In this document: piece by piece, positions 1 through 64,000 of the stretch | Layout: every line of letters begins with the position of its first letter | How positions within the stretch are numbered: position 1 is the first letter of the stretch | From: Escherichia coli | GTDB lineage: Bacteria; Pseudomonadota; Gammaproteobacteria; Enterobacterales; Enterobacteriaceae | DNA: 64,000 bases | Direction: 5' to 3' (one strand) | Assembly: GCF_003991155.1 (NCBI RefSeq) | Contig: NZ_CP031293.1 | The notes under the pieces: model-generated | The model's input: the letters and a program-made list of their open reading frames with translations, nothing else | Databases searched by the model: none | What the model was told of the DNA's origin: nothing | Program-made: the position numbers and the translations under genes

Positions 1-53
1 CCTGCCCCTATTGGTATATGTACCAGGATATTCTGCACACTAAAAAAATCCAT
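1..53 (-). CDS. pnuC: Nicotinamide riboside transporter PnuC; only the first 17 codons are present because the gene runs off the left edge
   Basis: The reverse complement reads ATG GAT TTT TTT AGT GTG CAG AAT ATC CTG GTA CAT ATA CCA ATA GGG GCA = MDFFSVQNILVHIPIGA, the PnuC N-terminus. It lies 37 nt downstream of the nadA stop, as in the nadA-pnuC operon. Confidence 0.8.
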   Translation of the reverse strand, partial: MDFFSVQNILVHIPIGA

Positions 54-90
54 CTTTCCCCCAAAGCGTAACGTTACGCCTTATTATTCG

Positions 91-1134
91 TTATCCACGT
101 AGTGTAGCCGCAAATTCCAGCATACGATTGAGCGGCACCAGCGCCCTCTCTCGCAGCCTTTCATCAACATGAACCTCGTGATTGCTTCCTTCCTGTTCTA
201 ATGCCTCTGCGATAGCCCGAAGGCCATTCATGGCCATCCACGGACAATGCGCGCAACTGCGGCAGGTTGCGCCCTCACCCGCGGTTGGTGCTTCCAGTAA
301 CTCTTTATCTGGCACCGCCTGCTGCATTTTGTAGAAAATGCCCCGATCGGTTGCCACGATAAGCCGCTGATGTGGCAATGTTTTCGCAGCAGCGATCAGT
401 TGACTGGTGGAACCGACCGCATCCGCCATATCGACAATAGCTTGTGGTGATTCTGGATGCACCAGTATGGCAGCATCCGGGTATTCTTCTTGCAAGCGGG
501 TTAACGCCTGAGTCTTAAATTCATCATGCACAATGCAGGCACCCTGCCAGCATAAAATGTCTGCGCCCGTCTGTTTTTGCACGTAACGCCCCAGATGTTT
601 GTCGGGTGCCCAGATGATTTTTTCACCCAAACTATCCAGATGATCAATAAGTTCGACGGCAATGCTTGAAGTTACCACCCAATCTGCCCGCGCTTTTACC
701 GCAGCAGAAGTGTTGGCGTAGACGACGACAGTATGATCGGGATGGGCATCGCAAAATGCGTTAAATTCTTCAACAGGGCAGCCGAGATCCAGTGAACATT
801 CAGCCTGAAGTGTCGGCATCAGAATTGTTTTTTCCGGACTGAGAATTTTGGCGGTTTCTCCCATAAATCTCACCCCCGCGACTAACAACGTAGAAGCGGG
901 ATGCTTTGCACCGAAGCGCGCCATTTCCAGAGAATCAGAAATACAGCCACCGGTTTCTTCTGCCAGTTGTTGAATTTCGGGATCGGTGTAGTAGTGGGCA
1001 ACCATCACCGCATTACGTTCTTTTAGCAGACGTTTTATCTTCTCACGGTAATACGCTTTTTCATCAATACTTAACGGCGTCGGCTTCGGGGGGAAAGGAT
1101 AAATCGCCGCTTCAGGATCAAACATCACGCTCAT
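91..1134 (-). CDS. nadA: Quinolinate synthase A
   Basis: 347-aa ORF with an essentially full-length match to remembered E. coli NadA (MSVMFDP...[17 protein letters not shown]...[13 protein letters not shown]). Confidence 0.97.
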
Positions 1135-1206
1135 CTTACCATCTCGTTTTACAGGCTTAACGTTAAAACCGACATGAGCGTAATATTCGCTGTTATCGGT
1201 GAAATT

Positions 1207-1224
1207 TGTTTTATATGCTAAACA
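1207..1224. promoter_or_regulatory. Candidate NadR operator (NAD box) upstream of nadA
   Basis: TGTTTT-ATATGC-TAAACA inverted repeat 73-90 nt upstream of the nadA ATG. It resembles the remembered NadR box TGTTTA-N6-TAAACA. Confidence 0.5.
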
Positions 1225-1351
1225 AGATAGTCGAATGGTGGGGAAAAGTCACTCGAATTACGCCTGATTCCACCGACGTAGAGTTGCTTGCACAGTAAGC
1301 TCTGACGATGTCATCAGGTTTACAAAGTGAAATTGAGGATACCTGAATAGC

Positions 1352-1378
1352 AAAAAAGCGCCTTTAGGGCGCTTTTTT
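1352..1378 (-). terminator. Rho-independent terminator of the lysT tRNA operon (bidirectional shape)
   Basis: aaaaaagcgcc-tttag-ggcgctttttt hairpin flanked by A and T runs, 5 nt beyond the 3' CCA of the last tRNA. Confidence 0.8.
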
Positions 1379-1382
1379 ACAT

Positions 1383-1458
1383 TGGTGGGTCGTGCAGGAT
1401 TCGAACCTGCGACCAATTGATTAAAAGTCAACTGCTCTACCAACTGAGCTAACGACCC
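1383..1458 (-). tRNA. lysQ: tRNA-Lys (anticodon UUU)
   Basis: The 76-nt reverse-strand sequence GGGTCGTTAGCTCAGTTGGTAGAGCAGTTGACTTTTAATCAATTGGTCGCAGGTTCGAATCCTGCACGACCCACCA is the E. coli tRNA-Lys. It is the seventh gene of the array. Confidence 0.97.
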
Positions 1459-1491
1459 CTTGCGGGATTATGCTGCTTTAATCATTCAGGA

Positions 1492-1567
1492 TGGTGGGTC
1501 GTGCAGGATTCGAACCTGCGACCAATTGATTAAAAGTCAACTGCTCTACCAACTGAGCTAACGACCC
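1492..1567 (-). tRNA. lysZ: tRNA-Lys (UUU)
   Basis: Identical 76-nt tRNA-Lys copy with encoded CCA. Confidence 0.97.
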
Positions 1568-1615
1568 ATACGGGTGTTACCTGAAAGATTTCTACTCGGA
1601 ACCAATCTTTAAAAT

Positions 1616-1691
1616 TGGTGGGTCGTGCAGGATTCGAACCTGCGACCAATTGATTAAAAGTCAACTGCTCTACCAACTGAGCTAACGACCC
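1616..1691 (-). tRNA. lysY: tRNA-Lys (UUU)
   Basis: Identical 76-nt tRNA-Lys copy. Confidence 0.97.
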
Positions 1692-1694
1692 GAG

Positions 1695-1770
1695 TGGTGG
1701 GTGATGACGGGATCGAACCGCCGACCCCCTCCTTGTAAGGGAGGTGCTCTCCCAGCTGAGCTAATCACCC
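1695..1770 (-). tRNA. valZ: tRNA-Val (anticodon UAC)
   Basis: The 76-nt reverse-strand sequence GGGTGATTAGCTCAGCTGGGAGAGCACCTCCCTTACAAGGAGGGGGTCGGCGGTTCGATCCCGTCATCACCCACCA is the E. coli tRNA-Val(UAC). Confidence 0.97.
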
Positions 1771-1821
1771 GATACTGCGCTGGATACTACAAACTACTTC
1801 CACCGAACCCACCGTCATTAG

Positions 1822-1897
1822 TGGTGGGTCGTGCAGGATTCGAACCTGCGACCAATTGATTAAAAGTCAACTGCTCTACCAACTGAGCTAACGACCC
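1822..1897 (-). tRNA. lysW: tRNA-Lys (UUU)
   Basis: Identical 76-nt tRNA-Lys copy. Confidence 0.97.
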
Positions 1898-1899
1898 GG

Positions 1900-1975
1900 T
1901 GGTGGGTGATGACGGGATCGAACCGCCGACCCCCTCCTTGTAAGGGAGGTGCTCTCCCAGCTGAGCTAATCACCC
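1900..1975 (-). tRNA. valT: tRNA-Val (UAC)
   Basis: Identical 76-nt tRNA-Val copy, 2 nt from the neighbouring tRNA-Lys. Confidence 0.97.
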
Positions 1976-2010
1976 GATACTACGCTGGATACTACAACTA
2001 ACTACGTTAG

Positions 2011-2086
2011 TGGTGGGTCGTGCAGGATTCGAACCTGCGACCAATTGATTAAAAGTCAACTGCTCTACCAACTGAGCTAACGACCC
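2011..2086 (-). tRNA. lysT: tRNA-Lys (UUU), first gene of the array
   Basis: Identical 76-nt tRNA-Lys copy. The order Lys-Val-Lys-Val-Lys-Lys-Lys matches lysT-valT-lysW-valZ-lysY-lysZ-lysQ. Confidence 0.97.
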
Positions 2087-2136
2087 ACTTTTTCGTTGCT
2101 TTCGGTTTGTTTGATATCCCGTGGCAACGGCGGCAT

Positions 2137-2164
2137 ATATTACTGATTTCAGACTTGAGCGCAA
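2137..2164 (-). promoter_or_regulatory. Candidate sigma70 promoter of the tRNA operon
   Basis: The minus strand reads TTGCGC-16 nt-TAATAT followed by a GC-rich discriminator (gccgccg), about 50 nt upstream of lysT. This is typical of stringently controlled stable-RNA promoters. Confidence 0.4.
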
Positions 2165-2250
2165 CAAAAATTTCGATGTAGATCACTCAACTGCTTATGA
2201 TTCGCACGACACGACCAGAAATAATGCGACTTCTGGTCGTGTGTTATGCA

Positions 2251-3042
2251 TTACATCGCGTTCAGACGTTTTTGCGCCTGTTTAGCGCCATCAGTACCAG
2301 GGTATTTACTGATAACCTGCTGGTATACGGCTTTCGCTTTTGCGGTGTCACCTTTGTCCTGCATGATGACGCCGACTTTAAACATCGCATCTGCAGCCTT
2401 CGGTGACTTCGGATAGTTTTTCACTACCGAAGCAAAATAATACGCCGCATCATCTTTTTTACCCTTGTTGTAGTTTAACTGACCCAGCCAATAATTGGCG
2501 TTTGGCAGGTAAGTTGAATCAGGGTAATTCTTGATGAAATTCTGAAATGCCACCATTGCGTCATCCTGGCGGGATTTATCCTGCACCAGCGCAATAGCTG
2601 CATTGTAATCCGTGTTTGCATCACCGCTTTTCACCGGCGCGCCAGCATTCGCAGTACCAGCATCAGCTGTCGGCGTCGTTGATGCCGCCGCACCGCTTTG
2701 ATCGCCGCTGGTTGATTGCGCCGTTGCACCACCGCTGCTGAGGCTATCGATCTGCAACAGGATCTGCTTTTGCCGCTCCACGACCTGATTCAGTTGATAC
2801 TGATTTTCCTGAATCTGACCACGCAGGGAATCAATATCGGATTGATTATCAGAGAGTTGTTGCTGGAGTTGGGTTAAAAGCTGGCTGTGAGCATTAGAAA
2901 TACGCTCAAGTTGAGTGACGCGGTCTTCGACCGAGCCTGAGCCGACACTACTGATTGGTGCCTGAGCAAAAGCGGCCCAGGGGGCCGCTATACCAACCAG
3001 TAACGACAGACTCAATAGTTGATGTCTGAAGTTACTGCTCAT
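2251..3042 (-). CDS. cpoB: Cell division coordinator CpoB (YbgF), a periplasmic TPR protein
   Basis: 263 aa with signal peptide MSSNFRHQLLSLSLLVGIAAPWAAFA, a Gln-rich coiled coil and a TPR C-terminus. It is the last gene of the tol-pal cluster. Confidence 0.95.
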   Translation of the reverse strand: MSSNFRHQLLSLSLLVGIAAPWAAFAQAPISSVGSGSVEDRVTQLERISNAHSQLLTQLQQQLSDNQSDIDSLRGQIQENQYQLNQVVERQKQILLQIDSLSSGGATAQSTSGDQSGAAASTTPTADAGTANAGAPVKSGDANTDYNAAIALVQDKSRQDDAMVAFQNFIKNYPDSTYLPNANYWLGQLNYNKGKKDDAAYYFASVVKNYPKSPKAADAMFKVGVIMQDKGDTAKAKAVYQQVISKYPGTDGAKQAQKRLNAM

Positions 3043-3051
3043 GCAATTCTC

Positions 3052-3597
<546 letters not shown>

Positions 3598-3607
3598 TTA
3601 ATTATTA

Positions 3608-4900
3608 TCACAGATACGGCGACCAGGCAGGGAATTTGACCTGTCCATCAGTTGCCGGAAGACGCGCTTTGAAACGCCCATCTGTAGAAACCAAATTCAG
3701 CACGGATCCCATCCCCTGAGAAGAGCTGTAGATTACCATAGTGCCGTTAGGTGCCAGACTTGGCGTTTCATCCAGGAACGTGGACGACAGAACTTGTACG
3801 CCTCCCGTTGCCAGATCTTGTTTGGCAATGTGCTGCTGTCCACCGTTGGAGCTAACCATTACCATAAATTTACCGTCGCTGCTGACATCCGCATCCTGGT
3901 TCTGCGAACCTTCCCAGGTAATACGTTGTGGCGCACCGCCGTTGATATTCACTTTATAAACCTGTGGACGACCGGCCTGGTCAGAAGTAAATGCCAGGTT
4001 CTGGCTATCCGGGAACCAGGTCGGTTCGGTATTGTTACTGCGACCATCAGTCACCTGGCGGATCTGACCAGAAGCCAAATCCATTACGTACAGGTTCAGA
4101 CTACCGGTTTTCGACAAGGCGAATGCCAGTTTGCTGCCGTCTGGCGAGAATGCAGGTGCACCGTTGTGACGCGGGAATGAAGCCACCTGACGTACAGCGC
4201 CATTTGCCAGCGTCTGAATAACCAGCGCGGAACGACCGCTTTCGAAGGTCACATAAGCCAGTTTAGAACCGTCTGGTGACCACGCCGGAGACATCAGCGG
4301 CTGCGGTGAACGGTGAACGACAAACTGGTTGTAACCGTCATAGTCAGATACGCGCAGTTCATACGGGAACTGACCGCCGTTGGTCTGAACAACGTAGGCA
4401 ATACGGGTACGGAACGCACCTTTAATGCCGGTCAGTTTTTCAAACACTTCATCACTGGCGGTATGACCAGCATAACGCAGCCACTGCTTGTTCACTTTGT
4501 ACGAGTTCTGAGCAAGTACAGTACCCGGTGCGCCGCCAGTGTCAACAAGTTGATAAGCAACATTGTAAGAACCATCCGGATTCGGAGTGACCTGACCGAC
4601 AACTACAGCGTCAATACCCAGCGCGGACCATGCAGCTGGTTGTACTTCCTGCGCACTACCCGGCTGCTGTGGCAGACGAGCGCGATCTAACGGATTAAAT
4701 TTACCGCTGTTACGCAAGTCGGCAGCAACGATGCCGCCAATATCTTCAGGTGCCGCACCAGGGCCCGCCCACTGGAAAGGAACAACTCCAATAGGACGAC
4801 CGGAATCTACACCGCTGTCGATCACAATGCGGACTTCAGCATGCAGAACTGATGCCCACAGTATGAGAAAACCAAATGCTACTCGTAATGCCTGCTTCAT
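3608..4900 (-). CDS. tolB: Tol-Pal system beta-propeller protein TolB
   Basis: Matches TolB ([21 protein letters not shown] signal peptide). The second of two tandem ATGs was chosen, giving 430 aa. Confidence 0.95.
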
Positions 4901-5032
4901 CATATCTCCCTTATCTGGACCGATGGCCCACGATAATTTAGCAGAATGTTAACAAACTAAAATACACAAAACTACCAGAACCCCGTGGCAACCGGTGCCT
5001 GATGTTGACCGTCGGAACAGTCAACATCGCGA

Positions 5033-6298
5033 TTACGGTTTGAAGTCCAATGGCGCGTTTTTGAACACTTCATATACTGCCTGGCTTGGTGGTTTCGGGA
5101 TCTTCGCAAGTTTAGCTGCTGCCAACGCAGCCTGACAAAGTGCGGGATCGCCACCTTCAGGTTTGATATCCAGTAACATACCATCGGGTGCCAGTTTTAT
5201 GCGCAGCGTACAGGTTTTGCCTGCATAGGACGATGCGTCATAGAACTTACTTTCGATAGCAGATTTAATCTGCCCGGCATAGTTATTGATATCGGCCCCT
5301 GATGCGCCATTGTTTTTAGTATTACCACTCCCGGCTGGCGAAGCATTGTTCCCTTTCGCCCCTCCCCCCGTTTTCGGTGCATTCTTACCAGAGCTTAGCT
5401 CACCGAAAATATCATCTGCCTCTGCGGCAGCTTTTGCTGCAGCGGCTTTTTCAGCTGCTGCTTTTGCCGCTGCCGCTTTTTTGTCTGCGGCGGCTTTTTC
5501 TGCCGCTGCTTTCTTATCAGCTGCTGCCTTTTCAGCAGCCGCTTTTTCTGCTGCTTTTTTGTCGGCTGCCGCTTTCTCTGCTGCCGCTTTCTTATCAGCT
5601 GCAGCCTTTTCAGCAGCCGCTTTCTTCTCAGCTTCTGCTTTGGCTTTTTCAGCAGCTTCAGTTGCCGCTTTCTTTCTTGCTTCAGCTGCAGCTGCTTCTG
5701 CCGCTTCCGCTTTCTTCTTCAGTGCCGCCGCGGCTGCCTCGGCTTTTTTCTGCGCTTCGGCTGCGGCTTTGGCGGCTTCTGCTTCTGCTTTTTTCTTCGC
5801 GTCTGCAGCCGCTTTCTTCGCTGCTTCTTCCGCAGCTTTTGCATCCGCTTCAGCCTTCGCTTTAGCATCTGCCGCCGCTTTCGCTGCCGCTTCTTCCGCT
5901 TGCTTCTGCTTTAACTCGGCCTGTTTTGCGGCTTCTTCAGCCTGCTTTTTCTGTTCCTGAGCCGCTAACCGCTCTTTCTCAAGTTGCTTCAGGCGTTCCT
6001 GTTCAGCCGCTTGTTTCTCACGCAGTTCTTCAGCAGCCTGCTGTTCCTTCATCTTGCGCTGCTCATCAGAACGCTTCGCGCTTGATTCCTGGCTTTGCAT
6101 GCGTTTGTACTGCTCAACTACCGCACCTGAATCAACCATGACAGCGTCGATGGACGAACCACCGCCGCCTCCGGCTGAAGCTTCTATATTCTCATCGAAC
6201 GAACTCCAGATCAGCGCCGCAAATAAGATGACATGCAGCACTGCTGAAATAATTATCGCCCGTTTGAGCTTGTCGTTTTGTTCGGTTGCCTTTGACAC
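5033..6298 (-). CDS. tolA: Tol-Pal system protein TolA
   Basis: 421 aa with an N-terminal TM anchor, a long Ala/Lys/Glu-rich helical domain II and a C-terminal domain III. Confidence 0.95.
   Translation of the reverse strand: MSKATEQNDKLKRAIIISAVLHVILFAALIWSSFDENIEASAGGGGGSSIDAVMVDSGAVVEQYKRMQSQESSAKRSDEQRKMKEQQAAEELREKQAAEQERLKQLEKERLAAQEQKKQAEEAAKQAELKQKQAEEAAAKAAADAKAKAEADAKAAEEAAKKAAADAKKKAEAEAAKAAAEAQKKAEAAAAALKKKAEAAEAAAAEARKKAATEAAEKAKAEAEKKAAAEKAAADKKAAAEKAAADKKAAEKAAAEKAAADKKAAAEKAAADKKAAAAKAAAEKAAAAKAAAEADDIFGELSSGKNAPKTGGGAKGNNASPAGSGNTKNNGASGADINNYAGQIKSAIESKFYDASSYAGKTCTLRIKLAPDGMLLDIKPEGGDPALCQAALAAAKLAKIPKPPSQAVYEVFKNAPLDFKP
5440..5660 (-). repeat. In-frame tandem repeats encoding the KKAAAEKAAAD-type periodicity of TolA domain II
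   Basis: ctttcttatcagctgc(t/a)gccttttcagcagccgct recurs at 5509 and 5587 (78-bp = 26-codon period) within highly reiterated gctgc/gcggc/ttt units. Confidence 0.8.
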
Positions 6299-6362
6299 TC
6301 TCGGTTTCCAAAAACTGTTCGCCTGTTACCCGCTCTCTTTCAAGCAAGGGAAACGCAGATGT

Positions 6363-6791
6363 TTAGATAGGCTGCGTCATTAAACCAACCGATTTCACAC
6401 CCGCACTATGTAACAAGTTCAGTGCTTTAATTATTTCATCGTAAGGCACATCTTTTGCGCCACCGATCAGAAAGACCGTTTTCGGGTTGGCCTTGAAACG
6501 GCTGGACACTTCCGCCACCACCTGCTCTGGTGGTAAACGCTCCAGGCGATCTTTCTCAACCACCACGGTGTACTGACCAATACCAGACACTTCAACAATC
6601 ACTGGCGGATTATCGTTACTGCTCACCGCCTGTGATTCAGTAGCGTCTGGCAGATCGACCTCCACGCTCTGGGTAATGATGGGCGCTGTCGCCATAAAGA
6701 TCAGCAACAGCACCAGCAGTACGTCCAGCAACGGTACAATGTTGATTTCGGACTTGAGATCGCGACGACCTCGTCCACGCGCTCTGGCCAT
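6363..6791 (-). CDS. tolR: Tol-Pal system protein TolR
   Basis: 142 aa, MARARGRGRRDLKSEINIVPLLDVLLVLLLIF; ExbD/TolR family. Confidence 0.96.
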   Translation of the reverse strand: MARARGRGRRDLKSEINIVPLLDVLLVLLLIFMATAPIITQSVEVDLPDATESQAVSSNDNPPVIVEVSGIGQYTVVVEKDRLERLPPEQVVAEVSSRFKANPKTVFLIGGAKDVPYDEIIKALNLLHSAGVKSVGLMTQPI

Positions 6792-6794
6792 GGC

Positions 6795-7888
<1,094 letters not shown>

Positions 7889-7992
7889 TTTACATCCCGG
7901 TAATGCAACAAAAGTTAGAGCTTTTAAACGCTGCTACTATACGCGCGCGATTGAGGTTTGGGAATGAGGGCAAGTTAAGGGAGCGTAAAAAT

Positions 7993-8022
7993 TTATGGGC
8001 CTGGAGCGGCCCATAATTTTTT
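7993..8022 (-). terminator. Rho-independent terminator after ybgE (end of the cydABX-ybgE transcript)
   Basis: ttatgggcc-tggagc-ggcccataa hairpin flanked by A/T runs, 12 nt downstream of the ybgE stop. Confidence 0.75.
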
Positions 8023-8037
8023 AAAGAGAATTCTGAT

Positions 8038-8331
8038 TTAAAAGAAGAAGAAAATCAGCCCGACAATGAGAACAATATCGGCAAGCAATGGGCAAAAAAT
8101 CCCTTGCCAAAGAACCTTCTGCGGACGAAAGCCCACGCCGTGAATAACACCAGCACAGACGGCCCACATCAGCAATAAACCATGCCAGATTTCCAGTTCA
8201 CTGGTCTTCGCGGCGAAACGTGACGGGTCCCAAAACATACATCCTGCTAACAGAAGCGCCATCACGAAGGAAAGCGCCCGCAGGGGGCGCTTGTCCATTA
8301 CCGCATACAAGGTTGCGATAATCTTACTCAT
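8038..8331 (-). CDS. ybgE: Cyd operon inner-membrane protein YbgE
   Basis: 97-aa hydrophobic protein downstream of cydX, matching YbgE. Confidence 0.9.
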   Translation of the reverse strand: MSKIIATLYAVMDKRPLRALSFVMALLLAGCMFWDPSRFAAKTSELEIWHGLLLMWAVCAGVIHGVGFRPQKVLWQGIFCPLLADIVLIVGLIFFFF

Positions 8332-8444
8332 CAGATGTCTTCTTGACCGGCTTTGCCTGATTCGACGTGCTCAAGCGCCAGCGCGGTGATTACCCCAAAC
8401 GAACAGGCAAGAAGCGTTCCCAGAATCCATGCGAAATACCACAT
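8331..8444 (-). CDS. cydX: Cytochrome bd-I small subunit CydX (37 aa)
   Basis: Not in the ORF track because it is below the cut-off. The minus strand reads MWYFAWILGTLLACSFGVITALALEHVESGKAGQEDI. The start is 14 nt after the cydB stop, and its TGA overlaps the ybgE ATG (ATGA). Confidence 0.9.
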   Translation of the reverse strand: MWYFAWILGTLLACSFGVITALALEHVESGKAGQEDI

Positions 8445-8458
8445 TTTTAGCTCCTTAC

Positions 8459-9598
8459 TTAGTACAGAGAGTGGGTGTTACGTTCAATATCTTCTTTGGT
8501 GATACGACCGAACATTTTCCAGTAACACCAGGCGGTGTAGAGCAGAATGATCGGTACCAGAACCACCGCAACCCAGGTCATGACGTTAAGTGTCAGCTGG
8601 CTGGAAGTTGCATCCCACATTGTCAGACTTGCGTTCATCATGGTGCTGGACGGCATCACAAACGGGAACATTGCGATACCGGCAGTCAGGATGATGCAGG
8701 CCAGCGTCAGGGAGGAGAACACAAACGCCCACGCGGCTTTATCCATACGTGCAGTCAGGATGGTCAGCAGCGGCAGAACCACACCCAGTGCCGGAATAGC
8801 CCACAGAATTGGCGTGTTGTTGAAGTTAACCAGCCATGCGCCAGCTTCACGAACCACTTCTTTATTCAGCGGGTTAGAGGCTGCGTAATGGTCCATTGTC
8901 GATTTCACGACATAACCATCGATACCGTACATCACCCATACGCCAGCCAGTGCGAAGCAGACCAGTGTCACCAGTGCCGCCACCTGAGCCGTTGCACGGG
9001 TACGCAGGTGCAGTTCGCCCACGGTACGCATTTGCAGATAGGTTGCGCCCTGAGTAATGATCATCCCTACGCTCACCACGCCTGCCAGCAGGCCGAACGG
9101 GTTAAGCAGCTGGAAAAAGTTACCGGTGTAGTACAGACGCAGATATTCATCAACGTTGAACGGTACGCCCTGCAACAGGTTACCGAACGCTACACCAATC
9201 ACCAGCGGCGGAACGAAGCTACCAATGAAGATGCCCCAGTCCCACATGTTACGCCAGCGGGTTTCTTCAATCTTGGAGCGGTAGTCAAAACCGACCGGAC
9301 GGAAGAACAAAGACGCCAGCACGAGGATCATCGCCACATAGAAGCCGGAGAACGCAGCGGCATAGACCATCGGCCAGGCAGCAAAGAGTGCGCCGCCCGC
9401 GGTGATCAGCCAAACCTGGTTACCGTCCCAGTGTGGTGCAATGGAGTTAATCATAATTCGACGCTCGGTGTCGTTACGACCGAGGAAACGGGTGAGCATG
9501 CCCACCCCCATGTCGAAACCGTCAGTGACTGCAAAACCAATCAGCAGAACGCCAACCAGCAGCCACCAGATAAAACGCAATACTTCATAATCGATCAT
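8459..9598 (-). CDS. cydB: Cytochrome bd-I ubiquinol oxidase subunit II
   Basis: 379 aa, matching CydB. Confidence 0.97.
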   Translation of the reverse strand: MIDYEVLRFIWWLLVGVLLIGFAVTDGFDMGVGMLTRFLGRNDTERRIMINSIAPHWDGNQVWLITAGGALFAAWPMVYAAAFSGFYVAMILVLASLFFRPVGFDYRSKIEETRWRNMWDWGIFIGSFVPPLVIGVAFGNLLQGVPFNVDEYLRLYYTGNFFQLLNPFGLLAGVVSVGMIITQGATYLQMRTVGELHLRTRATAQVAALVTLVCFALAGVWVMYGIDGYVVKSTMDHYAASNPLNKEVVREAGAWLVNFNNTPILWAIPALGVVLPLLTILTARMDKAAWAFVFSSLTLACIILTAGIAMFPFVMPSSTMMNASLTMWDATSSQLTLNVMTWVAVVLVPIILLYTAWCYWKMFGRITKEDIERNTHSLY

Positions 9599-9613
9599 TT
9601 GACGACTCCTGTC

Positions 9614-11182
9614 TTAGCGTGCCGGCTGAGTAGTCGTGGAAGACTGCTCAAAGTGATAGCGACCGGTTTTCAGGCTGCTTGGGCCGAGGCGTGCAAACTT
9701 GAACATTAAGAACAATTCTGCCACCAGGAACAGGGTATACAGGCCGCAAATCAGCACCATTGAGAAGATGAGATCGCCTGCGGTCAGTGACGAGTTCGCC
9801 ACAGCTGTCGGCAGCACTTCACCGATAGCCCACGGTTGGCGGCCATATTCAGCCACAAACCAGCCCGCTTCTACAGCAATCCACGGCAGCGGAATACCGT
9901 ACAGCGCGGCGCGCAGCAGCCATTTTTTCTCGCCAATGCGGTTGCGGATGACACTCCAGAAAGAGAGCGCGATGATTGCCAGCAGCAGGAAGCCACACGC
10001 CACCATGATACGGAACGCGAAGTACAGCGGCGCTACACGCGGAATGGAGTCTTTGGTTGCCTGTTGAATCTGCGCTTCAGTCGCATCAGCCACGTTTGGC
10101 GTATAGCGTTTCAGCAGCAGACCGTAACCGAGGTCTTTCTTCATGCTATTGAACTGGTCACGAACCGCCTGGTCGGTAGAACCAGAACGCAGTTGCTCGA
10201 GCAGAGAGTACGCCTTCATCCCGTTACGAATGCGTTCTTCATGCTGCACCATCAGTTCTTTCAGGCCGATAACTGGAGTATCCACGGAACGCGTTGCAAT
10301 GATGCCCAGCGCGTAAGGGATCTGGATCGCAAATTTGTTCGTCTCCTCTTCCTGATCAGGAATGCCGAACAGAGTAAAGGCAGCAGGCGCAGGTTGCGTT
10401 TCCCACTCGGCTTCAATAGCAGCCAGTTTGGTTTTCTGCACGTCGCCCATTTCGTAACCAGATTCATCACCCAGAACAATAACAGACAGAACGGCAGCCA
10501 TACCGAAGCTGGCAGCGATAGCAAAGGAGCGTTTAGCGAAGGCGAAGTCACGACCTTTCAGCATATACCATGCGCTGATACCGAGGATGAACATCGCGCC
10601 AGTCACATAACCAGACGCTACAGTGTGAACGAATTTCACCTGAGCAACCGGGTTAAGCACCAGCTCGGAGAAGCTCACCATCTCCATACGCATAGTTTCA
10701 AAGTTGAAATCGGACGCGATTGGGTTTTGCATCCAGCCGTTCGCAACCAGAATCCACAGTGCGGACAGGTTTGAACCGAGCGCCACCAGCCAGGTGACAC
10801 ACATATGCTGAACTTTACCCAGACGATCCCAACCGAAGAAGAACAGACCTACAAAGGTGGATTCGAGGAAGAAGGCCATTAGACCTTCGATTGCCAGCGG
10901 CGCACCGAAGATATCCCCTACATAGTGGGAATAGTAAGACCAGTTAGTCCCGAACTGGAACTCCATGGTCAGACCGGTAGCCACACCCAGAGCGAAGTTG
11001 ATACCAAACAACTTGCCCCAGAACTTGGTCATATCTTTATAAATCTGTTTGCCGGAAAGGACGTAGACCGTTTCCATAATGGCCAGCAGGAACGCCATAC
11101 CGAGCGTCAGTGGCACAAAAAGGAAGTGGTACATCGCGGTCAAGGCAAACTGTAAGCGCGACAGTTCGACTATATCTAACAT
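9614..11182 (-). CDS. cydA: Cytochrome bd-I ubiquinol oxidase subunit I
   Basis: Matches CydA. The second of two tandem ATGs was chosen (AAGGAG 5 nt upstream), giving 522 aa. Confidence 0.97.
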
Positions 11183-11519
11183 CATGACTCCTTGCTCATC
11201 GCATGAAGACTCCGAGAGTGAACCCCGTTAGAAAGGGTCACACGCATGCCCCAATACAAAATTATTTGCTCGCCTCTATCGTTGCCATTTCATCAAAAGA
11301 GGAAAAGACAATGATAAAAAAGTTACAAATATGTTAATGAATAAACCAAATTGATCCCGTAATTATATTACGCCGCAAAATCCTTACAATAAACAGGTTT
11401 TTATTGAGCAAATTTGCATTTTTCGACAGTGATCAATTTATAGCGAAATTGTCACGATCTCACCAATTTGATCTACGACAATTTATCGTGTTTTGCAGAT
11501 TTTTTTCAAGAATTAAAAA

Positions 11520-11533
11520 TTGATTTATATCAA
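11520..11533. promoter_or_regulatory. FNR-consensus site in the cydA upstream region
   Basis: TTGATTTATATCAA is a perfect TTGAT-N4-ATCAA palindrome, about 340 nt upstream of the cydA ATG. cydAB is known to be controlled by FNR and ArcA. Confidence 0.55.
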
Positions 11534-11987
11534 AACCAACCAAATATGTTAATTATGTATAAACCATAGATCATTGGTGATTTTATTGTTAATTTATTGT
11601 GAAATATTTATGCAACACAATTATTACAATGAAAAGGTATAGATAAAAAACCAGTGTTTTATTTAACAGAACCGCCTTATCCACTTTTTATAATACCAAT
11701 TGATTAGATTAGCCAATTTGTTGCTATTTTACATAACATATTTTTATCAAAGTTAATTGATTGTTGCCTTTATGAGCACCGGCCGTAAGCCCGTTATGTT
11801 ATTGTTTCATTAGTAATAATCACTTAAATGTATCGATGAAACAGGTATGACTTAGCGGGAGTGATTGTTTCTGAGTGAACAGAAACCACTTTCGCCTGAT
11901 AAATGAAAAATGAGCGATTTTTGCAAGTTAGTTTTTCTATAGCCGAGTACGCTCAGCGCCTCGCTTGATTACAATGAGGTTGCTGCT

Positions 11988-12932
11988 ATGAGTCCTGATA
12001 ATATCGGTTCGGCTGTCAATCGCTTCTCAGGTTGGCCATCTAATGATCCTCTAAAAACAGATAACGAATCAATGACATCACCCGTGACTGTGCAGGTAAT
12101 AAAGATGATTGCCGCCATCCTTGACCCATATCGGATAGTCGTTGGAATCGATACACTTTATACAACGCAGCGCGAAACATTTACCTCAGAGAGTCAACAG
12201 CTCATTGAATCAGCATTGCAAACACTTCATGTGATAAATTTAAATAACCTGGAAACAAATCTCGATGAGGACGGTCACTATCTGGCTTTTGGATATAACG
12301 TTGACACTCCTGACAGAATAACCGTTTCTGCTTATAATGAAAAAAAGCCTGGCTGCTATGGCCAATGTCTTTTAATACAGGATGACGAAACAGACTTATT
12401 TAACCTGATAAAAGTTAAAATTTTTGAAGCCAGGCATAATTATGTCGCTCAATTGATGAGCGATCCGGAATTTATGTTCAAATTTAGTTATAGCGCTCAA
12501 CAAAATAGATTAGAACCTCATCTTCTGGTTCCCACTTATTTCCCTCTAAAAACAAACGAACCGGTTACGCAAGAGGATGTACTGTTACTTTATCGTTTCT
12601 TTAAAATGGATGGTGATTTTAATATATTAACATCAGATGAATACATGAGTATCATGACACCTCTGATGAAGTGTGAGCGCAGCATCCACGACCACAACAG
12701 GTATGTGACGGGCAAAGATACCCTTCTTCTGGACTATCCTCCTTCTGGTAACCAGATATATTTCCATATTTTTCCTGACGAATCAGCAACACTAGTCCTT
12801 TATTTTTCAAACAATGACATTGAATGTTTCGTCTTTGAAAGAGATATTCCGAGCCAGTATCGCTTTTTCAAAATGTTTACCAATCTGGCACTGGTTATTG
12901 ATCAGTTAACCGATGCCAATCAAATACTTTAA
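11988..12932 (+). CDS. Hypothetical protein, 314 aa, no recognised domain (orphan A)
   Basis: ATG preceded by GAGG 8 nt upstream, in an AT-rich, uninterrupted frame. The N-terminus is polar and Ser/Asn/Pro-rich. The exact hexapeptide YRFFKM occurs twice (codons at 12591-12608 and 12858-12875). Confidence 0.7.
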   Translation: MSPDNIGSAVNRFSGWPSNDPLKTDNESMTSPVTVQVIKMIAAILDPYRIVVGIDTLYTTQRETFTSESQQLIESALQTLHVINLNNLETNLDEDGHYLAFGYNVDTPDRITVSAYNEKKPGCYGQCLLIQDDETDLFNLIKVKIFEARHNYVAQLMSDPEFMFKFSYSAQQNRLEPHLLVPTYFPLKTNEPVTQEDVLLLYRFFKMDGDFNILTSDEYMSIMTPLMKCERSIHDHNRYVTGKDTLLLDYPPSGNQIYFHIFPDESATLVLYFSNNDIECFVFERDIPSQYRFFKMFTNLALVIDQLTDANQIL

Positions 12933-13012
12933 TTTTTATATATTCCCTGTGGCAAATATTGCTAAACAATGCCCGGGGATTAATTTTTATTACTCACGGA
13001 AAGATTTAAATA

Positions 13013-13435
13013 ATGATCCCATCTCAAATCTCTTTCAACACCCTTCCTGTCAATGCAACATACGCTTCAGAGACAACAGTTGACACACAAAAATTCTCTG
13101 ACATCCTCTACTCAGCGGGGTGTTCCCTAAAGGATCTGGCTTATCTGAGCAGATGTCTGGCATCAATACATCCGACTATCGCCAAAAACATTTATGAAAC
13201 AGAAAATCTCAGCGATCAAAAATTACTACATATTGATTGCCGTAGTACAAATGAAATCAAGATAAATATCTTTTTTGGTCAACAACGAGAAGGATTAATT
13301 GAAATTAATTCTGACACTGTCATTTTTTCGATATTGTCTTCATTAATTGACTCCGCCATTTCTAAATTTCAACACCAAATCCCCGTTAACGGTTCAGTTA
13401 ATCGTGAACTATTGTATGAGGATTATACTGATTAA
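13013..13435 (+). CDS. Hypothetical small acidic protein, 140 aa, no recognised domain (orphan B)
   Basis: Same strand as orphan A and 80 nt downstream of it, AT-rich. About 17 Asp/Glu versus 10 Lys/Arg by my count. The RBS is weak (ggaaag). Confidence 0.6.
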   Translation: MIPSQISFNTLPVNATYASETTVDTQKFSDILYSAGCSLKDLAYLSRCLASIHPTIAKNIYETENLSDQKLLHIDCRSTNEIKINIFFGQQREGLIEINSDTVIFSILSSLIDSAISKFQHQIPVNGSVNRELLYEDYTD

Positions 13436-13981
13436 ATCCACCCAGTCGCGAAAATGGCCTGCGTTATTGCCAGAGGTAATAAAACCTTTGATTAACGTTA
13501 CTCATACTGGTAGCACCTTCATGTACCTCTCTTTTTTACGAAAAATCAAAAGAGCTAACTAAGGTCATAATTCGCATGAATCATTAACCATTTGTTATTT
13601 TCAACATTATTTTTACATTAAGCAGAGATGAATTGCAGTGAAATTCGACTTAAATTTTATGAAATGCATTTACTCATGGCTAAACCCATATCACTAAAAT
13701 GCAAATTAGAAGTAGATCACAAATACCTCAATACACCAAATCAAGTTAATTTTAAAAATTTAACATTCATGACATTAGTTGACATAACACACTGAATTAA
13801 CATGAGAATTTAACAACATACTTTAAACAATCATTTCCCGAAAGACATTTTGAAAATAGATCAATTGCAACATTACGGTCAGATAAAGACACTCCTGTGA
13901 TATTAAACCTGTGCCGTTATGAACGGCCATAAATACGACGTGTGTAACTTATTTTACTCTCTGTCTTACAAAGGATTACCC

Positions 13982-14431
13982 ATGAAGAAAGCAACACTTG
14001 TGATTGGCGTTATTGGCGCGGACTGCCATGCAGTAGGCAATAAAGTTCTGGACCGCGTTTTTAGCAACCATGGCTTCAGAGTCATTAATCTGGGCGTAAT
14101 GGTCAGCCAGGACGAATATATTGATGCGGCCATTGAAACTGGCGCTGACGCGATTGTCGTCTCCTCTATCTATGGGCATGGCGATATCGACTGTCTGGGC
14201 ATGCGCGAACGCTGCATCGAGCGTGGACTGGGGGACATCCTGCTCTATGTGGGCGGTAACCTGGTGGTCGGAAAACATGACTTCGCTGACGTGGAAACCA
14301 AATTCAAAGAGATGGGATTTGATCGCGTCTTTGCCCCAAGTCATGACTTAGAAGATGTTTGTCAGCTGATGGCACACGATATCAACCAACGTCATGACGT
14401 TGATACTCGTATTCTTGAAGAGGCAATCTGA
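13982..14431 (+). CDS. glmS: Glutamate mutase sigma (B12-binding) subunit
   Basis: ORF trimmed to ATG 13982 (AAGGA 7 nt upstream). [24 protein letters not shown] carries the DxHxxG cobalamin-binding motif. Size and position match clostridial MutS/GlmS. This is not the glucosamine-6-P synthase glmS. Confidence 0.9.
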
Positions 14432-15819
14432 TGCAAATCGTCTCTGTCGATATTGGATCGACGTGGACCAAAGCAGCCCTCTTCGCCCGGGAGGGGGATG
14501 CGTTAACGTTGGTTAACCACGTACTGACCCCAACCACCACCCATCATCTGGCGAAGGGGTTTTTCTCCAGCCTGAACCTGGTGTTAAACGTAGATAATGC
14601 CCTCCCCCTGTTTAACAACGGTGAGGTTGCATTGAAGTATTCCTCCTCTGCCAAAGGTGGGCTGGCGGTTGCCGCAATGGGATTGGTGCCTTCTATCACC
14701 CTGGAAACCGCGAAAGTAACCGCTCACTCTGCGGGGGCTAAAATTGCGCAATATTACGCCTACAAGCTGAACCGCCGTGATATCCAGGCACTGGAAGAAA
14801 CGCAGCCCGATATTCTCTTGTTCACCGGCGGCACCGACGGCGGAGAAGAAAGCTACGGCCTGAATAACGCCCGTGTGCTGGCAGAATCCAAACTCGACTG
14901 CGCCATTATTTATGCCGGAAACCGGGATATTCAGGACGAGGTGCAGGAGATCCTAGGGCATAAAGACCTGACCATCGTCGACAACGTTCTGCCCGATCTT
15001 GACCATCCGAACCCTTTAGCTGCACGCCAGGCTATCTGCGACATATTCCTTAAACGCATCGTTAAAGGGAAAGGGCTGGATGTCGTTGTTGATAAAACAG
15101 GCGAAGAACCAATGCCGACACCGTGGACAGTCTTTGAACTGGTTAAGGCAATCAGTAATGTCGATCACAGCTGGAAAGAGTTCATGCTGATCGACATGGG
15201 TGGCGCAACCACCGATGTCTATTCCGCCTGTGCCAACACGCTCTCGCCCGACACCGTTTTACACGGCGTACCGGAACCCTTCGTGAAACGGACGGTGGAA
15301 GGCGATCTGGGAATGCGCGTCTCGGCAATGGTGGTTGGTGAAAGTGCGAAAGAGTTAGTCAATGTGAATTTTGCTCAGCAACCCGCACAGCTGGACGCTT
15401 TTTATCATTACCTCCGTCATCTAGTCGCTCATCCCGACTACTTACCCGCGAATGCAGAAGAAAAATATTTCGATACCGTCCTGGCCGGACTGTGTGTGGG
15501 TTATGCCACCGAAAGACATGCGGGCACCAAAAAAGAGGTCTGCACCTGCGTCGGCAATGTCGATTTACAGATGGGACGTGACCTGACAACCGTGCGTAAA
15601 GTCGTCGGATCCGGCGGATGGCTCTCGCGTGCCAGTCAGTTCGATATGCATCACTGGTTGAAATACCGCGAGTTAAACGACGACGGTAAACGCATTCTCT
15701 TACCGACCGAATTTGAATATTACCGCGATTCCCGGGGGCTATTACCACTGCTGGCAAACGTCGCCAGAGTCGATCCGCTGGCCGCCGCGCGCACCAGTAT
15801 TCAATGCTTAACCCTATAA
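14431..15819 (+). CDS. glmL: Glutamate mutase-associated MutL/GlmL (putative reactivating chaperone, ASKHA-type ATPase)
   Basis: 462 aa, starting [18 protein letters not shown] (actin-like ATPase phosphate-1 motif). It sits between the S and E subunits exactly as in Clostridium, and its start is coupled to the preceding stop (TGATG). Confidence 0.85.
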   Translation: MQIVSVDIGSTWTKAALFAREGDALTLVNHVLTPTTTHHLAKGFFSSLNLVLNVDNALPLFNNGEVALKYSSSAKGGLAVAAMGLVPSITLETAKVTAHSAGAKIAQYYAYKLNRRDIQALEETQPDILLFTGGTDGGEESYGLNNARVLAESKLDCAIIYAGNRDIQDEVQEILGHKDLTIVDNVLPDLDHPNPLAARQAICDIFLKRIVKGKGLDVVVDKTGEEPMPTPWTVFELVKAISNVDHSWKEFMLIDMGGATTDVYSACANTLSPDTVLHGVPEPFVKRTVEGDLGMRVSAMVVGESAKELVNVNFAQQPAQLDAFYHYLRHLVAHPDYLPANAEEKYFDTVLAGLCVGYATERHAGTKKEVCTCVGNVDLQMGRDLTTVRKVVGSGGWLSRASQFDMHHWLKYRELNDDGKRILLPTEFEYYRDSRGLLPLLANVARVDPLAAARTSIQCLTL

Positions 15820-15837
15820 CAATTAAGGCTGCAATCA

Positions 15838-17283
15838 ATGGAACTTCGAAATAAGAAATTAACCCATGACGAATTCATGACCGAGCGGCAACAGGTACTG
15901 AAAACCTGGGAAACCGGCAAGGATGTTGAAAACTTTGAAGATGGCGTTAAATACCAACAAACCATTCCTGAGCATAAACGCTTCTCTCTTGCCCTGCTGA
16001 AAGCAGACAAGGAAGGTAAAACTCTTAGCCAACCGCGCGCAGGCGTGGCGCTGATGGACGAACACATCGAACTACTGAAAACACTACAAGAAGAGTGCGA
16101 TCTGCTGCCGAGCACCATCGATGCATATACCCGTCTGAATCGGTACGAAGAAGCGGCTGTAGGGATTAAAAAATCCATCGAAGCCGGAACCTCTAAACTG
16201 AACGGTTTACCGGTCGTTAACCACGGCGTCGCAGCTTGCCGTCGCCTCACCGAAACTCTGCAAAAACCGCTACAGATCCGCCACGGCACGCCAGATGCGC
16301 GTCTGCTGGCTGAAATCTCGATGGCCAGCGGCTTTACCAGTTATGAAGGCGGCGGCATTTCCTACAATATTCCGTATGCCAAGCGCGTAACGCTGGAAAA
16401 ATCGATCCGCGACTGGCAGTACTGCGACCGTTTAATGGGGATGTATGAAGAACACGGGATCCGCATCAACCGCGAACCGTTTGGCCCACTAACGGGTACC
16501 CTGATCCCGCCGTTTATCTCGCACTCTATCGCGATAATCGAAGGCTTGCTGGCGCTGGAACAGGGTGTGAAATCTATCACCGTTGGTTATGGACAGGTCG
16601 GCAGCCTGACGCAGGATGTTGCGGCGATCCAGTCTCTGCGTGAACTTGCACACGAATATTTTCAGAGCTATGGCTATACCGACTATGAATTAAGTACCGT
16701 GTTTCACCAGTGGATGGGCGGCTTTCCGGAAGACGAATCGAAAGCGTTCGCTATTATCTCCTGGGGCGCAGCCGTCGCGGGGATGTCTGGTGCCACCAAA
16801 GTCATCACCAAAAGTCCGCACGAAGCCTGGGGCATCCCGACTGCCGCTGCCAACATTCAGGGGCTGAAAGCCTCCCGCCAGATGCTCAACATGGTCAACG
16901 AGCAGAAATTCCCGCCGTGCCCTGCGGTTGAACTGGAAATTGAACTGATTAAGAGCGAGGTTCGCGCGGTACTGAATAAAGTGTTCGAACTGGGTAATGG
17001 TGATATTGCGCGCGGTACGGTGCTGGCATTTGAAGCGGGCGTACTGGATGTGCCGTTTGCGCCAGCCGCCTGCAACGCGGGCAAAATTCTTCCGGTCCGT
17101 GACAACACCGGCGCGATACGCGTACTGGAAGCCGGAGCCGTTCCATTGCCAAAAGATATTCTCGACCTCCACCACGATTACGTTGCGGAACGCGCACGCT
17201 TTGAAGGACGCCAACCGACATTCCAGATGGTTGTAGATGACATCAATGCTGTATCCCACAGTAAATTAATAGGAAGACCATAA
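15838..17283 (+). CDS. glmE: Glutamate mutase epsilon (catalytic) subunit
   Basis: 481 aa. It aligns along its length with remembered C. cochlearium GlmE (MEL+NKK...QPRAGVAL+DEHIELL...PSTIDAYTR.NRY...FHQWMGGFP.DESKAF...SFQMV+DDI). Confidence 0.93.
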   Translation: MELRNKKLTHDEFMTERQQVLKTWETGKDVENFEDGVKYQQTIPEHKRFSLALLKADKEGKTLSQPRAGVALMDEHIELLKTLQEECDLLPSTIDAYTRLNRYEEAAVGIKKSIEAGTSKLNGLPVVNHGVAACRRLTETLQKPLQIRHGTPDARLLAEISMASGFTSYEGGGISYNIPYAKRVTLEKSIRDWQYCDRLMGMYEEHGIRINREPFGPLTGTLIPPFISHSIAIIEGLLALEQGVKSITVGYGQVGSLTQDVAAIQSLRELAHEYFQSYGYTDYELSTVFHQWMGGFPEDESKAFAIISWGAAVAGMSGATKVITKSPHEAWGIPTAAANIQGLKASRQMLNMVNEQKFPPCPAVELEIELIKSEVRAVLNKVFELGNGDIARGTVLAFEAGVLDVPFAPAACNAGKILPVRDNTGAIRVLEAGAVPLPKDILDLHHDYVAERARFEGRQPTFQMVVDDINAVSHSKLIGRP

Positions 17284-18524
17284 TGAAAATAAAACAGGCT
17301 CTGTTCACCGCTGGCTACTCCTCATTCTATTTCGATGACCAGCAGGCGATAAAAAACGGAGCGGGTCATGACGGCTTTTTTTATACCGGGGAGCCGGTAA
17401 CACAGGGGTTTAACGCCGTTCGTCAGGCCGGGGAGTGCGTATCAGTACAGTTGATTCTGGAAAACGGCTCGGTCGCCGTAGGTGACTGTGCTGCCGTACA
17501 GTATTCCGGGGCAGGTGGTCGCGATCCACTGTTCCTCGCTGAGCACTTTATTCCGTTCCTCAACGACCATATCAAGCCATTACTGGTAGGCCGCGATGTG
17601 GATGCTTTCCTGCCGAATGCCCGTTTCTTCGACAAATTGCGTATTGACGGCAACTTGCTGCATACCGCCGTGCGCTACGGATTATCACAGGCGCTGCTTG
17701 ATGCTACCGCGCTGGCAACCGGCCGTCTGAAAACTGAAGTAGTTTGCGATGAATGGCAGTTGCCACGCGTGGCGGAATCCATTCCATTATTTGGTCAGAG
17801 CGGGGACGATCGATATATCGCCGTCGATAAGATGATCCTTAAGGGCATCGACGTGCTGCCCCATGCACTGATTAATAACGTCGAAGAGAAACTGGGCTTT
17901 AAAGGTGAAAAACTGCGCGAATATGTCCGCTGGCTGTCGGATCGTATTCTGAGCAAGCGCACCAGCGCACGCTACCACCCTACCCTGCACATCGATGTAT
18001 ACGGCACTATCGGTCTGATCTTCGATATGGATCCGCTTCGCTGTGCGCAATACATCGCCAGCCTGGAAAAAGAAGCGCAAGGCCTGCCGCTCTACATTGA
18101 AGGGCCGGTCGATGCCGGTAACAAGCCCGATCAAATTCGCCTGCTGACCGCGATTACCAAAGAGCTGACGCGCCTCGGTTCCGGCGTGAAAATTGTGGCC
18201 GATGAATGGTGTAACACCTACCAGGATATTGTTGATTTCACTGATGCCGCCAGTTGTCACATGGTGCAAATCAAAACCCCGGATCTGGGCAGTATTCACA
18301 ACATCGTCGATGCGGTTCTTTACTGCAACAGCCACAGCATGGAAGCGTACCAGGGCGGCACCTGCAATGAAACTGATGTCAGTGCCCGCACCTGTGTCCA
18401 CGTCGCCCTTGCCGCTCGCCCTATGCGTATGCTGGTAAAGCCAGGGATGGGCTTTGACGAAGGCCTCGATATCGTCTTCAACGAAATGAATCGTACTATC
18501 GCGCTGTTGCAGGCTAAGGATTAA
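17283..18524 (+). CDS. mal: 3-Methylaspartate ammonia-lyase (methylaspartase)
   Basis: 413 aa. MKIKQALFTAGYSSFYFDDQQAIKNGAGHDGF matches the clostridial MAL N-terminus; enolase-superfamily fold. TAATG start/stop coupling with glmE. Confidence 0.92.
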   Translation: MKIKQALFTAGYSSFYFDDQQAIKNGAGHDGFFYTGEPVTQGFNAVRQAGECVSVQLILENGSVAVGDCAAVQYSGAGGRDPLFLAEHFIPFLNDHIKPLLVGRDVDAFLPNARFFDKLRIDGNLLHTAVRYGLSQALLDATALATGRLKTEVVCDEWQLPRVAESIPLFGQSGDDRYIAVDKMILKGIDVLPHALINNVEEKLGFKGEKLREYVRWLSDRILSKRTSARYHPTLHIDVYGTIGLIFDMDPLRCAQYIASLEKEAQGLPLYIEGPVDAGNKPDQIRLLTAITKELTRLGSGVKIVADEWCNTYQDIVDFTDAASCHMVQIKTPDLGSIHNIVDAVLYCNSHSMEAYQGGTCNETDVSARTCVHVALAARPMRMLVKPGMGFDEGLDIVFNEMNRTIALLQAKD

Positions 18525-18527
18525 CAA

Positions 18528-19898
18528 ATGGCTCGTTCTTTTAAAGTCTTATCGCCAACGGCAATCCTCGGGTATGGATTCCCGGAAGAGAGCTTCCGCA
18601 AAGCGATGGCAGAATCGCCCGATCTGATCGCCGTTGATGCAGGCTCTTCCGATCCTGGCCCCCACTACCTCGGAGCGGGCAAACCGTTTACCGATCGCGC
18701 AGGGGTCAAGCGCGATCTGCGCTATATGATCACCGCAGGCGTGCAAAATAATATACCGGTGGTGATCGGAACAGCTGGCGGTTCTGGTGCCGCACCACAC
18801 CTGGAGTGGTGCCGAGAAATAATTCATGAGATTGCCCGGGAAGAGCGACTCGTGTTCTCGATGGCGCTGATCCCGGCAGACGTTGACAAAGCCATCGTCC
18901 ACCAGGCGCTGGATAACGGCAAAATCACGGCGCTGGATTTTGTCCCGCCGTTAACCCACGACGCGATTGACGAAAGTACGTATATCGTTGCGCAAATGGG
19001 CATCGAACCCTTCCAGCGGGCGCTGAAAGAAGGCGCGCAAGTGGTGCTGGGCGGGCGCGCTTACGACCCGGCCTGCTTTGCTGCGCTCCCGATCATGCAA
19101 GGCTTTGATGAAGGTCTGGCGCTGCATTGTGGGAAAATCCTTGAATGCGCGGCAATCGCCGCAACGCCCGGCTCAGGCTCTGACTGTGCGATGGGCATCA
19201 TTGATGACAACGGCTTTACGCTGAAGACATTTAATCCGAAGCGTAAATTTACCGAAACGTCAGCGGCTGCACACACACTGTATGAGAAATCCGATCCCTA
19301 CTTCCTGCCTGGACCTGGCGGCGTGTTGAACCTGAAAGGCTGCACATTTAAAGCGGTCAATGACGGCGAAGTGTACGTCAGCGGTTCTAAGCATGAAGAA
19401 ACGCCGTATGCCCTGAAACTGGAAGGTGCGCGACGGGTGGGCTTCCGCTGTCTGACCATCGCAGGAACGCGCGACCCGATCATGATCGCCGGGATCGATA
19501 AAATCATCGATGAAGTCAAAACCAGCGTTTCACGTAACCTGTCGCTCGACGATGACAGCATTCGCATCAATTTCCACCTGTACGGCAAAAACGGGGTGAT
19601 GGGCGACCATGAACCGATGCAAACTGCCGGGCATGAGCTGGGGATTGTCCTTGATGTAGTTGCACCGACCCAGGAAATTGCCAATAGCGTTTGCTCGCTG
19701 GTGCGCTCTACCATGCTGCACTACGGCTATGAAAACCGCATCGCTACCGCAGGCAATCTGGCGTTCCCGTTCTCCCCTTCTGATATCCAGGGCGGGCCGG
19801 TATACGAATTTTCCATATATCACCTGATTGAAGCCAACGACGCTCTGCGTTTTGATTTCCATATTGAACAGGTGACGCCAGAAGGAGTTCAGGCATGA
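18528..19898 (+). CDS. Conserved protein of unknown function, tentatively DUF1446/AtuA-like
   Basis: 456-aa ORF starting 3 nt after the mal stop. I recognise no catalytic motif. The family assignment is tentative and rests on pairing with the downstream DUF4387-like ORF. Confidence 0.8.
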   Translation: MARSFKVLSPTAILGYGFPEESFRKAMAESPDLIAVDAGSSDPGPHYLGAGKPFTDRAGVKRDLRYMITAGVQNNIPVVIGTAGGSGAAPHLEWCREIIHEIAREERLVFSMALIPADVDKAIVHQALDNGKITALDFVPPLTHDAIDESTYIVAQMGIEPFQRALKEGAQVVLGGRAYDPACFAALPIMQGFDEGLALHCGKILECAAIAATPGSGSDCAMGIIDDNGFTLKTFNPKRKFTETSAAAHTLYEKSDPYFLPGPGGVLNLKGCTFKAVNDGEVYVSGSKHEETPYALKLEGARRVGFRCLTIAGTRDPIMIAGIDKIIDEVKTSVSRNLSLDDDSIRINFHLYGKNGVMGDHEPMQTAGHELGIVLDVVAPTQEIANSVCSLVRSTMLHYGYENRIATAGNLAFPFSPSDIQGGPVYEFSIYHLIEANDALRFDFHIEQVTPEGVQA

Positions 19899-20212
19899 AA
19901 CAGTCAATTGTCTCACTGGCGCAAGTCATTCGTTCGAAAAATGCCGGACCTTACGAACTGGTTTTAGATATTTTATTTAAAACGAAAGAAAACTATGAGC
20001 GAGTTAAATCATCAGGGCAATTAACCCCAGAACTGATTGCGCGCTTATATCATGTTGAACCTGACTTTATTCACCGTATTGTCTGGTTTGATCCTTCTAA
20101 CGCAGTAAAAATCGTCATGCCACGAGATATTATCTCCGGGAATGTAGGTGACAATGATGTCTATGGTGCACAGCAACATGCACCTTTATTAAATATGAGT
20201 TTCGATTTGTAA
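19895..20212 (+). CDS. Conserved small protein, tentatively DUF4387 (AtuA C-terminal-like)
   Basis: 105 aa with an ATGA overlap onto the preceding ORF. The motifs IRSKNAGPYEL and DVYGAQQHAPLL resemble what I recall of DUF4387. Confidence 0.75.
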   Translation: MKQSIVSLAQVIRSKNAGPYELVLDILFKTKENYERVKSSGQLTPELIARLYHVEPDFIHRIVWFDPSNAVKIVMPRDIISGNVGDNDVYGAQQHAPLLNMSFDL

Positions 20213-20372
20213 AAATCCGAATACTTTTAGCCAACTGACATCCCGTCACTTATTGCAGTTCAACACTTCAGCTATTTGTAAGGTTGTAATAGCAGGTAGA
20301 TGCCTGAATCTCTATTCAGGCATCTACTTCTCCTGATTCTGATTTATCGCCGTGCACCTGATGGAGGAAAAA

Positions 20373-21653
20373 ATGAAGAAAATAAGTTTAACCACGATGA
20401 TTCTTTTGGCGCTGGTACTTGGAATGATTATCGGCGTAGTGCTCAATAACACTGCTTCACCGGAAACCGCAAAACTCTATGCGCAAGAAATATCGATATT
20501 CACGACGATTTTCTTACGACTGATAAAAATGATTATCGCTCCGTTAGTGGTCTCTACCCTGGTGGTAGGTATAGCTAAAATGGGAGATGCCAAAGCCCTT
20601 GGTCGTATTTTTTCTAAAACACTCTTTTTATTTATTTGCGCCTCATTGCTGTCAATTGCCTTAGGCTTGATAACGGTAAATTTCTTCATGCCAGGCACAG
20701 GAATTAATTTTGTTGCACACGGTGCCGAAACCACCGGAGTGGTCGCGTCAGAACCCTTTACACTAAAAGTATTTATTTCGCATGCTTTCCCCACCAGCAT
20801 TGTCGATGCCATGGCACACAATGAAATTTTGCAAATCGTGGTGTTCTCAATTTTCCTCGGCTGTAGCCTGACGGCGATTGGTGAGAAAGGCAGCGCCATC
20901 GTTCACGCCTTAGATTCGCTGGCACATGCCATGTTAAAGCTCACTGGCTACGTCATGCTCTTCGCTCCCCTGACCGTATTCGCCGCTATTTCAGCATTGA
21001 TTGCTGAACGAGGACTGGCAGTTATGGTGAGCGCCGGGATCTTTATGGGTGAATTTTATTTCACCATGTTGTTACTTTGGGTGCTGCTTATCGGTCTGGC
21101 CATCGTTTATGTCGGCCCCTGCATCAGACGCCTGACCCGTGCCCTTTCGGAACCCGCCCTGCTGGCATTTACCACATCCAGTTCTGAAGCGGCTTTTCCG
21201 GGAACGCTTGAAAAACTGGAGCAATTTGGCGTTTCCCCCAAAATTGCCAGCTTTGTCTTACCCATTGGCTACTCATTTAATCTCGTTGGATCAATGGCCT
21301 ACTGCTCCTTCGCCACAGTTTTCATCGCCCAGGCCTGCAATATCCATTTATCCATCGGTGAGCAAATCACCATGCTGTTGATCCTGATGTTGACCTCGAA
21401 AGGAATGGCTGGCGTACCACGCGCCTCAATGGTGGTTATCGCCGCCACGCTCAACCAGTTCAATATTCCGGAAGCGGGGCTGATCTTGCTGATGGGCGTT
21501 GATCCGTTCCTTGATATGGGGCGTTCCGCGACAAACGTCATGAGCAACGCAATGGGCGCTGCGATGGTGAGTCGGTGGGAAGGCGAACATTTCGGCGAGG
21601 GCTGTCGGGGTAAAGCATTAAAACCCAATGAATCGAACGTTGCTCTGCCCTGA
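20373..21653 (+). CDS. Dicarboxylate/amino acid:cation symporter (DAACS family, DctA/GltP-like)
   Basis: Start moved to ATG 20373 (GGAGG 5 nt upstream). 426 aa, polytopic, with TSSSEAAFP and GYSFNLVGS motifs typical of DctA/GltP carriers. Confidence 0.88.
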   Translation: MKKISLTTMILLALVLGMIIGVVLNNTASPETAKLYAQEISIFTTIFLRLIKMIIAPLVVSTLVVGIAKMGDAKALGRIFSKTLFLFICASLLSIALGLITVNFFMPGTGINFVAHGAETTGVVASEPFTLKVFISHAFPTSIVDAMAHNEILQIVVFSIFLGCSLTAIGEKGSAIVHALDSLAHAMLKLTGYVMLFAPLTVFAAISALIAERGLAVMVSAGIFMGEFYFTMLLLWVLLIGLAIVYVGPCIRRLTRALSEPALLAFTTSSSEAAFPGTLEKLEQFGVSPKIASFVLPIGYSFNLVGSMAYCSFATVFIAQACNIHLSIGEQITMLLILMLTSKGMAGVPRASMVVIAATLNQFNIPEAGLILLMGVDPFLDMGRSATNVMSNAMGAAMVSRWEGEHFGEGCRGKALKPNESNVALP

Positions 21654-21760
21654 GGGGGATCTTAAGCAATCAGAAGCCAATGACTACGCATTTTTATAAG
21701 CCGGATCATGAAGTTAGACGGCAATTAAGTAAAACTAACGTTTAAGGTGAAAAGTGAAAT

Positions 21761-23413
21761 ATGTCCAAACCATTTATCTGGCAAGAACCGTTTCTACAAA
21801 ATAAAGACGGTACAGAATATACATTAATTAGCGATCAACATATTACAGTAACGGAATTAGACGGCGAAGAAGTGATAAAAATCGCTCCTGAAGCATTAAC
21901 GCTGCTTGCCCGGCAGGCATTTTATGAAGCCTCTTTTTTCTTACGTTCCGCTCATTTGCAACAGGTCGCCAGCATTCTTAACGATCCGCACGCCAGTAGT
22001 AATGATAAATACGTTGCGTTGCAGTTATTACGTAATGCTGAAGTCTCAGCAAAAGGGGTATTACCCAACTGTCAGGATACCGGCACCGCAACTATTGTTG
22101 CCAGTAAAGGGCAACAGATATGGACCGGAGGTAACGACGCTGAAGCCTTAAGCAAAGGCATTTACACCACTTTTCAGGAAAATAATCTGCGCTTTTCACA
22201 AAATGCGCCACTGGATATGTATACCGAAGTCAATACGCAAACCAATCTACCGGCGCAGATTGATATCAGCGCCGTCGCTGGTGATGAGTACCATTTTCTC
22301 TGTATTAATAAAGGGGGCGGCTCTGCCAATAAAGCCGCGCTTTATCAGGAAACCAAATCCCTATTGCAACCAGAAAAACTGACCGCATTTTTAATCGAAA
22401 AAATGAAATCGCTGGGCACCGCTGCCTGCCCGCCTTACCACATCGCCTTTGTCGTCGGAGGGCTTTCAGCCGATCAAACCTTAAAAGTTGCCAAGCTGGC
22501 CTCAACGAAATATTACGACAATTTGCCCACCAGCGGAAACGAGCAAGGACAAGCATTCCGTGATATTGAGCTGGAAAAAGTATTGCTCGAGGCCAGTCAG
22601 CAATTTGGTATTGGTGCGCAATTTGGGGGTAAATATTTCGCTCATGATATTCGCGTCATTCGTCTGCCGCGTCACGGTGGCTCTTGCCCGATAGCTATGG
22701 CGCTCTCCTGTTCTGCGGATCGCAATATCAAAGCAAAAATTAACAAGCACGGTATCTGGCTGGAAAAACTCGAACACAATCCGGGGCAATATATTCCAGC
22801 CTCACTGCGGGAAGAAAATCACGCGCAACATGTACAGCTGGATCTAAACCGTCCGTTGCGTGACGTGATGCAGGATCTCGCCAGATTACCGGTAGGCACC
22901 CGCGTGTCGTTAAGTGGTCCCATCGTAGTGGCGCGCGATATCGCCCACGCCAAAATAAAAGCGCGGCTGGATAGCGGCGAACCGATGCCGGATTACCTGA
23001 AGCATCATATTGTCTATTACGCTGGCCCGGCGAAAACACCGGAGAACATGGCCTGCGGTTCACTGGGTCCAACCACGGGCGGTCGAATGGACGGTTATGT
23101 CGATACCTTCCAGGCGGCTGGCGGCAGTCTGGTGATGTTATCGAAAGGTAACCGCAGCCAGCAGGTCACCGATGCCTGTCACAAACATGGCGGCTTCAAT
23201 CTGGGGAGTATTGGCGGTGCAGCTGCGTTACTGGCGCAAGAATATGTCAAAAGTCTGCGTTGCCTGGAATACCCGGAGCTGGGTATGGAAGCGGTGTGGA
23301 TGATGGAAGTGGAAAATTTACCCGCATTCATCCTGGTAGATGATAAAGGCAATAATTTCTTTAGTCAGTTTGAGCAGCAACACCGCTGCGCCAGTTGCCC
23401 TGCGGGACATTAA
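21761..23413 (+). CDS. fumD: Class I (Fe-S) fumarate hydratase paralogue, probable mesaconase
   Basis: 550 aa, FumA/FumB-like ([19 protein letters not shown]). Its position in a methylaspartate operon matches the FumD mesaconase/fumarase described for E. coli O157:H7. Confidence 0.88.
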
Positions 23414-23422
23414 GGAAAATGA

Positions 23423-24025
23423 ATGGAAGCGCGAATTTCAACTGAACGGCATGTGCAGCGCCAGCAGAAATTGAAGGAACAGGTCGATACGCGCGTCGCG
23501 GCGGCGATAGAGAAAAAAGGGATTTTGATTGTTTTCACCGGCAACGGCAAAGGGAAATCCACTGCCGCGTTTGGTACTGTGACGCGCGCGGTGGGTCATG
23601 GCAAAACGGTGGGGGTTGCGCAGTACATCAAGGGGCAATGGGACAACGGCGAATACAACCTTCTCCAACCGCTGGGGGTTGAGTTTCATATTATGGGAAC
23701 CGGTTTTACCTGGGAGACACAGAACCGGCAAGCGGATATCGACGCGGCGAAAGAGGTCTGGTCGGAAAGCAAACGGATGCTGGCTGACAAGCGTTACGAC
23801 TTAGTGGTGCTTGATGAGCTGACCTATATGCTGGCTTACCATTATCTGGACACCGAAGAAGTGATCGCTTCTCTGCAAAACCGCCCGGCACAACAAAGTG
23901 TCATTGTCACCGGACGCGGTTGCCACAGTCAGATATTAAAAATGGCGGATACGGTCAGCGAAATCCGCCCCGTCAAACATGCTTTTGATAACGGCATTCA
24001 GGCGCAGCCGGGTATCGACTGGTAA
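23423..24025 (+). CDS. ATP:cob(I)alamin adenosyltransferase, CobA/BtuR type
   Basis: 200 aa with P-loop GNGKGKSTAAFG and DELTY, the same size as BtuR. It would supply adenosylcobalamin for glutamate mutase. Confidence 0.88.
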   Translation: MEARISTERHVQRQQKLKEQVDTRVAAAIEKKGILIVFTGNGKGKSTAAFGTVTRAVGHGKTVGVAQYIKGQWDNGEYNLLQPLGVEFHIMGTGFTWETQNRQADIDAAKEVWSESKRMLADKRYDLVVLDELTYMLAYHYLDTEEVIASLQNRPAQQSVIVTGRGCHSQILKMADTVSEIRPVKHAFDNGIQAQPGIDW

Positions 24026-24028
24026 TAA

Positions 24029-24060
24029 CTGCGCCTGGCATCCCGCCAGGCGCAGGTTTT
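24029..24060. terminator. Hairpin terminator between the convergent adenosyltransferase and LysR genes
   Basis: ctgcgcctggc-atccc-gccaggcgcag followed by gtttt, immediately after the 24025 stop. Confidence 0.7.
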
Positions 24061-24964
24061 ACATCTCCTGCGGTACGACCGATTTCGCCAGCAACCATTC
24101 ACGAAATTGCTGCAAGTGCGGTGAGTCAGACTTCTCTTCCTGCCACGTCATAATAAAACGATTACCGGTACGAATAGGCACATCACAGGGAATCACCATA
24201 TCGCCACTATCCAAATCATGTTGAATAGCGAACCGTGGTAACAGCGCCACGCCGAGATTAGAGCGCACGGCGGCAATCAGCATTGAAAGCAAATCGAAAC
24301 GTGGTCCGTTATTGACCAGCGGACTGCTAACGCCAGATAAAGCAAACCACTCTTCCCAGCCAGTAATACGGGTGCTTTGATGCAGAAGTGGTAACTCAGT
24401 AAGCAGTTCTGCCACTGACAGTTTTTGATCGGACATTGCAAGCAAACTGCCGCTGCATACCGGCAAAATCTCCTCATCAAAGAGATATTCTACTTCCGCC
24501 CAGGGCGCGCAAAAATTTTCGCGCATAATGACAGCATCGTACTCCCGATTAAGAAAATCGCCGTTATTAGCTAAAGAATGAATATTAACAATAATATCGG
24601 GATGTAACTTTGTGAATTCATGTAAATTTGGGATTAACCAGTGGGTACTAAAAGTAGGATTAACGGCAAGTTCAATAACCTGAACCGTAGGCTGCCAGGT
24701 CATAATGGTATTGGTATCGCGTTCCAGCTTATTTAATGTTTCTTTTACTATCCCCAGGTAATACTTCCCTGCATCATTAAGAAAAATGCGTTTTTTAGAG
24801 TGTGAAAATAACGGAGTACGTAAAAATTCCTCCAGCGCACTTACTTGTCTGAATACTGCACTTTGGGTTAACGCTAACTCCTCTGCCGCTCTGGTATAAC
24901 TTTCATGACGTGCGACGACCTCAAAAGTCACCAGCAGTTCCGTTTTAGGTATTTTTCCTCGCAT
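24059..24964 (-). CDS. LysR-family transcriptional regulator
   Basis: 301 aa with an N-terminal wHTH (ESYTRAAEELALTQSAVFRQVSALEEFL) and a LysR substrate-binding domain. Confidence 0.9.
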   Translation of the reverse strand: MRGKIPKTELLVTFEVVARHESYTRAAEELALTQSAVFRQVSALEEFLRTPLFSHSKKRIFLNDAGKYYLGIVKETLNKLERDTNTIMTWQPTVQVIELAVNPTFSTHWLIPNLHEFTKLHPDIIVNIHSLANNGDFLNREYDAVIMRENFCAPWAEVEYLFDEEILPVCSGSLLAMSDQKLSVAELLTELPLLHQSTRITGWEEWFALSGVSSPLVNNGPRFDLLSMLIAAVRSNLGVALLPRFAIQHDLDSGDMVIPCDVPIRTGNRFIMTWQEEKSDSPHLQQFREWLLAKSVVPQEM

Positions 24965-24981
24965 AATGCCTTCCCTTAAAA

Positions 24982-24995
24982 ATAGTTGAAACTAT
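24982..24995. promoter_or_regulatory. Palindromic candidate LTTR box
   Basis: ATAGTT-GA-AACTAT perfect inverted repeat 18 nt upstream of the LysR ATG. It fits the general T-N11-A architecture. Confidence 0.35.
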
Positions 24996-25026
24996 CAAAA
25001 AACCATTACTTATTGCTAAGTAATGG
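24996..25026 (-). terminator. Rho-independent terminator at the end of the hut-like operon
   Basis: The minus strand reads ccattactta-gcaa-taagtaatgg (10-bp perfect stem) followed by TTTTTTG. It lies about 210 nt downstream of the 25235 stop. Confidence 0.7.
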
Positions 25027-25234
25027 CAACCAAAGCAGCAATCAATATTTTATAAAAATCATGTTCGATATTTATAACCTGGTAAGCCTGGCGTGACAAT
25101 TGTCTCAATCAGACAATAATAATCCGAAAAGCAAAACGCCCTTCGGATTATTATGATTCAAGTTAAGTGAAGATTATTAAATTGATAGCAATTATCATAT
25201 CTATGGATATTATGACAAACAATCAACAAAAATT

Positions 25235-26905
25235 TTATTTTTGATTTATAGCATATCCTTCTAAGAATTTTTGCGAAGCTGCAATATCTGGGGTAAAGAC
25301 CCGATCCTGGTCGACAAACGGCACGACTTTTCTGTATTCGGTAAACATTGCTTTGGTGGATTTCCCTAATGCCAGTTGTGGATCGGCCTGCAACCGTAAA
25401 TCGAGAGCCTGTGCGGAATGCATCAGTTCAATGCCATAAATCACGTTCAGATTATCGACAACCTGTTTCAATCTTCTGGCCGCGTGGTCATTATTGGCAC
25501 CGGTATCTTCTATACCTCCGGCAACCGGTTGAATATCGAAAGAAACCGGGTTAGCGAGATCGACATTTTCCGCATGCAGCGCAACAAACGGGATATGTAA
25601 TGAACCGAAGCCATGACCTTTATTACCTGCTGCCGACAGGAAGCGTGACAAACCGGTAAAGTGATCATCTTCAAGATGCAGCGAGCGGCGCATACTGTTA
25701 TGTGAAACATGCACTAACGCCACGGTCAGACGCTGGGTGGCAAGCGCAACCGGTAACGATTCGAAATTCGCCGTCGGGAAGATCCCACCGCTGATTGCCC
25801 CATCTTTAACAAAATATTGCGCGACCTGACTGGAGTCCTGATACGCTTTGTCTGCATTCAGCACGGTTGCCGGGTTGTCATCGGAACTGTTGATCTGCAC
25901 GGTAATGGTATCTTCAGCATCGCGCAACGCGCGCATTGCCTCAGAAATGGTATACACCGTCGTTCTGAACGATAACGGATCCTGCAATGCACGTTTGTCA
26001 TGCTTATGCCATAAATAAGAACCACTTAACGCATCGCGAATCTCTTTAGCGGAATCAGCCAACTGCGGGAAAGGACGCACGGCGATCGACTGCGGCAGTA
26101 CCGGCGCGACATTGCCATTCAACGCTTCCAGACTCATAGCGAAAACCACCGGGCTGACATTCAGCAACTGACGTGCCGAACGAACAGCTTCGATAGCGTA
26201 GGCTGTCCCGACGCTGTTGTTCGATAAAATCGCCAGCATATCTTTACCCTGCGGTACCAGTGGCTTAAGTCCCACTTTCGCCAGCGCGTCACCACCGCTC
26301 ATTTGCACGCCATTTACTCGGGCTTTCCATTCCCCCATCATCACCAGACCAACGTGCGAAGCGAGCATAATATCCGCTGCGCCGATACTTCCCCGCACCG
26401 GAATTAACGGTGTAACGCCGCGATTAATAAATTCGGCATACAACTCGGCAATATAAGGCTGTGCGCCGGTTTGCCCATGCAGCATGGTATTTAAACGTAA
26501 TACCATTGAAAGGCGTGCCAGATAATCCGGTAACATCGGACCAACGCCCGCAGAATGGGCGCGCAGCGCGGCAGCATTAAATTTTTTCGACGCGTCAATC
26601 ACCTCAGGCGTTAAATTTCCTTTGGCATCAAATATGGGCTGATCTTTATTTAGCCCCACGCCCACGGTTAAGCCATAAACAGGCGTACCTGAATGCGCGG
26701 CAGTCATCACCAGATCATAACTTTTTTCCATGCGCTCCATGGCGTTCGACGCGATTTTGACGCCGTTATCACCTAATGCAATTGACCAGGCCTGGTCAAT
26801 GGAAAGATGTTCGCCATCCAGCGTAATGGTTGATTTCGCCATCGCAATGGAGCAAACGCTCCAGAGCACAACGGTGACAGTGACTCTTCGTATCAATCCT
26901 TTCAT
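25235..26905 (-). CDS. Secreted (periplasmic) histidine/phenylalanine ammonia-lyase-fold protein lacking the MIO Ala-Ser-Gly triad
   Basis: 556 aa with AAGGA 6 nt upstream. Sec signal MKGLIRRVTVTVVLWSVCSIAMA|KS. It aligns to HutH (YGLTVGVG, LRAHSAGVG, QDPLSFR, DDNP), but GSVGASGDLAPLAH is replaced by GSIGAADIMLASH. Confidence 0.85.
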   Translation of the reverse strand: MKGLIRRVTVTVVLWSVCSIAMAKSTITLDGEHLSIDQAWSIALGDNGVKIASNAMERMEKSYDLVMTAAHSGTPVYGLTVGVGLNKDQPIFDAKGNLTPEVIDASKKFNAAALRAHSAGVGPMLPDYLARLSMVLRLNTMLHGQTGAQPYIAELYAEFINRGVTPLIPVRGSIGAADIMLASHVGLVMMGEWKARVNGVQMSGGDALAKVGLKPLVPQGKDMLAILSNNSVGTAYAIEAVRSARQLLNVSPVVFAMSLEALNGNVAPVLPQSIAVRPFPQLADSAKEIRDALSGSYLWHKHDKRALQDPLSFRTTVYTISEAMRALRDAEDTITVQINSSDDNPATVLNADKAYQDSSQVAQYFVKDGAISGGIFPTANFESLPVALATQRLTVALVHVSHNSMRRSLHLEDDHFTGLSRFLSAAGNKGHGFGSLHIPFVALHAENVDLANPVSFDIQPVAGGIEDTGANNDHAARRLKQVVDNLNVIYGIELMHSAQALDLRLQADPQLALGKSTKAMFTEYRKVVPFVDQDRVFTPDIAASQKFLEGYAINQK

Positions 26906-26955
26906 TGTGTTTCCTTATCATGATGAGTTTAACAACGGGTTACTGCGACAACGTT

Positions 26956-27906
26956 TTAATTTGTTCTATCTGTTTTCCCCCGCCGGACAATACTGGTCAC
27001 CAGGCGAGCGGCAACTTTCGCAGTTAAATTATCGCGGTCCAGGTCCGGGTTAAGTTCGGCAATATCCGCAGCAATCAACTTCTCGCTACCGGCGATTAAA
27101 TTCACAATGGCTTCAGTAATATTTAACGGCACGCCTAACGGTGATGGAGCAGAAACACCGGGCGCCTGATAACCTGGTAAAACATCGAGACAAATCGTTA
27201 AATAAATGGCGTCACAAGCCTGAATATCTGCCGAGAGCGCATTAGCGATCTCATGCAAACCACGTTCAAATTGCAGAGATTCGTCCAGCCAATAACGCAC
27301 ACCGAGACAATCAGCGCGATCAAATAACGCCTGAGTATTGGCAAAACGACTTATTCCCAGCACGCGATAATGAAACGGTTTGCCATGCTGCGCGTTCCAC
27401 TCTTGCATCTGACGAAACGGCGTACCTGAATTGGCTTGTTCCGCCATCCGTAAATCAAAATGCGCGTCAAGGTTCACAATCAGTAACCGCTGAATATCCG
27501 GACGCGACTGCATAATCCCCTGAAATGTTCCCCACGCCACTTCATGACCGCCCCCCAGAACCACCGGTAAACTGCCGCGCGCAATGGCTGTAGATACGTT
27601 AGCCGCCAGACGATTTTGTGCGGATTCCAGCGCGTGGTCCTCGCTTTGTACATCGCCCATATCGAAAATAGCGCCTTCACAGAGCACTGGCATATTTCCC
27701 AACATGCTGCGCAACGCGCCCGGTCCGCCTGCTGCACCCGCTCGCCCATCATTACGTTGCACTCCGTCATCAACGGCAAAACCAATCAGCGTACAACCGC
27801 CGTGGCTTTGTTCACTAAACGGTTGCACATGCTGATGCCAGCGAGTGCTGATGCCGGTTTCCTGCGAGTCAACACGCCCACTCCACGGCAAAAATGTTTG
27901 CTTCAT
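26956..27906 (-). CDS. hutG: Formimidoylglutamase (arginase fold)
   Basis: Start trimmed to ATG 27906 (AAGGAG upstream; TAATG overlap with the hutI stop). 316 aa with Mn-site motifs GGGHEVAWG, DAHFD and CLDVL. Confidence 0.88.
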   Translation of the reverse strand: MKQTFLPWSGRVDSQETGISTRWHQHVQPFSEQSHGGCTLIGFAVDDGVQRNDGRAGAAGGPGALRSMLGNMPVLCEGAIFDMGDVQSEDHALESAQNRLAANVSTAIARGSLPVVLGGGHEVAWGTFQGIMQSRPDIQRLLIVNLDAHFDLRMAEQANSGTPFRQMQEWNAQHGKPFHYRVLGISRFANTQALFDRADCLGVRYWLDESLQFERGLHEIANALSADIQACDAIYLTICLDVLPGYQAPGVSAPSPLGVPLNITEAIVNLIAGSEKLIAADIAELNPDLDRDNLTAKVAARLVTSIVRRGKTDRTN

Positions 27907-29117
27907 TACCAACTCCTTTTTCCGCCGACAATAAGCCCCTGGCAAGGCTGATGCCCAAACCAGTAAGCCAGTTCACGTGGATGATTAAGATCCCAGACCG
28001 CCATATCCGCCCGTAATCCCGGTGCAAGTTCACCCCGGTCAATAAGTCCAAGTGCCTTTGCCGCATTACGCGTAACGCCCTGAACGGCTTCCAGCGGCGT
28101 CATGCGAAACAGCGTACAGGCCATATTGATCATCAATGGCAATGACATATTGGGAGACGTTCCGGGATTATGGTCCGTGGAGATAGCAATCGGCACACCT
28201 GCGGCCCGCAGAGCGACAATCGGCGGCAGATGGGTTTCGCGCAGGAAGTAATAAGCACCGGGAAGCAAAACCGCCACTGTTCCAGCCGCTTTCATGGCGG
28301 CGATCCCCGACTCGCTCAGGTACTCCAGATGATCGCAGGAGAGTGCAGAAAACGCCGCTGCCAGCGCCGCGCCTTGCTGGTCAGAAAGCTGTTCGGCATG
28401 CAGTTTTACAGGTAATCCATAGCTTTGCGCTTTACTGAAAACGCGCCGTACCTGCTCTGGAGTAAAGGCGATGTTTTCACAAAAAGCATCAACTGCATCA
28501 ATCAGCCCCTGTTCATGCAACACGCACATCCAGTCGCAAAGCGCCGTAATGTAATCATCACTGCGCCCGGCAAACTCTGGCGGCAGGCTGTGCGCCCCGA
28601 GAAACGTAGACTGAATATGTAACCCGGTAGATTGCTGCAAGCGGCGGATCACGCGTAAACAACGTGCTTCATCTTCCAGCGTTAAGCCATAACCCGATTT
28701 GATTTCAAGCGTACTGACGCCTTCACGTTGCCAGTTTCGCAGTCGCTGCGCCGCCAGTTCAAACAACTGTGTTTCGCTGGCTGCCCGCGTGGCATTAACC
28801 GTAGATAAGATCCCGCCGCCCGCTCTGGCGATATCTTCATAAGCCACGCCTTGCAACCGCATCTCAAACTCGTTCGCCCTCTGGCCGCCATACACCAGAT
28901 GTGTATGACAATCCACCAGACCGGGTGTCAGCAACTTACCCTGTAGATCGTGTTCCTCTGTAATATCAGCCGTCAGTTCACGGGGGATCTGCGTGGCCTT
29001 CCCAAGCCAGACAATCGAGTCACCACGGCTGATTAATGCCCCCTTTTCAATCACTCCCCAATCGTTAGCGGAAAGCGTCGCCAGCGTGGTATTTCGCCAG
29101 AGCGTTAATGCACTCAT
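27906..29117 (-). CDS. hutI: Imidazolonepropionase
   Basis: Start trimmed to ATG 29117 (ATGA overlap with the hutD stop). 403 aa; VDCHTHLVYGG metal site; amidohydrolase fold. Confidence 0.9.
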   Translation of the reverse strand: MSALTLWRNTTLATLSANDWGVIEKGALISRGDSIVWLGKATQIPRELTADITEEHDLQGKLLTPGLVDCHTHLVYGGQRANEFEMRLQGVAYEDIARAGGGILSTVNATRAASETQLFELAAQRLRNWQREGVSTLEIKSGYGLTLEDEARCLRVIRRLQQSTGLHIQSTFLGAHSLPPEFAGRSDDYITALCDWMCVLHEQGLIDAVDAFCENIAFTPEQVRRVFSKAQSYGLPVKLHAEQLSDQQGAALAAAFSALSCDHLEYLSESGIAAMKAAGTVAVLLPGAYYFLRETHLPPIVALRAAGVPIAISTDHNPGTSPNMSLPLMINMACTLFRMTPLEAVQGVTRNAAKALGLIDRGELAPGLRADMAVWDLNHPRELAYWFGHQPCQGLIVGGKRSW

Positions 29118-29704
29118 AAGGATTTTTCCCCTCGTAGATAATAAAGCCACCAGCCCGCCAGCTCACCGACGGAGACTTTCTTCCGTGGTACGAAACGCCA
29201 GGGCCTGCCATCAGGTGCAACCAGCCATAACAACATATTTGCCGCGACAAACACCCTTTTCTTGCCGCTTATCCACTCCCCTTCACACAGCGTGAACAGG
29301 CCCGCTTGCGCAAGTGACGGAGGACGCCAGTCAACGGCACTTTGCACCCGCAACATCCCCGCATCGCCTTCCCGCGCCATAACATTCAGATCGCGAACCC
29401 CGCCGCCCAGCAGCTGGCAATCAGGCATAGCTTCTCCAGGGAAAATTAAGGCGGGATCGTGACGTTGCAGGTTGATGATCGAATCGGCAAACGTTAGCTT
29501 CACCCCTTCCCCGTCGAGAATCGCGAGGCCACGAACCACGCCAGGCCACGCTGAAAAAGAGCCATCCTGACTGACATTCGCCATACTGATGCGCAACAAC
29601 CAGTTTTCATCATCGGGCCAGGCAAGCAGCTGTCGGGTAAACCCCCCGCCGTTGCGCCACGGTTGCAGCGGCTTATCCATTGCAGAAATCAGCATCGGTT
29701 CCAT
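29114..29704 (-). CDS. hutD: HutD-family protein
   Basis: 196 aa. The WRNGGGFTRQL motif and bicupin size are typical of HutD. It starts 1 nt after the permease stop. Confidence 0.8.
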   Translation of the reverse strand: MEPMLISAMDKPLQPWRNGGGFTRQLLAWPDDENWLLRISMANVSQDGSFSAWPGVVRGLAILDGEGVKLTFADSIINLQRHDPALIFPGEAMPDCQLLGGGVRDLNVMAREGDAGMLRVQSAVDWRPPSLAQAGLFTLCEGEWISGKKRVFVAANMLLWLVAPDGRPWRFVPRKKVSVGELAGWWLYYLRGEKSL

Positions 29705-29705
29705 A

Positions 29706-31115
29706 TTAAGACTCGGGATAAATCGTATAAGCAGGAACGCAGGTGGTGCGTTTGGCCCACGGGTAATAGATAACGGCGGTAATTAACAAGCCGACAATCC
29801 AGGAGATATCCGCCCCATCCATCAGGACAGAAATGGGTCCCTGATACAGTTTTTGATTCAGGAAGGGGATCTGCACCAACACGCCTACGCCATAGCACGT
29901 CAAAGCGGTTTTGTTATACGCGCCATAACGCCCTTCCGGGGTATAAAGTGCCGGAATATCGGTTTTACCTTGTGAGATGAAGTAGTAGTCGATGAGATTA
30001 ATGGCGCTCCACGGCACAAATACCGTCAACAGCAGCAGAACGAAGTTTTTGAAATTATTCAAAAAATCTGCGCTTGCCGCCAGCGCGACGACCATCGACA
30101 ACAGCACGAACCCTACAACGTAGGCAGCACGAACACGCTGTGAAACCTGACTGCGATTATTAAAGGCGCTGACGGTCGCCAGAATCGACATAAAGCCACC
30201 GTAGGCATTCAAACAGTTCACCGTCAGTTTGCCGCAAACAATCACCGTATAAATCAGAATGGCGAAGGTGGGTCCGGCTAACTCACCCATAAAACCAACC
30301 TGATCCTTCAGGAAGTTAGCACCACAGGCCGCAACAAGCACGCCAAACGTCATGGCACATTGCGCGCCAAGCGTGGTTCCCAGAAAGGTGGCAAAGAAGA
30401 TTGATTTTGCTGGCGTATCAGAGGGTAAATAGCGGGAATAATCAGAGGCGTAAGGGGCAAACGTTAATTGCCATCCGGCAGAGAGAGCAATCGTTAATAA
30501 AAAGACCGACAGACTAAATGGCTTTTGACCAAATGCCGCAGCCACATCGTAGTGACCGCTAAGTTGAGTGGCCAGGTAAATAAACCCCAGAATACTTAAT
30601 ATCCCTGCAACACGGCCAACGACGTGAATAAGTTTATAACCGACCAATGCGATCATCGCGGTCAGCATGCCGAAAATAATAATTCCGGTCGATGCCGATT
30701 CGAAACCAAATATCCGGTTAATCGCCTGACCGGATAATACTGTACCCGTCGCGGCAAATCCAAGGTACATAATAATCACCATCAGTAACGGTAGCGCCGC
30801 TCCTTTAACGCCAAAGCGGATACGACTGGAGATCATCTGGGGTAATCCCAGCTTTGCCCCCTGCGACGAGTGCAATGCCATTACTGCACCACCAATAATA
30901 TTACCGATTAATAAACCAATTATTGCTGACATGGCTTCGGAGCCAAAAATAATCGCTAACGCGCCGTCCACCACAGCGGTAATTTGTAAGTTAGCACTTA
31001 GCCATAAAGTAAACTGACTGGATGGCGAGCCGTGGCGAGCAGACTCAGGAACGGCGTTAATCGTATTTGATTCTAATACTGGCTTTTTACTGCGGATAGG
31101 GCTGCTTGATTCCAT
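29706..31115 (-). CDS. NCS1/purine-cytosine permease family transporter, candidate urocanate importer
   Basis: Start trimmed to ATG 31115 (AGGAG 8 nt upstream). 469 aa, about 12 TM segments. Pseudomonas hut clusters carry an NCS1 permease next to hutU that has been linked to urocanate uptake. Confidence 0.8.
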   Translation of the reverse strand: MESSSPIRSKKPVLESNTINAVPESARHGSPSSQFTLWLSANLQITAVVDGALAIIFGSEAMSAIIGLLIGNIIGGAVMALHSSQGAKLGLPQMISSRIRFGVKGAALPLLMVIIMYLGFAATGTVLSGQAINRIFGFESASTGIIIFGMLTAMIALVGYKLIHVVGRVAGILSILGFIYLATQLSGHYDVAAAFGQKPFSLSVFLLTIALSAGWQLTFAPYASDYSRYLPSDTPAKSIFFATFLGTTLGAQCAMTFGVLVAACGANFLKDQVGFMGELAGPTFAILIYTVIVCGKLTVNCLNAYGGFMSILATVSAFNNRSQVSQRVRAAYVVGFVLLSMVVALAASADFLNNFKNFVLLLLTVFVPWSAINLIDYYFISQGKTDIPALYTPEGRYGAYNKTALTCYGVGVLVQIPFLNQKLYQGPISVLMDGADISWIVGLLITAVIYYPWAKRTTCVPAYTIYPES

Positions 31116-31278
31116 GAAAAAGTCTCCTGCAAAATGAGAGGTCATTTTTTGAAACAGCAATAGAGGGTCGGGAGATATTTCTCTCGACGATGTAAAAATA
31201 TTTTTTGATAATTATTGTTATACAGGCGAATTATTCTCCGCCTGTATTAGCGCAAATATTAAATGACGGCGTTAATAT

Positions 31279-32976
31279 TTAGCGAATCATCGGTAATTTC
31301 AGACCATAGTTTTTGGCACATTCAATTGCCGCTTCATAACCCGCATCCGCATGACGCATAACCCCGGACGCACAGTCATTCACCAGCACACGCGCCAGAC
31401 GTTTTTCGGCTTCTTCGCTACCATCGGCAACAATAACCATCCCGGCGTGTTGTGAATACCCCATCCCGACGCCGCCGCCATGATGCAGGGATACCCACGT
31501 TGCTCCCCCTGCAGTGTTGAGCAAACCGTTGAGCAACGGCCAGTCAGAAACCGCATCACTGCCATCAAGCATGCTTTCGGTTTCGCGGTTCGGGCTGGCG
31601 ACAGAACCGGTATCAAGATGATCGCGCCCAATCACAATCGGTGCTTTTAGTTCACCGTTGCGCACCATTTCGTTGAATGCCAGCCCCGCCAGGTGACGCT
31701 CACCAAGCCCCAGCCAGCAAATACGTGAAGGAAGTCCCTGGAAGGCAATGCGCTCGCGCGCCATATCCAGCCAGCGATGCGTCAGTACGTTATTGGGGAA
31801 CAACTCTTTAATTTTGGCATCAGTTTTATAGATATCTTCCGGGTCGCCAGACAGCGCCACCCAACGGAATGGACCTTTGCCTTCACAAAACATTGGACGA
31901 ATATAAGCCGGAACAAAGCCCGGGAAATCAAAGGCATTTTGCAGACCTTCGTTGAAGGCCACCTGGCGGATGTTGTTGCCATAATCGACAACCGGGATCC
32001 CCATCGCCTGGAAGTCCAGCATCCCCTGAACATGTGCGACGCAGCTCTGTGCCGCTTCTTTTTGCAATCTGGCGTGTTGCTGTGGATCCTGCTGTGCAGC
32101 GCGCCATTGTTCTACGCTCCAGCCCATCGGTAGGTAGCCATAAACCAGATCGTGAGCGGAAGTCTGGTCGGTCACCAGATCCGGCTTGATCGCCCCCTGA
32201 CGTGCACGTTTCACCAGTTCAGGAACAATTTCCGCCGCATTGCCCAACAGCGCGATTGAAACAGCGTCTTTGCGCTCAGTATGGTATTTAATCAGCGCCA
32301 GTGCATCATCGAGATCTTTCGCTTGTTTATCGACATAACGGGTACGCAGACGGAAGTCGATGCTACTTTGCTGGCACTCGATATTTAATGAACACGCCCC
32401 CGCCAGAGTCGCCGCCAGCGGTTGTGCACCGCCCATACCACCTAGCCCTGCGGTCAGGATCCATTTTCCACTCAGCGAATTGTTGTAGTGCTGACGACCC
32501 GCTTCAACAAAGGTTTCGAACGTTCCCTGCACAATGCCCTGACTACCGATGTAGATCCACGAGCCAGCGGTCATCTGGCCGTACATGAACAGACCTTTAC
32601 GATCCAGTTCATTGAAATGATCCCAGTTGGCCCATTGCGGTACCAGGTTAGAGTTGGCAATCAATACGCGCGGCGCATCGGTATGCGTTTTAAACACGCC
32701 TACGGGTTTACCGGACTGAACCAGCAGTGACTCATCAGCTTCCAGATTTTTCAGTGATTCAAGGATTTTGTCAAAACACTCCCAGTTACGTGCCGCACGA
32801 CCAATACCACCATACACCACCAGATGCTGTGGATTTTCGGCAACGTCGGGATCAAGGTTGTTCTGCAACATCCGATAGGCAGCTTCGATCTGCCAGTTTT
32901 TGCAGTGCAGCTGCGTACCGTGTGGCGCATGGATTACACGGCTGGTATCAATACGCGGGTCTGAAGGCTTACTCAT
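31279..32976 (-). CDS. hutU: Urocanate hydratase
   Basis: Start trimmed to ATG 32976 (AGGAGA upstream). 565 aa with the [18 protein letters not shown] site. Urocanase family throughout. Confidence 0.93.
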
Positions 32977-33733
32977 GAATCTTCTCCTGTTACTTGATAA
33001 AATTAAACGCTGTAATCGGTCAGAAAAAACGAACGAATGAATATAGAAACGGTTTCTATAATTCCCGTTTATCATTTTGTATTATTAATTCATTTAGTGA
33101 ATATTGTTTGTCGTGGTATATTCACTATGAATATAAATTCAAAACCACCAACGCGTTGTATGCGAATTCAATATGCTTAATTTAACTTGTCGAAAAAGTG
33201 ATATTGTTGGCAAAATATTTTCTAATTTGAACATATGAATATGATGAGATTGCAAGATGTCAGTAATTTAATTATATGAGAAATGCGTTAATAACGACCA
33301 GATATTAGCGTAACAACAGGTGTTCCGACACCACACAGTGCGCATAACACAATGATATTTAAAATAAGATCTTCATTATTCGTCATAAAGACATGTTTTA
33401 TTATCATTAATAATCCATTTGTTTTCATCCCACTTTTGATAATTAAAAAACGGCAACAATGGATAGTTACCCGACGTAAAAACAGGCGTAAAAATAAATC
33501 TTAAAATATATCCACTGGAAATTATCATTTTTCATATTTTACAATCTGGCGTCGATAACTGACCCCTTTTATAACACCCCCGTTTGTTAATAGTCTTTTT
33601 TATCTTGTATTGATCGTCATTGCTGCATACACTACGCGCGTTTTCTTTCCCTTTTGCTGGCTGCTGACCGGAAAGACAAAATTACCCTCGCAATAAAGGG
33701 GGTTGTTTAACGTCTATATTTCAGGACAGCGTT

Positions 33734-35131
33734 ATGCATCATCTTTCAAGGCTTGATAAAGCCTTTCTGCGCAAAGGGATCCAACTTTCCCGCGCCAACA
33801 ATATTGTTTCATTATGTCGTCCATCAGGAGCCAGTGCCCACGTACTGCTGCCGGACGAACTGCCGCTGGAAGAAAAAGCAGTGACACAACTGCTTGATTT
33901 TGCAGAAGTGAAGATACCAGACCATCCAGGTTACGTACGCCAGACCTGTGCGACGCCAGATTTTCATCCCGGCAATGGCGTCCCCGTTGGCGCGGTAGTC
34001 GCCTCTACGCCGGATTTAGTCATTCCTGCGGCCATCGGCACCGATATTTCTTGTGGCATGCGGCTGCTGACGACCGGATTAACACTTGAGCAAGCCGAAG
34101 CGAATAAAGAAATAATCACTCAGCGGTTAACACAAGTGTTACTGCAAAATGAGCGCGATGTTCCGTTATCCGCACGAGCGTTCACCGCGCTTTTTGATGG
34201 CGGACCGGCAGATTGCATGTCGGCCTTGCCATCAGCAGGTCTCTGGACACGTACAAATATCCCCCGAATGACGCAAGAGATTGACCGCTGCATTGGGCTT
34301 AACGAGCATAACAGTCATTCGCGTTATGCCCCACCCGCCCTACTGGTAACGGACCGCCCATTACTCCGCGATCCTTGTCTTGGTACGCCGGGTTCAGGTA
34401 ATCATTTTATTGAACTTCAGGTGGTTGATAGCGTGGTTGATCGCCATGTTGCCTGGCAACAAGGGCTGAAAACGGGCGATATTGTGGTGATGATCCACAG
34501 TGGATCGCGAGATGTTGGCTTTTACGTCGGAAGACGCTGGATGGATCGCGCCCGTGCTGAATGGCCCACCGGACATAAACATCCACAAAGCGGGTTATAT
34601 GGCCTGGCAGGCGGACTGGCGGAGGAATATCTACAAGCGATGGGAATGGCGGCGCGTTACGCGTGGTTAAATCGCGTCACAATTGCCGAAATGGTGCGCG
34701 TATGTCTTGCCAATCTCTTTCATCAGGACAATTCGCATCTGGTGGTGGATGTGCCGCATAACATCATCCTTCGCGAGCATGAAATGAATATTCATCGCAA
34801 AGGTGCAACACCGGCACGCGCGGGCAATCTGGCGTTAATCCCCGGTTCAATGGGCGATTATTCGTGGCTTGCAGTCGGTTGCGGCAACCCGGAGTGGCTG
34901 TGGTCTTGCAGTCACGGAGCAGGACGCAGCCAGCGTCGGCAGGCCATGCACTCACGCGCGACTGAAGAGTCAACGTTGCCGTGGCAATGCGTCACATTGC
35001 GCGAAGAACGGCGTATTGAAGAAGCGCCAGCTGCTTATAAAGATATTGGTCCGGTTATCGAAGCCCAACAAGAGGCCGGATTAATTCATCCAGCGGTTAG
35101 ATTCCGACCGTGGTTAACGTTTAAGGCATAA
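33734..35131 (+). CDS. RtcB-family RNA 3'-phosphate ligase paralogue (stand-alone)
   Basis: 465 aa. RtcB signature blocks are conserved: PDFHPG, GTDISCGMR, GSGNHFIELQ, IHSGSRDVG, PHNII, HRKGATPA, IPGSMG, SHGAGR. Confidence 0.88.
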   Translation: MHHLSRLDKAFLRKGIQLSRANNIVSLCRPSGASAHVLLPDELPLEEKAVTQLLDFAEVKIPDHPGYVRQTCATPDFHPGNGVPVGAVVASTPDLVIPAAIGTDISCGMRLLTTGLTLEQAEANKEIITQRLTQVLLQNERDVPLSARAFTALFDGGPADCMSALPSAGLWTRTNIPRMTQEIDRCIGLNEHNSHSRYAPPALLVTDRPLLRDPCLGTPGSGNHFIELQVVDSVVDRHVAWQQGLKTGDIVVMIHSGSRDVGFYVGRRWMDRARAEWPTGHKHPQSGLYGLAGGLAEEYLQAMGMAARYAWLNRVTIAEMVRVCLANLFHQDNSHLVVDVPHNIILREHEMNIHRKGATPARAGNLALIPGSMGDYSWLAVGCGNPEWLWSCSHGAGRSQRRQAMHSRATEESTLPWQCVTLREERRIEEAPAAYKDIGPVIEAQQEAGLIHPAVRFRPWLTFKA

Positions 35132-35229
35132 AAAAAGGCCATCATATGATGGCCAACCATGTCGAAACCGACAGCCCTTCGCCATTCCTGTAGAGGGAAG
35201 CGGCGAGGGCTATTTCTTATTACAGATAT
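35131..35229 (-). ncRNA. sdhX: sucD 3'-UTR-derived sRNA SdhX (RybD) with its intrinsic terminator
   Basis: The 99 nt between the sucD stop and GGCCATCATATGATGGCC-TTTTTTT (hairpin 35137-35154) match the position and about 100-nt length I recall for SdhX. Sequence identity was not verified. Confidence 0.55.
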
Positions 35230-36099
35230 TTATTTCAGAACAGTTTTCAGTGCTTCACCGATATCCGCCAGGCTGCGAACGGTTTTCACGCCTGCGGCTT
35301 CCAGAGCAGCGAATTTCTCATCCGCAGTCCCTTTCCCACCGGCAATGATCGCACCTGCGTGACCCATACGTTTGCCTTTCGGCGCAGTCACACCAGCGAT
35401 GTAACCTACAACTGGCTTGGTAACGTGCTCTTTGATGTATGCAGCCGCTTCTTCTTCAGCGCTACCACCGATCTCACCGATCATCACGATCGCTTCGGTC
35501 TGCGGATCTTTTTCGAACATTTCGAGGATGTCGATAAAGTTAGAGCCAGGGATCGGGTCGCCGCCGATACCAACACAGGTCGACTGACCGAAACCGTAAT
35601 CCGTGGTCTGTTTAACCGCTTCATAGGTCAGTGTACCGGAACGGGAAACGATACCCACTTTACCCGGTTTGTGAATGTGACCAGGCTGGATACCGATTTT
35701 GCATTCACCCGGAGTGATAACGCCCGGGCAGTTCGGGCCGATCATGCGAACGCCCGCTTCATCCAGTTTCACCTTCACGGTCAGCATATCCAGCGTCGGG
35801 ATGCCTTCAGTGATGGTGATAATCAGTTTGATGCCTGCATCAATAGCTTCCAGAATGGAGTCTTTGCAGAACGGTGCTGGTACGTAGATAACAGAAGCGG
35901 TAGCGCCAGTAGCAGCAACAGCTTCACGCACGGTGTTGAACACCGGCAGGCCGAGGTGGGTGGTGCCGCCTTTACCTGGGGTTACGCCGCCAACCATTTT
36001 AGTGCCGTATGCAATAGCCTGTTCTGAGTGGAAAGTCCCCTGGCTACCGGTAAAGCCCTGGCAGATAACCTTGGTGTTTTTATCAATTAAAATGGACAT
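35230..36099 (-). CDS. sucD: Succinyl-CoA synthetase alpha subunit
   Basis: 289 aa, matching SucD. Confidence 0.97.
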
Positions 36100-37265
36100 T
36101 ATTTCCCCTCCACTGCGGCAACAACCTGCTGAGCTGCATCCGTCAGACCTTTTGCTGCAATAATATTCAGGCCGCTGTCAGCCAGTTTCTTCGCGCCGAG
36201 TTCGGCGTTGTTACCTTCCAGACGTACCACGACCGGTACGTTAACACCCACTTCCGCTACCGCGCCGATGATACCGTCAGCGATCAGGTCGCAACGAACG
36301 ATACCGCCGAAGATGTTAACCAGAACGGCTTTCACTTTGTCGTCAGAGAGGATGATTTTGAACGCTTCGGTTACGCGCTCTTTGGTTGCGCCGCCGCCAA
36401 CGTCCAGGAAGTTAGCTGGTTCGCCGCCGTGCAGTTTAACGATGTCCATGGTGCCCATCGCCAGGCCTGCGCCGTTAACCATACAACCGATGTTACCGTC
36501 CAGCGCAACGTAGTTCAGTTCCCACTGTGCAGCCTGTGCTTCACGCGGATCTTCCTGCGACTGGTCACGCATTTCGCGCAGATCAGGCTGGCGGAACAGT
36601 GCGTTGCCATCAGCGCCCAGTTTGCCGTCGAGGCAAATCAGATCGCCCTGTTTGGTGATGACCAGCGGGTTGATTTCGATCAGCGCCAGGTCGCGCTCCA
36701 GGAAAATGGTCGCCAGGCCCATGAAGATTTTGGTGAACTGCTGAACCAGTTTACCTTCCAGACCCAGTTTGAACGCCAGCTCGCGTCCCTGATACGGCAT
36801 CGGGCCAGTCAGCGGATCAAGCGCAACTTTGTGGATCAGGTGCGGAGTTTCTTCCGCCACTTTTTCGATTTCCACGCCGCCTTCGGTGGAGGCCATAAAG
36901 ACCACGCGACGTGAACTACGGTCTACAACGGCACCGAGATACAGCTCTTTAGCGATATCGGTCGCTGCTTCAACCAGAATCTGGTTAACCGGTTGGCCAT
37001 TGGCATCTGTTTGATACGTTACCAGACGCTTGCCCAGCCAGTTTTCTGCAAAAGCACGGATGTCTTCTTTGCTGTTTACCACTTTCACACCGCCCGCTTT
37101 ACCGCGGCCACCAGCGTGAACCTGACATTTCACTACCCACGGACCGGCACCGATTTTTGAAGCGGCTTCTTCTGCTTCGCGCGGAGTAGTACAGGCATAA
37201 CCCACCGGTGCTGGTAAGCCATAGCGGGCAAAAAGTTGTTTTGCCTGATATTCATGTAAGTTCAT
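36099..37265 (-). CDS. sucC: Succinyl-CoA synthetase beta subunit
   Basis: 388 aa, matching SucC ([20 protein letters not shown]). Confidence 0.97.
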
Positions 37266-37358
37266 GTGTTCTGTCCATCCTTCAGTAATCGTTATCTTTT
37301 AAACCGTAGACCGACACCCTATCCACGTCGGTCTACAGTGCAGGTGAAACTTAAACTA

Positions 37359-38576
37359 CTACACGTCCAGCAGCAGACGCGTCGGATCTTCCAGCAACTC
37401 TTTGATCGTTACCAGGAAGCCCACGGATTCGCGACCATCGATCAGACGGTGATCGTAGGACAGCGCCAGGTACATCATCGGCAGGATCTCAACCTGACCA
37501 TTCACCGCCATCGGACGATCTTTGATAGCGTGCATACCCAGAATTGCGCTCTGCGGCGGGTTGATGATCGGCGTAGACATCAGGGAACCGAACACACCAC
37601 CGTTGGTGATGGTGAAGTTACCACCGGTCAGATCTTCAACCGTCAGCTTGCCGTCACGGCCTTTAACTGCCAGCTCTTTAATTTTCTTCTCAATGTCTGC
37701 CATACCGAGGGTATCGACATCACGCAGTACCGGCGTCACCAGGCCGCGCGGCGTAGAAACCGCCATGCTGACGTCGAAATAGTTGTGGTAAACCACGTCA
37801 TCGCCGTCGATAGAAGCATTCACTTCCGGGTAACGTTTCAGGGCTTCAACCACCGCTTTCACGTAGAAGGACATAAAGCCCAGACGGATGCCGTGGCGTT
37901 TTTCAAACGCTTCACCGTACTGCTTACGCAGATCCATAATCGGCTTCATGTTGACTTCGTTGAACGTGGTCAGCATGGCGGTGGAGTTTTTCGCTTCCAG
38001 CAGACGCTCTGCCACACGCTTACGCAGGCGAGTCATCGGCACACGTTTTTCGCTACGTGCAGCCAGGGCCGGTTGCGCCGCCGGAGCAGCCGCTGCCGGA
38101 GCAGACTCTTTCGCCGGGGCTTTCGCCAGATGTTTTTCCACATCTTCACGGGTCAGACGACCACCTACACCGGTGCCTTTAATGGCGCTGGCATCAAGAT
38201 TGTGTTCAGCCAGCAGGCGACGGATCGCCGGGCTTAAAGCATCGTTGTTTTGCTCTTCCAGAGACGCCTGCTGGCGTTGCGCCGGAGTGGACGCTTTCTC
38301 TTCAGATTTGGCGCTGGTTTCTTTACCGGCGCTGTTGCCTTCACGCAGGCGACCAAGGATCTGACGAGACGTTACCGTTGTACCTTCATCTTCCAGAACC
38401 GCATCCAGAATGCCGTCTGCTGATGCCGGTACTTCCAGTACCACTTTGTCAGTTTCGATTTCTACCAGCACTTCATCACGTACGACTGCGTCGCCGGGTT
38501 TTTTATGCCAGGTTGCGACGGTGGCATCGGCTACGGATTCAGGCAGGTCAGGGACCAGAATATCTACGCTACTCAT
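37359..38576 (-). CDS. sucB: 2-Oxoglutarate dehydrogenase E2, dihydrolipoyl succinyltransferase
   Basis: 405 aa with lipoyl domain, linker and catalytic domain, matching SucB. Confidence 0.97.
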
Positions 38577-38590
38577 TGTGTATCCTTTAT

Positions 38591-41392
38591 TTATTCGACG
38601 TTCAGCGCGTCATTAACCAGATCTTGTTGCTGTTTCTGGTGAACGGACATATACCCTACCGCCGGAGAGGCGGAGGCCGGGCGGCCTGCATAACGCAGAG
38701 AAGCCCCAAACGGAATCACTTCACGGAAATGATGCTGGCTGCAGTACCATGCGCCCTGATTGAGCGGCTCTTCCTGGCACCAGACAAAATCCTTGACGTG
38801 AGCAAACTGCTGCAACACTTCCTGCATCGCTTTATGCGGGAACGGGTAGAGTTGCTCGATACGCACAATGGCGACATCGTGTTGATTGTTCTTACGACGC
38901 TGTTCCAGCAGGTCGTAATAAACCTTACCAGAACACATCACTACGCGCTTCACGCCCTTCGGATCAAGCTCGTCGATTTCACCGATGGCTGGCAGGAAGG
39001 TGCCGTTCGCCAGTTCTTCGAGGCTGGAAACCGCCAGCGGATGACGCAGCAGGGATTTCGGCGACATCACGACCAGCGGACGACGCATCCCGCGCAGCGC
39101 CTGACGACGCAGCATGTGGTAAACCTGTGCCGGGGTAGACGGTACGCACACCTGCATGTTTTGCTCAGCGCAAAGTTGCAGATAACGTTCCAGACGCGCG
39201 GAGGAGTGCTCCGGCCCCTGCCCTTCGTAACCGTGCGGCAGCAACATCACCAGACCACACATCCGGCCCCATTTCTGCTCGCCAGAGGAGATGAACTGGT
39301 CGATAACCACCTGAGCACCGTTGGCGAAGTCACCGAATTGCGCTTCCCAGATAGTCAGAGTGCGTGGTTCTGCGGTGGCATAACCGTATTCAAACGCCAG
39401 TACGGCTTCTTCAGACAGTACGGAGTCCCAGACACGGAACGCGCCCTGGCCGTTATGGATGTGTTGCAGCGGCGTGTAAGTGGAACCGTTAGACTGGTTG
39501 TGGATCACCGCGTGGCGGTGGAAGAAGGTACCGCGACCGGAGTCTTCACCCGACAGGCGAACCGGAATGCCTTCGTCAACCAGCGTGGCGTAAGCGAGGT
39601 TTTCCGCGCCGCCCCAGTCGAACAGTTTCTCACCAGCAGCCATCGCCTGGCGATCGCCATAAATCTTGGCAACGCGAGACTGCATTTCAACTGCTTCCGG
39701 CACCGTGCTGATGCGTTTAGCCAGTTCCTGCAGGCGCTTCATCTCAACTTTGTTCGGGTACTCTTCGTCCCATTCGTGGTTGAGGTACGGCGACCAGGTG
39801 AAAGAGTGCATGTTCATCGGACGCCACTCTGCTACAACGCAATCGCCAGCATCCAGCGCATCGCGGTACAGGTTAACCATCTCGGTGGCATCTTCCAGCG
39901 TCGCGACTTTTTCCTGCTCCAGCTTGTCAGCATAGATTTTGCGCGGCGTCGGATGTTTTTTGATTTTCTGATACATCAGCGGCTGGGTTGCGCTCGGCTC
40001 GTCGGCTTCGTTGTGGCCGTGACGGCGGTAGCACACCAGGTCGATGAAGACATCACGTTTAAAGGTGTTACGGAAATCGAGCGCCAGACGGGTCACAAAG
40101 GCAACGGCTTCCGGATCATCCGCGTTTACGTGGAAAATCGGTGCCTGAACCATCTTACCGATATCAGTACAGTACGGTGTAGAACGAGCATCCAGCGGAT
40201 TAGAGGTGGTGAAGCCAACCTGGTTGTTGATAACGATACGTACCGTACCGCCAACTTCATAACCACGCGCTTTCGACATGTTCAGGGTTTCCTGAACCAC
40301 GCCCTGCCCGGTCACTGCGGCGTCACCGTGGATGGTGATTGGCAGCACTTTGTTGCTGCTCGGCTCATCGAGTCTGTCCAGACGGGCACGAACAGAACCG
40401 ATAACTACCGGGCTGACAATCTCAAGGTGAGACGGGTTAAACGCCAGCGCCAGGTGCACCAGGCCGCCATCGGTCTGGAAGTCAGACGAGAAGCCCATGT
40501 GGTATTTCACGTCGCCCGTGCCGAGGTGTTCTTTATGTTTACCGGCAAACTCGTCGAACAAGTCTTGCGGTTTTTTACCCAGCACGTTCACCAGCACGTT
40601 CAGACGACCACGGTGCGCCATCCCGAGAACCACTTCGCGGGTGCCGCTGTTGCCAGCGTGGCGGATCATCTCTTTAAGCATCGGGATTAACGCGTCACCG
40701 CCTTCCAGCGAGAAGCGTTTTGCGCCAGGGAATTTTGCGCCGAGGTAACGTTCAAGGCCTTCAGCGGCGGTCAGTTCGCTTAAGAAGCGTTTTTTCTCTT
40801 CGCTATTGAAAGTCGCGCGACCAGACTCGATACGCTGTTGGATCCAGCGTTTTTCTTCGGTGCTGGTGATGTGCATATACTCGGCACCAATCGGGCCGCA
40901 GTAGGTTTGCTTGAGGGCTTCCAGCAGCTCGCCGAGTTTCATGGTTTCTTTGCCGCTGGCAAATGAACCGACGTTGAAGGTCTCCTGGAAGTCTGCTTCG
41001 GTCAGATCGTGGAAAGACGGATCCAGATCGGCCACTTTATCTTGCTGCCACAGTCCCAGCGGATCGAGATTCGCATGCTGGTGACCACGGAAGCGGTATG
41101 CGTTAATGAGCTGCAGGACTTTAACCTGCTTCACATTGGTGTCAGGGTCGGAGATCGTTGAAGAGTAACGTGAAGCGTCTTTCGCCAGGCGGCGGAAATA
41201 TTCACGCGTTTGAGAGTGGAATTGATCCGGTTTGACTCCCGTACCAGGTAACTGCTGGAACGTCGAACGCCAGTTAGCGTCAACCGAGTCAGGATCGGTT
41301 AAGAAGTCTTCATAGAGCTGTTCTATCCAGCTCTGGTTTGCGCCAGAGAGGTAAGAAGAGTCCAACCAGGCTTTCAAAGCGCTGTTCTGCAT
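38591..41392 (-). CDS. sucA: 2-Oxoglutarate dehydrogenase E1
   Basis: 933 aa, matching SucA ([31 protein letters not shown]). Confidence 0.97.
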
Positions 41393-41592
41393 CGTGATCC
41401 CTTAAGCATCTTTTTTATGCTTACTTCGCCGTGGATACTACCACGCACAGTGATGTGCGTGCCGGGGTTCACTTGCGAGCTCTTGTCTACGTAGTGGCTC
41501 GCGAAGGAACCTTTAAAAACTGTCTTAGTGTCAGGGGCAGTTTTTAAAGATTTCCTGAATAGCCGGGGGATTTCCCCGGCATCAACATTTAA

Positions 41593-42309
41593 TTACGCAT
41601 TACGTTGCAACAACATCGACTTGATATGGCCGATGGCGCGCGTCGGGTTCAGCCCCTTCGGACATACACTGACGCAGTTCATGATGCTGTGACAGCGGAA
41701 TACACTGAATGCATCGCTCAAACCGTCGAGGCGGCTGTCAGTCTCGGTATCACGGCTATCGATCAGGAAACGATATGCCGCTAACAAGCCTGCCGGGCCG
41801 ATAAACTTATCGGGATTCCACCAGAAAGACGGACAAGAGGTTGAACAACATGCGCAGAGAATACATTCATACAACCCGTCGAGTTTTTCGCGCTGCTCTG
41901 GCATCTGTAAATGCTCGCGAGCTGGCGGATTTTGTCCATTATTCAACAGGTAAGGCTTAATTTTCTCATATTGCGCATAGAATTGTCCCATGTCTACCAC
42001 CAAATCGCGGATCACCGGTAAACCTGGCAGCGGGCGAATCACAATCTTCTTGCCCGGCTGGTTGAGTGCCGAAATCGGGGTAATACAGGCCAGACCATTC
42101 TTGCCGTTCATGTTCAGACCGTCGGAACCGCACACACCTTCGCGGCAGGAGCGGCGGAACGACAGGCTGGGATCTTTCTCTTTCAGCTGGATAAGCGCAT
42201 CCAGCAGCATCATGTCGCGACCTTCTTCCGCTTCCAGGGTGTAATCCTGCATACGCGGAGCATCATCAACATCCGGGTTATAGCGATAAATTGAAAACTC
42301 GAGTCTCAT
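41593..42309 (-). CDS. sdhB: Succinate dehydrogenase iron-sulfur subunit
   Basis: 238 aa, matching SdhB. Confidence 0.97.
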   Translation of the reverse strand: MRLEFSIYRYNPDVDDAPRMQDYTLEAEEGRDMMLLDALIQLKEKDPSLSFRRSCREGVCGSDGLNMNGKNGLACITPISALNQPGKKIVIRPLPGLPVIRDLVVDMGQFYAQYEKIKPYLLNNGQNPPAREHLQMPEQREKLDGLYECILCACCSTSCPSFWWNPDKFIGPAGLLAAYRFLIDSRDTETDSRLDGLSDAFSVFRCHSIMNCVSVCPKGLNPTRAIGHIKSMLLQRNA

Positions 42310-42324
42310 TTTCCTGTCTCCGCA

Positions 42325-44091
42325 TTAGTAAGTACGAATCTTCGGCGGGAATGCCGGGCGCAGTTTCGGTTCCATGTTGACGCTTCGGCGCGTCATGGAT
42401 TCCGACTCTGGCAGATACAGGGAGTGGCACAGCCAGTTTTCATCATCGCGATCCGGGAAGTCGAAGCGGCTATGCGCGCCACGGCTTTCGGTACGGAAGT
42501 TGGCAGAAACAGCCGTTGCATACGCCGTTTCCATCAGGTTATCCAGTTCCAGGCACTCAACGCGCTGGGTGTTGAACTCGCTGGAAGTGTCATCCAGACG
42601 GGCATTTTTCAGACGCTCGCGGATAACTTTCAACTGCTCAAGCCCTTTCGCCATCGCATCACCTTCACGGAAGACCGAGAAGTTATGCTGCATACATTCT
42701 TGCAGTGCTTTACGGATCGCCACCGGATCTTCACCGTTACGGTTGTTGTTCCAGCGATTCAGACGATCCAGAGACGCTTCTACATCAGACTCGCTGGCAT
42801 CGCGCAGTGCGCCCTGCTCGGCAATAGACTCTTGCAGATGCAGACCCGCTGCGCGACCAAAGACCACCAGGTCCAGCAGCGAGTTGCCGCCCAGACGGTT
42901 AGCGCCGTGTACCGATACACAAGCGATTTCACCAACGGCAAACAGCCCCGGAACAACCACATCTTCGCCTTTCTCGTTCACAGTCAGCGCCTGACCGGTC
43001 ACTTTGGTCGGAATACCGCCCATCATGTAGTGACAGGTTGGGATAACCGGAATCGGCTCTTTCACCGGATCAACGTGAGCGAAGGTACGGGAGAGTTCCA
43101 GAATACCCGGCAGACGGGATTCGAGAACTTCTTTACCCAGGTGATCGAGTTTCAGTTTCGCGTGTGGCCCCCACGGACCATCACAGCCGCGACCTTCACG
43201 GATTTCGATCATGATGGAACGCGCCACCACATCACGGCCCGCCAGGTCTTTGGCGTTCGGCGCATAACGCTCCATAAAGCGTTCGCCATGTTTGTTCAGC
43301 AGATAACCGCCTTCACCACGGCAACCTTCGGTGACCAGTACGCCCGCACCGGCAATACCGGTCGGGTGGAACTGCCACATTTCCATATCCTGTACCGGTA
43401 CGCCTGCACGGATAGCCATGCCGACACCGTCGCCAGTGTTAATGTGGGCGTTGGTGGTGGACTGATAAATACGCCCTGCCCCGCCAGTCGCCAGCACTGT
43501 CGCGCGAGCTTTAAAGTAAACCACTTCACCAGTTTCGATGCACAGTGCGGTACAACCGACCACTGCGCCATCCTGGTTTTTCACCAGATCCAGCGCATAC
43601 CACTCGGAGAAAATGGTGGTGTGGTTTTTCAGGTTCTGCTGATAAAGCGTGTGCAACAGTGCGTGACCGGTACGGTCAGCTGCCGCCGCAGTACGTGCCG
43701 CCTGCTCGCCGCCGAAGTTTTTCGACTGACCGCCAAACGGACGTTGATAGATACGACCATCATCAAGACGCGAGAACGGCAGGCCCATATGTTCCAGTTC
43801 CAGAATCGCTTCCGGCCCGGTTTTACACATATATTCAATCGCGTCCTGGTCACCGATATAGTCCGACCCTTTTACGGTGTCGTACATATGCCATTCCCAG
43901 TTATCTTCATGGGTATTACCCAGCGCAACGGTAATGCCGCCTTGCGCAGAAACGGTATGGGAACGGGTCGGGAAGACTTTAGAGAGCAGCGCACAGGTCT
44001 GACCGCTCTGGGAAATTTGCAGCGCCGCGCGCATACCTGCGCCACCGGCACCAATCACAACTGCATCAAATTCTCTGACTGGCAATTTCAT
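42325..44091 (-). CDS. sdhA: Succinate dehydrogenase flavoprotein subunit
   Basis: Start trimmed to ATG 44091 ([19 protein letters not shown]; TGATG overlap with the sdhD stop). 588 aa. Confidence 0.97.
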
Positions 44092-44438
44092 CACACACCC
44101 CACACCACAACGAATCCATAAATCACGTAAACCACCAGAGCAACGACAATCACCAGTTGCAGCATCAGGCGCAAGGCCAGCGGTTTAACGTAGTCGGTCA
44201 ACACCTGCCACATGCCGATCCAGGCATGGATCAAGATAGAAAACAGCGCCAGCAGGGTGAACACTTTGGTGAACGCAGAGGCGAAGAAACCAATCCAGAC
44301 TTCATATGTCAGCTCGCCACTGGTAGCGAAAAAACCGACCATATAAATGATGTAGAGCGTCAGGACGATAGCGGTAGCGCGAACGAGGATGAAATCATGT
44401 ACGCCATTGCGTCCTAATGCGGAGGCGTTGCTTACCAT
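44091..44438 (-). CDS. sdhD: Succinate dehydrogenase membrane anchor subunit
   Basis: 115 aa, matching SdhD. Confidence 0.96.
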
Positions 44439-44821
44439 ACGAGGACTCCTGCGAGAAGTGAAAGCACGACAGTAATAACAAAGGAGATTTTGGCGGAGCG
44501 TTTACCCGCTTCGAATGTTTCTTCCAGATAGCCAAAATCCATCATCATGTGGCGAATACCTACGACGACGTGATATGCCAGAGCGGTAAGGATGCCCCAC
44601 ATGATAAATTTGACGAAGAAGCTGCCCATAATCGCAGAAGCTTGCTCGAAACCTTCAGGGGAAGAGAGGCTGGTACCCAGAAGCCACAGCAGGATGCCCA
44701 CTGCAACAAAGGTGATCACACCGGAAACGCGATGGAGAATGGACGCTATCGCCGTGACGGGGAACCGAATGGTCTGTAGGTCCAGATTAACAGGTCTTTG
44801 TTTTTTCACATTTCTTATCAT
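44432..44821 (-). CDS. sdhC: Succinate dehydrogenase cytochrome b556 subunit
   Basis: Start trimmed to ATG 44821 ([20 protein letters not shown]). 129 aa. Confidence 0.96.
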
Positions 44822-45529
44822 GAATAACGCCCACATGCTGTTCTTATTATTCCCTGGGGACTACGGGCACAGAGGTTAACTTTCTGTTACCTGGAGACGT
44901 CGGGATTTCCTTCCTCCGGTCTGCTTGCGGGTCAGACAGCGTCCTTTCTATAACTGCGCGTCATGCAAAACACTGCTTCCAGATGCGAAAACGACACGTT
45001 ACAACGCTGGGTGGCTCGGGATTGCAGGGTGTTCCGGAGACCTGGCGGCAGTATAGGCCGTTCACAAAATCATTACAATTAACCTACATATAGTTTGTCG
45101 GGTTTTATCCTGAACAGTGATCCAGGTCACGATAACAACATTTATTTAATTTTTAATCATCTAATTTGACAATCATTCAACAAAGTTGTTACAAACATTA
45201 CCAGGAAAAGCATATAATGCGTAAAAGTTATGAAGTCGGTATTTCACCTAAGATTAACTTATGTAACAGTGTGGAAGTATTGACCAATTCATTCGGGACA
45301 GTTATTAGTGGTAGACAAGTTTAATAATTCGGATTGCTAAGTACTTGATTCGCCATTTATTCGTCATCAATGGATCCTTTACCTGCAAGCGCCCAGAGCT
45401 CTGTACCCAGGTTTTCCCCTCTTTCACAGAGCGGCGAGCCAAATAACAAACGGGTAAAGCCAGGTTGATGTGCGAAGGCAAATTTAAGTTCCGGCAGTCT
45501 TACGCAATAAGGCGCTAAGGAGACCTTAA
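44822..45529. promoter_or_regulatory. Divergent sdhC-gltA control region
   Basis: 708-bp non-coding spacer between divergently transcribed sdhC and gltA. It has an AT-rich core (45060-45350). This region is known to hold both promoters and ArcA/CRP/Fur-type inputs; individual sites were not resolved. Confidence 0.6.
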
Positions 45530-46813
45530 ATGGCTGATACAAAAGCAAAACTCACCCTCAACGGGGACACAGCTGTTGAACTGGATGTGCTGAAAGGCAC
45601 GCTGGGTCAAGATGTTATTGATATCCGTACTCTCGGTTCAAAAGGTGTGTTCACCTTTGACCCAGGCTTCACTTCAACCGCATCCTGCGAATCTAAAATT
45701 ACTTTTATTGATGGTGATGAAGGTATTTTGCTGCACCGCGGTTTCCCGATCGATCAGCTGGCGACCGATTCTAACTACCTGGAAGTTTGTTACATCCTGC
45801 TGAATGGTGAAAAACCAACTCAGGAACAGTATGACGAATTTAAAACTACGGTGACCCGTCATACCATGATCCACGAGCAGATTACCCGTCTGTTCCATGC
45901 TTTCCGTCGCGACTCGCATCCAATGGCAGTCATGTGTGGTATTACCGGCGCGCTGGCGGCGTTCTATCACGACTCGCTGGATGTTAACAATCCTCGTCAT
46001 CGTGAAATTGCCGCGTTCCGCCTGCTGTCGAAAATGCCGACCATGGCCGCGATGTGTTACAAGTATTCCATTGGTCAGCCATTCGTTTACCCGCGCAACG
46101 ATCTCTCCTATGCCGGTAACTTCCTGAATATGATGTTCTCCACGCCGTGCGAACCGTATGAAGTTAATCCGATTCTGGAACGTGCTATGGACCGTATTCT
46201 GATCCTGCACGCTGACCATGAACAGAACGCCTCTACCTCCACCGTGCGTACCGCTGGCTCTTCGGGGGCGAACCCGTTTGCCTGTATCGCAGCAGGTATT
46301 GCTTCACTGTGGGGACCTGCGCACGGTGGTGCTAACGAAGCGGCGCTGAAAATGCTGGAAGAAATCAGTTCCGTTAAACACATTCCGGAATTTGTTCGTC
46401 GTGCGAAAGACAAAAATGACTCTTTCCGCCTGATGGGCTTCGGCCACCGCGTGTACAAAAATTACGACCCGCGCGCCACCGTAATGCGTGAAACCTGCCA
46501 TGAAGTTCTGAAAGAGCTGGGCACCAAAGATGACCTGCTGGAAGTGGCTATGGAGCTGGAAAACATCGCGCTGAACGACCCGTACTTTATCGAGAAAAAA
46601 CTGTACCCGAACGTCGATTTCTACTCTGGTATCATCCTGAAAGCGATGGGTATTCCGTCTTCTATGTTCACCGTGATCTTCGCGATGGCGCGTACCGTTG
46701 GCTGGATCGCCCACTGGAGCGAAATGCACAGTGACGGTATGAAGATTGCCCGTCCGCGTCAGCTTTACACCGGCTACGCGCAGCGTGATTTTAAGTCGGA
46801 TATTAAGAAGTAA
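45530..46813 (+). CDS. gltA: Citrate synthase
   Basis: 427 aa, matching GltA ([23 protein letters not shown]). Confidence 0.97.
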
Positions 46814-46826
46814 AAATGACACCGAC

Positions 46827-46856
46827 AAAACCCTGCGTGTTCACGCAGGGTTTTTA
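46827..46856. terminator. Bidirectional terminator between gltA and the TRAP dctM gene
   Basis: aaaaccctgcgtg-ttc-acgcagggttttt hairpin, 14 nt after the gltA stop and 4 nt before the dctM stop. Confidence 0.8.
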
Positions 46857-46859
46857 GTT

Positions 46860-48170
46860 CTACACCAACAGCAAAGATATTGCCGGGATATAGGTAATAA
46901 CCAACAGCAGTAAAATAAGACTAACCAGTAGTGGCACCGCTTCTCGCATAAATTGCCCGACAGAAACCTGCACGGTATTACATACCAGCAGCATCACCGT
47001 TCCGACAGGCGGTGATAACGTTCCTAACGATAAGTTGAGGATCATGATGATGCCAAAATGCACCGGATCAATGCCAAAATGAGCCACCACAGGTTTAAGT
47101 AATGGAACTAATATCAGCAGGATGGCACTACCTTCAAGAAACATGCCAAGCACCAGCAGCAATAGATTGATAATCAATAAAAAGACGTATTTATTATCAG
47201 TCAGAGATGTCACAAACTCCGCAACCGTGATACCTGCCCGCTCAAGGGAAAATATCCAGCCCAGCGCGGCACTCGCCATAATGATTAACATGACCGATGC
47301 CGTCGAACGCGCCGTCTCTGAGAGTGCTGTAAATACATGGCTGATTTTCAGTTCGCGATAAATTACAAAACCAATAAACATCACCAATAATACTGCTACG
47401 GCTCCAGCTTCCGTTGGCGTAAAGATATTTGCCCGAATACCACCGATAACCGCAACAATTAAGAACAGTGCTGGCCAGGCCTGCACCAGCGCCACTGACA
47501 CTTCTTTCGGTTTTGGCCAGTGTTCGCTGGAAGGTTTTAAACCGCGCCGAATAGCTACCAGCCATACAGTGACAATCAACATGGCGGAACACAGCAGACC
47601 GGGCAGGATCCCGGCCATAAACATGGAGCCGATGGAGACATCCGCCACCAGTCCGTAAAGGATCAGTGCAATACCCGGTGGAATAATTGGTGTAATCAGC
47701 GAACCACTTGCCGTTATCGCCGCCGCAAAGCCACGGGAATAACCTTTCTGTTCCATTTCCGGCACCATCATGCGCGATAACATCGCAGCATCCGCCAGGT
47801 TTGAGGCGCTAACGCCGCCCATCATGGTACTGACCAGAATATTAGCCCCACCCAGACCACCGCGCATTCTGCCAATCAACACGTTGGCAATTTGCAAAAT
47901 ACGCGCGGCAATACCGGTATAGCTCATTAACGTGCCTAATAAGATAAAAAATGGAATAGCTAACAGCGAAGGGGTTTGCGTCGTGGCAATCAAACGCTGA
48001 ATTGCTACCATTAACGGCACATTTGAATAGCAAAGGAAGTAGGTCAGAATGCCGCAAAACATCGCCAGCCATACCGGCATATTGATAAATAAACAGATGA
48101 ACATAAGCGGAATGATCATTAGCCAGTTATCCAGCCAGCTTCCCGCCAGTAATTCACTCAATGCTGTCAT
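46860..48170 (-). CDS. TRAP transporter large permease (DctM family)
   Basis: 436-aa polytopic protein. TAATG overlap with the upstream DctQ gene. Confidence 0.9.
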   Translation of the reverse strand: MTALSELLAGSWLDNWLMIIPLMFICLFINMPVWLAMFCGILTYFLCYSNVPLMVAIQRLIATTQTPSLLAIPFFILLGTLMSYTGIAARILQIANVLIGRMRGGLGGANILVSTMMGGVSASNLADAAMLSRMMVPEMEQKGYSRGFAAAITASGSLITPIIPPGIALILYGLVADVSIGSMFMAGILPGLLCSAMLIVTVWLVAIRRGLKPSSEHWPKPKEVSVALVQAWPALFLIVAVIGGIRANIFTPTEAGAVAVLLVMFIGFVIYRELKISHVFTALSETARSTASVMLIIMASAALGWIFSLERAGITVAEFVTSLTDNKYVFLLIINLLLLVLGMFLEGSAILLILVPLLKPVVAHFGIDPVHFGIIMILNLSLGTLSPPVGTVMLLVCNTVQVSVGQFMREAVPLLVSLILLLLVITYIPAISLLLV

Positions 48171-48631
48171 TATTCACCTTCCTTGCGTGGCGTTTTCTTG
48201 ATCAGGTGTAAGGCAGTAAAACAGGCGATACCGATTGCACCAACCGTGACCGCAATATCGATCCAAAACCAGGATATTTTTAATATTTGCGTGGTTTTAA
48301 ATGCTGTTCCGGCAGCTAATTTCCATGCTGACCAAGCCATCACACTCAGTAAAACAATAGATATCAGAGAGACAAATAACGTTAAAACACGTTGCACGCG
48401 TGGTGTCAGTGCATCAGCTAAAAATGGAATCGACAAATGGGTATTATCCCGCTCGGCAACGACCGCACCAAACATGACTACCCAAATCATTAATAAACCG
48501 GAAACCTCTTCTGTCCACTGTAATGGCATATGAAAACAGTAACGCATTATTACCGCAGCAATGGTCATGATTACCAATATAAAGAGCGTTAATACCGCAG
48601 CAACTTCAATCATTTTCCCTAAAAGACGCAT
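48170..48631 (-). CDS. TRAP transporter small permease (DctQ family)
   Basis: Start trimmed to ATG 48631 (GAGG upstream). 153 aa, 4 TM segments. Confidence 0.85.
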   Translation of the reverse strand: MRLLGKMIEVAAVLTLFILVIMTIAAVIMRYCFHMPLQWTEEVSGLLMIWVVMFGAVVAERDNTHLSIPFLADALTPRVQRVLTLFVSLISIVLLSVMAWSAWKLAAGTAFKTTQILKISWFWIDIAVTVGAIGIACFTALHLIKKTPRKEGE

Positions 48632-48690
48632 AAACACCTCTGCTCTTAACGGTCGGTGCCGAAACACCGACCAGTCCTTATGCCATGAAG

Positions 48691-49659
48691 TTATTTCAGC
48701 TGTTGCTGAATAGTGTCATACAAACCAGGGGTCCATTCCGGGAATTGTTGATAGACTTTTAAGGCTTTTTCTTTGAAAGGGGCGACGTCAGGATAGATAA
48801 TTTCCACGCCCTGCTCCTGCATGGTTTTCAACATTGTCGCATCCTGCTCAGTGGTAATTTTCTGGCTATATAAACCAGCTTCATACGCTGTCTGGTGAAT
48901 AATATCTAACTGCGCAGGTGTCAGGGTACTGAAAAACGCTTCACCACCCAACCATAATGATGTATTGGTCAGATAGTTCACCATTGACAGATATTTCGCC
49001 TGCTCATGCAGTTTTTGCCCATACAGAACAGAAACCGGGTTTTCCACACCATCGATCATCCCCTGCGTCAGCGCCGGATAAACGTCTCCCAGCGGCATTG
49101 GCGTTGGGGTTGCGCCCATTGCTTCAATGGCTTTAATCTGCATAACGTTATTCGGCACGCGGATCTTCATCCCTTTCAGGTCTTCAGGTGTACGAATCGG
49201 TTTTTTAGCAATGATCTGCCTGGTACCGTACAGATAGTTGCTCATGACAATATGCACACCTTTTTCCCGTAGTTTCTGTTCTTTTTGTTTAAACCAGTCA
49301 CTGGCATAAATCGCAAACAGTTTCTGCGGATCTTCGGTTAAATAAGGCCCAAACAATATTCCCAGGTCTGCATCGTAGTCAGTTAAAAATCCCACATCAC
49401 TGATGGTGATAATATTCATCCCCATCAACGCTTGTTCAGTAATATCTTGTTTAGAACCTAACTGTGAACTTGGGTAAAGTTCGAAAACAATATCTCCATT
49501 GCTTTTTTTCTTCACAAGTTCTGCCCAGTGCTTCACTACTGTATCCGCTGGCTCGCCGGGGTTACTTTCATAGGCGATTTTGATAGTTACCGGTGCGGCA
49601 TTCAGCATCGGACTAAATAAAGCGAAAAGAAATAAAAGTGGTGTCAGTAATTTTTTCAT
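48691..49659 (-). CDS. TRAP transporter periplasmic solute-binding protein (DctP family)
   Basis: 322 aa with signal peptide MKKLLTPLLFLFALFSPMLNA|AP and DctP-like architecture. Confidence 0.9.
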   Translation of the reverse strand: MKKLLTPLLFLFALFSPMLNAAPVTIKIAYESNPGEPADTVVKHWAELVKKKSNGDIVFELYPSSQLGSKQDITEQALMGMNIITISDVGFLTDYDADLGILFGPYLTEDPQKLFAIYASDWFKQKEQKLREKGVHIVMSNYLYGTRQIIAKKPIRTPEDLKGMKIRVPNNVMQIKAIEAMGATPTPMPLGDVYPALTQGMIDGVENPVSVLYGQKLHEQAKYLSMVNYLTNTSLWLGGEAFFSTLTPAQLDIIHQTAYEAGLYSQKITTEQDATMLKTMQEQGVEIIYPDVAPFKEKALKVYQQFPEWTPGLYDTIQQQLK

Positions 49660-49686
49660 TATTATTACCTGTAAGAGCTTTATCGA

Positions 49687-50883
49687 TTAACGGGGATCTG
49701 CCCGACAGACTGCACTTTTGCTGTAATCAAATGCTTTATACGTTAAAACAAACTCCTGATGTTCCAGTCGTTCTGCGGCACAATATTGACCGTTGGCGAC
49801 ATGTTCAATCACCTGCATAATATCGTCTGCAATATCGTCGAGCGTTGCGCCTTCGCTAATTACACGACCGGCATTAACGTCCATATCGTCAGATAAATGC
49901 TCCCACGTCTGCGGGTTATTACACACTTTAATAATAGGAGCGATCACTGAACCAATAACTGAACCGCGACCTGTGGTAAATAACACCATATGACAGCCAG
50001 AGGCGATAAGTTCCAGTGCTTCTGAGGAATCGTTAATATTCGGATACCCAAAACGAGGTTCACCATCAGGCACCACGTCCATCAACCAAAGCCCAGGAAA
50101 GGGCGTTTGTTGCGTCGGCAAAATAACGCCAGCAATCAGCGCATCGCCCGACTTGGTATAAGCCCCAAGGGATTTTTCTTCCTGAGTGGTTAAGCCGCCT
50201 TCAGCATTACCATTAGAAAAACTCCCCAGCCCCATCAAACTGTAATAACGTTCGGCTTTTGCCATTGCCACTTCGATGGCATCACGTGCCTGCGAACTAG
50301 CCGCGCGCGACATCATATGCTGCTCACAACCAAGCAACTCACCGCTTTCTTCAAAAATACAGGTAGCCCCTTTCTCCAGCAGTTGGTCAAAGGCACGTCC
50401 TACTGCCGGGTTACCCGTGATACCACTGGTGCCATCGGAGCCACCGCAGATAGTACCAACCACCAGGTCGCTCCAGTTCAGGATACAACGCGGTGTATCC
50501 GCAAGCTGTTCCAGCATTTCAGCGACCAACTGCTTACCCAGAGTAATGGTGTTGGTCGTGCCTTTATTTTCCTGAATGACCAGCGTATGGCACGGTCGCC
50601 CACTTTCTCGTACTTCTTGCTCCAGCCGACGGCGATCAAAATTCTCGCACCCCAGCGAAATAATCAGTACACCACCTACGTTGCTATGAATCGCCAGATT
50701 TTTTACCAGACGATAGCCATAATCGCTGGGATAACAACCTGAAAAACCAAAATACTGCACGTCGTGACAAGGAAATCCTTCGGCAATCTTTTTAGCGACA
50801 TGGCTGGCACACTCCACCATAAAGATTACCTGCACAGTATTACGAATACCCGGTCGACCATTTTGCCGTACATAACCTTCCAT
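49687..50883 (-). CDS. UxaA-family sugar-acid dehydratase, large subunit (UxaA C-terminal domain)
   Basis: 398 aa. MEGYVRQNGRPGIRNTVQVIFMVEC is the characteristic GY.R..G..GIRN start of the altronate/galactarate dehydratase catalytic domain. Confidence 0.85.
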   Translation of the reverse strand: MEGYVRQNGRPGIRNTVQVIFMVECASHVAKKIAEGFPCHDVQYFGFSGCYPSDYGYRLVKNLAIHSNVGGVLIISLGCENFDRRRLEQEVRESGRPCHTLVIQENKGTTNTITLGKQLVAEMLEQLADTPRCILNWSDLVVGTICGGSDGTSGITGNPAVGRAFDQLLEKGATCIFEESGELLGCEQHMMSRAASSQARDAIEVAMAKAERYYSLMGLGSFSNGNAEGGLTTQEEKSLGAYTKSGDALIAGVILPTQQTPFPGLWLMDVVPDGEPRFGYPNINDSSEALELIASGCHMVLFTTGRGSVIGSVIAPIIKVCNNPQTWEHLSDDMDVNAGRVISEGATLDDIADDIMQVIEHVANGQYCAAERLEHQEFVLTYKAFDYSKSAVCRADPR

Positions 50884-51194
50884 TATGCTTTTTCCTCTGG
50901 CTGATAGCCGGCATCATCATGATGAAAAATGGCGATGGCATTGCTGGCAAGATTATGGGAATGCACATGTTCACCCATGGCAATATCGCGAGTGGCGTGT
51001 CCGATAATGGCGCCGTATTTCAGAATCGAATCACCATTGTTCAGCGCTTCGCAGGCCAGTTTGTGACCCAGGGTAACGGAACTACAGGCCACCATTTCCC
51101 CCTCATCCCACCAGACAATATCGCCACTGGCGATGTCATTCAGCGCGACTACACAGTTATCTTTGGCATGTAGCTTTAACGCACGTTTGCGCAT
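50883..51194 (-). CDS. UxaA-family dehydratase small subunit (SAF domain)
   Basis: Start trimmed to ATG 51194 (GGAGG 4 nt upstream). 103 aa; MRKRALKLHAKDNCVVALNDIASGD is like the UxaA N-terminal SAF domain. TAATG overlap with the large subunit. Confidence 0.8.
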   Translation of the reverse strand: MRKRALKLHAKDNCVVALNDIASGDIVWWDEGEMVACSSVTLGHKLACEALNNGDSILKYGAIIGHATRDIAMGEHVHSHNLASNAIAIFHHDDAGYQPEEKA

Positions 51195-51208
51195 AATTCC
51201 TCCGTACA

Positions 51209-51964
51209 TCAGAAGCCGATCAATGCGCCGCCATCCACCACCAGCACCTGACCACTGACAAATGCCGCTGCGTCTGAAGCCAGATAAACCGCAGCCCAAC
51301 CGATATCTTCCGGCTTGCCGAATTTTTTCATCGGTGTCCGCCCCAGGATTTTGTTACGGCGTTCGTCATCACCTTCAATGGCCTTACGCAACATTGGTGT
51401 ATCGATCCAGCCTGGCGCAATACCGTTGACGCGAATCCCATGAACGGCAAGCTCCGTGGTCATACCGCGAATCATGCCGAGATAGGCTGACTTCGCTGCG
51501 CTGTAGCCAGTAACCAGAGGCTGCCCAAGAAATGAGGTCATCGATGCAGTAAAAAGCACACAGCCTTGACCGCGTTGTTTCATATGCGGCACCAGCGCTT
51601 TGGTTAACGCAAATGCGCCGACTACGTGAACGTCGAGTACTGACTCAAAATCACTGACGCTCATCTCTTCAATCGGTTTTTTGCAGTGATTGCCTGCGTT
51701 ATTGACCAGGATATCGATAGCCCCGTGTTCGCTAATAAGCGCATCAACTTTTTCCTGCGCGGCTGCGGTATCCCCGACATCCATTTGTATCCAACTGGCC
51801 TGCGACCCCAATGTTCCGGCGGTCGCTTGCGCCAGCTCGCCGTTCAGGTCAGCAATAATGACCTTCGCCCCGCTGACTATCATGCATTTCGCCATTGCCA
51901 GCCCCAGCCCACTGGCTGCACCGGTGATCAACGCGGTTTTGTTATGTAAAGAAAAAGCATTCAT
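51209..51964 (-). CDS. Short-chain dehydrogenase/reductase
   Basis: 251 aa with TGAASGLG cofactor motif and YSAAKSA (YxxxK) catalytic motif. Confidence 0.9.
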   Translation of the reverse strand: MNAFSLHNKTALITGAASGLGLAMAKCMIVSGAKVIIADLNGELAQATAGTLGSQASWIQMDVGDTAAAQEKVDALISEHGAIDILVNNAGNHCKKPIEEMSVSDFESVLDVHVVGAFALTKALVPHMKQRGQGCVLFTASMTSFLGQPLVTGYSAAKSAYLGMIRGMTTELAVHGIRVNGIAPGWIDTPMLRKAIEGDDERRNKILGRTPMKKFGKPEDIGWAAVYLASDAAAFVSGQVLVVDGGALIGF

Positions 51965-51975
51965 GGTGTCGCTCC

Positions 51976-52989
51976 TTAAAGGTCAATGAGGATTTTGGTA
52001 TACGCGCCGGGATCACTTGCCCAGTCGCTAAAAGCATGATCAGCCTGTTCCAGCGGGTAGTGAGCACTCACCAGATTGCTGACCGGATAACGCCCGGACT
52101 CCATCAATGCCAGCACGGCACGAAAATCCGCCACGGTGGCATTGCGCGAACCACGGATATCCAGTTCTTTCATCAGGAACTGCGCACTCTGATAACTCAC
52201 TGGCTGTTTGGCGTAACCGACATAAACCACACGACCGCTAAACGCCACCAACCCTGTAGCCTGTTCAATGGTTTGTTGATTACCCACCGCTTCAATCACC
52301 ACTTCCGGGCCGCGACCGTCATTTAACAGCACCAGTTCTGCCGCCACGTCACATTGCTGCGAATTAAGAAAACGTTGCGCACCGCATTCCAGGGCAATGT
52401 TCTGCTTGCGATCATCAATATCGATAGCAATTACGCGCGCCCCCATGGCGGATGCCGCGGCGATAGCGCCAAGGCCAATTACCCCACAACCGATAACTGC
52501 GACCCATTCACCCACATTAATTTGCGCACGTCTGGCCGCATGTAGTCCCACGGCCAGCGGTTCTACCAGCGCTAACTCATCAACACTTAAGGCATTACAG
52601 ACAATGACTTTATGTGCAGGCATCGTCAGTTGTTGCGCCATCCCCCCCTGACGTTGCACACCAAGAGTTTGGTTGTTTTTACAGGCGTTAGGACGACCGC
52701 TCAGACAGGAGCTGCACACGCCACACTCAGTGCAAGGCAGAACGACCACCCGGTCACCTGGCTTGATCGCCCCTGCCATATCGCCAGTTGCCAGCACCGT
52801 GCCGCCAATTTCATGCCCCGGAATACAGGGATAATTAACCAGCGGATTCAGTCCCCGCCATGTATTGAGGTCAGAACCACACAGTCCGACACGCTCAACA
52901 TTGATTAGCACTTCTCCTTTACCGCAGACAGGTTCGGGGATATCAACAAATCGCGCCTGACTTCCCTGCTCAATGGTTAATGCCTTCAT
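51976..52989 (-). CDS. Zinc-dependent medium-chain alcohol/polyol (aldonate) dehydrogenase
   Basis: 337 aa with the GHEIGG catalytic zinc motif, the CTECGVCSSCLSGRPNAC structural zinc site and a GCGVIG Rossmann motif. Confidence 0.9.
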   Translation of the reverse strand: MKALTIEQGSQARFVDIPEPVCGKGEVLINVERVGLCGSDLNTWRGLNPLVNYPCIPGHEIGGTVLATGDMAGAIKPGDRVVVLPCTECGVCSSCLSGRPNACKNNQTLGVQRQGGMAQQLTMPAHKVIVCNALSVDELALVEPLAVGLHAARRAQINVGEWVAVIGCGVIGLGAIAAASAMGARVIAIDIDDRKQNIALECGAQRFLNSQQCDVAAELVLLNDGRGPEVVIEAVGNQQTIEQATGLVAFSGRVVYVGYAKQPVSYQSAQFLMKELDIRGSRNATVADFRAVLALMESGRYPVSNLVSAHYPLEQADHAFSDWASDPGAYTKILIDL

Positions 52990-53001
52990 TCATTGCTCTC
53001 C

Positions 53002-53688
53002 TTACATTACGCCGAAGGTTTCAAAGGCCTGTACCGTGCTCATGCCATCACTGATGGCTTTGCGCACTTCACTTTCAGTTGCCACTTTTTCCAGGGCCTG
53101 GGTAATAACTTCTTTCTCAACAACCTGGGGAATAATCAGTAATCCATCACGATCACCAAACACGATATCGCCCGGATTCACCCGCACGCCGTGAAATTCA
53201 ATAGGTACGCCGAAGTCGATGACCTTGCCGCGCGGACCTTGATCTTGTGCGTAAGTGCCATGACAAAAGGTGGGAAATTTCAATTCAAGAATTTCAGCAG
53301 AGTCACGGGCGTAACCATCGAGTACCGCACCTGCTGCTTTCAGATGCATGGCACGGGTAGACATCAACCCGCCCCACAAGGCATAGCGCAGAGAGCTGCC
53401 CGTAGTGATGTAAACATCGTTCTCTTTGAGGGCATCCAGCGCTTCAAACATGATGCCAAACGGTTTTTCGCCAATCGCCGTCTTACCCGACGTCGATTTG
53501 GTTTCGTAAACGTCCGACTCCAGCACCGGCATTGCCCGGCCTGCCACCACCGTATTCACATCCAGCGGCTTGATTGCCGGAGAAACAAACTGGTGCATAT
53601 AGCCCAGCGTGTCGAGAATATCGCCAACCACGGCGGTAAATAGCCGGGTTTTCATCAAAGCAAAAAGTTCGTTATCACTCTTCCACAT
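53002..53688 (-). CDS. RraA-family protein of the long class (HMG/CHA-type pyruvate aldolase / oxaloacetate decarboxylase-like)
   Basis: Start trimmed to ATG 53688. 228 aa with a GGLMSTRAMHLKAAGAVLDGYARD core typical of the RraA/aldolase fold. First gene of the operon. Confidence 0.78.
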   Translation of the reverse strand: MWKSDNELFALMKTRLFTAVVGDILDTLGYMHQFVSPAIKPLDVNTVVAGRAMPVLESDVYETKSTSGKTAIGEKPFGIMFEALDALKENDVYITTGSSLRYALWGGLMSTRAMHLKAAGAVLDGYARDSAEILELKFPTFCHGTYAQDQGPRGKVIDFGVPIEFHGVRVNPGDIVFGDRDGLLIIPQVVEKEVITQALEKVATESEVRKAISDGMSTVQAFETFGVM

Positions 53689-53695
53689 TATTTTC

Positions 53696-53728
53696 ACCCT
53701 GTAAGCCTGTTTAACAGGTTTACAGGGT
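53696..53728. promoter_or_regulatory. 33-bp near-perfect palindrome, candidate GntR-family operator or leader hairpin
   Basis: ACCCTGTAAGCCTGTT-T-AACAGGTTTACAGGGT matches in 15 of 16 arm positions. The core TGTTTAACA fits the GntR GT-N-AC type. It ends 8 nt before the operon ATG and overlaps its SD. Confidence 0.5.
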
Positions 53729-53951
53729 AAGGAGAAAAAGCGCACAATACTGCGAAGGGCGTCACGAAAAAGTTGTGTATTTACTATTTCTTCGCCACTC
53801 TTTCACACAATATGTCTTTGATTCGCACTGCATGGCGGGCGCACAGGCGCAGTAGTCTATTGATAATCAAGGGTTCTGGAGGAAAATATGAAGGATACAG
53901 TCCCGGTATTCTGGATTTTACCGACCAGGAAAAAGTACAACAGGAGTAAAA

Positions 53952-54665
53952 ATGAGTGAGAGTGCGTTATTGACCAGCGTAACGTTATCGTCACAGGTCA
54001 AAAATCATATTCTTAATCTGATCGCCGAACAAAAATTGACACCGGGGATGCCAGTTCCCAGTGAAATTCAGTTGATTCAGAAATTGGGCGTCAGTCGGGG
54101 TATTGTGCGTGAGGCCTATCGTTCACTTGCCGCCCTGGGGATTCTGGAAACGCACAGCGGTAAAGTGCCACGGATCAAAAAATTTGATGATGAAGTGCTG
54201 CGCGTGGTGTTTGGATTTGCCCTGGCGACCGAACAAGTAACAACAGAGCAAATTCTTCAAGTACGTCGCTGGCTAGAGTTGGGCGTTGTGGAAGCTGCTG
54301 CCCGTAATGGCGGAGAAGAAGATTTTGCTAACCTACGGGCTGAAATGGCAAAAATCCGCGAACAGTTCGATGATGTCGAAAGCTTTATCACCCATGACAT
54401 CCGCTTCCATCAGTTACTCGCCGTTGCCTCAAAAAATCCGCTTTTTATGATGTTATTGCAGGCATTACATCAGCAATTGCGGCAATCCATCCAGGAGGGA
54501 TTAAACGCCCAAAGCGATCAGAAAGAGTATGGCAATCACATCATCACACTACACCAGAAAATCTGCGACGCTGTGTGTGCCAGAGATGTCGAAACGGCGA
54601 CTCAAGCCATGAAATCACACTTCGACAGCCCGGTCAGTGCACTGATCAATAATTCCTCGCCATAA
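53952..54665 (+). CDS. GntR/FadR-family transcriptional regulator
   Basis: 237 aa with AGGAG SD, an N-terminal wHTH (PSEIQLIQKLGVSRGIVREAYRSL) and an all-helical FCD-type C-terminal domain. Divergent from the TRAP operon. Confidence 0.9.
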   Translation: MSESALLTSVTLSSQVKNHILNLIAEQKLTPGMPVPSEIQLIQKLGVSRGIVREAYRSLAALGILETHSGKVPRIKKFDDEVLRVVFGFALATEQVTTEQILQVRRWLELGVVEAAARNGGEEDFANLRAEMAKIREQFDDVESFITHDIRFHQLLAVASKNPLFMMLLQALHQQLRQSIQEGLNAQSDQKEYGNHIITLHQKICDAVCARDVETATQAMKSHFDSPVSALINNSSP

Positions 54666-54844
54666 GACTTATTTCAGTTCAATCGTTTACTCTTCCCTCT
54701 TTTACAAATGAGAGGGAGACAACGGTACTTAATACGCCCTTTAGCCAAAATCTGTCTTTTTCTTGATTACCGCTATTTTTTCGTTGAGGCGCATTCTTTA
54801 TGCTGTATCGATACACCAAAGGTAAGTTAAACAGGGAGTGACGG

Positions 54845-55891
54845 ATGCCAGTTTTGCAGTGGGGAATGTTATGTGTTCTGTCACTTCTCCTTTCTATTGG
54901 CTTCCTCGCTTTACATCTCCCGGCGGCACTCCTGCTTGGCCCGATGCTCGCCGGGATCATCTTCAGTATGCGCGGGGTTACCCTGCAACTCCCCCGCTCC
55001 GCTTTTCTCGCCGCGCAGGCCATTCTTGGCTGCATGATTGCGCAAAACCTGACCGGTTCGATCCTGACCACGCTAGCGGTGAACTGGCCGATAGTGTTAG
55101 CCATTTTACTGGTGACGCTGCTTTCCAGCGCCATCGTGGATTGGTTATTGGTGCGCTATAGCTCACTGCCTGGAAATACCGGTGCCTGGGGTTCTTCTCC
55201 TGGCGGCGCGGCGGCAATGGTCGCTATGGCGCAAGATTACGGCGCAGATATTCGCCTGGTGGCGTTTATGCAATATCTGCGAGTGCTGTTCGTCGCGGGG
55301 GCCGCTGTTCTGGTCACCCGCATGATGCTGGGCGATAACGCTGAAGCGGTTAACCAGCAGATCGTCTGGTTCCCGCCAGTGAGCATTAATCTCCTGCTTA
55401 CGATTTTGCTCGCGGTCGTTGCCGGTACGGCGGGATGCTTGCTACGTCTTCCTTCCGGCACGATGCTCATCCCGATGCTGGGGGGCGCAGTGCTCCAGTC
55501 TGGTCAGCTCATCACGATTGAACTCCCGGAATGGCTGCTGGCGATGGCATATATGGCAATTGGCTGGCGGATTGGTCTTGGTTTCGATAAGCAAATATTA
55601 CTGCGGGCATTGCGCCCACTGCCACAAATCCTGCTGTCGATTTTTGCTCTGCTGGCTATTTGTGCGGGTATGGCGTGGGGACTGACCCGGTTTATGCATA
55701 TTGATTTTATGACTGCCTACCTCGCCACCAGTCCCGGCGGGCTTGATACCGTGGCGGTCATCGCCGCAGGGAGCAATGCCGATATGGCGCTCATTATGGC
55801 GATGCAAACCCTGCGCCTGTTCAGTATTTTGCTGACGGGACCTGCCATTGCGCGGTTTATTTCAACCTATGCGCCGAAACGTACGGCCTAG
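54845..55891 (+). CDS. abrB: AbrB (putative membrane regulator/transporter, AbrB family)
   Basis: 348-aa polytopic protein, matching E. coli AbrB ([22 protein letters not shown]). Confidence 0.92.
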
Positions 55892-56679
55892 TGCTGACAG
55901 CCAGGGCACCAGTAAAACGGGCGAGATGACAGCGTGGTTTTCTCAATGATGCCGCCACAGCGTTCGCACGGTTCGCCATCACGATGAAAAACCTTAAAGC
56001 GAAACAGCGCCCCATGATATTTGTTTTCATCCACCTGCCCCCGCGTAGCGTAAGAAAGTCGCGGAATATCCAGTAACGCGTGTGCGAGTGCGTCCAGTTG
56101 CGCCGCATTGAGATCTTTCGCTTTATGATTTCCGGTCAACCCAACCTGCCAGAGGATCTCCACCCGCAAATAATTGCCAAGTCCTGCCAGAAACGCCTGA
56201 TCGAGTAGTAATCCAGCAAACTGACGGTTACGAAAGCGCGGTGACAATAATCGTTCCTTTACCACCTCTGGCGTCAGATTCGGATCCAGCACATCGGGAC
56301 CAACGCGTTGTAAAAACGGATGCGTGGTCAGTTGTTCCGGGGTCAACATCTCAATATCCGAGGCGCTATAAAGCAGAATGGTTTTGTCAACCGTTTGCAG
56401 TTTTACCCGCAATACTCGCGTGGTCTGCGGCTCTTCGCCGGTATCAACCACGCGCCAGACGCCGTAAAGCTGATTATGGCTGTAGAGCGTTAATTCGTTG
56501 GAAAAATGAGTTAACAACGCCTTACCACGCGTTTCCACATGGGTAACGTGTTGACCGATAAGTTGTGATTGATAAGATTTTAACTGCGGGAAGGCAAACC
56601 AGACATCAGTTAGTGGTTTGCCTTTGATCGCCGCCTCCAGGTTATCCGCTGCACGGCGGATCTCCGGGCCTTCAGGCAT
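55888..56679 (-). CDS. nei: Endonuclease VIII
   Basis: 263 aa. [13 protein letters not shown]-terminus and a C-terminal CxxC...CxxC zinc finger. Its stop overlaps the abrB stop by 4 nt (convergent genes). Confidence 0.96.
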
Positions 56680-56714
56680 GGTGATATCCTTTTTTCATTC
56701 TTTATTAAGCGGGG

Positions 56715-57449
56715 TTATGCTGCGACAACAATCCCCTTTTCGGCAAATGTAGAGCGTAGTCGGCGGGCGAACGCCAGTGCGTGCTCGCCATCGCCATGCA
56801 GGCAGACCGTTTGCGCCGTGACCGTTGCCCATTCGCCGGTGATACTTTTGACTCTGCCGTGTTGCACCATCTCCAGCGTTTGCGCCAGCGCCTGTTCTTC
56901 GTTTTCAATCAACGCGCCTGGCTGGCTTCGCGGCACCAGCGAACCGTCTGCCTGATAACCGCGATCGGCAAACACTTCCTCGCGCGTTGTCAGGCCATAT
57001 TGCTTGCCTGCACGAATCAGCTCGCTTCCCGCCAGCCCGACGAGAATCAATGCCGGATCGCAAGCGTATACCGCTCTGGCGATGGCGTCTGCCAGTTGTG
57101 CCTCTTTCGCCGCCTGGTTGTATAACATGCCGTGCGGTTTGACATGACGCATTACACCGCCTTGCGCACGGGCAATCGCTGCCAGCGCGCCAATTTGATA
57201 CAGCGTCTGGGCGAAAGCGGTTTCTGGCGGCAGCTGCATGGCGCTGCGACCAAAATTTTCCCTGTCGGGAAAACTCGGGTGAGCGCCAATCGCGACACCA
57301 TTTTTTATTGCTTCACGCACGCAAGCCTGCATGGTTTGCGCATCGCCTGCATGAAATCCACAGGCAATATTGGCAGAGGAAACCAGCGTTAATAGCTCTG
57401 CGTCGCTGGCATAGCCTTCGCCCAGATCAGCGTTCAGGTCAATTTTCAT
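56715..57449 (-). CDS. pxpA: 5-Oxoprolinase subunit A
   Basis: 244 aa, LamB/YcsF family, matching YbgL/PxpA. Confidence 0.94.
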
Positions 57450-58371
57450 TGTGCAGCCGCCACGCTAATTGTTCGAAATAACGTTGCTGATCTTGCCGTG
57501 CTTTAAGTGCCTCTTCCAGTGAACACTGGACAAAATGAATCGGCTGACCGAGCGGAATTTGCGCCAGATGGTACATATCAGCCTCGATGATACAGGCAAT
57601 ACGCGGATAACCACCGGTGGTCTGTGCGTCGTTCATCAACACAATGGGCTGCCCGTTATGCGGCACCTGCACCACGCCCGGTAACAAACCGTGAGATAAC
57701 AGTTCGCGATCGGTGGTACGTTTTAAAATTTGCCCCTGTAAGCGATAGCCCATTCGGTTACTTTGCGGGCTAAGCTGCCAGGGCGAACGCCAGAATGCAT
57801 CCTGCGAGGCGCGATCGAACTCATGATATTCCGGCCCCGGCAAGGCGCGAATGCGGTTGCCCCACAGCAGCTGTTTAACGCCCTGCGCTTCCATAAAATC
57901 ACGCTTCGATTTGCCAATCGGGAGTCGGTCACCATCCTTCAGTAAACGGCCTTCCAGCCCGCCAATCCCCACTTTGAGATCGGTGCTGCATGACCCCATT
58001 ACCGGCGGAACGTCAATACCACCCGCGACCGCCAGATAACTGCGCATCCCGTGCTGCGGGCGTTTAAGCGTTAAACGCTGGCCTGCTTTCATCGGCAATC
58101 GCCAGCCGGTCCAGACGGCGTTATCATCCAGCCGCGCTTCGCAACCGGCCCCCGTCAGAGCAAACCACCCATCAGTTTCGAACTCAACCGTTAACTGACC
58201 GAGCGTGATCTCCAGCGCGGGGGCATTGGCGTCATTACCCACCAGTAGGTTAGCAATGCGTAACGCGGGCATATCCAGTGCGCCGCAGTGGCTGATACCC
58301 GACTGGCGAAAACCGTGACGACCGCCATCCTGCACAGTGGTATACATGCCCGCACGAATAATCTTCAGCAT
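57439..58371 (-). CDS. pxpC: 5-Oxoprolinase subunit C
   Basis: 310 aa, matching YbgK/PxpC. Confidence 0.94.
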
Positions 58372-59021
58372 ACTCCCTCCTTTTGCGGTACAAAGCGCAC
58401 GCTGTCTCCCGGACGTAATAAGATGGGTTCGCCACGCGCCGGATCAAACAGGCTGAGTGAGGTATGACCAATCAACTGCCAGCCACCCGGCGTTGCCAGC
58501 GGATAAACACCAGTCTGCGGCCCGCCGATCCCGACAGAACCTGCCGGAACGAGCAAGCGCGGTTCAGCGCGCCGTGGCGTGTGTAGTTGTTCCGGCAAAC
58601 TCCCGAGATACGGGAAGCCCGGTTGAAAACCTAAAAACCAGACCACGTATTCCACGGAGGAGTGCAATTCAACAACCTGTTTTTCGCTCAACCCGCAATG
58701 CGCCGCGACCACCGCCAAATCCGGTCCGCCTGCACCACCGTAAACCACCGGAATTTCAATAAAGCGAGACTCCGGCTCCAGCGCCTCACTCTCCTCCCAC
58801 CAGCGTTGCAAACGCTCTATGGCATCCAGCGCCAGCGACTCAGGATTACGTAAAATCACCGTGATATTGTTCATCCCCGGTATCGCTTCAACCACATTTG
58901 GCATATCCACCAGACGCTGCGCCAGTCGCCAGATCCGTTTCTGGCTAGCCAGCGTCACCGGCGGTTCCAGCTCCAGCACTACCGCCGTTTCACCTATCAG
59001 ATAACAACGCGCTCGTTGCAC
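58365..59021 (-). CDS. pxpB: 5-Oxoprolinase subunit B
   Basis: 218 aa, matching YbgJ/PxpB. Confidence 0.94.
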
Positions 59022-59043
59022 TTTCGATCCCTCTGATTATTCG

Positions 59044-59787
59044 TTATGCAGGATTAGGAATATCAATAAAGGTCACATCAAGATCGGTATTTTCATTCAG
59101 CCACTCGCTCAACGCGCGAATACCACCGCGTTCAGTGGCATGGTGACCCGCAGCATAAAAATGCAATCCCTGCTCGCGGGCTGAATGAATGGTCTGTTCA
59201 GAAACTTCGCCAGTAATAAAAGCATCCACGCCAAAACGCGCGGCGCTATCGATAAAACTTTGCCCGCCCCCCGTGCACCAGGCGACGCGCTGGACCACCT
59301 CAGGTCCGGTATCGCCACACCATAACGGCTTACGTCCCAGACGCGCTTCAATCCAGGAGGCCAGTTCCAGTCCCGGCACAGGCATGGTCAGTTCGCCCCA
59401 CGGCACCAACGGCTCAATATCGCCCATGACCGTGATCCCCAGTAACGCCGCCAGCTGTGCGTTATTGCCCAGCTCAGGATGTGCGTCAAGCGGCAAATGC
59501 CAGCCATACAGGTTGATATCATTTGCCAGCAACGTTTTTAAACGGTTACGCTTCATGCCGCGAATGACCGGGGATTCACCTTTCCAGAAGTAGCCATGAT
59601 GCACAATGACCGCATCCGCGCCCAGACGCACCGCTTCATCGAGCAAAGCCTGGCTGGCGGTGACACCGGTAACAATTTTTTGCACCGTCTCTTTGCCTTC
59701 CACCTGCAAACCATTCGGCGCGTAATCACTAATCGCCGCGCTGTTCAGTTTTTCGTTAATCAGTTGTTCCAGTTCGGTGTTTTTCAT
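59044..59787 (-). CDS. ybgI: NIF3-family metal-binding protein YbgI
   Basis: 247 aa, matching YbgI. Confidence 0.94.
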   Translation of the reverse strand: MKNTELEQLINEKLNSAAISDYAPNGLQVEGKETVQKIVTGVTASQALLDEAVRLGADAVIVHHGYFWKGESPVIRGMKRNRLKTLLANDINLYGWHLPLDAHPELGNNAQLAALLGITVMGDIEPLVPWGELTMPVPGLELASWIEARLGRKPLWCGDTGPEVVQRVAWCTGGGQSFIDSAARFGVDAFITGEVSEQTIHSAREQGLHFYAAGHHATERGGIRALSEWLNENTDLDVTFIDIPNPA

Positions 59788-59874
59788 CTTCGCGCCTTCC
59801 GTATTCTGATAGCTACACCGTTAACATAGCGTTACCTCGCCTGTTCGTCGATAGCCAATCTTTTGACATATTAA

Positions 59875-61539
<1,665 letters not shown>

Positions 61540-61554
61540 CAGGCCAGCACCGAT

Positions 61555-61587
61555 GCCTGATAAGACGCTCGCTGCGTTTTATCAGGC
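61555..61587. repeat. REP-like palindromic element between the convergent dtpD and phr genes
   Basis: GCCTGATAAGACGC-tcgct-GCGTTTTATCAGGC, the typical REP stem sequence. It overlaps the last codons of phr. Confidence 0.7.
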
Positions 61588-63000
61588 TCCTTTCCTCGCT
61601 TCTTCGTACGCTGCCAGCGTTCGCAGCCTTGCCTCTTTGTGATCAACTATCGGTTGCGGATAATCCAGCGTCACACCTGCTTTCTGCGCCCACTTCCACG
61701 GCTCATGCACCACTTTCCCTGGCACATCGCGCAGCTCCGGGAGCCACTGGCGGATAAATTCGCCTTCGCGGTCAAATTTCTCACCCTGAGTTGTCGGGTT
61801 GAAAATACGAAAATACGGCGCTGCATCGGTTCCGGTTGAAGCGGCCCACTGCCAGCCACCGTTATTGGCTGCCAAATCACCATCAATCAGCTGCGACATG
61901 AAATATCGCTCACCTTCGCGCCAGTCGATCAATAAATCTTTCACCAAAAAACTGGCTGTAATCATCCGTAGCCGGTTATGCATCCAGCCAGTGCTGTTAA
62001 GCTGACGCATGGCAGCATCAACAATCGGGTATCCCGTTTTGCCTTCCTGCCAGGCCTTTAAATGCGCGGAATTGCTCTGCCACTGCACGCGGTCGGTCCA
62101 GACAATAAACGGACGATGTTTACACAGCGAGGGGTAATACGTTATCAGATGACGGTAAAACTCGCGCCAGATCAGCTCATTAAGCCAGATACTACCGGCC
62201 CCACCGTCCAGCGCCTGCGGCTGTTCCGCCAACAGGCGATGCAAACACTGGCGAGGCGATAACCCGCCCGTTGCCAGGCTGGCGGACAAACGGCTGGTGC
62301 CTTCTACCGCAGGGAAATCTCGCTGTTGCTCATACTCTCCGGCACCGTTCTGGCAAAACTGGCGTAATTGCGCAATCGCCGCTTTCTCTTCCACCGGGAA
62401 ATGCGCAGTATCGAAAGGCTGACGAGGATAATTCAGCGTAATGGATGGCGCGGGCTTTATCGATCCGCTACTACGAACTTTTGGTGCAGCGACGCACTCC
62501 GGCATCCCTTCCCGCAGCCGTTTCAGCCAGGCATTTTGAAAAGGCGTAAAGACTTTGTACATCTCATGATTGCCAGTCATCACCGCCCCCGGCGGCAGGA
62601 TCACGCTGTCGTCAAATCCTTCACACACCACGTTACGCAGCGTTCTCTCAACCTGCACATCCCGCGCCCGCTCATTCACCTCATACTGATAGTTATAAAA
62701 CAGATGGGTAACACGATTTTCCGCGCACACCTGTTTAACTATTTCGACGCTGGCGGCAAAGTCATCCACTTCATGAAACAGTAAAGGAATGCCTTTTTCC
62801 GCCAGCGCAATTTGTAGCCCATTCAGTTGAGCATTGATAAGTTCAGCCTGACGCGGCGACATGTTATGCGCCGCCCACTGGCGTGGTGTAGCGATATACA
62901 ACGCCAGCACGCGCGCAGACGAATTGCGGCAGGCGGCAGCCAGCGCGAGATTATCATGCTGACGTAAATCCTGGCGAAACCAGACCAGATGGGTAGTCAT
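61582..63000 (-). CDS. phr: Deoxyribodipyrimidine photolyase
   Basis: 472 aa, matching PhrB (MTTHLVWFRQDLRLHDN-like N-terminus, FAD-binding C-terminus). Confidence 0.96.
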   Translation of the reverse strand: MTTHLVWFRQDLRQHDNLALAAACRNSSARVLALYIATPRQWAAHNMSPRQAELINAQLNGLQIALAEKGIPLLFHEVDDFAASVEIVKQVCAENRVTHLFYNYQYEVNERARDVQVERTLRNVVCEGFDDSVILPPGAVMTGNHEMYKVFTPFQNAWLKRLREGMPECVAAPKVRSSGSIKPAPSITLNYPRQPFDTAHFPVEEKAAIAQLRQFCQNGAGEYEQQRDFPAVEGTSRLSASLATGGLSPRQCLHRLLAEQPQALDGGAGSIWLNELIWREFYRHLITYYPSLCKHRPFIVWTDRVQWQSNSAHLKAWQEGKTGYPIVDAAMRQLNSTGWMHNRLRMITASFLVKDLLIDWREGERYFMSQLIDGDLAANNGGWQWAASTGTDAAPYFRIFNPTTQGEKFDREGEFIRQWLPELRDVPGKVVHEPWKWAQKAGVTLDYPQPIVDHKEARLRTLAAYEEARKGA

Positions 63001-63506
63001 AAAACTCCTGAATGGCGCAAGTTAATCACACGCGGCCAAAGTTCGAAATAACGCTGCCCTGAAAGCCAGGCGTCAGGATAAAGCGCCATATAGTGTTTGA
63101 TACGCATCAGCGGCGCAAGAAGCGGTTGCTCGCCACCGCGATAACTGTCGATAAGCGCCGCCAGCTGCTGGCGTTCTGTGGAATCAATATGAGGGCGAAA
63201 ATAACCCTGAACGTGCATCAAAACATTGGTGTGGTCACGTCGGTTGGCGGGGTGAGAAAGCAAAACAACTACGCGTTGGCGGTACTGGTTGTAATAGTCA
63301 TCCAGATTTTGCCACTGGTGAATATCAGCCACGAACGGGCCAAGTTTGCGGTACTCGGGCTGGGAATGGGCCAGAAAGACGAGTTTATAGCGGCTGTGAT
63401 AATCGTTGAGTGCCCCGCGCGTTAGTCCTCGATCTTTGAGATTGTGTAACTCATGCAAAGCAAAAATGCGGATAAGGGTGCTGTCATCAAAAAGTTGTTG
63501 ATTCAT
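62997..63506 (-). CDS. ybgA: DUF1722 protein YbgA
   Basis: 169 aa, matching YbgA. Its stop overlaps the phr start. Confidence 0.92.
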   Translation of the reverse strand: MNQQLFDDSTLIRIFALHELHNLKDRGLTRGALNDYHSRYKLVFLAHSQPEYRKLGPFVADIHQWQNLDDYYNQYRQRVVVLLSHPANRRDHTNVLMHVQGYFRPHIDSTERQQLAALIDSYRGGEQPLLAPLMRIKHYMALYPDAWLSGQRYFELWPRVINLRHSGVL

Positions 63507-63553
63507 TACTGCTCCTGAACGGTTTACAGGAGTAAGTGTAGACGCCGAAAAAA

Positions 63554-63590
63554 GAAAACCGCCAGCGTTTCCACCGGCGGTTTTCTTTAA
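63554..63590. terminator. Bidirectional hairpin terminator downstream of ybfA
   Basis: gaaaaccgcc-agcgtttccacc-ggcggttttc flanked by aaaaaa and ttt runs. Confidence 0.7.
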
Positions 63591-63606
63591 ACGTCATGTT
63601 TGGCAA

Positions 63607-63813
63607 TCAGTAAAAATCACCGGTTGCCTTTTCGGCCTGATCCATCCACACCGGTTTATCGCTGGTTTTCGACCAGACGCGGTGCAGGTAGCTGTAAAAG
63701 CGGGCGCGGTCTTTCCAGAAAAGCATGAAAGGCAGCGCCAGAACGCCCGCTGCAACCGCATAAGTACGGCGTAAAAAGATAAGCCATGCAGGATATTCTC
63801 TGTAGAGTTCCAT
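63607..63813 (-). CDS. ybfA: Small membrane protein YbfA (DUF2517)
   Basis: 68 aa, [51 protein letters not shown], matching YbfA. Confidence 0.9.
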
Positions 63814-64000
63814 ACTTTTCTCCCCCTTTTGTATCTACCCGGTGAATGGCACCGGAAAAATGAATTTGTTTATCTGATGAAAATAGTACCGCCTTTTGTG
63901 TAATTTTACTACTCATCCGACCACTTATTTTTGTTTATTGATGGTTTATTTACATTCACTGTGTAATTAAGTTACACAAAAGTTAAATTAATACTAAACA

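Follow-up and report, generated by a model that had tools for sequence, protein, structure and literature searches.

The last gene of a hut operon in Escherichia coli encodes a HAL-fold protein which, judged by its sequence, is a member of the MIO-independent trimethylammonia-lyases (the ergothionase/HBTL group), and whose role must be something other than MIO-dependent histidine deamination. We propose, with a probability of about 0.55-0.58, that it is a periplasmic hercynine lyase that would split hercynine into trimethylamine (TMA) and urocanate, that the urocanate would be taken up by a HutTu-like permease, and that HutU, HutI and HutG would degrade it to glutamate. Here we infer the substrate, the periplasmic location and the transport of urocanate by the permease. 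The kind of enzyme is already known, the gut-bacterial hut arrangement is not previously described, and it departs from the published cases in being coupled to Hut catabolism instead of to a respiratory reductase. The first-pass annotation of this DNA had taken a periplasmic, MIO-less HAL-fold protein as the sign of a new role. This cannot be upheld, since the ergothionase 6S7J and three Shewanella lyases with a predicted leader are already described, while its other suggestion, an enzyme with different chemistry, pointed in the right direction as the protein falls among the MIO-independent HAL-fold lyases.

The gene order is hutU, NCS1 permease, hutD, hutI, hutG and lyase, and the main features of the locus are the following:

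24983..33625: 8.6-kb hut-lyase module, with boundaries given by an insertion/deletion between a LysR gene and an RtcB-family gene
25235..26905, minus strand: coding sequence of the MIO-less HAL-fold lyase, a 556-aa precursor (open reading frame and translation)
26956..27906, minus strand: hutG, formimidoylglutamase (NCBIfam TIGR01227, 292.5 bits against a cut-off of 229; RefSeq)
27906..29117, minus strand: hutI, imidazolonepropionase (TIGR01224, 450.9 bits against a cut-off of 298)
29114..29695, minus strand: hutD/Ves family gene (Pfam HutD, 107 bits)
29706..31115, minus strand: NCS1-family permease, proposed urocanate importer, HutTu-like (Pfam Transp_cyt_pur)
31279..32976, minus strand: hutU, canonical urocanate hydratase (TIGR01228, 934 bits against a cut-off of 375)

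The first-pass annotation placed the lyase where hutH would be expected in the operon, which agrees with our results: it is the last gene, and tblastn found neither a second HAL-fold gene nor a canonical hutH in the 64-kb window, i.e. the whole stretch of DNA that was analysed. The HutU of the operon misses the cut-offs of the thiourocanate hydratase (670 vs 930) and the S-methyl-thiourocanate hydratase (671 vs 880). The hydratase models were validated with Achromobacter thiourocanate hydratases, which score 1036 bits (cut-off 930) and are separated from Bordetella HutU. Since HutU, HutI and HutG all score above the equivalog thresholds, and HutU stays under both of those for thiourocanate hydratases, the product of the lyase is probably urocanate. 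The module contains no flavocytochrome, reductase or thiourocanate-specific downstream enzyme, no demethylase or other tailoring gene within its 8.6 kb, and no HutC-type regulator. There is a precedent for the linkage of such lyases to hut genes, as in Bordetella loci hutC and hutU are followed by a MIO-less lyase with a leader and then by TctC.

The NCS1 permease may be a urocanate importer like HutTu (PA5099), a urocanate transporter of Pseudomonas hut operons (PMC12977541; PMC7319117). In Comamonas testosteroni, a homologue with 65-67% identity is the gene immediately before hutU-hutD-hutI in a classical hut cluster, and in the locus L088 of another organism an 85% orthologue of the permease is found directly upstream of an 85% orthologue of the lyase, without intervening hut genes. 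A Nocardia homologue of the permease has no hut linkage.

The whole-length alignment with HAL reported in the first-pass annotation is borne out by the Pfam Lyase_aromatic model (PF00221), which is covered end to end (412.7 bits, residues 34-526 on profile positions 1-466 of 466). The protein is similar to HutH (EC 4.3.1.3; P. putida 1B8F) in its fold over the whole Pfam domain, in its place in the operon, which is that of hutH in many hut clusters, and in the expected product, urocanate, but the identity is 32%, and the lyase is predicted to be exported and lacks the Ala-Ser-Gly triad. It misses the hutH equivalog cut-off (TIGR01225, 281.1 vs 539.15 bits) and also fails to reach the threshold of any PAL, TAL or aminomutase model. 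Among PDB sequences the best phmmer match is the ergothionase 6S7J (E 5.5e-85, as compared to 6.7e-50 for HAL), and 6S7J is also the first Foldseek hit of the AF2 model (pLDDT 87.6; TM 0.91, 35% identity). The TM values of the model to 6S7J and to HAL structures are between 0.82 and 0.91, a comparison at the level of the fold. Both by sequence and by fold, the lyase is thus closer to ergothionase than to HAL. Two of its loops need to be considered separately:

26372..26392, minus strand: GSIGAAD loop replacing the MIO-forming GSVGASGD of HutH (codons and alignment)
25592..25612, minus strand: specificity loop, residues 432-438 (GFGSLHI), with Ile438 at the position of Lys384 (alignment)

The codons at 26392-26372 of the minus strand (GGA AGT ATC GGC GCA GCG GAT) read GSIGAAD exactly as the first-pass annotation had it, and in the alignment with P. 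putida HAL this segment stands opposite GSVGASGD with a one-residue gap and without Ala-Ser-Gly, so MIO cannot form in the lyase. At this position ergothionases have G(E)(G/A)D, the histidine-betaine lyase Swoo_3913 has GLSD, and the lyase has GAAD. A sequencing or frame error at the loop can be rejected, as the sequence is identical in 41 genomes and orthologues of 85-96% identity have this loop too.

Tyr77, His117, Gln308, Arg314, Asn339 and Glu466 are invariant in an alignment of 35 diverse homologues. In a recent preprint (10.1101/2025.08.13.670108) the Tyr is the catalytic base, the Gln, Arg and Asn bind the carboxylate, and the His and Glu bind the imidazole. Conservation of these catalytic and substrate-binding residues in the lyase leads us to predict the release of trimethylamine. 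The MIO-independent HAL-fold lyases take this group, which leaves easily, off histidines trimethylated at N-alpha. In the mechanism that we propose, the Sec-exported, MIO-independent lyase would act on histidine betaine (hercynine) in the periplasm, where Tyr77 would abstract the beta-proton and trimethylammonium would depart without an electrophilic cofactor. Trimethylamine and trans-urocanate would arise in the periplasm, the NCS1 permease of the operon would import the urocanate, and the canonical HutU, HutI and HutG would convert it to glutamate and formamide. The adjacent methylaspartate-pathway island could ferment the glutamate.

The columns that separate the lyase clade from the Gln-Lys clade cluster in the 432-438 specificity loop. 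In ergothionase, Lys384 (Td_ETL numbering) binds the thiolate of the substrate (10.1101/2025.08.13.670108). In the lyase the equivalent residue is Ile438 and the neighbouring Gln is replaced by His (position 437). Gln-Lys is present at this site in 103 of the 120 best homologues; in the MIO loop, 99 of these have Glu-Ala and the other 4 Glu-Gly. According to two preprints (10.1101/2025.08.13.670108, 10.64898/2026.04.22.720169) loss of the Lys abolishes ergothionase activity, and HB-type enzymes have a neutral residue here. Given that the Lys384 equivalent is Ile438, the lyase is probably not an ergothionase. The Lys position is nevertheless an imperfect predictor of specificity, since the hut-linked lyases of Bordetella retain the Lys, and a neutral residue does not guarantee hercynine specificity either, since the substrate of SO_3299 is N-pi-methyl-hercynine.

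It is useful to compare the lyase to the characterised enzymes of the group. Leader-bearing, MIO-less trimethylammonia-lyases have been described, including a histidine-betaine lyase that makes urocanate (10.1101/2025.08.13.670108; 10.64898/2026.04.22.720169), and the characterised MIO-less relatives are all inactive on histidine. The highest identity to any characterised enzyme, 54% over the full length, is to SO_3057 of Shewanella oneidensis, an ergothionase with a predicted periplasmic leader (10.64898/2026.04.22.720169); we took the sequence P0112 as SO_3057 by its mature N-terminus EQVVL, its C-terminus TDFITHY and its length of 545 aa. The two proteins share the N-terminal leader, the absence of Ala-Ser-Gly and the catalytic Tyr, His, Gln, Arg, Asn and Glu, but SO_3057 has the loop AIQKAF with the thiolate-binding Lys where the lyase has SLHIPF. 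The genomic settings differ as well: the SO_3057 gene lies between two flavocytochrome c subunit genes (respiratory), while the lyase gene belongs to a catabolic operon, hut, that also encodes a permease. That the nearest characterised relative is an ergothionase and not a hercynine lyase speaks against the hercynine reading.

Swoo_3913 catalyses the very reaction that we propose for the lyase, hercynine to urocanate and trimethylamine, and it too is leader-bearing and MIO-less, carries a neutral residue where ergothionase has Lys384, and is genetically coupled to a urocanate-consuming enzyme. However, it is 40% identical, belongs to a separate clade and has different loops (GLSD and TLQNGF, as opposed to GAAD and SLHIPF), so that the two are not orthologues. 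It is paired with UrdA, a periplasmic urocanate reductase of anaerobic respiration, whereas the lyase is accompanied by HutU, HutI, HutG and an importer, and a dependence on Mg2+ is on record for Swoo_3913 only. The ergothionase of Treponema denticola (Td_ETL, 6S7J/6S7Q) is the enzyme in which the mechanism of MIO-independent elimination was established, but it is cytoplasmic and leaderless, has Lys384 and uses ergothioneine. SO_3299, the N-pi-methyl-histidine-betaine lyase of S. oneidensis, was compared by its description: it is leader-bearing and MIO-less with the neutral Gln434 at the Lys position, but it is flavocytochrome-coupled and needs the N-pi-methyl group. It was neither among the best 120 matches of the lyase nor in the loci examined.

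In a neighbour-joining tree the clade of the lyase, which is so far uncharacterised, is separate from Swoo_3913 and nested within ergothionase-like sequences, so hercynine activity, if present, arose independently. The lineage would lead from leader-bearing ergothionase-like sequences, via remodelling of the Lys384 loop, to the His-Ile type. Enterococcus members of the His-Ile/His-Val clade have a CoA-transferase, an MFS transporter and an NMO-type reductase nearby and no hut genes, and a Pseudomonas-like contig with a member of the same clade has hydroxyproline-catabolism-like genes. As these other members are not beside hut genes, the clade gives no uniform functional clue. No further Gram-negative members of the His-Ile clade were found among GTDB species representatives, and a metagenome scan returned essentially the E. 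coli copies alone, the sole informative extra context being L088.

The enzyme might instead be an eliminase for another modified histidine, such as a ring-methylated hercynine, a derivative of ergothioneine in oxidised form or a histidine that is not fully methylated. It would then yield an analogue of urocanate, or urocanate itself once the product is processed further. The need of SO_3299, itself an enzyme with a neutral residue, for a methylated ring fits this idea, as do the non-hut contexts of the clade relatives and the His-Ile/His-Val loop, which is unlike the loop of every characterised enzyme. On the other hand, the curated cut-offs mark HutU, HutI and HutG as canonical, His117 and Glu466, which contact the imidazole, are unchanged, and tailoring genes are absent from the module. 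We therefore regard such a substrate as unlikely, though worth keeping in mind.

A periplasmic ergothionase, which would convert ergothioneine to thiourocanate and trimethylamine, is quite improbable in our opinion, even if SO_3057 and 6S7J are the closest characterised relative and the best PDB match, respectively, and the lyase clade is nested among Gln-Lys-type sequences. The question has a history: an ergothionase of E. coli was reported by Wolff in 1962, and according to a 2026 paper no homologue is annotated in E. coli. The present gene could be the one behind that report, and a lyase gene of the E. albertii Gln-Lys type was absent from complete E. coli genomes by megablast. What argues against ergothionase activity is the replacement of the thiolate-binding Lys by Ile438 and of the adjacent Gln by His, the score of HutU below the thiourocanate-hydratase cut-off, and a module with neither a thiourocanate-specific enzyme nor a reductase. 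Moreover, E. coli W has mngR-mngAB in place of the island at this chromosomal site.

Export of the hercynine lyase that we favour is predicted from its N-terminus, for which the following features are relevant, together with those at the 3' end of the gene:

26837..26905, minus strand: Sec-type signal peptide, residues 1-23, predicted cleavage between AMA and K (sequence and hydrophobicity profile)
26911..26916, minus strand: Shine-Dalgarno-like AAGGAA, ahead of the ATG at 26905 with a spacing of 5 nt
25235-25237, minus strand: stop codon of the lyase reading frame
25002..25027, minus strand: hairpin resembling a terminator, with a stem of 11 bp and then a T-run, downstream of the lyase gene (consensus scan only)

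The N-terminus, MKGLIRRVTVTVVLWSVCSIAMA followed by KST after the predicted cut, has a basic n-region, a hydrophobic core (10-residue Kyte-Doolittle means reach 2.27) and an A-x-A motif, i.e. the Sec signal ending in AMA before K that the first-pass annotation described. A hydrophobic N-terminal extension is present in 104 of 121 homologues, its presence being conserved and its sequence not. The homologues without a leader are Gram-positive Enterococcus-type proteins, annotations that start at Met22, and truncated gene calls; in Gram-negative homologues the leader is almost always present. A periplasmic location reached via a Sec-type leader is therefore predicted. Alternatively, translation could start at the in-frame Met22 (ATG at 26842) and give a cytoplasmic protein whose substrate is brought in by a transporter. 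Some NCBI records do start there (P0002, 535 aa, and also P0006), which hides the leader, and the Enterococcus relatives have none. However, the Shine-Dalgarno-like site precedes Met1 and no comparable site precedes Met22, the 21 codons upstream of Met22 are open, in frame and leader-like also in the 85% orthologue of L088, and the RefSeq record WP_001361287.1 begins at Met1. We reject the Met22 start on the position of this site, the conserved open leader codons and the leaders of the homologues, and a cytoplasmic enzyme seems very improbable to us.

The last alternative, a non-catalytic periplasmic protein binding or sensing histidine or urocanate, as the first-pass annotation had suggested, or a decaying remnant of HutH, deserves hardly any credence: the MIO triad is indeed lost and the HAL motifs look degenerate against HutH alone, but the catalytic and binding residues are invariant, the dN/dS of about 0.04 against the 85%-identical orthologue indicates strong purifying selection, the gene is full length in every one of the 144 complete E. 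coli genomes in which it occurs, and three homologues with the same motifs have kcat/Km values of about 10^5-10^6 M-1 s-1 in published assays. The substitutions in the HAL blocks (LLNGTQ to ILSNNS, NQEDHVS to GIEDTGA) are as first described, but these motifs are the conserved ones of an active enzyme family, and not degenerate.

The gene is annotated as 'HAL/PAL/TAL family ammonia-lyase' only, and in one genome as hutH, an annotation that would wrongly lead metabolic reconstruction to histidine utilisation. We consider it possible, at slightly less than even odds, that a minority of E. coli have a self-contained route for dietary or fungal hercynine, independently evolved, that runs via TMA and urocanate, import and the Hut enzymes and possibly on to the methylaspartate pathway. 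If this is true, some gut E. coli can make trimethylamine, the precursor of TMAO, from histidine betaine, with the remainder supplying them with carbon and nitrogen, which would be an unrecognised source of TMA in Enterobacteriaceae. The known range of the periplasmic trimethylammonia-lyases, so far anaerobic respiration, would then also include ordinary catabolism, and this would be the first catabolic use of a periplasmic histidine-betaine lyase. The Gln-Lys and His-Ile loops on scaffolds of 54-60% identity would then be a natural pair for studying ergothioneine/hercynine specificity. In either case the lyase is a concrete gene to set against the 1962 report, and, if some ergothioneine activity remains, it would be the only candidate for the never-identified 'ergothionase from Escherichia coli'.

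Of 5426 complete E. coli genomes, 143 (about 2.6%) contain the whole module, which is also seen in contigs of human-gut metagenomes; 2016C-3878 and MRY15-117 are examples of strains that have it. The E. coli GTDB representative is without the island, and strain 6EVA has 464 nt at the module site instead. A methylaspartate-pathway island adjoins the hut-lyase module. The downstream LysR gene was considered as a regulator of the module and rejected, since it stands beside cobO in about 1000 genomes without the hut module; it belongs to the methylaspartate island.

In the E. coli chromosome, sucD and cydA flank the island that contains the lyase gene. The first-pass annotation described it as the last gene of a hut-like operon, which agrees with the tightly spaced minus-strand order hutU, permease, hutD, hutI, hutG and lyase. 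The operon HutU does not reach the curated cut-off of either the thiourocanate hydratase or the S-methyl-thiourocanate hydratase model, and a second HAL-fold gene was not found within the 64-kb window.

Features of the hut-lyase module and its operon
24983-33625: hut-lyase module, 8.6 kb, from comparison with the module-negative strain 6EVA
25235-26905, minus strand: MIO-less HAL-fold lyase CDS, 556-aa open reading frame
26392-26372, minus strand: loop GSIGAAD at the MIO position, read from the codons
Operon gene 1, minus strand: hutU, 934 bits (cut-off 375)
Operon gene 2, minus strand: NCS1-family permease
Operon gene 3, minus strand: hutD
Operon gene 4, minus strand: hutI, 451 bits (cut-off 298)
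Operon gene 5, minus strand: hutG, 292 bits (cut-off 229)
Operon gene 6, the last, minus strand: lyase

A Shine-Dalgarno-like AAGGAA is found 5 nt ahead of the lyase ATG at 26905, and no such site precedes the in-frame Met22. Some NCBI records (P0002, 535 aa, and P0006) start at Met22, meaning that the signal peptide is cut off. Residues 1-23 (MKGLIRRVTVTVVLWSVCSIAMA) are built like a Sec signal: n-, h- and c-regions are recognisable and A-x-A precedes Lys24. A Sec leader, as claimed earlier, is thus predicted here too; a good lipobox is absent from it, and its twin Arg is not kept in an 85%-identical orthologue. Every complete E. coli genome carrying the gene has it at full length (144/144), and purifying selection acts on it (dN/dS ~0.04 against the same orthologue; dN 0.09, dS saturated at ~2.2), which rules out an assembly artefact. 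In the RefSeq genome H31 (NZ_CP173554.1 927608-929278) it is labelled 'hutH: histidine ammonia-lyase'.

The protein spans the entire Pfam Lyase_aromatic model (412.7 bits), reaches 281 bits against the hutH equivalog, where the cut-off is 539, and stays under the cut-offs of every PAL, TAL and aminomutase model. A HMMER alignment pairs GSIGAAD with GSVGASGD of P. putida HAL and needs a one-residue gap to do so. The window protein therefore lacks Ala-Ser-Gly; this confirms the loss reported from the sequence, and the remaining HAL motif changes listed with it were all found. The top solved-structure match by sequence is Td_ETL, the Treponema denticola ergothionase (PDB 6S7J; E 5.5e-85, HAL 6.7e-50), which is also ranked first by Foldseek for the AF2 model (pLDDT 87.6; TM 0.91). 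Tyr77, His117, Gln308, Arg314, Asn339 and Glu466 are invariant among 35 diverse homologues, and their equivalents serve in proton abstraction and in carboxylate and imidazole binding (10.1101/2025.08.13.670108). As judged from the alignment, this set is the signature of an active enzyme. It speaks against a HutH remnant in decay and against the binding or sensing function that had been suggested.

The proposed 'new role' is not new, because MIO-less HAL-fold lyases were established via ergothionase (structure 2019), and leader-bearing members producing respiratory electron acceptors were reported in 2025-26 in two preprints from one laboratory (10.1101/2025.08.13.670108; 10.64898/2026.04.22.720169). 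In Shewanella woodyi, Swoo_3913 acts as a histidine betaine (hercynine) trimethylammonia-lyase that yields urocanate and trimethylamine, is inactive on histidine and is partnered by the urocanate reductase UrdA; the rationale given is that trimethylamine leaves easily, so that MIO is dispensable (10.1101/2025.08.13.670108). Two S. oneidensis enzymes are flavocytochrome c-coupled, namely the ergothionase SO_3057 and SO_3299, whose substrate is N-pi-methyl-histidine betaine (10.64898/2026.04.22.720169). We identify our homologue P0112 as SO_3057 because its length (545 aa), mature N-terminus (EQVVL) and C-terminus (TDFITHY) match the published primers. The window protein is 54% identical to SO_3057, 40% to Swoo_3913 (sequence taken from the supplement, with OCR errors), 37% to Td_ETL and 32% to P. 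putida HAL.

In Td_ETL, Lys384 holds the ergothioneine thiolate, and non-thio enzymes have a neutral residue instead (10.1101/2025.08.13.670108; 10.64898/2026.04.22.720169). The window protein has Ile438 at this position (loop GFGSLHIPF) and so differs from ergothionase in its defining residue. The ergothionase loop (A/G)(I/V)QK occurs in 103 of the 120 best database homologues; a small set has His-Ile or His-Val instead of Gln-Lys, i.e. the E. coli and E. marmotae proteins, the 85% orthologue, a 68% relative and leaderless Enterococcus-type proteins (60-62% identity). By neighbour joining, this set forms one monophyletic group inside the leader-bearing ergothionase-like radiation, and the columns separating it from the Gln-Lys set concentrate at residues 432-438. 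The Swoo_3913 clade (GLSD and TLQNGF loops, adjoining UrdA genes) is a separate lineage, so the window protein, in this tree, is not orthologous to this known hercynine lyase. As it has neither the ergothionase Lys nor orthology to Swoo_3913, it belongs to an uncharacterised subgroup, by comparison with SO_3057, Swoo_3913 and Td_ETL. Another distinct clade of leader-bearing lyases is seen in Sutterellaceae and relatives (L027, L030-L037, L039 at 2971-4557, L040, L041, L064), with loops G-D-A-D and A-T-E-D, i.e. Glu-Asp at the Gln-Lys position; these adjoin UrdA-like reductases 47-54% identical to Swoo_3912, and in L039 and L064 the Glu-Asp type occurs beside a Gln-Lys type in the same genome.

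Because the downstream HutU, HutI and HutG are canonical, the expected product is plain urocanate, and hercynine would be the simplest substrate that a MIO-less enzyme of this family could convert to it; we give hercynine a probability of roughly 0.55. The leader would place the reaction in the periplasm, and urocanate would then have to be imported. The candidate importer is the NCS1 permease of the operon; HutTu, too, we take to be an NCS1 protein. HutTu (PA5099) is the urocanate-specific transporter of Pseudomonas hut operons (PMC12977541; PMC7319117). On an unrelated contig of 49% GC (L088, 1886-5377) an 85% permease orthologue lies directly upstream of the 85% lyase orthologue, and no hutU, hutD, hutI or hutG lies in between or just ahead of the two, so permease and lyase travel as a pair; the neighbours there are a sulfatase, a radical-SAM maturase-like protein and TrkH. 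Comamonas testosteroni has a 65-67% permease homologue directly upstream of hutU-hutD-hutI, within a classical hut cluster that further includes hutC and an annotated Lyase_aromatic gene.

It is unlikely, in our estimate, that the substrate is some other modified histidine. SO_3299 is also neutral at the Lys position, which means that a neutral residue does not prove hercynine specificity (10.64898/2026.04.22.720169). The contexts within the lyase clade vary as well, which is a weakness of the hercynine reading. Enterococcus-type loci (L002-L004, L008-L010, L022, L054, L089) carry leaderless His-Val-type lyases. The conserved cluster around these also encodes a sigma-54 activator, a fused CoA-transferase, an MFS transporter and an NMO/IMPDH-type FMN oxidoreductase, which suggests that the enoate product is processed in the cytoplasm in a CoA-dependent way, and a clade relative on a Pseudomonas-like contig has hydroxyproline-catabolism-like genes nearby. 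Ergothioneine is a still less probable substrate, as the thiolate-binding Lys is missing. A non-enzymatic role is scarcely credible given the invariant active-enzyme residues.

Leader-bearing MIO-less lyases are linked to hut genes outside E. coli as well; Bordetella is a second lineage in which the hutH slot is filled in this way. At five loci (L066, L071, L072, L074, L081) canonical hutU is immediately upstream of a MIO-less lyase with a long N-terminal leader or extension; L066, the sole one fully annotated, reads hutC, hutU (980 bits as hutU), lyase, TctC receptor. These lyases keep the Lys in a Gln-Lys loop, which counts against using this residue as a predictor for the hercynine reading. 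Achromobacter loci differ from Bordetella: there the partner of the Gln-Lys lyase is a true thiourocanate hydratase (1036 bits, cut-off 930). A MAG (L057, 10001-13144) has a canonical Ala-Ser-Gly HutH clustered with hutU (959 bits) and hutI, and the gene directly upstream of this HutH encodes a leaderless MIO-less paralogue (GVGD, LEIP loops).

In the literature searched we found no description of the His-Ile subgroup, of such a lyase in E. coli, or of a lyase coupled to an importer and cytoplasmic Hut instead of a periplasmic reductase. A 2026 paper reports no annotated ergothionase homologue in E. coli and doubts the 1962 'ergothionase from Escherichia coli'. The strain-variable lyase gene is the only ergothionase homologue that we found in this species; the missing Lys, however, speaks against ergothioneine as its substrate, and the island is absent from this site in E. 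coli W.

In 6EVA an unrelated 464 nt occupies the module site between the LysR and RtcB-family genes, which indicates a discrete insertion or deletion. The entire module is present in 143 of 5426 complete E. coli genomes and the flanking LysR, cobO and RtcB genes in ~1130, so we assign the LysR gene to the neighbouring island and reject it as a module member. hutC is absent from the module, and no recognisable regulator was found in the hutU-rtcB intergenic region (~760 nt); the stand-alone RtcB-family RNA ligase gene (33734-35131, plus strand) is divergent from hutU. The module is also seen on human-gut metagenome contigs. A deletion variant on a gut metagenome contig (L095, 9288-11485) has a hutU fragment abutting the lyase from about codon 62. 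Two E. coli alleles of the module differ most in the lyase gene (window 25235-26905 and L112 1236-2906; 94.6% identity), whereas hutU, permease, hutD, hutI, hutG and the LysR gene reach 97.9-99.7%. These lyase differences are mosaic and in bursts, with only 12 amino-acid changes counted, as if a diverged allele had recombined in.

The module is abutted by a methylaspartate (glutamate fermentation) island (13919-24025, plus strand). Since the Hut end product glutamate is the substrate of the methylaspartate pathway, the two could form a route from a histidine derivative via glutamate to mesaconate. Such a pairing resembles classical clostridial histidine fermentation. The island contains glutamate mutase S, L and E, methylaspartate ammonia-lyase, a DctA-like symporter, a FumD-type class I fumarase and cobO (PMC4682846). 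Two overlapping genes of this cluster (18528-20212, plus strand) separate the ammonia-lyase gene from that of the symporter; they encode an AtuA-family protein (456 aa) and a DUF4387 protein (105 aa).

Follow-up and report, generated by a model that had tools for sequence, protein, structure and literature searches.

A six-gene hut-type operon of Escherichia coli that ends in a gene for an MIO-less lyase and its probable role in the use of histidine betaine

The minus strand of the interval 25235-32976 carries a six-gene operon, hutU-NCS1-hutD-hutI-hutG-lyase, in the analysed window (64,000 nucleotides of E. coli contig NZ_CP031293.1). We propose, with a probability of roughly 0.6, that this operon serves the use of histidine betaine (hercynine), which would be split in the periplasm into urocanate and trimethylamine, followed by the import of urocanate and its conversion by the Hut enzymes to glutamate and formamide. 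Histidine betaine is a fungal and dietary compound. The sequence-only reading of the interval named five of the genes, all of which are present, but left the sixth, the lyase gene, unnamed; the histidase that it reported as missing is most likely a different first enzyme, which was overlooked.

All six genes lie on the minus strand. The first, hutU (31279..32976), encodes a canonical urocanate hydratase of 565 aa, which starts at ATG 32976 behind the ribosome-binding site AGGAG. It is followed by the gene of an NCS1-family permease (29706..31115; 469 aa, PF02133), hutD of the HutD/Ves family (29114..29704; PF05962, 107 bits; RefSeq start at ATG 29695), hutI for imidazolonepropionase (27906..29117; TIGR01224, 451 bits, cutoff 298) and hutG for an arginase-fold formimidoylglutamase (26956..27906; TIGR01227, 292 bits, cutoff 229). 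The profile scores thus uphold the identities proposed earlier for the urocanase, imidazolonepropionase, arginase-type formimidoylglutamase, HutD and NCS1 permease. The three stop/start overlaps described at 29704-29708, 29114-29117 and 27904-27908 are also real: on the minus strand, the permease/hutD junction reads TAATATG (29708-29702), the hutD/hutI overlap ATGA (29117-29114) and the hutI/hutG overlap TAATG (27908-27904). The last gene (25235..26905) encodes an MIO-less HAL-family lyase of 556 aa with a predicted signal peptide. Its ATG, preceded by the ribosome-binding site AAGGA, lies 50 nt past the hutG stop, and no terminator was found within this 50-nt gap.

The profile search placed the lyase in the aromatic-amino-acid-lyase family (PF00221, E 2e-123). 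The hutH equivalog TIGR01225 gave 281 bits, under its cutoff of 539, and the sequence alignment revealed no Ala-Ser-Gly (MIO) triad: GASGD gives way to G-A-A-D, with one residue fewer, as is also the case in ergothionase. The earlier statement that there is no canonical histidase is therefore correct, except that a histidase-family enzyme is the last gene of the operon. The best solved relative by sequence is the ergothionase 6S7J (E 5.5e-85 versus about 1e-49 for HAL), which is also the closest fold to the lyase model (TM 0.82/0.91; model pLDDT 86.6). The closest characterised relative is the Shewanella periplasmic ergothionase SO_3057, with 56% identity to its stand-in P0112, which was equated with SO_3057 by matching primer-derived termini and length. 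Because of the predicted signal peptide, the absent MIO triad and these two relationships, the lyase is assigned, from its sequence, to the recently described trimethylammonia-lyases. Three of them have been characterised, Swoo_3913, SO_3057 and SO_3299, each without histidase activity (bioRxiv 10.1101/2025.08.13.670108; 10.64898/2026.04.22.720169). A true histidase that needs no MIO and deaminates periplasmic histidine would suit a HAL family member in a hut context; with all three characterised MIO-less relatives inactive on histidine, we consider it extremely unlikely. To our knowledge, ammonia elimination also depends on MIO in all characterised HAL/PAL/TAL enzymes.

The N-terminus of the lyase presents K2, R6, R7, a hydrophobic core and A-M-A|K, and the predicted signal peptide corresponds to codons 1-23 (26837-26905, minus strand; MKGLIRRVTVTVVLWSVCSIAMA|K). 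Residues 1-22 are located outside the folded domain in the predicted structure. A comparable presequence occurs in 99 of the 120 closest homologues, the Enterococcus forms being without it, and a hydrophobic presequence is also kept in the 85% homologue from locus L006, which belongs to another organism. These features suggest export of the lyase to the periplasm via a Sec-type signal peptide. Some annotations (P0002 and P0006, 535 aa) begin the protein at Met22, which would make the lyase cytoplasmic, as the Enterococcus homologues are, with the NCS1 permease importing the betaine for cleavage inside the cell. This arrangement is very unlikely given the good ribosome-binding site before the long start and the presequences of the homologues; moreover, orthologues of the permease sit in canonical hut clusters free of lyase genes, so a betaine substrate would make no sense for it.

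An alignment of 26 sequences shows no variation at Y77, H117, Q308, R314, N339 and E466, the residues that supply the Tyr base and the ligands of the imidazole and the carboxylate. Lys384 of the Treponema denticola ergothionase, which binds the thiolate and is reported to be essential in that enzyme, aligns with Ile438 of the E. coli lyase, and the motif reads GFGSLH-I-PF, where 102 of the 120 closest homologues have AFGAIQ-K. The clade of the E. coli lyase, whose monophyly received an NJ bootstrap of only 58%, has His-Ile/Val at the Gln-Lys position of ergothionase; the E. coli lyase and the Gln-Lys protein P0009 nest within the Gln-Lys radiation (97% bootstrap).

The partner genes vary with the type of lyase. 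The Gln-Lys loci all adjoin flavocytochrome c genes (6/6), and the Glu-Lys loci of Pseudomonas lundensis and two Serratia (3/3) adjoin genes of thiourocanate hydratase (NF058530, 1013 bits, cutoff 930), thiohydantoin desulfurase and MFS transporters. The Lys-less E. coli type is accompanied by a canonical HutU and the NCS1 permease. This HutU obtained 934 bits on TIGR01228 (cutoff 375), but 670 bits on the thiourocanate hydratase model NF058530 (cutoff 930) and 671 bits on the S-methyl model NF058531 (cutoff 880), and therefore fails both of the latter; it is 83% identical to HutU of the canonical Comamonas cluster. By these scores, the operon hydratase is classified as canonical HutU, and canonical HutU, HutI and HutG require plain urocanate.

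These data bear on the possibility that the lyase is an ergothionase producing thiourocanate and trimethylamine in the periplasm, and possibly the source of the ergothionase activity reportedly found in E. coli by Wolff in 1962. The relationship to SO_3057, whose substrate is ergothioneine (bioRxiv 10.64898/2026.04.22.720169), and the position inside the Gln-Lys radiation agree with it. The lyase gene also contradicts, at family level, the statement of a 2026 paper that no ergothionase homologue is annotated in E. coli (PMC13405746). Nevertheless, the essential thiolate-binding Lys is Ile in E. coli, HutU remains far below the NF058530 score of the true ergothioneine clusters, which also carry the desulfurase, and E. 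coli W lacks the island that holds the operon (described below), all of which makes an ergothionase rather improbable.

We predict instead that the lyase is a histidine betaine (hercynine) trimethylammonia-lyase. The absence of Lys is no proof of hercynine specificity, since SO_3299, which acts on N(pi)-methyl-hercynine and does not take hercynine (bioRxiv 10.64898/2026.04.22.720169), is Lys-less as well. Another N-alpha-alkylated or modified imidazole amino acid, such as N-alpha,N-alpha-dimethylhistidine or an unknown betaine, might thus yield urocanate or an analogue acceptable to HutU, which would represent a fourth specificity in the family. His-Ile/Val differs from all three characterised types (Lys, Asn, Gln), SO_3299 shows that specificity is hard to predict in this family, and other clade members have different neighbours: the Enterococcus lyases adjoin genes of a CoA transferase, an MFS transporter and a FabK-like reductase, and P0008 adjoins hydroxyproline-type genes, with no hut genes beside either. 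We still judge such a substrate unlikely, as the Hut enzymes of the operon need plain urocanate. In addition, the E. coli lyase keeps both imidazole ligands, H117 and E466, whereas the SO_3299-like representative does not (RIQAAG and IDDTF), and this argues against a ring-N-methylated substrate.

The permease scored under every NCBIfam nucleobase, allantoin and cytosine equivalog cutoff. It is 67% identical to the NCS1 permease of Comamonas testosteroni, whose gene is flanked by hutC and hutU within a canonical cluster ordered hutC-hutH-hutC-NCS1-hutU-hutD-hutI; this cluster has the hutU-hutD-hutI order in common with the E. coli operon. In Pseudomonas, HutTu (PA5099) has been described as specific for urocanate (PMC12977541). 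The permease is accordingly of the hut-cluster type, as had been supposed, and is a putative urocanate importer of the HutTu type. With such a permease, HutU, HutI and HutG would suffice for growth on free environmental urocanate, and the lyase could be a passenger or unrelated. We give this little probability, because the lyase gene is tightly joined to hutG, as described above, and every characterised relative of the lyase yields a urocanate-type product. In L006, moreover, the 85% permease homologue lies directly upstream of the 85% lyase homologue, and the pair has been retained beside a decayed hutU, with hutD, hutI and hutG absent. Use of free urocanate and of the betaine are not exclusive, as the operon should also handle free urocanate. 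The proposed urocanate entry point is true at the inner membrane, where the cytoplasmic pathway starts, but the feedstock is probably histidine betaine, given the operon's own lyase. Urocanate is probably an intermediate and not the environmental substrate, because the lyase is its expected periplasmic maker.

In the pathway that we propose for histidine betaine, the exported lyase would strip trimethylamine from hercynine in an E1cb/E2-type elimination, giving trans-urocanate. The conserved Tyr77 would be the base, and no MIO would be required, trimethylammonium being a good leaving group. The permease would bring in urocanate, which HutU, HutI and the arginase-type HutG would convert to L-glutamate and formamide, the products expected from the assignment of HutG as formimidoylglutamase. 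Trimethylamine would be released, and the glutamate could supply the methylaspartate (glutamate fermentation) genes present in the same island.

The AT-rich 757-bp region upstream of hutU (32977..33733, minus strand), common to the divergent RtcB-family gene (33734..35131, plus strand; PF01139), presumably contains the promoter and operator. A perfect palindrome, TAGTGAATAT-N13-ATATTCACTA, occurs in it at 33095-33127; an equally good one was obtained in 55 of 2000 shuffles, and it is not conserved in L006. Sigma-70-like sites were not enriched in the region compared with shuffles. Between hutU and the permease gene lies a stem-loop with a perfect 11-bp stem (31220..31247, minus strand; -16 kcal/mol, no T run), which may serve mRNA processing or stability. 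Past the lyase stop, two hairpins (24992..25152, minus strand) likely mark the operon end: 25152-25114, with a 15-bp stem and -19.3 kcal/mol, and 25027-25002, which has a T run behind it. As stated earlier, the window has no HutC-type regulator; its sole GntR-family gene (53952-54665) carries an FCD and not a UTRA domain and belongs to another cluster. The suggestion that the GcvA-like LysR-family gene (24059..24964, minus strand; PF00126, PF03466) regulates the operon is weakened, because strains without the operon keep the same LysR beside cobO and the methylaspartate genes. This gene lies outside the operon interval, beyond the two hairpins, and is a candidate regulator that is not operon-specific.

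The module is part of an accessory island between sucD and cydA and was found in about 142 of 5426 complete E. coli genomes, i.e., a few percent of strains. K-12, described earlier as having no hut genes, carries mngRAB at this locus. The RtcB gene is gained and lost along with the hut module, from which no functional link is inferred, and in strains without the module the RtcB and lyase genes are reduced to their 3' ends, which are left as deletion scars. No description of the six-gene module was found in the searchable literature.

Among known systems, Swoo_3913 of Shewanella woodyi, a hercynine trimethylammonia-lyase (bioRxiv 10.1101/2025.08.13.670108), catalyses the reaction predicted for the E. 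coli lyase, hercynine to urocanate and trimethylamine. It is periplasmic, and both are MIO-less HAL-family proteins that share their catalytic Tyr, His, Gln, Arg, Asn and Glu and carry a neutral residue where ergothionase has Lys384. However, the E. coli lyase is not orthologous to this sole proven hercynine lyase: identity is about 42% (to the Swoo_3913-like cluster representative P0244), the branch is separate, and Ile replaces Asn. Swoo_3913 is coupled to a periplasmic urocanate reductase in anaerobic respiration, so that urocanate never enters the cell, whereas in E. coli the lyase is partnered by a permease and by the Hut pathway of the cytoplasm.

SO_3057 and the Treponema denticola ergothionase 6S7J share the fold, the catalytic base and the lack of MIO with the E. 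coli lyase, and SO_3057 has a signal peptide, as predicted here. They carry Gln-Lys instead of His-Ile, and ergothionase partners are flavocytochrome c (respiratory) or thiourocanate hydratase (catabolic) instead of HutU. The Pseudomonas lundensis and Serratia ergothioneine clusters (L017-L019) resemble the E. coli operon in combining a signal-peptide lyase, a secondary transporter and a cytoplasmic urocanase-family hydratase with an adjoining LysR gene. Their lyase, though, retains Lys (AFGAMEK), their hydratase passes NF058530 and is followed by thiohydantoin desulfurase where E. coli has canonical HutU, and their transporters are MFS and not NCS1.

Canonical hut clusters of Pseudomonas and Comamonas are ordered hutC, hutH, hutTu, hutU, hutD, hutI, then hutF/hutG, and their HutU, NCS1 permease, HutD and HutI are homologous to those of E. 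coli and similarly ordered. In the E. coli operon, MIO-type HutH and HutC are absent, a predicted periplasmic betaine lyase is added, and the last step is the arginase-type HutG of the four-step route, where the Pseudomonas and Comamonas clusters use HutF. The four-step route with formimidoylglutamase, yielding glutamate and formamide, is shared with hutUH-hutIGC of Klebsiella and Salmonella. That system has a cytoplasmic HutH and the HutC repressor, is without the NCS1 permease, HutD and periplasmic lyase, and is located between gal and bio, unlike the E. coli island.

The operon on the minus strand at 25235-32976 consists of six genes, not the five counted in the sequence-only reading, which left the last gene unmentioned. 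The order of transcription is hutU (31279-32976; 934 bits on the TIGR01228 equivalog model, cutoff 375), a gene for an NCS1 permease of family PF02133 (29706-31115), hutD (29114-29704), hutI (27906-29117; NCBIfam equivalog, 451 bits, cutoff 298), an arginase-type hutG (26956-27906; NCBIfam equivalog, 292 bits, cutoff 229) and a 556-aa lyase gene of the aromatic-amino-acid-lyase family, PF00221 (25235-26905). The stop/start junctions described earlier were confirmed, the minus strand reading TAATATG at 29708-29702, ATGA at 29117-29114 and TAATG at 27908-27904. The ATG of the lyase lies 50 nt past the hutG stop and is preceded by an AAGGA ribosome-binding site, no hairpin separates the two genes, and the lyase stop is followed by two hairpins (25152-25114 and 25027-25002), the second of which has a T run after it; the lyase is thus the final gene of the operon. 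The region 25000-33800 is present at 100% identity in several complete E. coli genomes, e.g., that of strain 2016C-3878.

The lyase has the HAL/PAL fold (PF00221, Pfam E 2.4e-123) and scores only 281 bits on the hutH equivalog TIGR01225, for which the cutoff is 539, whereas a genuine Comamonas HutH used as a control reached 664 bits. The Ala-Ser-Gly triad from which the MIO cofactor of HAL and PAL enzymes is formed is absent (GSIGAADIM versus GSVGASGDLA in HAL), and the motif at this site is one residue shorter than that of HAL, as it is in the ergothionase of Treponema denticola (PDB 6S7J, SSIGEGDIT). This ergothionase is the closest solved relative by sequence (E 5.5e-85, against about 1e-49 for HAL) and likewise the top match in the fold comparison of the AlphaFold model (pLDDT 86.6; TM 0.82/0.91), the next matches being HAL structures with TM values of 0.8-0.9. 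The Tyr base Y77, the imidazole ligands H117 and E466 and the carboxylate ligands Q308, R314 and N339 are invariant in an alignment of 26 sequences and correspond to the residues given for the Shewanella woodyi lyase Swoo_3913. Judged by sequence and model, the E. coli lyase is no histidase and is a member of the MIO-less trimethylammonia-lyase group within PF00221, with a predicted activity of that kind. The earlier statement that hutH is missing therefore stands for the canonical enzyme, but a HAL-family lyase nevertheless ends the operon. In RefSeq the gene is labelled "hutH: histidine ammonia-lyase" in NZ_CP163132.1 and NZ_CP148363.1, which is probably a misannotation, and elsewhere "HAL/PAL/TAL family ammonia-lyase".

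The N-terminus of the lyase, MKGLIRRVTVTVVLWSVCSIAMA/K, combines the charge, hydrophobic core and A-x-A motif of a Sec signal peptide, and residues 1-22 lie outside the folded domain of the AlphaFold model. A comparable presequence was found in 99 of the 120 closest homologues, while the forms from Gram-positive Enterococcus begin directly at the mature domain. From these features we infer that the lyase is exported to the periplasm, where the mature protein would begin at Lys24. In other database entries the start is set at Met22, and the signal peptide is lost.

The product of a periplasmic lyase would have to be imported, and the type of permease encoded in the operon fits urocanate. The permease falls under every NCBIfam cutoff for cytosine, allantoin and other nucleobase transporters, and relatives at 60-72% identity are widespread. 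Its assignment to the NCS1 type, proposed from the sequence alone, was borne out by the PF02133 match and by 67% identity to a gene located between hutC and hutU in Comamonas testosteroni, where the cluster runs hutC-like gene, hutH, hutC, NCS1, hutU, hutD, hutI and where HutH, HutC and HutU pass their equivalog cutoffs. The Pseudomonas protein HutTu (PA5099), encoded at the equivalent position, has been described as a urocanate transporter (PMC12977541).

The position that discriminates between substrates within the lyase group is Lys384 of the Treponema enzyme, which binds the thiolate of ergothioneine and is reported to be essential in ergothionase; Swoo_3913 has Asn there, and SO_3299 of Shewanella oneidensis has Gln (10.1101/2025.08.13.670108, 10.64898/2026.04.22.720169). 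A Gln-Lys motif occupies this position in 102 of the 120 closest homologues of the E. coli lyase. The E. coli protein itself has Ile438 (motif GFGSLHIPF), a neutral residue like Asn439 of Swoo_3913, and the change from Lys to Ile argues, at the level of sequence, against ergothioneine as its substrate. His-Ile or His-Val motifs were found in the proteins of E. coli and E. marmotae, in the homologues P0007 (85% identity) and P0008 (68%; adjoining hydroxyproline-type genes) and in a group of Enterococcus proteins, a thin census in which the contig scan gave eight loci. The lack of Lys is no proof of hercynine specificity, since SO_3299 also lacks it yet rejects hercynine (10.64898/2026.04.22.720169).

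The phylogenetic analysis was performed by neighbour-joining with Kimura-type distances, not by maximum likelihood. Swoo_3913 and SO_3299 were represented by 50%-identity cluster representatives picked by their numbered catalytic residues and termini, and the homologue P0112, 56% identical to the E. coli lyase, was recognised as SO_3057 of S. oneidensis by protein length and by the agreement of its termini with the published primers. The E. coli clade grouped with one Gln-Lys protein in 194 of 200 bootstraps (97%), inside the periplasmic Gln-Lys radiation, and the monophyly of the His-Ile/Val clade itself reached a bootstrap value of only 58%. The Swoo_3913-like representative P0244, which is 42% identical to the E. 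coli lyase, paired with the SO_3299-like sequence in 200/200 bootstraps, and the two branch elsewhere in the tree with 100% support. The E. coli lyase is thus no orthologue of Swoo_3913 in this tree, and the separate branches indicate that the E. coli clade lost Lys on its own, not in common with the Shewanella hercynine lyase.

The type of lyase varies together with the genes that surround it. All six Gln-Lys loci examined (E. albertii, a Burkholderiaceae bacterium, Parasutterella, Turicimonas, Sutterella and Desulfobaculum) adjoin flavocytochrome c genes, coding for an FAD subunit and a c-type cytochrome, which is the respiratory arrangement described for Shewanella. All three Glu-Lys loci, from Pseudomonas lundensis (L017:4751-13090) and two Serratia (L018 and L019), lie in a cluster for the catabolism of ergothioneine with the order LysR, thiohydantoin desulfurase (598 bits, cutoff 440), thiourocanate hydratase (1013 bits, cutoff 930), MFS, lyase, MFS. 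The ergothionase-type lyases of these three clusters have a signal-peptide-like N-terminus, which suggests periplasmic cleavage followed by the uptake of thiourocanate. A caveat is that the surroundings of the E. coli lyase are not shared by other members of the His-Ile/Val clade. In Enterococcus (L002-L004, about 5518-12554) the lyase is of the His-Val type without a signal peptide and is clustered with genes for a sigma-54 activator, a fused CoA transferase, an MFS transporter and a FabK/NMO-like flavoenzyme; here the enoate product could be reduced by a CoA-dependent pathway in the cytoplasm. In the E. coli island no flavocytochrome gene and no FAD_binding_2 or FMN_bind gene were found, and a UrdA-type periplasmic urocanate reductase was not found next to the lyase. 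The hydratase of the E. coli operon passes the urocanate model and fails the thiourocanate model NF058530 (670 bits, cutoff 930). It also fails the S-methyl-thiourocanate model NF058531 (671 bits, cutoff 880), and S-methyl-ergothioneine was rejected as a substrate for this reason. On a metagenomic contig (L006), an 85% homologue of the lyase is directly preceded by an 85% homologue of the permease and a decayed hutU remnant, whereas hutD, hutI and hutG are missing; permease and lyase thus form the conserved core. The co-variation of lyase type and partner genes is the strongest argument for the substrate, and hercynine (histidine betaine) is the best reading, with a probability of about 0.6.

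According to this reading, hercynine would arrive in the periplasm, where the exported lyase would remove trimethylamine and yield trans-urocanate. The urocanate would be brought in by the NCS1 permease and turned into glutamate and formamide by HutU, HutI and HutG, while trimethylamine would exit the cell. Urocanate as the entry point, as proposed before, is retained in that the operon should also permit the use of free urocanate, although the lyase probably supplies it from hercynine. A full gene set of the methylaspartate (mesaconate) pathway of glutamate fermentation (about 11000-24025) adjoins the operon, which ends in glutamate. To judge from this adjacency, the glutamate could be fermented by the neighbouring genes, and a functional link is plausible; a route from hut to methylaspartate has been described for histidine in gut anaerobes (10.64898/2026.06.22.733842). 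It is also conceivable, if unlikely, that the His-Ile/Val clade forms a fourth substrate class of trimethylammonia-lyases, which would have its origin among periplasmic ergothionases, separately from the Shewanella hercynine lyase, and, in E. coli, would have been recruited from the supply of a respiratory acceptor to the feeding of cytoplasmic catabolism.

The operon is one component of an accessory island that fills the interval from sucD to cydA, which in K-12 is occupied by mngRAB. Going from sucD, the island contains an RtcB-family gene, the hut-like operon, LysR, cobO (23423-24025), a gene for class I fumarate hydratase (21761-23413), genes for a dicarboxylate/amino acid symporter, a DUF4387 protein, an AtuA-family protein and methylaspartate ammonia-lyase, the glutamate mutase genes glmE, glmL and glmS, IS1 and two genes for hypothetical proteins, after which cydA follows. 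Of 5426 complete E. coli genomes, 142 carry the full island, strains 2016C-3878, MRY15-117 and LWY24 being examples of carriers, and many more have the methylaspartate part alone; E. coli W has the K-12-type locus without the island. Strain NZRM4169, which carries only the methylaspartate part, kept LysR and, between LysR and sucD, scars of the 3' ends of the lyase (window 25235-25363 and 25715-25776) and of RtcB. Window segments 24798-25363, 25715-25776, 34858-34914 and 35090-35396 were compared with the genomic locus L010 (15301-16300), and L020 was also compared. Because of these scars, the module of hut and RtcB genes is considered to have been deleted secondarily rather than never acquired. 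In Escherichia whittamii, too, the lyase is reduced to its last 104 codons, and fragments of the lyase and RtcB 3' ends persist between LysR and sucD.

The RtcB-family gene (33734-35131) is divergent from hutU and separated from it by an AT-rich spacer of 757 bp; it is a stand-alone RNA ligase paralogue, falls below all NCBIfam cutoffs and is gained or lost along with the hut module. The IS1 copy at the cydA-proximal edge of the island (about 12400-13100; IS1A, 1204928-1205625 in the RefSeq record) is missing from the NZRM4169 version. A second accessory cluster, between gltA and abrB (about 44900-54665), contains a GntR/FCD regulator (53952-54665), an RraA-family protein, a Zn-dependent alcohol dehydrogenase, an SDR, two UxaA-family hydrolases and a TRAP transporter, and looks like a module for the catabolism of sugar acids or related compounds.

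That regulator is the only GntR-family gene in the 64-kb window and has an FCD domain without UTRA, in agreement with the earlier remark that HutC (GntR/UTRA) is absent from the window; it belongs to the other cluster, not to the operon. The LysR gene is retained where the hut and RtcB module was lost and is therefore not specific to that module, and its role as a dedicated regulator of the operon was rejected as a firm claim. In consensus scans of 24900-33800 the counts of promoters and terminators were not above those of shuffled sequences. A perfect 10-nt inverted repeat (TAGTGAATAT-N13-ATATTCACTA) lies at 33095-33127, about 120-150 nt upstream of the hutU start, but it was equalled in 55 of 2000 shuffles and was not found in the related locus L006; with this weak significance and its absence there, it was not upheld as an operator. 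Between hutU and the permease gene, a perfect 11-bp stem-loop (31220-31247; -16 kcal/mol, without a T run) may tune the expression of hutU relative to the downstream genes.

According to a paper of 2026, no ergothionase homologue is annotated in E. coli, and the 1962 report of an E. coli ergothionase is questionable (PMC13405746). Judged by its sequence, the lyase gene is such a homologue at family level. When 5426 complete E. coli genomes were searched by blastn with the E. albertii gene as query, no Lys-containing paralogue of the lyase came to light, only weak cross-matches at the same locus. Were the His-Ile/Val lyase to accept ergothioneine as well, the disputed activity of 1962 could be explained by this gene. 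Either way, a defined subset of gut E. coli would produce trimethylamine, a precursor of TMAO, from dietary histidine betaines; the hercynine reading predicts that certain strains of this gut species turn hercynine of dietary or fungal origin into trimethylamine. It would also explain how a hut operon functions without hutH, correct a likely annotation trap, place a member of the trimethylammonia-lyase class in E. coli and extend this class, whose first descriptions date from 2019-2026, beyond anaerobic respiration to the assimilation of nitrogen and carbon.

A full-text literature search for hercynine or histidine betaine together with urocanate returned only two Shewanella preprints, and nothing relevant on an E. 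coli hut island was found in the literature searched. According to these preprints, Swoo_3913 is a periplasmic MIO-less hercynine trimethylammonia-lyase that provides urocanate for a periplasmic urocanate reductase (10.1101/2025.08.13.670108), while SO_3057 is a periplasmic ergothionase and the substrate of SO_3299 is N(pi)-methyl-hercynine (10.64898/2026.04.22.720169). Histidine is deaminated by none of these three enzymes, and in neither preprint is there any mention of hut genes, of a permease or of a counterpart in E. coli (10.1101/2025.08.13.670108, 10.64898/2026.04.22.720169). The enzyme class and the pathway are thus known, and it is their combination that is undescribed, i.e., periplasmic cleavage of a betaine, a urocanate-type permease and the cytoplasmic Hut pathway. 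Unlike Swoo_3913, which supplies a periplasmic urocanate reductase, the E. coli lyase lies in an island without such a gene, and the operon would follow the same logic as the Pseudomonas lundensis and Serratia clusters, namely periplasmic cleavage and then uptake of the product.

Follow-up and report, generated by a model that had tools for sequence, protein, structure and literature searches.

A third RtcB of Escherichia coli, carried as a single gene behind a structured leader predicted to hide its start codon

How bacteria time the production of RNA-repair enzymes is partly understood. In E. coli, the ligase RtcB1 requires RtcR, an activator with a CARF domain, while RtcB2 is tied to PrfH. 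The 64-kb window considered here (the whole stretch of E. coli DNA that was analysed) contains a further rtcB gene, referred to below as rtcB3, and the question raised by this locus is how a ligase gene that stands alone is controlled.

The predicted protein matched the Pfam RtcB family (PF01139) with E=6.7e-95 over residues 63-464, scoring 319 bits (cut-off, 27) and covering profile positions 7-425 of 426, and was aligned end to end with Pyrococcus horikoshii (Pho) RtcB by phmmer (E=1.9e-40, residues 41-460 vs 31-476). When the AlphaFold model (pLDDT 81.5, pTM 0.87) was compared with the PDB by Foldseek, the best 16 matches were all RtcB (TM 0.69-0.82). The catalytic residues were all kept in alignments to the P. 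horikoshii and K-12 enzymes and were invariant among 22 clade members; the initial annotation, which had described the RtcB signature blocks and metal ligands as intact, was therefore confirmed, no catalytic residue being substituted. The equivalences with Pho RtcB were D76/H78=D65/H67, D104/C107=D95/C98, N223/H224=N202/H203, H255=H234, H342=H329 and H394=H404 (H337 in the E. coli K-12 enzyme). Residues D104, C107, H224, H255 and H342 fall at the positions of Pho D95, C98, H203, H234 and H329, which we take from the Pho structures to be metal-binding. The guanylylated histidine had been placed in the PHN block, and this assignment was corrected. The PHN histidine is H342, whose Pho equivalent H329 is presumably a metal ligand, and the nucleophilic histidine that forms His-GMP is H394 within the SCSHGAGR block.

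The protein is longer than K-12 RtcB (465 vs 408 aa), as had been pointed out, but this is no anomaly since K-12 RtcB1 is the short one; the P. horikoshii, Thermus and human proteins have 481, 487 and ~505 aa, respectively. The same full-length architecture and fold are found in P. horikoshii PH1602, Thermus TTHA1785 and human RTCB, with Foldseek TM values of 0.74-0.82, although identity to these in structural alignment was 20-26% and no archease is located near rtcB3. The archaeal, Thermus and human enzymes act in tRNA splicing, for which there is, to our knowledge, no equivalent in Proteobacteria. As judged from its sequence, rtcB3 encodes a full-length, intact RtcB-family member with an intact active site and, by homology, should be a catalytically competent RNA ligase. 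The enzyme would use GTP and Mn2+ and, by way of His394-GMP, would join 5'-OH ends to ends that carry a 2',3'-cyclic phosphate or a 3'-phosphate.

Both rtcR-rtcBA and rtcB2-prfH occur elsewhere in a genome that matches the window without difference over 32900-35300, which makes rtcB3 a third paralogue. RtcB1, encoded in rtcBA and controlled by the sigma-54 activator RtcR, belongs to the same family, has the same catalytic residues and occurs in the same genome. The rtcB3 product is nevertheless only 31% identical to K-12 RtcB1, a level at which the two do not appear to be orthologous, and is 57 aa longer with a full archaeal-type N-terminal region. Its gene lacks rtcA, rtcR and a sigma-54 promoter; it is preceded by a predicted promoter of sigma-70-like type and by a structured leader of which the rtcBA locus has no copy. 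RtcB2, which has been linked to PrfH in a ribosome repair module (Tian et al. 2022, PMC9304027; Maviza et al. 2022, PMC9223846), shares local motifs such as IPGS(M/R)GDYSWL and C-terminal RP(W/V)LT(F/L)K with the rtcB3 product. Identity to RtcB2 was 29%, however, no prfH is adjacent, and the NCBIfam models for PrfH-type RtcB scored below their cut-offs (NF007153, 205.6 bits vs 407; TIGR03073, 169 vs 271.8), with matches covering the C-terminal half only. "A third RtcB" in ~60 E. coli strains has been mentioned in one sentence, with no characterisation, in a study where most RtcB sequence clusters, of an SSN with eight, were without an assigned substrate (Tian et al. 2022, PMC9304027). Several RtcB paralogues that differ in RNA and DNA ligation and in capping have been described for Myxococcus xanthus (Maughan and Shuman 2015), which is a precedent for such a set of copies in a single bacterium.

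The initial annotation had also called the gene an orphan, and this was upheld as rtcA, rtcR, prfH and archease genes were not annotated within +-20 kb in the identical RefSeq genome. The RefSeq neighbours are metabolic genes, and the downstream neighbour is the convergent sucD rather than prfH, with the sucD stop 98 bp away. The Salmonella-type rsr-yrlBA-rtcBA locus, which is linked to Ro and Y RNA, includes Y-RNA or tRNA-like genes that the rtcB3 locus lacks. Unrelated neighbours were found beside rtcB3 homologues in P. aeruginosa, Burkholderia, an enterobacterium-like metagenome and others; no neighbour family recurred in more than 5 of 35 lineages and no archease recurred. The gene is a member of a large clade of stand-alone RtcBs in the Beta- and Gammaproteobacteria. 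A partner hidden in an adjacent small ORF was likewise rejected, as the conserved unit 33626-35126 leaves no space for one and the small ORFs at 33288-33528 are located in an unconserved AT-rich stretch. An 18-codon ORF with a TTG start across the leader was discarded on inspection by eye, as the differing leader lengths among lineages would disrupt it while the helices covary. The sigma-54 consensus was absent from 33626-33733. The sole match with two mismatches, at 33208, is beyond the conserved unit, and matches across the window occurred at chance frequency (41 vs 44.6 expected). The best reading is that rtcB3 is a third E. coli RtcB that is independent of both RtcR and PrfH.

In total, 289 of 5426 E. 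coli genomes (~5%), among them strain WP2-W18-ESBL-08, carried rtcB3, in two arrangements. In 144 hut-type genomes the gene is associated with the hut cluster, while in ~145 others it is located between a LysR gene and mngB without hut. A functional tie to the hut genes was discarded, as about half of the carriers do without them, and the position at an island border, thought notable at first, lost its significance with the ~145 further genomes. The 757-bp AT-rich spacer to hutU and the convergent orientation of sucD were confirmed in their coordinates (hutU start in RefSeq, 32976; spacer, 32977-33733; mid-spacer GC ~0.30). Only the last ~108 bp of this spacer (33626-33733) travels with rtcB3, and the conservation shared with other genomic contexts begins at 33624-33626. 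On the hutU side, 31279-33262 formed one unbroken match, 83% identical, to the hut cluster of another organism (L017). The AT-rich region 33263-33623 was single-copy, carried no annotation, had diverged further than rtcB3 and was confined to the 144 hut-type genomes, and the idea that these 361 bp are a mobile-element remnant was set aside given that they are single-copy and found in hut-type genomes only. At the other boundary, the sucD end of a 2.4-kb query matched 5425 of 5426 genomes, and the terminator-like site near sucD reads GGCCATCATATGATGGCC followed by seven Ts. The heritable unit is 33626-35126, consisting of the rtcB3 ORF, the ~95-nt leader before it and a predicted promoter of the sigma-70 type. 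The earlier guess that an element resided in the long leader was thus borne out for ~95 nt of structured RNA 5' of the AUG and not for the full 757 bp. The features are listed in Table 1.

Table 1. Coordinates of the rtcB3 unit, its leader elements and the flanking regions (positions in the 64-kb window).
Feature	Position	Strand	Details or basis
hutU-proximal intergenic part, goes with the hut cluster	32977..33262	.	Within the continuous match to L017
AT-rich spacer (~30% GC), not rtcB-associated	33263..33623	.	Unconserved in L017, L002, L018 and the second E. coli arrangement
Predicted sigma-70-type promoter	33605..33633	+	-35 TTGTAT 33605-33610, 17-nt spacer, -10 TACACT 33628-33633
Structured rtcB3 mRNA 5' leader, ~94 nt (predicted)	33640..33733	+	Profile match, conservation, fold energy
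Y1, UCUUUCC, pyrimidine-rich 5' arm of hairpin H1	33644..33650	+	Pairs with R 33670-33676
Invariant GCUGCUG, H1 loop and 5' strand of P1	33660..33666	+	Pairs with CAGC near AUG
R, purine-rich strand GGAAAGAC	33670..33677	+	Pairs with Y1 (H1) or Y2 (P2)
H2 hairpin CCCUC-GCAAUAAA-GGGGG, inside P2	33685..33702	+	Predicted fold
Y2, GUCU...UUC, 3' strand of P2	33712..33722	+	MFE pairing with 33671-33677
Initiation region: SD AGGA 33723-33726, CAGC 33727-33730, AUG 33734-33736	33723..33738	+	3' strand of P1
rtcB3 ORF	33734..35131	+	ATG start, 465 aa; RefSeq WP_000546467.1 'RtcB family protein'
sucD 3' UTR with terminator hairpin (35137-35154), outside the rtcB unit	35132..35229	-	

An nhmmer profile built from 39 non-enterobacterial leaders had a sole match in the window, at 33647-33735 (E=2.3e-5). 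Applied to 807 kb of loci, the leader profile gave 91 matches, every one of them in an rtcB leader, and no match to the motif was obtained at rtcBA or rtcB2-prfH loci. Among enterobacterial alleles the leader was 88-99% identical and the ORFs 75-96%, while the sequence further upstream fell to ~52%, the level of unrelated sequence. Rfam 15 contained no match to the leader, either for the window at gathering thresholds and E<=10 or for a long form (L033) and a short form (L063) at E<=10, and no published description of the motif was found. Y-RNA-like or tRNA-like RNAs, which had been suggested for the spacer 32977-33733, did not materialise. Across 32800-35400 Rfam at E<=10 gave noise only and ARAGORN no tRNA. 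More than 60 distinct leaders (69 in one count) represent this structured RNA motif, which is so far uncatalogued.

The transcription start was predicted at ~33640. In nearly all lineages a TAnnnT -10 element ends 18-26 nt 5' of GCUGCUG, usually with TTGnnn spaced 16-18 nt from it. The heptamer was invariant in 45 of 45 aligned short-form leaders and was found in nearly all of 98 loci, and its distance to CAGC ranges from 54 to 134 nt across lineages. Two mutually exclusive folds would be available to this leader, in which helices H1 and P2 compete for strand R. In the closed fold, the thermodynamically favoured one, R would pair with Y2 to form P2 around H2, and P2 would bring GCUGCUG to CAGC and its flanks (P1), burying the SD and the AUG. 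The alternative fold would have Y1, at the 5' terminus, take R and leave GCUGCUG in the loop of H1, and H1 formation would break P2 and loosen P1.

The P1+P2+H2 architecture was predicted by RNAfold in 16 of 16 diverse leaders (median z ~-2.7), and the E. coli leader had an MFE of -29.2 kcal/mol (z=-2.43) in which 33655-33669 pairs with 33724-33738, taking up the two Gs of the SD, CAGC and the first and third bases of the AUG. The closed fold (P1+P2) was the MFE in all 44 lineages, and the start region was paired in the predicted MFE of all lineages tested. The E. coli H1 hairpin alone was predicted at -10.2 kcal/mol, and forcing H1 cost a median of +8.2 kcal/mol across lineages and +2.6 in E. 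coli. In the predicted folds, 69% of the start region was paired in the closed form and 44% with H1 enforced. As H1 was never in the MFE, the open state would have to be reached through folding kinetics or with the help of a factor. A hairpin at the H2 site was predicted in nearly every parsed lineage with a different sequence each time, and the P1 flanks covary in other lineages, where the helix frequently overlaps the AUG.

Covariation was tested on 47 lineage-representative leaders against 500 shuffles and slid controls. Helix blocks in the structural alignment were joined by constant artificial linkers, which the aligner left ungapped; N-padded structural alignments were abandoned because MAFFT re-gapped them. 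MAFFT with RNAalifold on the natural leaders recovered the 4-bp GCUG:CAGC core only, as the stems lie in different registers from one lineage to another. For each helix, every sequence had its partner-strand register fitted once, a procedure biased towards pairing, and the sequences are phylogenetically related; under these terms 73.6% of cells were paired compared with 60.2+-0.8 in shuffles and 40-49% in the slid controls. Cells changed on both sides numbered 290 (130+-10 shuffled), further pair types 89 (76.3+-3.0 shuffled), and the covariation score was 0.459 (0.230 shuffled), none of these four values being reached in any of the 500 shuffles. Of the two measures that relatedness affects least, one, the number of pairs changed on both sides, was not significant (24 vs 22.8, 128/500 shuffles). 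With the fitted register, compensatory changes were present in 24 of 31 pairs of the three helices, including 8/8 pairs of H1 (83% of cells paired in the 47 lineages) and 10/10 pairs of P2 (76%). Positions g+10 to g+14 of R serve both H1 and P2, and both helices covary. Part of this pairing comes from composition alone, since two pyrimidine-rich strands, Y1 and Y2, are matched with a purine-rich one, R, and individually H1 reached p<0.05 against shuffles in 36% of lineages and P2 in 34%. The frequent G-U pairs in the helices point to an RNA rather than a DNA element. Overall, the leader structure appears to be conserved, with covariation in support of three helices. All seven bases of GCUGCUG are invariant beyond what P1 requires, as P1 is built on the first GCUG in some lineages and on the second in others.

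On a modest balance of probability, rtcB3 is a ligase under post-transcriptional control by start-codon sequestration in its leader. The structure probably hides the start codon and so would set the timing of rtcB3 production. We infer both translational control and its direction from the predicted folds. H1 would be made first during transcription, and some factor may stabilise it. Because the two folds exclude each other, expression would be set after transcription by the share of mRNA in the H1 state. The gene context yields no candidate ligand or factor, as rtcB itself is the only regulated gene. The E. coli helices were the weakest of the family (p=0.32, 0.22 and 0.35 for perfect helices), and together with a good SD this suggests that leader control may be leaky there. 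Leaders that hide the ribosome binding site by means of a long-range helix and are opened by alternative pairing include rpoS (DsrA/RprA/ArcZ), translational riboswitches and the HAC1 5'UTR-intron pairing. The rtcB3 leader resembles these in the predicted pairing of its SD and AUG to a strand further upstream, and they would be freed if an upstream strand took another partner. It differs in having a cis-acting rival partner, Y1, at its 5' end, and in that the motif belongs to no Rfam family and is bound to one enzyme clade.

It is possible, although we consider it unlikely, that the leader is a sensor tied to RtcB3's own job, through autoregulation by a substrate mimic or through an H1 loop cut by a ribotoxin. 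In the ribotoxin version damage would cut the GCUGCUG loop and open the start codon, and RtcB3 would later reseal the leader. RtcB seals broken stem-loops, and H1 would keep the halves of a cut loop together in a similar form. Threonyl-tRNA synthetase offers a precedent for negative autoregulation by binding of an enzyme to its operator. The strict co-occurrence of GCUGCUG with the rtcB3 clade, seen in all 91 profile matches, would fit such a role, as would an invariance in excess of P1 pairing needs and the lack of a protein sensor such as RtcR in the clade. However, the loop of 10-19 nt is not anticodon-like and matches no known ribotoxin site. Complementarity of GCUGCUG to 16S rRNA 519-525 (a site in 16S, not 23S) is a post hoc coincidence of a 7-mer with a chance of ~0.1-0.3 by rough estimate, and mimicry of the 530 loop by CAGCAGCC was rejected, the full 8-mer being present in only 2 of 56 start contexts. 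That the leader stands in for RtcR, itself sensing as RNA the damage to other RNAs or the state of the ribosome, is a doubtful proposition. Its variants, a decoy loop cut by a ribotoxin and then resealed or RtcB3 bound to the leader and titrated off by broken RNA, are taken jointly with it and are equally speculative.

Rather unlikely, too, is a leader that acts mainly as a transcription attenuator, with P2 and H2 followed by a U-rich tract as the terminator, H1 as the antiterminator and P1 secondary. The rivalry of H1 and P2 for R mirrors antiterminator and terminator pairs, and a run of 4-5 U follows Y2 in several lineages (GUACCUUUUUCAUUUU in L013, GUGUUUUUCU in L007 and CGUGUUUUUC in L041). 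A U tract after P2 is nonetheless missing from many lineages, among them the long forms, L063, L004 and L011, and in the E. coli leader the + strand yielded no call of a terminator-like site. Moreover, the flanks of P1 show covariation and extend over the AUG, an arrangement that is sensible for translation only.

The gene could also be an unregulated passenger of a metabolic island in E. coli, with a leader that matters in the donor lineages only. Its presence in a minority of genomes, its deletion with a 33-nt scar remaining in some and the weakness of the E. coli helices would agree with this. The ORF, in contrast, was intact in all 289 carrier genomes at 94-100% identity and in both arrangements. 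Within Escherichia the leader was better conserved than the ORF (98.9% vs 95.5%; 94.7% vs 91.6%), and amino acid identity to L017 exceeded nucleotide identity (86% vs 80%), which leaves the passenger explanation improbable. A DNA-level operator or promoter element for a transcription factor in place of RNA structure has very little in its favour beyond a Y1/R inverted repeat at ~+5 to +37, a frequent repressor position, and the conserved, well-placed -10/-35 pair, given that the arms change sequence yet stay complementary with many G-U pairs that would be mismatches in DNA, that the distance between GCUGCUG and CAGC is variable, that a third strand, Y2, competes for R, and that the unit has no linked regulator gene.

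Start-codon sequestration by the leader remains the reading that we favour. The third RtcB defined by this locus is found in E. coli, a host that is genetically tractable, and its whole clade travels as a single gene. The leader is a concrete regulatory element of ~95 nt with an invariant heptamer and two competing predicted folds. If it has no response to RNA damage, it would still be an uncatalogued structured RNA motif that can be added to RNA family databases. If it does respond to damage, it would represent a new class of cis-acting stress sensor, and rtcB3 with its leader would then form a self-contained single-gene RNA-repair circuit across the Beta- and Gammaproteobacteria.

The RtcB identity first assigned to rtcB3 was upheld: the ORF begins with ATG and encodes 465 aa, residues 63-464 matched the Pfam RtcB family (PF01139, E=6.7e-95), and RefSeq genomes identical here name the product 'RtcB family protein' (WP_000546467.1). 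A phmmer search of PDB sequences matched residues 41-460 to 31-476 in P. horikoshii RtcB (E=1.9e-40), and counting along this alignment paired D76/H78 with D65/H67, D104/C107 with D95/C98, N223/H224 with N202/H203, H255 with H234, H342 with H329 (presumably a manganese ligand) and H394 with H404. None of these positions varied across an alignment of 22 clade members, the signature blocks being intact as first described, and on this alignment the active site is intact. The guanylylated histidine, which we take to be P. horikoshii H404 and E. coli H337, had been placed in a 'PHN' block; this was incorrect, because H394 aligns with both residues (with K-12 H337 by BLASTP) and so the GMP-histidine lies in SCSHGAGR. 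An AlphaFold model from the 22-member alignment (pLDDT 81.5, pTM 0.87) had sixteen significant PDB matches, all of them RtcB, including human (TM 0.82), P. horikoshii RtcB-GMP/Mn (0.79) and Thermus (0.74). The lengths cited in the initial annotation were correct but do not make the protein unusual, as family members commonly reach 465 aa and it is K-12 RtcB1 (408 aa) that is short. By these comparisons, the product is an ordinary-looking, uncharacterised RtcB from a distinct clade.

At the sequence level, rtcB3 is a third RtcB paralogue. The genome NZ_AP021933.1, with 100% identity to the window across 32900-35300, also holds rtcR-rtcB-rtcA flanked by glpR and malT, and a 379-aa RtcB with prfH beside pepD. 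The rtcB3 protein was only 31% identical to RtcB1 and 29% to RtcB2, and fell far under the cut-offs of the NCBIfam models for PrfH-type ligases (NF007153, 205.6 bits versus 407; TIGR03073, 169 versus 271.8). The existence of a third RtcB in E. coli is already in print in Tian et al. (PMC9304027), who state that substrates have been assigned to just three of the eight clusters in which they place RtcB sequences, and no further account of it was found in the searchable literature. Of the 5426 complete E. coli genomes, just 4857 gave a megablast match to canonical rtcB (RtcB1), and about 10% of strains would therefore lack RtcB1 or carry a diverged copy, whereas RtcB1 is encoded by all strains according to PMC9304027.

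Of 5426 complete E. coli genomes, 289 carried the leader and gene (33600-35131) at a coverage of at least 80%, while hutU was carried by only 144. In the window rtcB3 is the last gene of an accessory island of about 23 kb between cydA and sucD. Its neighbours include a methylaspartate/mesaconate gene set, the suc-sdh operons and the island's class I fumarase, cobO, LysR regulator and hut cluster; two hypothetical ORFs, methylaspartate mutase (glmS/L/E), methylaspartate ammonia-lyase, AtuA/DUF4387 genes and a dicarboxylate symporter are also in the island. At least three variants occur in E. coli. The window type (144 genomes) reads cobO, LysR, hutH-G-I-D, permease, hutU, spacer, rtcB, sucD and is missing mngR, mngA and mngB, which in K-12 lie between cydA and sucD. 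The second type (approximately 145 genomes, approximately 96% identical) has no hut genes; its order is LysR gene, rtcB, mngB, mngA, mngR, sucD, and its match to the window spans 33626 to 35126. In a few of approximately 35 partial-match genomes hut and rtcB were both lost and only the last 33 nt of rtcB remained beside sucD, a layout taken from one inspected genome. Examples of the types are E. coli EE72d and MB53 (L099 and L100) and E. coli CM2 (L106).

The 757-bp spacer between rtcB3 and the divergent hutU, counted from the RefSeq hutU start, agreed with RefSeq annotation of genomes identical here, as did the convergence of rtcB3 with sucD, and the spacer was AT-rich as described (GC about 30% mid-spacer); the extra 33 codons of the mechanical hutU ORF, in AT-rich sequence, are probably not translated. 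The sucD terminator lies directly against the end of rtcB and might serve both convergent transcripts. We take the sRNA SdhX (RybD) to be processed from the suc transcript at the sucD 3' UTR, where Rfam gave no match except a chance-level RyhB (E=9.6). The tRNA cluster and the CpoB/ybgF thermometer are ordinary core-genome features.

Features of the window around rtcB3 and its leader
Feature	Position	Strand	Detail
tRNA cluster	1383-2086	-	seven genes (five Lys-UUU, two Val-UAC)
CpoB/ybgF RNA thermometer	3013-3151	-	Rfam RF02782, 142 bits, full-score
Accessory island	~11988-35131		
Island hypothetical ORFs	11988-12932, 13013-13435		
hutU	31279-33075	-	mechanical ORF 598 aa, ATG at 33075; RefSeq start 32976, 565 aa
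Predicted promoter, -35	33605-33610	+	TTGTAT
Predicted promoter, -10	33628-33633	+	TACACT
Y1	33644-33650	+	UCUUUCC
GCUGCUG	33660-33666	+	end of the loop after Y1
R	33670-33677	+	GGAAAGAC
H2 hairpin	33685-33702	+	
Y2	33712-33722	+	GUCU...UUC
Shine-Dalgarno (SD)	33723-33726	+	AGGA
CAGC	33727-33730	+	
Start codon	33734	+	AUG
rtcB3	33734-35131	+	
sucD 3' UTR	35132-35229	-	98 nt between rtcB and sucD stops
sucD terminator hairpin	35137-35154	-	strong; GGCCATCATATGATGGCC then seven Ts

In a RefSeq genome identical in this region, the annotation shows no rtcA, rtcR, prfH or archease up to 20 kb from rtcB3 in either direction, as the initial annotation had proposed. Homologues sharing 55-67% identity, with lengths of 462-485 aa, were plentiful in Pseudomonas, Burkholderia, Ralstonia, Variovorax, Undibacterium, Chitinimonas, Massilia, Achromobacter, Acidovorax, Saezia and Gilliamella. 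Their gene neighbours changed between lineages; when all ORFs within 3.5 kb of rtcB were compared in 35 lineages (80% clusters of RtcB sequence), the commonest neighbour family was found in only five, on either side of the gene. Judged from gene order, the whole clade shares this lack of a partner. A metagenomic relative (L017, 86% amino-acid identity) shared the hut-spacer-rtcB arrangement, although a TPR gene followed rtcB, and a second relative (L018, 83%) was flanked by unrelated genes. The cytosine/purine permease gene of L017 (3994-5402) was split into ORFs of 215 and 172 aa, probably by a frameshift or an assembly error.

The suggestion of a regulatory element upstream held for a conserved, structured leader and failed for most of the spacer, as only the sequence from 33626 onward travels with the gene. 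By BLASTN, conservation began at 33624-33626 in three related loci (L002, L017, L018) and at 33660 in a fourth, L014; 33263-33623 was unconserved in related loci and 32977-33262 was conserved only where hutU was present. The AT-rich middle stretch was single-copy, unannotated and more divergent than rtcB3 among E. coli genomes. The 94-nt leader was better kept than the ORF among enterobacterial alleles (L099, 98.9% versus 95.5%; L100, 97.9% versus 93.8%; L002, 94.7% versus 91.6%; L017, 88.3% versus 79.9%; L018, 88.3% versus 74.9%), and the next 86 nt upstream showed about 52% identity, the level of unrelated sequence.

Among 98 loci, GCTGCTG was found upstream of the start codon in nearly every clade member, at 54-83 nt in short-form leaders (74 nt in E. 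coli) and at 90-134 nt in long-form leaders with extra hairpins. In almost all lineages the heptamer was preceded by a TAnnnT -10 element whose end lay 18-26 nt away, in most cases accompanied by TTGnnn across a 16-18-nt spacer, and the E. coli elements therefore predict a transcript start at about 33640, just before the pyrimidine-rich stretch. A structure-independent nhmmer profile of 39 non-enterobacterial leaders gave one match in the 64-kb window (33647-33735, E=2.3e-5), and a profile of all 45 leaders gave 91 matches in 807 kb of loci, all on the sense strand in rtcB leaders. The profile had no match at the rtcBA and rtcB2-prfH loci, and no Rfam 15 family matched the E. coli, short or long form. 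The leader profile also had no match in L080, L088 and L098, three of the most divergent clade members (56-57% identity); L080 and L088 had no recognisable leader and L098 had only a GCTGCTG left. GCUGCUG is exactly complementary to CAGCAGC, a sequence that occurs once in 16S rRNA, within the universally conserved 530-loop region (519-526 in L105), and is absent from 23S; this match was spotted post hoc, with a rough chance estimate of 0.1-0.3 for a 7-mer. The full CAGCAGCC was present in only two of 56 distinct start contexts.

RNAfold predicted the same architecture in all 16 diverse leaders folded: GCUGCUG pairs with CAGC at the start codon, flanks included on both strands (P1), and this helix encloses an R:Y2 helix (P2) around the hairpin H2. 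Their z-scores ranged from -0.6 to -4.5 (median about -2.7; 13 at or below -2). In the predicted E. coli fold (-29.2 kcal/mol, z=-2.43) pairing covered CAGC, two bases of the SD (GG) and two of AUG (A and G). P1 often extends into AUG, and its flanks covary among lineages (UGAUGCUG/CAGCAUCA, UUGUGCUG/CAGCACAA, GUUUGCUGCU/AGCAGCAAAU, CGCUGCUG/CAGCAGCG, GUGCUGCU/AGCAGCAC, UUCGCUG/CAGCGAA, GCUGCAAG/CUUGCAGC, GCUGCAGG/UCUGCAGC). An alternative 5'-terminal hairpin, Y1:R (H1), holds GCUGCUG in its loop and excludes P2 because both draw on the same part of R (g+10 to g+14, with g standing for the first base of GCUGCUG).

When the best perfect helix was compared with 300 partner-strand shuffles in each of 44 lineage representatives, p<0.05 was reached by P1 in 61%, H1 in 36% and P2 in 34% of lineages (5% expected). 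A helix-block alignment with constant artificial linkers was built because MAFFT lost stem register; 5' strands were anchored on GCUGCUG, the partner register was fitted once per sequence per helix, and the alignment was returned ungapped by the aligner. Among 47 distinct leaders, paired cells (73.6% versus 60.2±0.8 in shuffles), cells changed on both sides (290 versus 130±10), covariation score (0.459 versus 0.230) and further pair types (89 versus 76.3±3.0), the last being one of two measures that the documentation of the tool, count_structure_pairs, rates as least affected by false positives due to relatedness, were each matched by none of 500 shuffles. Slid controls were 40-49% paired. Compensatory changes were seen in all eight H1 pairs, all ten P2 pairs and six of 13 P1 pairs, the P1 core being unable to covary because it is invariant; pairs altered on both sides were not significantly in excess in the 47 leaders (24 versus 22.8). 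The weakest points of the case are the fitted register of this alignment, the low complexity of the Y and R strands and the comparatively weak helices of the E. coli leader.

The closed fold (P1 and P2) was the minimum-energy structure in all 44 lineages; enforcing H1 cost a median of 8.2 kcal/mol (2.6 in E. coli) and brought the paired share of the start region (-8 to +3) down from 69% to 44%. The leader can therefore be read as a translational off-switch at equilibrium, where the closed fold would bury the start codon. Transcription attenuation may contribute in some lineages, which have a U-rich tract after P2, but the many lineages lacking such a tract argue against it as the common mechanism. 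For the translational switch, H1 would form first during transcription, presenting the invariant loop, and we infer that it may be a selected alternative permitting initiation, transiently or when stabilised by something. P1 alone is insufficient to account for the full invariance of GCUGCUG, because the GCUG that pairs is the first in some lineages and the second in others; this points to an additional interaction.

The clade appears to represent something new, a single-gene unit with its own predicted promoter and a conserved, covarying and, from the modelled folds, bistable leader that would bury the start codon. The control of RtcB without RtcR would therefore be a question directly testable in E. 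coli.

Follow-up and report, generated by a model that had tools for sequence, protein, structure and literature searches.

Which compound is broken down by the enzymes that some Escherichia coli strains encode between gltA and abrB, and by which route? The window considered here is the whole stretch of DNA analysed (64 kb), and checks of ORFs and domains identify at 46860-54665 eight intact minus-strand genes opposite a divergent GntR/FCD regulator. All nine ORFs were found at the coordinates given in the initial annotation, and the gene identities claimed there are borne out by domain matches for each ORF. The features are as follows:

46808..54755, no strand, variable segment in place of K-12 ybgOPQD, between gltA and abrB (blastn junctions against K-12)
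46860..48170, minus strand, dctM, TRAP large permease, 436 aa (PF06808, 364 bits; TIGR00786, 389.8 bits)
48170..48631, minus strand, dctQ, TRAP small permease, 153 aa from the PGAP start (PF04290, 104 bits; RefSeq annotation)
48691..49659, minus strand, dctP, periplasmic solute-binding protein with signal peptide, 322 aa (PF03480, 220 bits)
49687..50883, minus strand, large subunit of a split UxaA/GarD-family sugar-acid dehydratase, 398 aa (PF04295 and PF20629; GD_AH_second and GD_AH_C)
50883..51194, minus strand, small SAF-domain dehydratase subunit, 103 aa from the PGAP start (PF08666, SAF)
51209..51964, minus strand, classical SDR, 251 aa (PF13561 and PF00106, adh_short)
51976..52989, minus strand, Zn-dependent medium-chain dehydrogenase (Zn-ADH), 337 aa (ADH_N and ADH_zinc_N)
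53002..53688, minus strand, RraA/HMG-CHA-aldolase-fold protein (RraA-like), 228 aa (PF03737, 110 bits)
53696..53728, no strand, 33-bp palindrome, predicted operator of the GntR/FCD regulator (inverted repeat, 16-nt arms)
53952..54665, plus strand, GntR/FadR-type regulator with FCD effector domain, 237 aa (PF00392 and PF07729)

Neighbouring genes of the operon are separated by 11-59 nt or overlap by 1 nt, as do dctQ and dctM or the SAF subunit and the start of the large subunit. The TIGR00786 score of dctM exceeds the cut-off of 268 bits, and RefSeq also annotates it as TRAP transporter large permease. For identical DNA in strain 2016C-3878 the RefSeq annotation agrees and carries no pseudogene flags; the starts chosen by PGAP leave somewhat shorter genes than the longest ORFs would give for the RraA-like protein (longest ORF reaching 53745), the SAF subunit and DctQ (reaching 48667).

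The gene order at this site in K-12 is abrB-ybgO-ybgP-ybgQ-ybgD-gltA, with a ybg segment of 5.3 kb. Collinearity with K-12 in blastn extends to window position 46807 and resumes at 54756, and the segment in between has a GC content of 48.5% versus 50.5% for the window. The earlier statement that the operon replaces ybgOPQD holds with respect to K-12, as these junctions indicate, but not in general, as Escherichia albertii and Escherichia whittamii hold both modules in tandem; the two states of E. coli suggest a single hot spot at which either one module or the other was retained. Of the 5426 complete E. coli genomes, 660 (about 1 in 8) have the full operon, and the recurrence of this combination of enzymes in Serratia, Uliginosibacterium, Mesorhizobium, Devosia, and Manganibacter shows that the arrangement is no chance grouping.

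The regulator scores under the cut-offs for NanR, LldR, GlcC, UxuR, and ExuR. An inverted repeat was detected at exactly the positions where the palindrome had been noticed, with arms of 16 nt that are 94% complementary and 1 nt between them. Its core, CCTGTTnRACAGG, occurs a single time in the window, and the same palindrome lies 5' of the RraA-like gene wherever an orthologue of the regulator (57-62%) occurs, i.e., in Serratia, in an E. coli MFS-type locus, and in Citrobacter braakii. Given this four-locus footprint, we regard the palindrome as a conserved operator.

The substrate, unknown according to the initial annotation, can be narrowed to L-galactonate and probably L-fuconate from the relation of DctP to PDB entry 4OVT and from the UxaB/UxaA context of its orthologues. 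DctP is ~70% identical (68% in a pairwise alignment; phmmer E 1e-142) to the protein in 4OVT (Ochrobactrum anthropi Oant_3902), its AF2 model (pLDDT 89) finds 4ovt_A as the best Foldseek match and 4o8m as the next, and its Arg147 is unchanged across 38 orthologues. We take L-fuconate and L-galactonate to be the ligands named in the PDB titles of these two structures. According to a review, L-fuconic as well as D- and L-galactonic acids are among the ligands of TRAP binding proteins of Vetting et al. (2015).

Among 80 loci with an orthologous DctP (62-98% identical), 51 encode a UxaB-like tagaturonate reductase, mostly together with full-length UxaA and in many cases with a Zn-ADH orthologue; in Brucella and Azospirillum such orthologues (47-52%) adjoin DctP along with UxaB/UxaA. 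UxaC is encoded neither at any of the 80 loci nor in the E. coli operon. At UxaB-rich loci without UxaC, D-tagaturonate must therefore come from the oxidation of L-galactonate, as it does with LgoD/UxaB/UxaA in K-12. The SDR (11 of the 80 loci) never occurs together with UxaB (Fisher p 3e-6, uncorrected for phylogeny), and this comparative context supports the view that in the E. coli-type operon the SDR stands in for UxaB and split UxaA for full-length UxaA; at the Tropicimonas locus L053 a split-UxaA orthologue is found together with UxaB and Zn-ADH. The C. braakii cluster shares with the E. coli operon its operator, orthologues of the regulator (60%), of RraA (74%) and of the SDR (78%), and a split UxaA, and it possesses UxaC where the E. 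coli operon has the Zn-ADH, which supports UxaC as an alternative feeder step to the same keto-uronate. An apparent exclusivity of RraA and KdgK among loci was not significant (p 0.59).

The Zn-ADH shares 35% identity across 314 residues with LgoD of K-12 and is proposed to be an L-galactonate/L-fuconate 5-dehydrogenase. The closest curated or solved relatives of the SDR are of the gluconate 5-dehydrogenase, KduD, and FabG types, and it is 75-78% identical to proteins of Uliginosibacterium and C. braakii. Asp39 at the end of β-2 suggests NAD(H) as its cofactor, and we propose it as a candidate D-tagaturonate (5-keto-aldonate) reductase. The small SAF subunit of the dehydratase aligns to the N-terminus of full-length UxaA, and both subunits are fused in Uliginosibacterium and apparently also in Geminicoccus. 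Four invariant cysteines of the large subunit (C25, C50, C79, C146) align with full-length UxaA and are reported as conserved in UxaA/GarD enzymes (PMC6336799). Orthologues of the large subunit (52-67% identical) occur in Uliginosibacterium, Snuella, Bacteroidales, and Antarctobacter.

The RraA-like protein is below every NCBIfam cut-off, with 53-61 bits where the LigK models require 179-304 and 42 bits where 136 are required by the RraA regulator model, whose profile of 161 positions compares with a length of 228 aa. Its motif G107-x20-R128-D129-x2-E132 fits the catalytic Arg and the metal-binding Asp of HMG/CHA aldolase. Orthologues with 59-82% identity in Proteobacteria and Bacteroidota adjoin sugar-acid dehydratases, the gene being recurrently adjacent to those of the UxaA, UxuA, and enolase types. 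In the literature we found no experiment on proteins of the operon or on close orthologues of the RraA-like protein. From fold and motif we only infer that it would be a class II pyruvate aldolase acting on a 2-keto-3-deoxy acid, and the label "non-phosphorylative" for the route is equally tentative; the absence of a kinase and of Eda from the operon is confirmed by its gene content. Such a route had been called unusual for E. coli. This does not apply to non-phosphorylative keto-deoxy-acid aldolases as such, of which E. coli has GarL, RhmA, and YjhH/YagE, but an RraA fold in this role would be new.

From genomic context we infer the substrate and the steps of import, oxidation, reduction, and dehydration, and we see about an even chance that the operon is an accessory, repressor-controlled catabolic set for L-galactonate, probably also for its 6-deoxy analogue L-fuconate. 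DctP would capture the sugar acid in the periplasm and DctQM import it, the Zn-dehydrogenase would oxidise C5 to give D-tagaturonate (5-keto-L-galactonate), and the NAD(H)-type SDR, taking over the job of UxaB, would reduce it with opposite stereochemistry to D-altronate. Split UxaA would then dehydrate D-altronate, and the RraA-fold protein might cleave the product as a Mg2+-dependent class II pyruvate aldolase to pyruvate and D-glyceraldehyde (or lactaldehyde). Dehydration may simply yield ordinary KDG, for which core KdgK/Eda would be an alternative drain; a 6-deoxy product offers no C6 hydroxyl for phosphorylation, and the presence of an aldolase gene in the operon would thereby be accounted for. 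Repression by the GntR/FCD protein at the 33-bp palindrome would be lifted once it binds an intermediate of the pathway. The order oxidation, reduction, dehydration, already proposed in the initial annotation, is well supported by the UxaB/UxaA neighbours, by the exclusivity of SDR and UxaB, and by the UxaC swap in Citrobacter. Against this reading, the route would be redundant for L-galactonate, as E. coli already has LgoT/LgoD and UxaB/UxaA, and in Uliginosibacterium the module adjoins a canonical UxaA-UxaB-KdgK set, which is odd if both sets yield KDG.

That neighbour would be non-redundant if the operon had two branches, with the Zn-ADH feeding L-galactonate as D-tagaturonate to core UxaB/UxaA/KdgK/Eda and split UxaA making 2-keto-3-deoxy-L-fuconate (L-KDF) directly from L-fuconate, which we consider rather unlikely. 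The L-fuconate branch might end with an aldolase giving pyruvate and L-lactaldehyde, the latter being already handled by E. coli with AldA and FucO, or else the SDR might serve as 4-dehydrogenase, with C-C hydrolysis by the RraA-like protein in place of the FAH-type 2,4-diketo-3-deoxy-fuconate hydrolase. Dehydratase orthologues (52-62%) indeed occur in L-fuconate/L-fucose settings, in Antarctobacter with an L-KDF 4-dehydrogenase (8XWK, E 2e-101) and a 2,4-diketo hydrolase (8GSR, E 2e-96) and in Snuella beside a GH29 fucosidase; direct dehydration of L-fuconate is expected there, which counts against the single L-galactonate route. Heteromeric UxaA-type L-fuconate dehydratases have been described (PMC6336799), and PMC5507952 describes loci with lgoD that combine L-fuconate and L-galactonate genes, as well as a TRAP system of dual specificity. 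Furthermore, between E. coli and C. braakii RraA and SDR (74-78%) are far better kept than the dehydratase (42%), which fits an action after dehydration because the stereochemistry at C2/C3 is lost by then. However, two branches give no role to UxaC of the C. braakii cluster and leave the SDR/UxaB exclusivity unexplained, the SDR of E. coli does not belong with the L-KDF dehydrogenases (its matches at E<=1e-40 do not include 8XWK), and all type-B loci have Zn-ADH and SDR side by side, as in the C5-epimerising pairs IdnD/IdnO and LgnH/LgnI.

It is improbable that the RraA-like protein is no retro-aldolase for the keto-deoxy acid of the pathway and acts instead as a dehydratase/decarboxylase like FlDet of Flavobacterium sp. 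UMI-01, as an oxaloacetate decarboxylase, or as an RNase E-type regulator, the operon then yielding KDG for KdgK/Eda, which are core genes in E. coli. FlDet, a 2-keto-3-deoxy-glucarate dehydratase/decarboxylase and not an aldolase, is the sole member of the RraA family characterised with a keto-deoxy sugar acid as substrate, and it shows that the fold is capable of other sugar-acid chemistry. The Geminicoccus locus has the pathway (Zn-ADH, SDR, UxaA', TRAP), with no RraA-like gene found within the 20 kb fetched, and in Antarctobacter a different RraA subfamily lies beside a complete dehydrogenase/hydrolase route. But FlDet is only 29% identical and the operon lacks an aldehyde dehydrogenase for a semialdehyde product, while score and length set the protein apart from the RraA regulator, the catalytic Arg-Asp motif is retained, and its gene, the first of the operon, closely accompanies dehydratase genes across a number of phyla. 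A substrate outside the L-galacto aldonates, be it a hexuronate, another aldonate like L-gulonate or L-idonate, or a sulfonate cleaved by a SuyAB-like lyase, seems very improbable. The Zn-ADH/SDR pair would also suit L-idonate or L-gulonate chemistry, and the sulfolactate sulfo-lyase SuyAB is among the split UxaA homologues; but SuyAB is reported to lack the four cysteines kept in the dehydratase (PMC6336799), UxaC is absent from the operon and from the 80 DctP loci, and the similarity to 4OVT and the prevailing neighbours UxaB and UxaA both indicate the tagaturonate/altronate series.

Several known systems resemble parts of this operon. The Brucella/Ochrobactrum-type locus of Oant_3902 shares the binding protein and its fold, an adjoining Zn-ADH orthologue (49% identical), and a GntR regulator, the latter only ~26% identical to that of the operon, but it encodes UxaB-like and full-length UxaA proteins and neither SDR nor RraA-like protein. 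In IdnD/IdnO of E. coli and LgnH/LgnI of Paracoccus sp. 43P, adjacent oxidising and reducing dehydrogenases invert C5 of an aldonate; however, their substrates are L-idonate and L-gluconate, and these routes end in a kinase and KDPG/KDPGal aldolase without an RraA-fold protein. LgnH/LgnI of the lgn operon are followed by a dehydratase of the UxaA family, LgnE (PMC12632266). The L-fuconate dehydratase of Paraburkholderia mimosarum (A19U_RS0100650/655), compared by description, is likewise a two-subunit UxaA-family enzyme. Non-phosphorylating L-fucose routes, in whose clusters orthologues of the large subunit sit, finish with L-KDF 4-dehydrogenase and FAH hydrolase or with a DHDPS-type aldolase, and none is reported in the literature to use an RraA-fold enzyme. 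FlDet is activated by Mg2+, unaffected by EDTA, and reported as inactive on KDG; it differs in its neighbouring α-ketoglutarate-semialdehyde dehydrogenase, absent from the E. coli operon. HMG/CHA aldolase (LigK/GalC, PDB 3NOJ) and RraA share with the RraA-like protein the PF03737 fold and the Arg-Asp catalytic/metal motif, but its context is sugar-acid degradation, whereas theirs is the cleavage of aromatic rings or the control of RNase E. K-12 degrades L-galactonate by means of LgoT and LgoD, followed by UxaB, UxaA, KdgK, and Eda, and the proposed route would share its first three reactions, in which a Zn-dependent MDR enzyme oxidises C5, the product is reduced to D-altronate, and a member of the UxaA superfamily carries out the dehydration. 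It differs in having a TRAP system for the MFS transporter, an SDR for the mannitol-dehydrogenase-family UxaB, a split dehydratase (large subunit 28% identical to UxaA), and a single operon with its own GntR regulator and an added RraA-fold protein. The operon is of an ordinary type, the exception being its final enzyme, which comes from an uncharacterised RraA/aldolase branch.

Eight consecutive open reading frames occupy the minus strand from 53745 to 46860, and a single plus-strand ORF lies at 53952-54665. In this order, Pfam assigns to the eight an RraA-like domain, ADH_N plus ADH_zinc_N (Zn-ADH), SDR, SAF, GD_AH_second plus GD_AH_C (the body of altronate/galactarate dehydratases), DctP, DctQ, and DctM. 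Several complete E. coli chromosomes are 100% identical in DNA to the operon region and carry the same nine RefSeq genes between gltA and abrB, without pseudogene flags. The segment is flanked by gltA, sdhCDA, abrB, nei, and pxpABC. ORFs, Pfam domains, and RefSeq annotation thus agree with the gene set and the gltA-abrB location of the initial annotation.

In E. coli K-12, the order at this site is abrB-ybgO-ybgP-ybgQ-ybgD-gltA, and blastn aligns the window collinearly with K-12 up to 46807 and again from 54756. Between these junctions lies one feature:

46808-54755, variable segment, with 5.3 kb of ybg fimbrial genes as its counterpart in K-12 (blastn)

Among 5426 complete E. coli genomes, 660 (about 12%) contain the whole operon. 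These carriers form two allele groups, one of 113 genomes at at least 99% identity and another of 547 at 95-99%. DNA of ybgOPQD occurs in 4763 of the complete E. coli genomes, and the two separate counts add up to 5423, suggesting that both modules are alternative states. In E. whittamii the order is gltA-ybg-operon-abrB, and in E. albertii and a divergent "E. coli" it is gltA-operon-gntR-ybg. In these three genomes (comparison loci L005:13062-18450, L006:1-4539, and L007:1-4269), ybgOPQD-like genes with 67-76% DNA identity to K-12 are therefore situated beside the TRAP operon in two different orders. As both modules occur together in these Escherichia relatives, the gltA-abrB gap appears to be a two-module hot spot at which E. 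coli lineages mostly retain one module or the other, and the two E. coli states may be due to differential loss or to recombination at one hot spot. The proposal that the operon replaces ybgOPQD holds relative to K-12, where the blastn junctions support it, but not in E. whittamii and E. albertii, which carry both. The GC content is 42-48% in the transporter genes (46860-49659) and 53-54% in the dehydrogenase genes (51209-52989), at a window average of 50.5%, and this contrast may reflect a mosaic origin of the operon.

The divergently transcribed regulator belongs to the GntR/FadR subfamily, with a GntR winged helix (PF00392) at its N-terminus and an FCD domain (PF07729) at its C-terminus. 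An inverted-repeat scan of the 263-bp divergent region detected one repeat of at least 10 nt:

53696-53728, palindrome, ACCCTGTAAGCCTGTT t AACAGGTTTACAGGGT

Its core has a single occurrence in the 64-kb window. Orthologues of the regulator (57-62% identical) are encoded in Serratia, at a second E. coli locus with an MFS transporter, and in Citrobacter braakii, and at each of these loci a single matching palindrome lies upstream of the gene for the RraA-like protein. An approximate consensus is CCTaTAaACCTGT-N3-ACAGGTtTAtAGG with the centre CTGT-N3-ACAG in four related loci, and a GT-N3-AC core is typical of GntR-family sites. The palindrome therefore seems to be a good phylogenetic footprint of the predicted GntR/FCD operator. 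In E. coli, 7 nt separate its end from the start codon of the RraA-like gene; in the related loci it is located 73-147 nt upstream. As RNA (53675-53745, minus strand), it is predicted to form a hairpin of -29.4 kcal/mol (z -5.4) beside the ribosome-binding region. The promoter and terminator scan found no promoter match on the operon strand, and its sites were no more numerous than in shuffled sequence.

The three TRAP components are encoded together and match PF03480, PF04290, and PF06808, with NCBIfam scores of 175 for TRAP_S1 (cut-off 50) and 390 for the dctM model TIGR00786 (cut-off 268). In about 800 other E. coli genomes there is another gene for a TRAP large permease, whose DNA is about 72% identical to dctM (window positions 46950-47981). 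The best PDB match of DctP is 4OVT (E 1e-142, about 68-70% identity), followed by 4O8M. An AlphaFold model built from a 38-orthologue alignment (pLDDT 89, against only 42 for the single-sequence model) also has 4ovt_A, titled Ochrobactrum anthropi Oant_3902, as its top Foldseek match. We take 4OVT to be bound to L-fuconate and 4O8M to L-galactonate. A review includes L-fuconic and L-galactonic acids among the TRAP binding-protein ligands of Vetting et al. (2015), and a TRAP system with dual L-fuconate/L-galactonate specificity is cited in a further paper. The review also describes a conserved Arg in the binding site of TRAP proteins; Arg147 of DctP, invariant in the alignment of 38 orthologues, is a candidate for this residue, which would pair with the carboxylate of the ligand.

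For the genomic context of DctP, 80 loci from GTDB species genomes with DctP proteins 62-98% identical were scored with reference proteins. UxaB-like genes are present at 51 of the 80, and the Brucella UxaB-like protein belongs to the NCBIfam "tagaturonate reductase" subfamily with a score under the cut-off. Most of these 51 loci also encode full-length UxaA, many encode a Zn-ADH that shares 47-52% identity with that of E. coli, and none encodes UxaC. UxaB and UxaA together with an LgoD-like dehydrogenase and no isomerase correspond to the known L-galactonate route. The context of the orthologue loci thus supports L-galactonate as the probable ligand of DctP, and the ligands presumed for the two PDB entries point to L-fuconate and/or L-galactonate.

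Zn-ADH possesses Cys37/His59/Glu60 and the Cys-rich segment CTECGVCSSC in addition to its two Pfam domains; the fold is that of a Zn-dependent MDR enzyme, and the ligands of both the catalytic and the structural zinc are present. It is 35% identical to the L-galactonate 5-dehydrogenase LgoD of K-12, which possesses lgoT, lgoR, and lgoD, and its orthologues at 47-52% identity adjoin UxaB, UxaA, and TRAP genes. SDR orthologues (49-98% identical) are encoded at 11 of the 80 DctP loci, none of which is among the 51 with UxaB (Fisher p 3e-6, uncorrected for phylogeny). Such exclusivity would be expected of an SDR that stands in for UxaB as tagaturonate reductase. The closest curated and solved relatives of the SDR are the sugar-acid C5 enzymes gluconate 5-dehydrogenase and KduD, and it has the acidic residue characteristic of NAD(H)-dependent enzymes. 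An identity as L-KDF 4-dehydrogenase of the 8XWK/BDH2 kind was discarded, since 8XWK and 2AG5 are missing among its matches at E<=1e-40; by contrast, the SDR of an Antarctobacter MAG matches 8XWK at 2e-101 and 2AG5 at 4e-85.

In the dehydratase, the SAF and both GD_AH domains are divided over two overlapping ORFs, which are fused in Uliginosibacterium. In a five-sequence alignment with a full-length UxaA among its members, the large subunit shows four invariant residues, C25, C50, C79, and C146. Four Cys, the proposed iron ligands, are reported to be conserved in UxaA/GarD enzymes and not in SuyAB (PMC6336799), and a SuyAB-like sulfolactate lyase was discarded in view of the conserved Cys set. 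The galactarate dehydratase GarD was also rejected (TIGR03248, 163 bits at a cut-off of 731). The split dehydratase is only 28% identical to K-12 UxaA, which falls short of orthology, so that only analogy and context would speak for a role as altronate dehydratase. Relatives with split or fused subunits are 52-67% identical to it. In Tropicimonas its orthologue is situated beside UxaB and Zn-ADH, and in Geminicoccus beside Zn-ADH, SDR, and TRAP genes; the 20 kb of sequence covered at that locus contain no RraA-like gene.

Two further loci contain the split dehydratase in other company. In the Antarctobacter MAG (comparison locus L069:4095-11661), the genes that follow the orthologous TRAP system encode an RraA-like protein from a different subfamily, the split dehydratase (52% identical), the 8XWK-type SDR, and an FAH enzyme that matches L-2,4-diketo-3-deoxyrhamnonate hydrolase 8GSR at 2e-96. 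Dehydratase, SDR, and FAH enzyme together make up a full "route III" L-fuconate set, to which the RraA-like gene is an addition. A glycan-utilisation locus of Snuella sedimenti (L004:3350-13513) contains two RraA-like genes of different subfamilies, the first preceding the split UxaA, an MFS transporter, and a GH29 alpha-L-fucosidase, the second (65% identical to the E. coli protein) preceding an SDR gene and one for a dehydratase of the enolase superfamily. The configuration at C2-C4 is common to D-altronate, L-galactonate, L-fuconate, and D-arabinonate (PMC6336799), so that one dehydratase clade could serve any of the four acids.

The enzyme set recurs with different transporters. With an MFS sugar-acid transporter it is encoded in Serratia and at the second, rare E. 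coli locus, which in a few genomes lies between aceBAK and metA (L093:7977-14425) and contains an RraA-like gene (77% identical), Zn-ADH, SDR, split UxaA, and a regulator and operator of the operon's type. With TRAP genes it is present in Uliginosibacterium and at five alphaproteobacterial loci; for high-GC loci, the reading frame of gene calls was chosen by GC3. The cluster of C. braakii encodes a regulator (60% identical to that of E. coli), an RraA-like protein (74%), an SDR (78%), and a more distant split UxaA (42%), together with a sugar transporter and UxaC and without Zn-ADH. The same keto-uronate can be reached through UxaC or through an LgoD-type dehydrogenase.

Assignment of the RraA-like protein is the least certain part of the operon. 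With none of the curated models does it come near the cut-off. It scores 53.5 with the LigK model TIGR02798 (cut-off 304.5) and 60.7 with NF006731 (cut-off 179), and membership in the HMG/CHA aldolase (LigK/PcmE) equivalogs was therefore rejected. The RNase E regulator RraA was rejected likewise, since NF006875 yields 42.4 bits (cut-off 136), the protein has 228 aa instead of about 161 aa, and the match extends only over residues 108-210. Its closest solved relatives are uncharacterised or distant. In HMG/CHA aldolase, Arg-123 is essential and catalytic and Asp-124 binds the metal (PMC5065237). The RraA-like protein retains G107-x20-R128-D129-x2-E132, in which R128-D129 corresponds to Arg-123/Asp-124, so that the Arg-Asp pair is present; this mapping covers the Arg and the Asp, the second metal ligand of HMG/CHA aldolase being Glu-199. 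Conservation among its orthologues is unusually high, with 59-82% identity across Gamma-, Beta-, and Alphaproteobacteria, Flavobacteriia, and Bacteroidales. In E. coli, Serratia, Mesorhizobium, and a Bacteroidales MAG, the neighbouring sugar-acid dehydratase is the split UxaA; Ensifer has UxuA in this position, and Snuella an enolase-superfamily enzyme. Adjacency to dehydratases of three folds fits an enzyme acting on 2-keto-3-deoxy acids, and the simplest reading would be a class II pyruvate aldolase.

More broadly, and with somewhat less than even confidence, we propose that the RraA-like clade might be a new family for 2-keto-3-deoxy (and 6-deoxy) hexonates, either a class II RraA-fold aldolase or a C-C hydrolase replacing FAH, at the non-phosphorylative end of L-galactonate, L-fuconate, or hexuronate catabolism. 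Exclusivity between RraA-like and KdgK genes, taken as a sign of an aldolase bypass, was not significant. FlDet, the only characterised sugar-acid member of the RraA fold, is a KDGR dehydratase/decarboxylase and was discarded as a functional model because of 29% identity and the lack of an aldehyde dehydrogenase (alpha-KGSA type) in the operon. The 501-position NCBIfam model PRK12764 ("fumarylacetoacetate hydrolase family protein") has an RraA-like C-terminal part, matched by the product of 53002-53688 at positions 340-475. Natural FAH-RraA fusions thus seem to exist, which hints at a functional link between the two folds. Searches of the open full-text literature found no link of the RraA family to fucose or these pathways and no useful match to the operon's protein accessions.

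For the pathway, the enzyme steps would follow the order of oxidation, reduction, and dehydration, as in the initial annotation, and the locus contexts, i.e., UxaB/UxaA neighbours, SDR/UxaB exclusivity, and UxaC in C. braakii, support this order. L-Galactonate would be oxidised to D-tagaturonate by Zn-ADH, reduced to D-altronate by the SDR, dehydrated, and cleaved by the RraA-like protein. This linear route may also accept L-fuconate, yielding 6-deoxy-KDG, which is not phosphorylatable at C6, so that an aldolase would be necessary. That non-phosphorylative cleavage should be unusual for E. coli was an overstatement, since GarL, RhmA, and YjhH/YagE already perform it; only the RraA fold would be new for such a cleavage in E. 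coli.

A serious rival is a two-branch model, in which Zn-ADH feeds L-galactonate to the core UxaB/UxaA pathway and the dehydratase, SDR, and RraA-like protein process L-fuconate. Split-dehydratase orthologues do occur in unmistakable L-fuconate/L-fucose settings as well, in Antarctobacter and Snuella, and the Uliginosibacterium module adjoins a canonical UxaA-UxaB-KdgK set, which argues against simple redundancy. The two-branch model leaves unexplained, however, why Citrobacter encodes UxaC and why SDR and UxaB exclude each other.

If the linear route is right, about 12% of sequenced E. coli, as well as E. albertii, E. whittamii, and Serratia and Citrobacter relatives, would possess a high-affinity system, complete in itself, for L-galactonate and perhaps also for L-fuconate. 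Both acids arise by oxidation of L-galactose and L-fucose from plants and mucus, and such a system could confer a niche advantage in the gut. Should the reading of the RraA-like protein be true, a sizeable minority of E. coli, along with other gut bacteria, would have a previously unrecognised pathway end. For enzymology, this RraA-like clade is large, well conserved, and uncharacterised, and its context provides a testable list of substrates; SDR and split dehydratase would add two cases of non-orthologous displacement, of UxaB and UxaA, and the conserved 33-bp operator offers a direct way to search for the effector. In other respects the operon is an accessory sugar-acid operon of an ordinary kind, a sound target for enzyme discovery and no surprise.

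By the evidence of genes and context, the workings of the operon would resemble those of the K-12 L-galactonate pathway and of the C5-epimerising systems IdnD/IdnO and LgnH/LgnI/LgnE. It differs in its TRAP importer, in two non-orthologous displacements, an SDR in place of UxaB and a split UxaA in place of UxaA, and in an extra RraA-fold enzyme, a putative aldolase.
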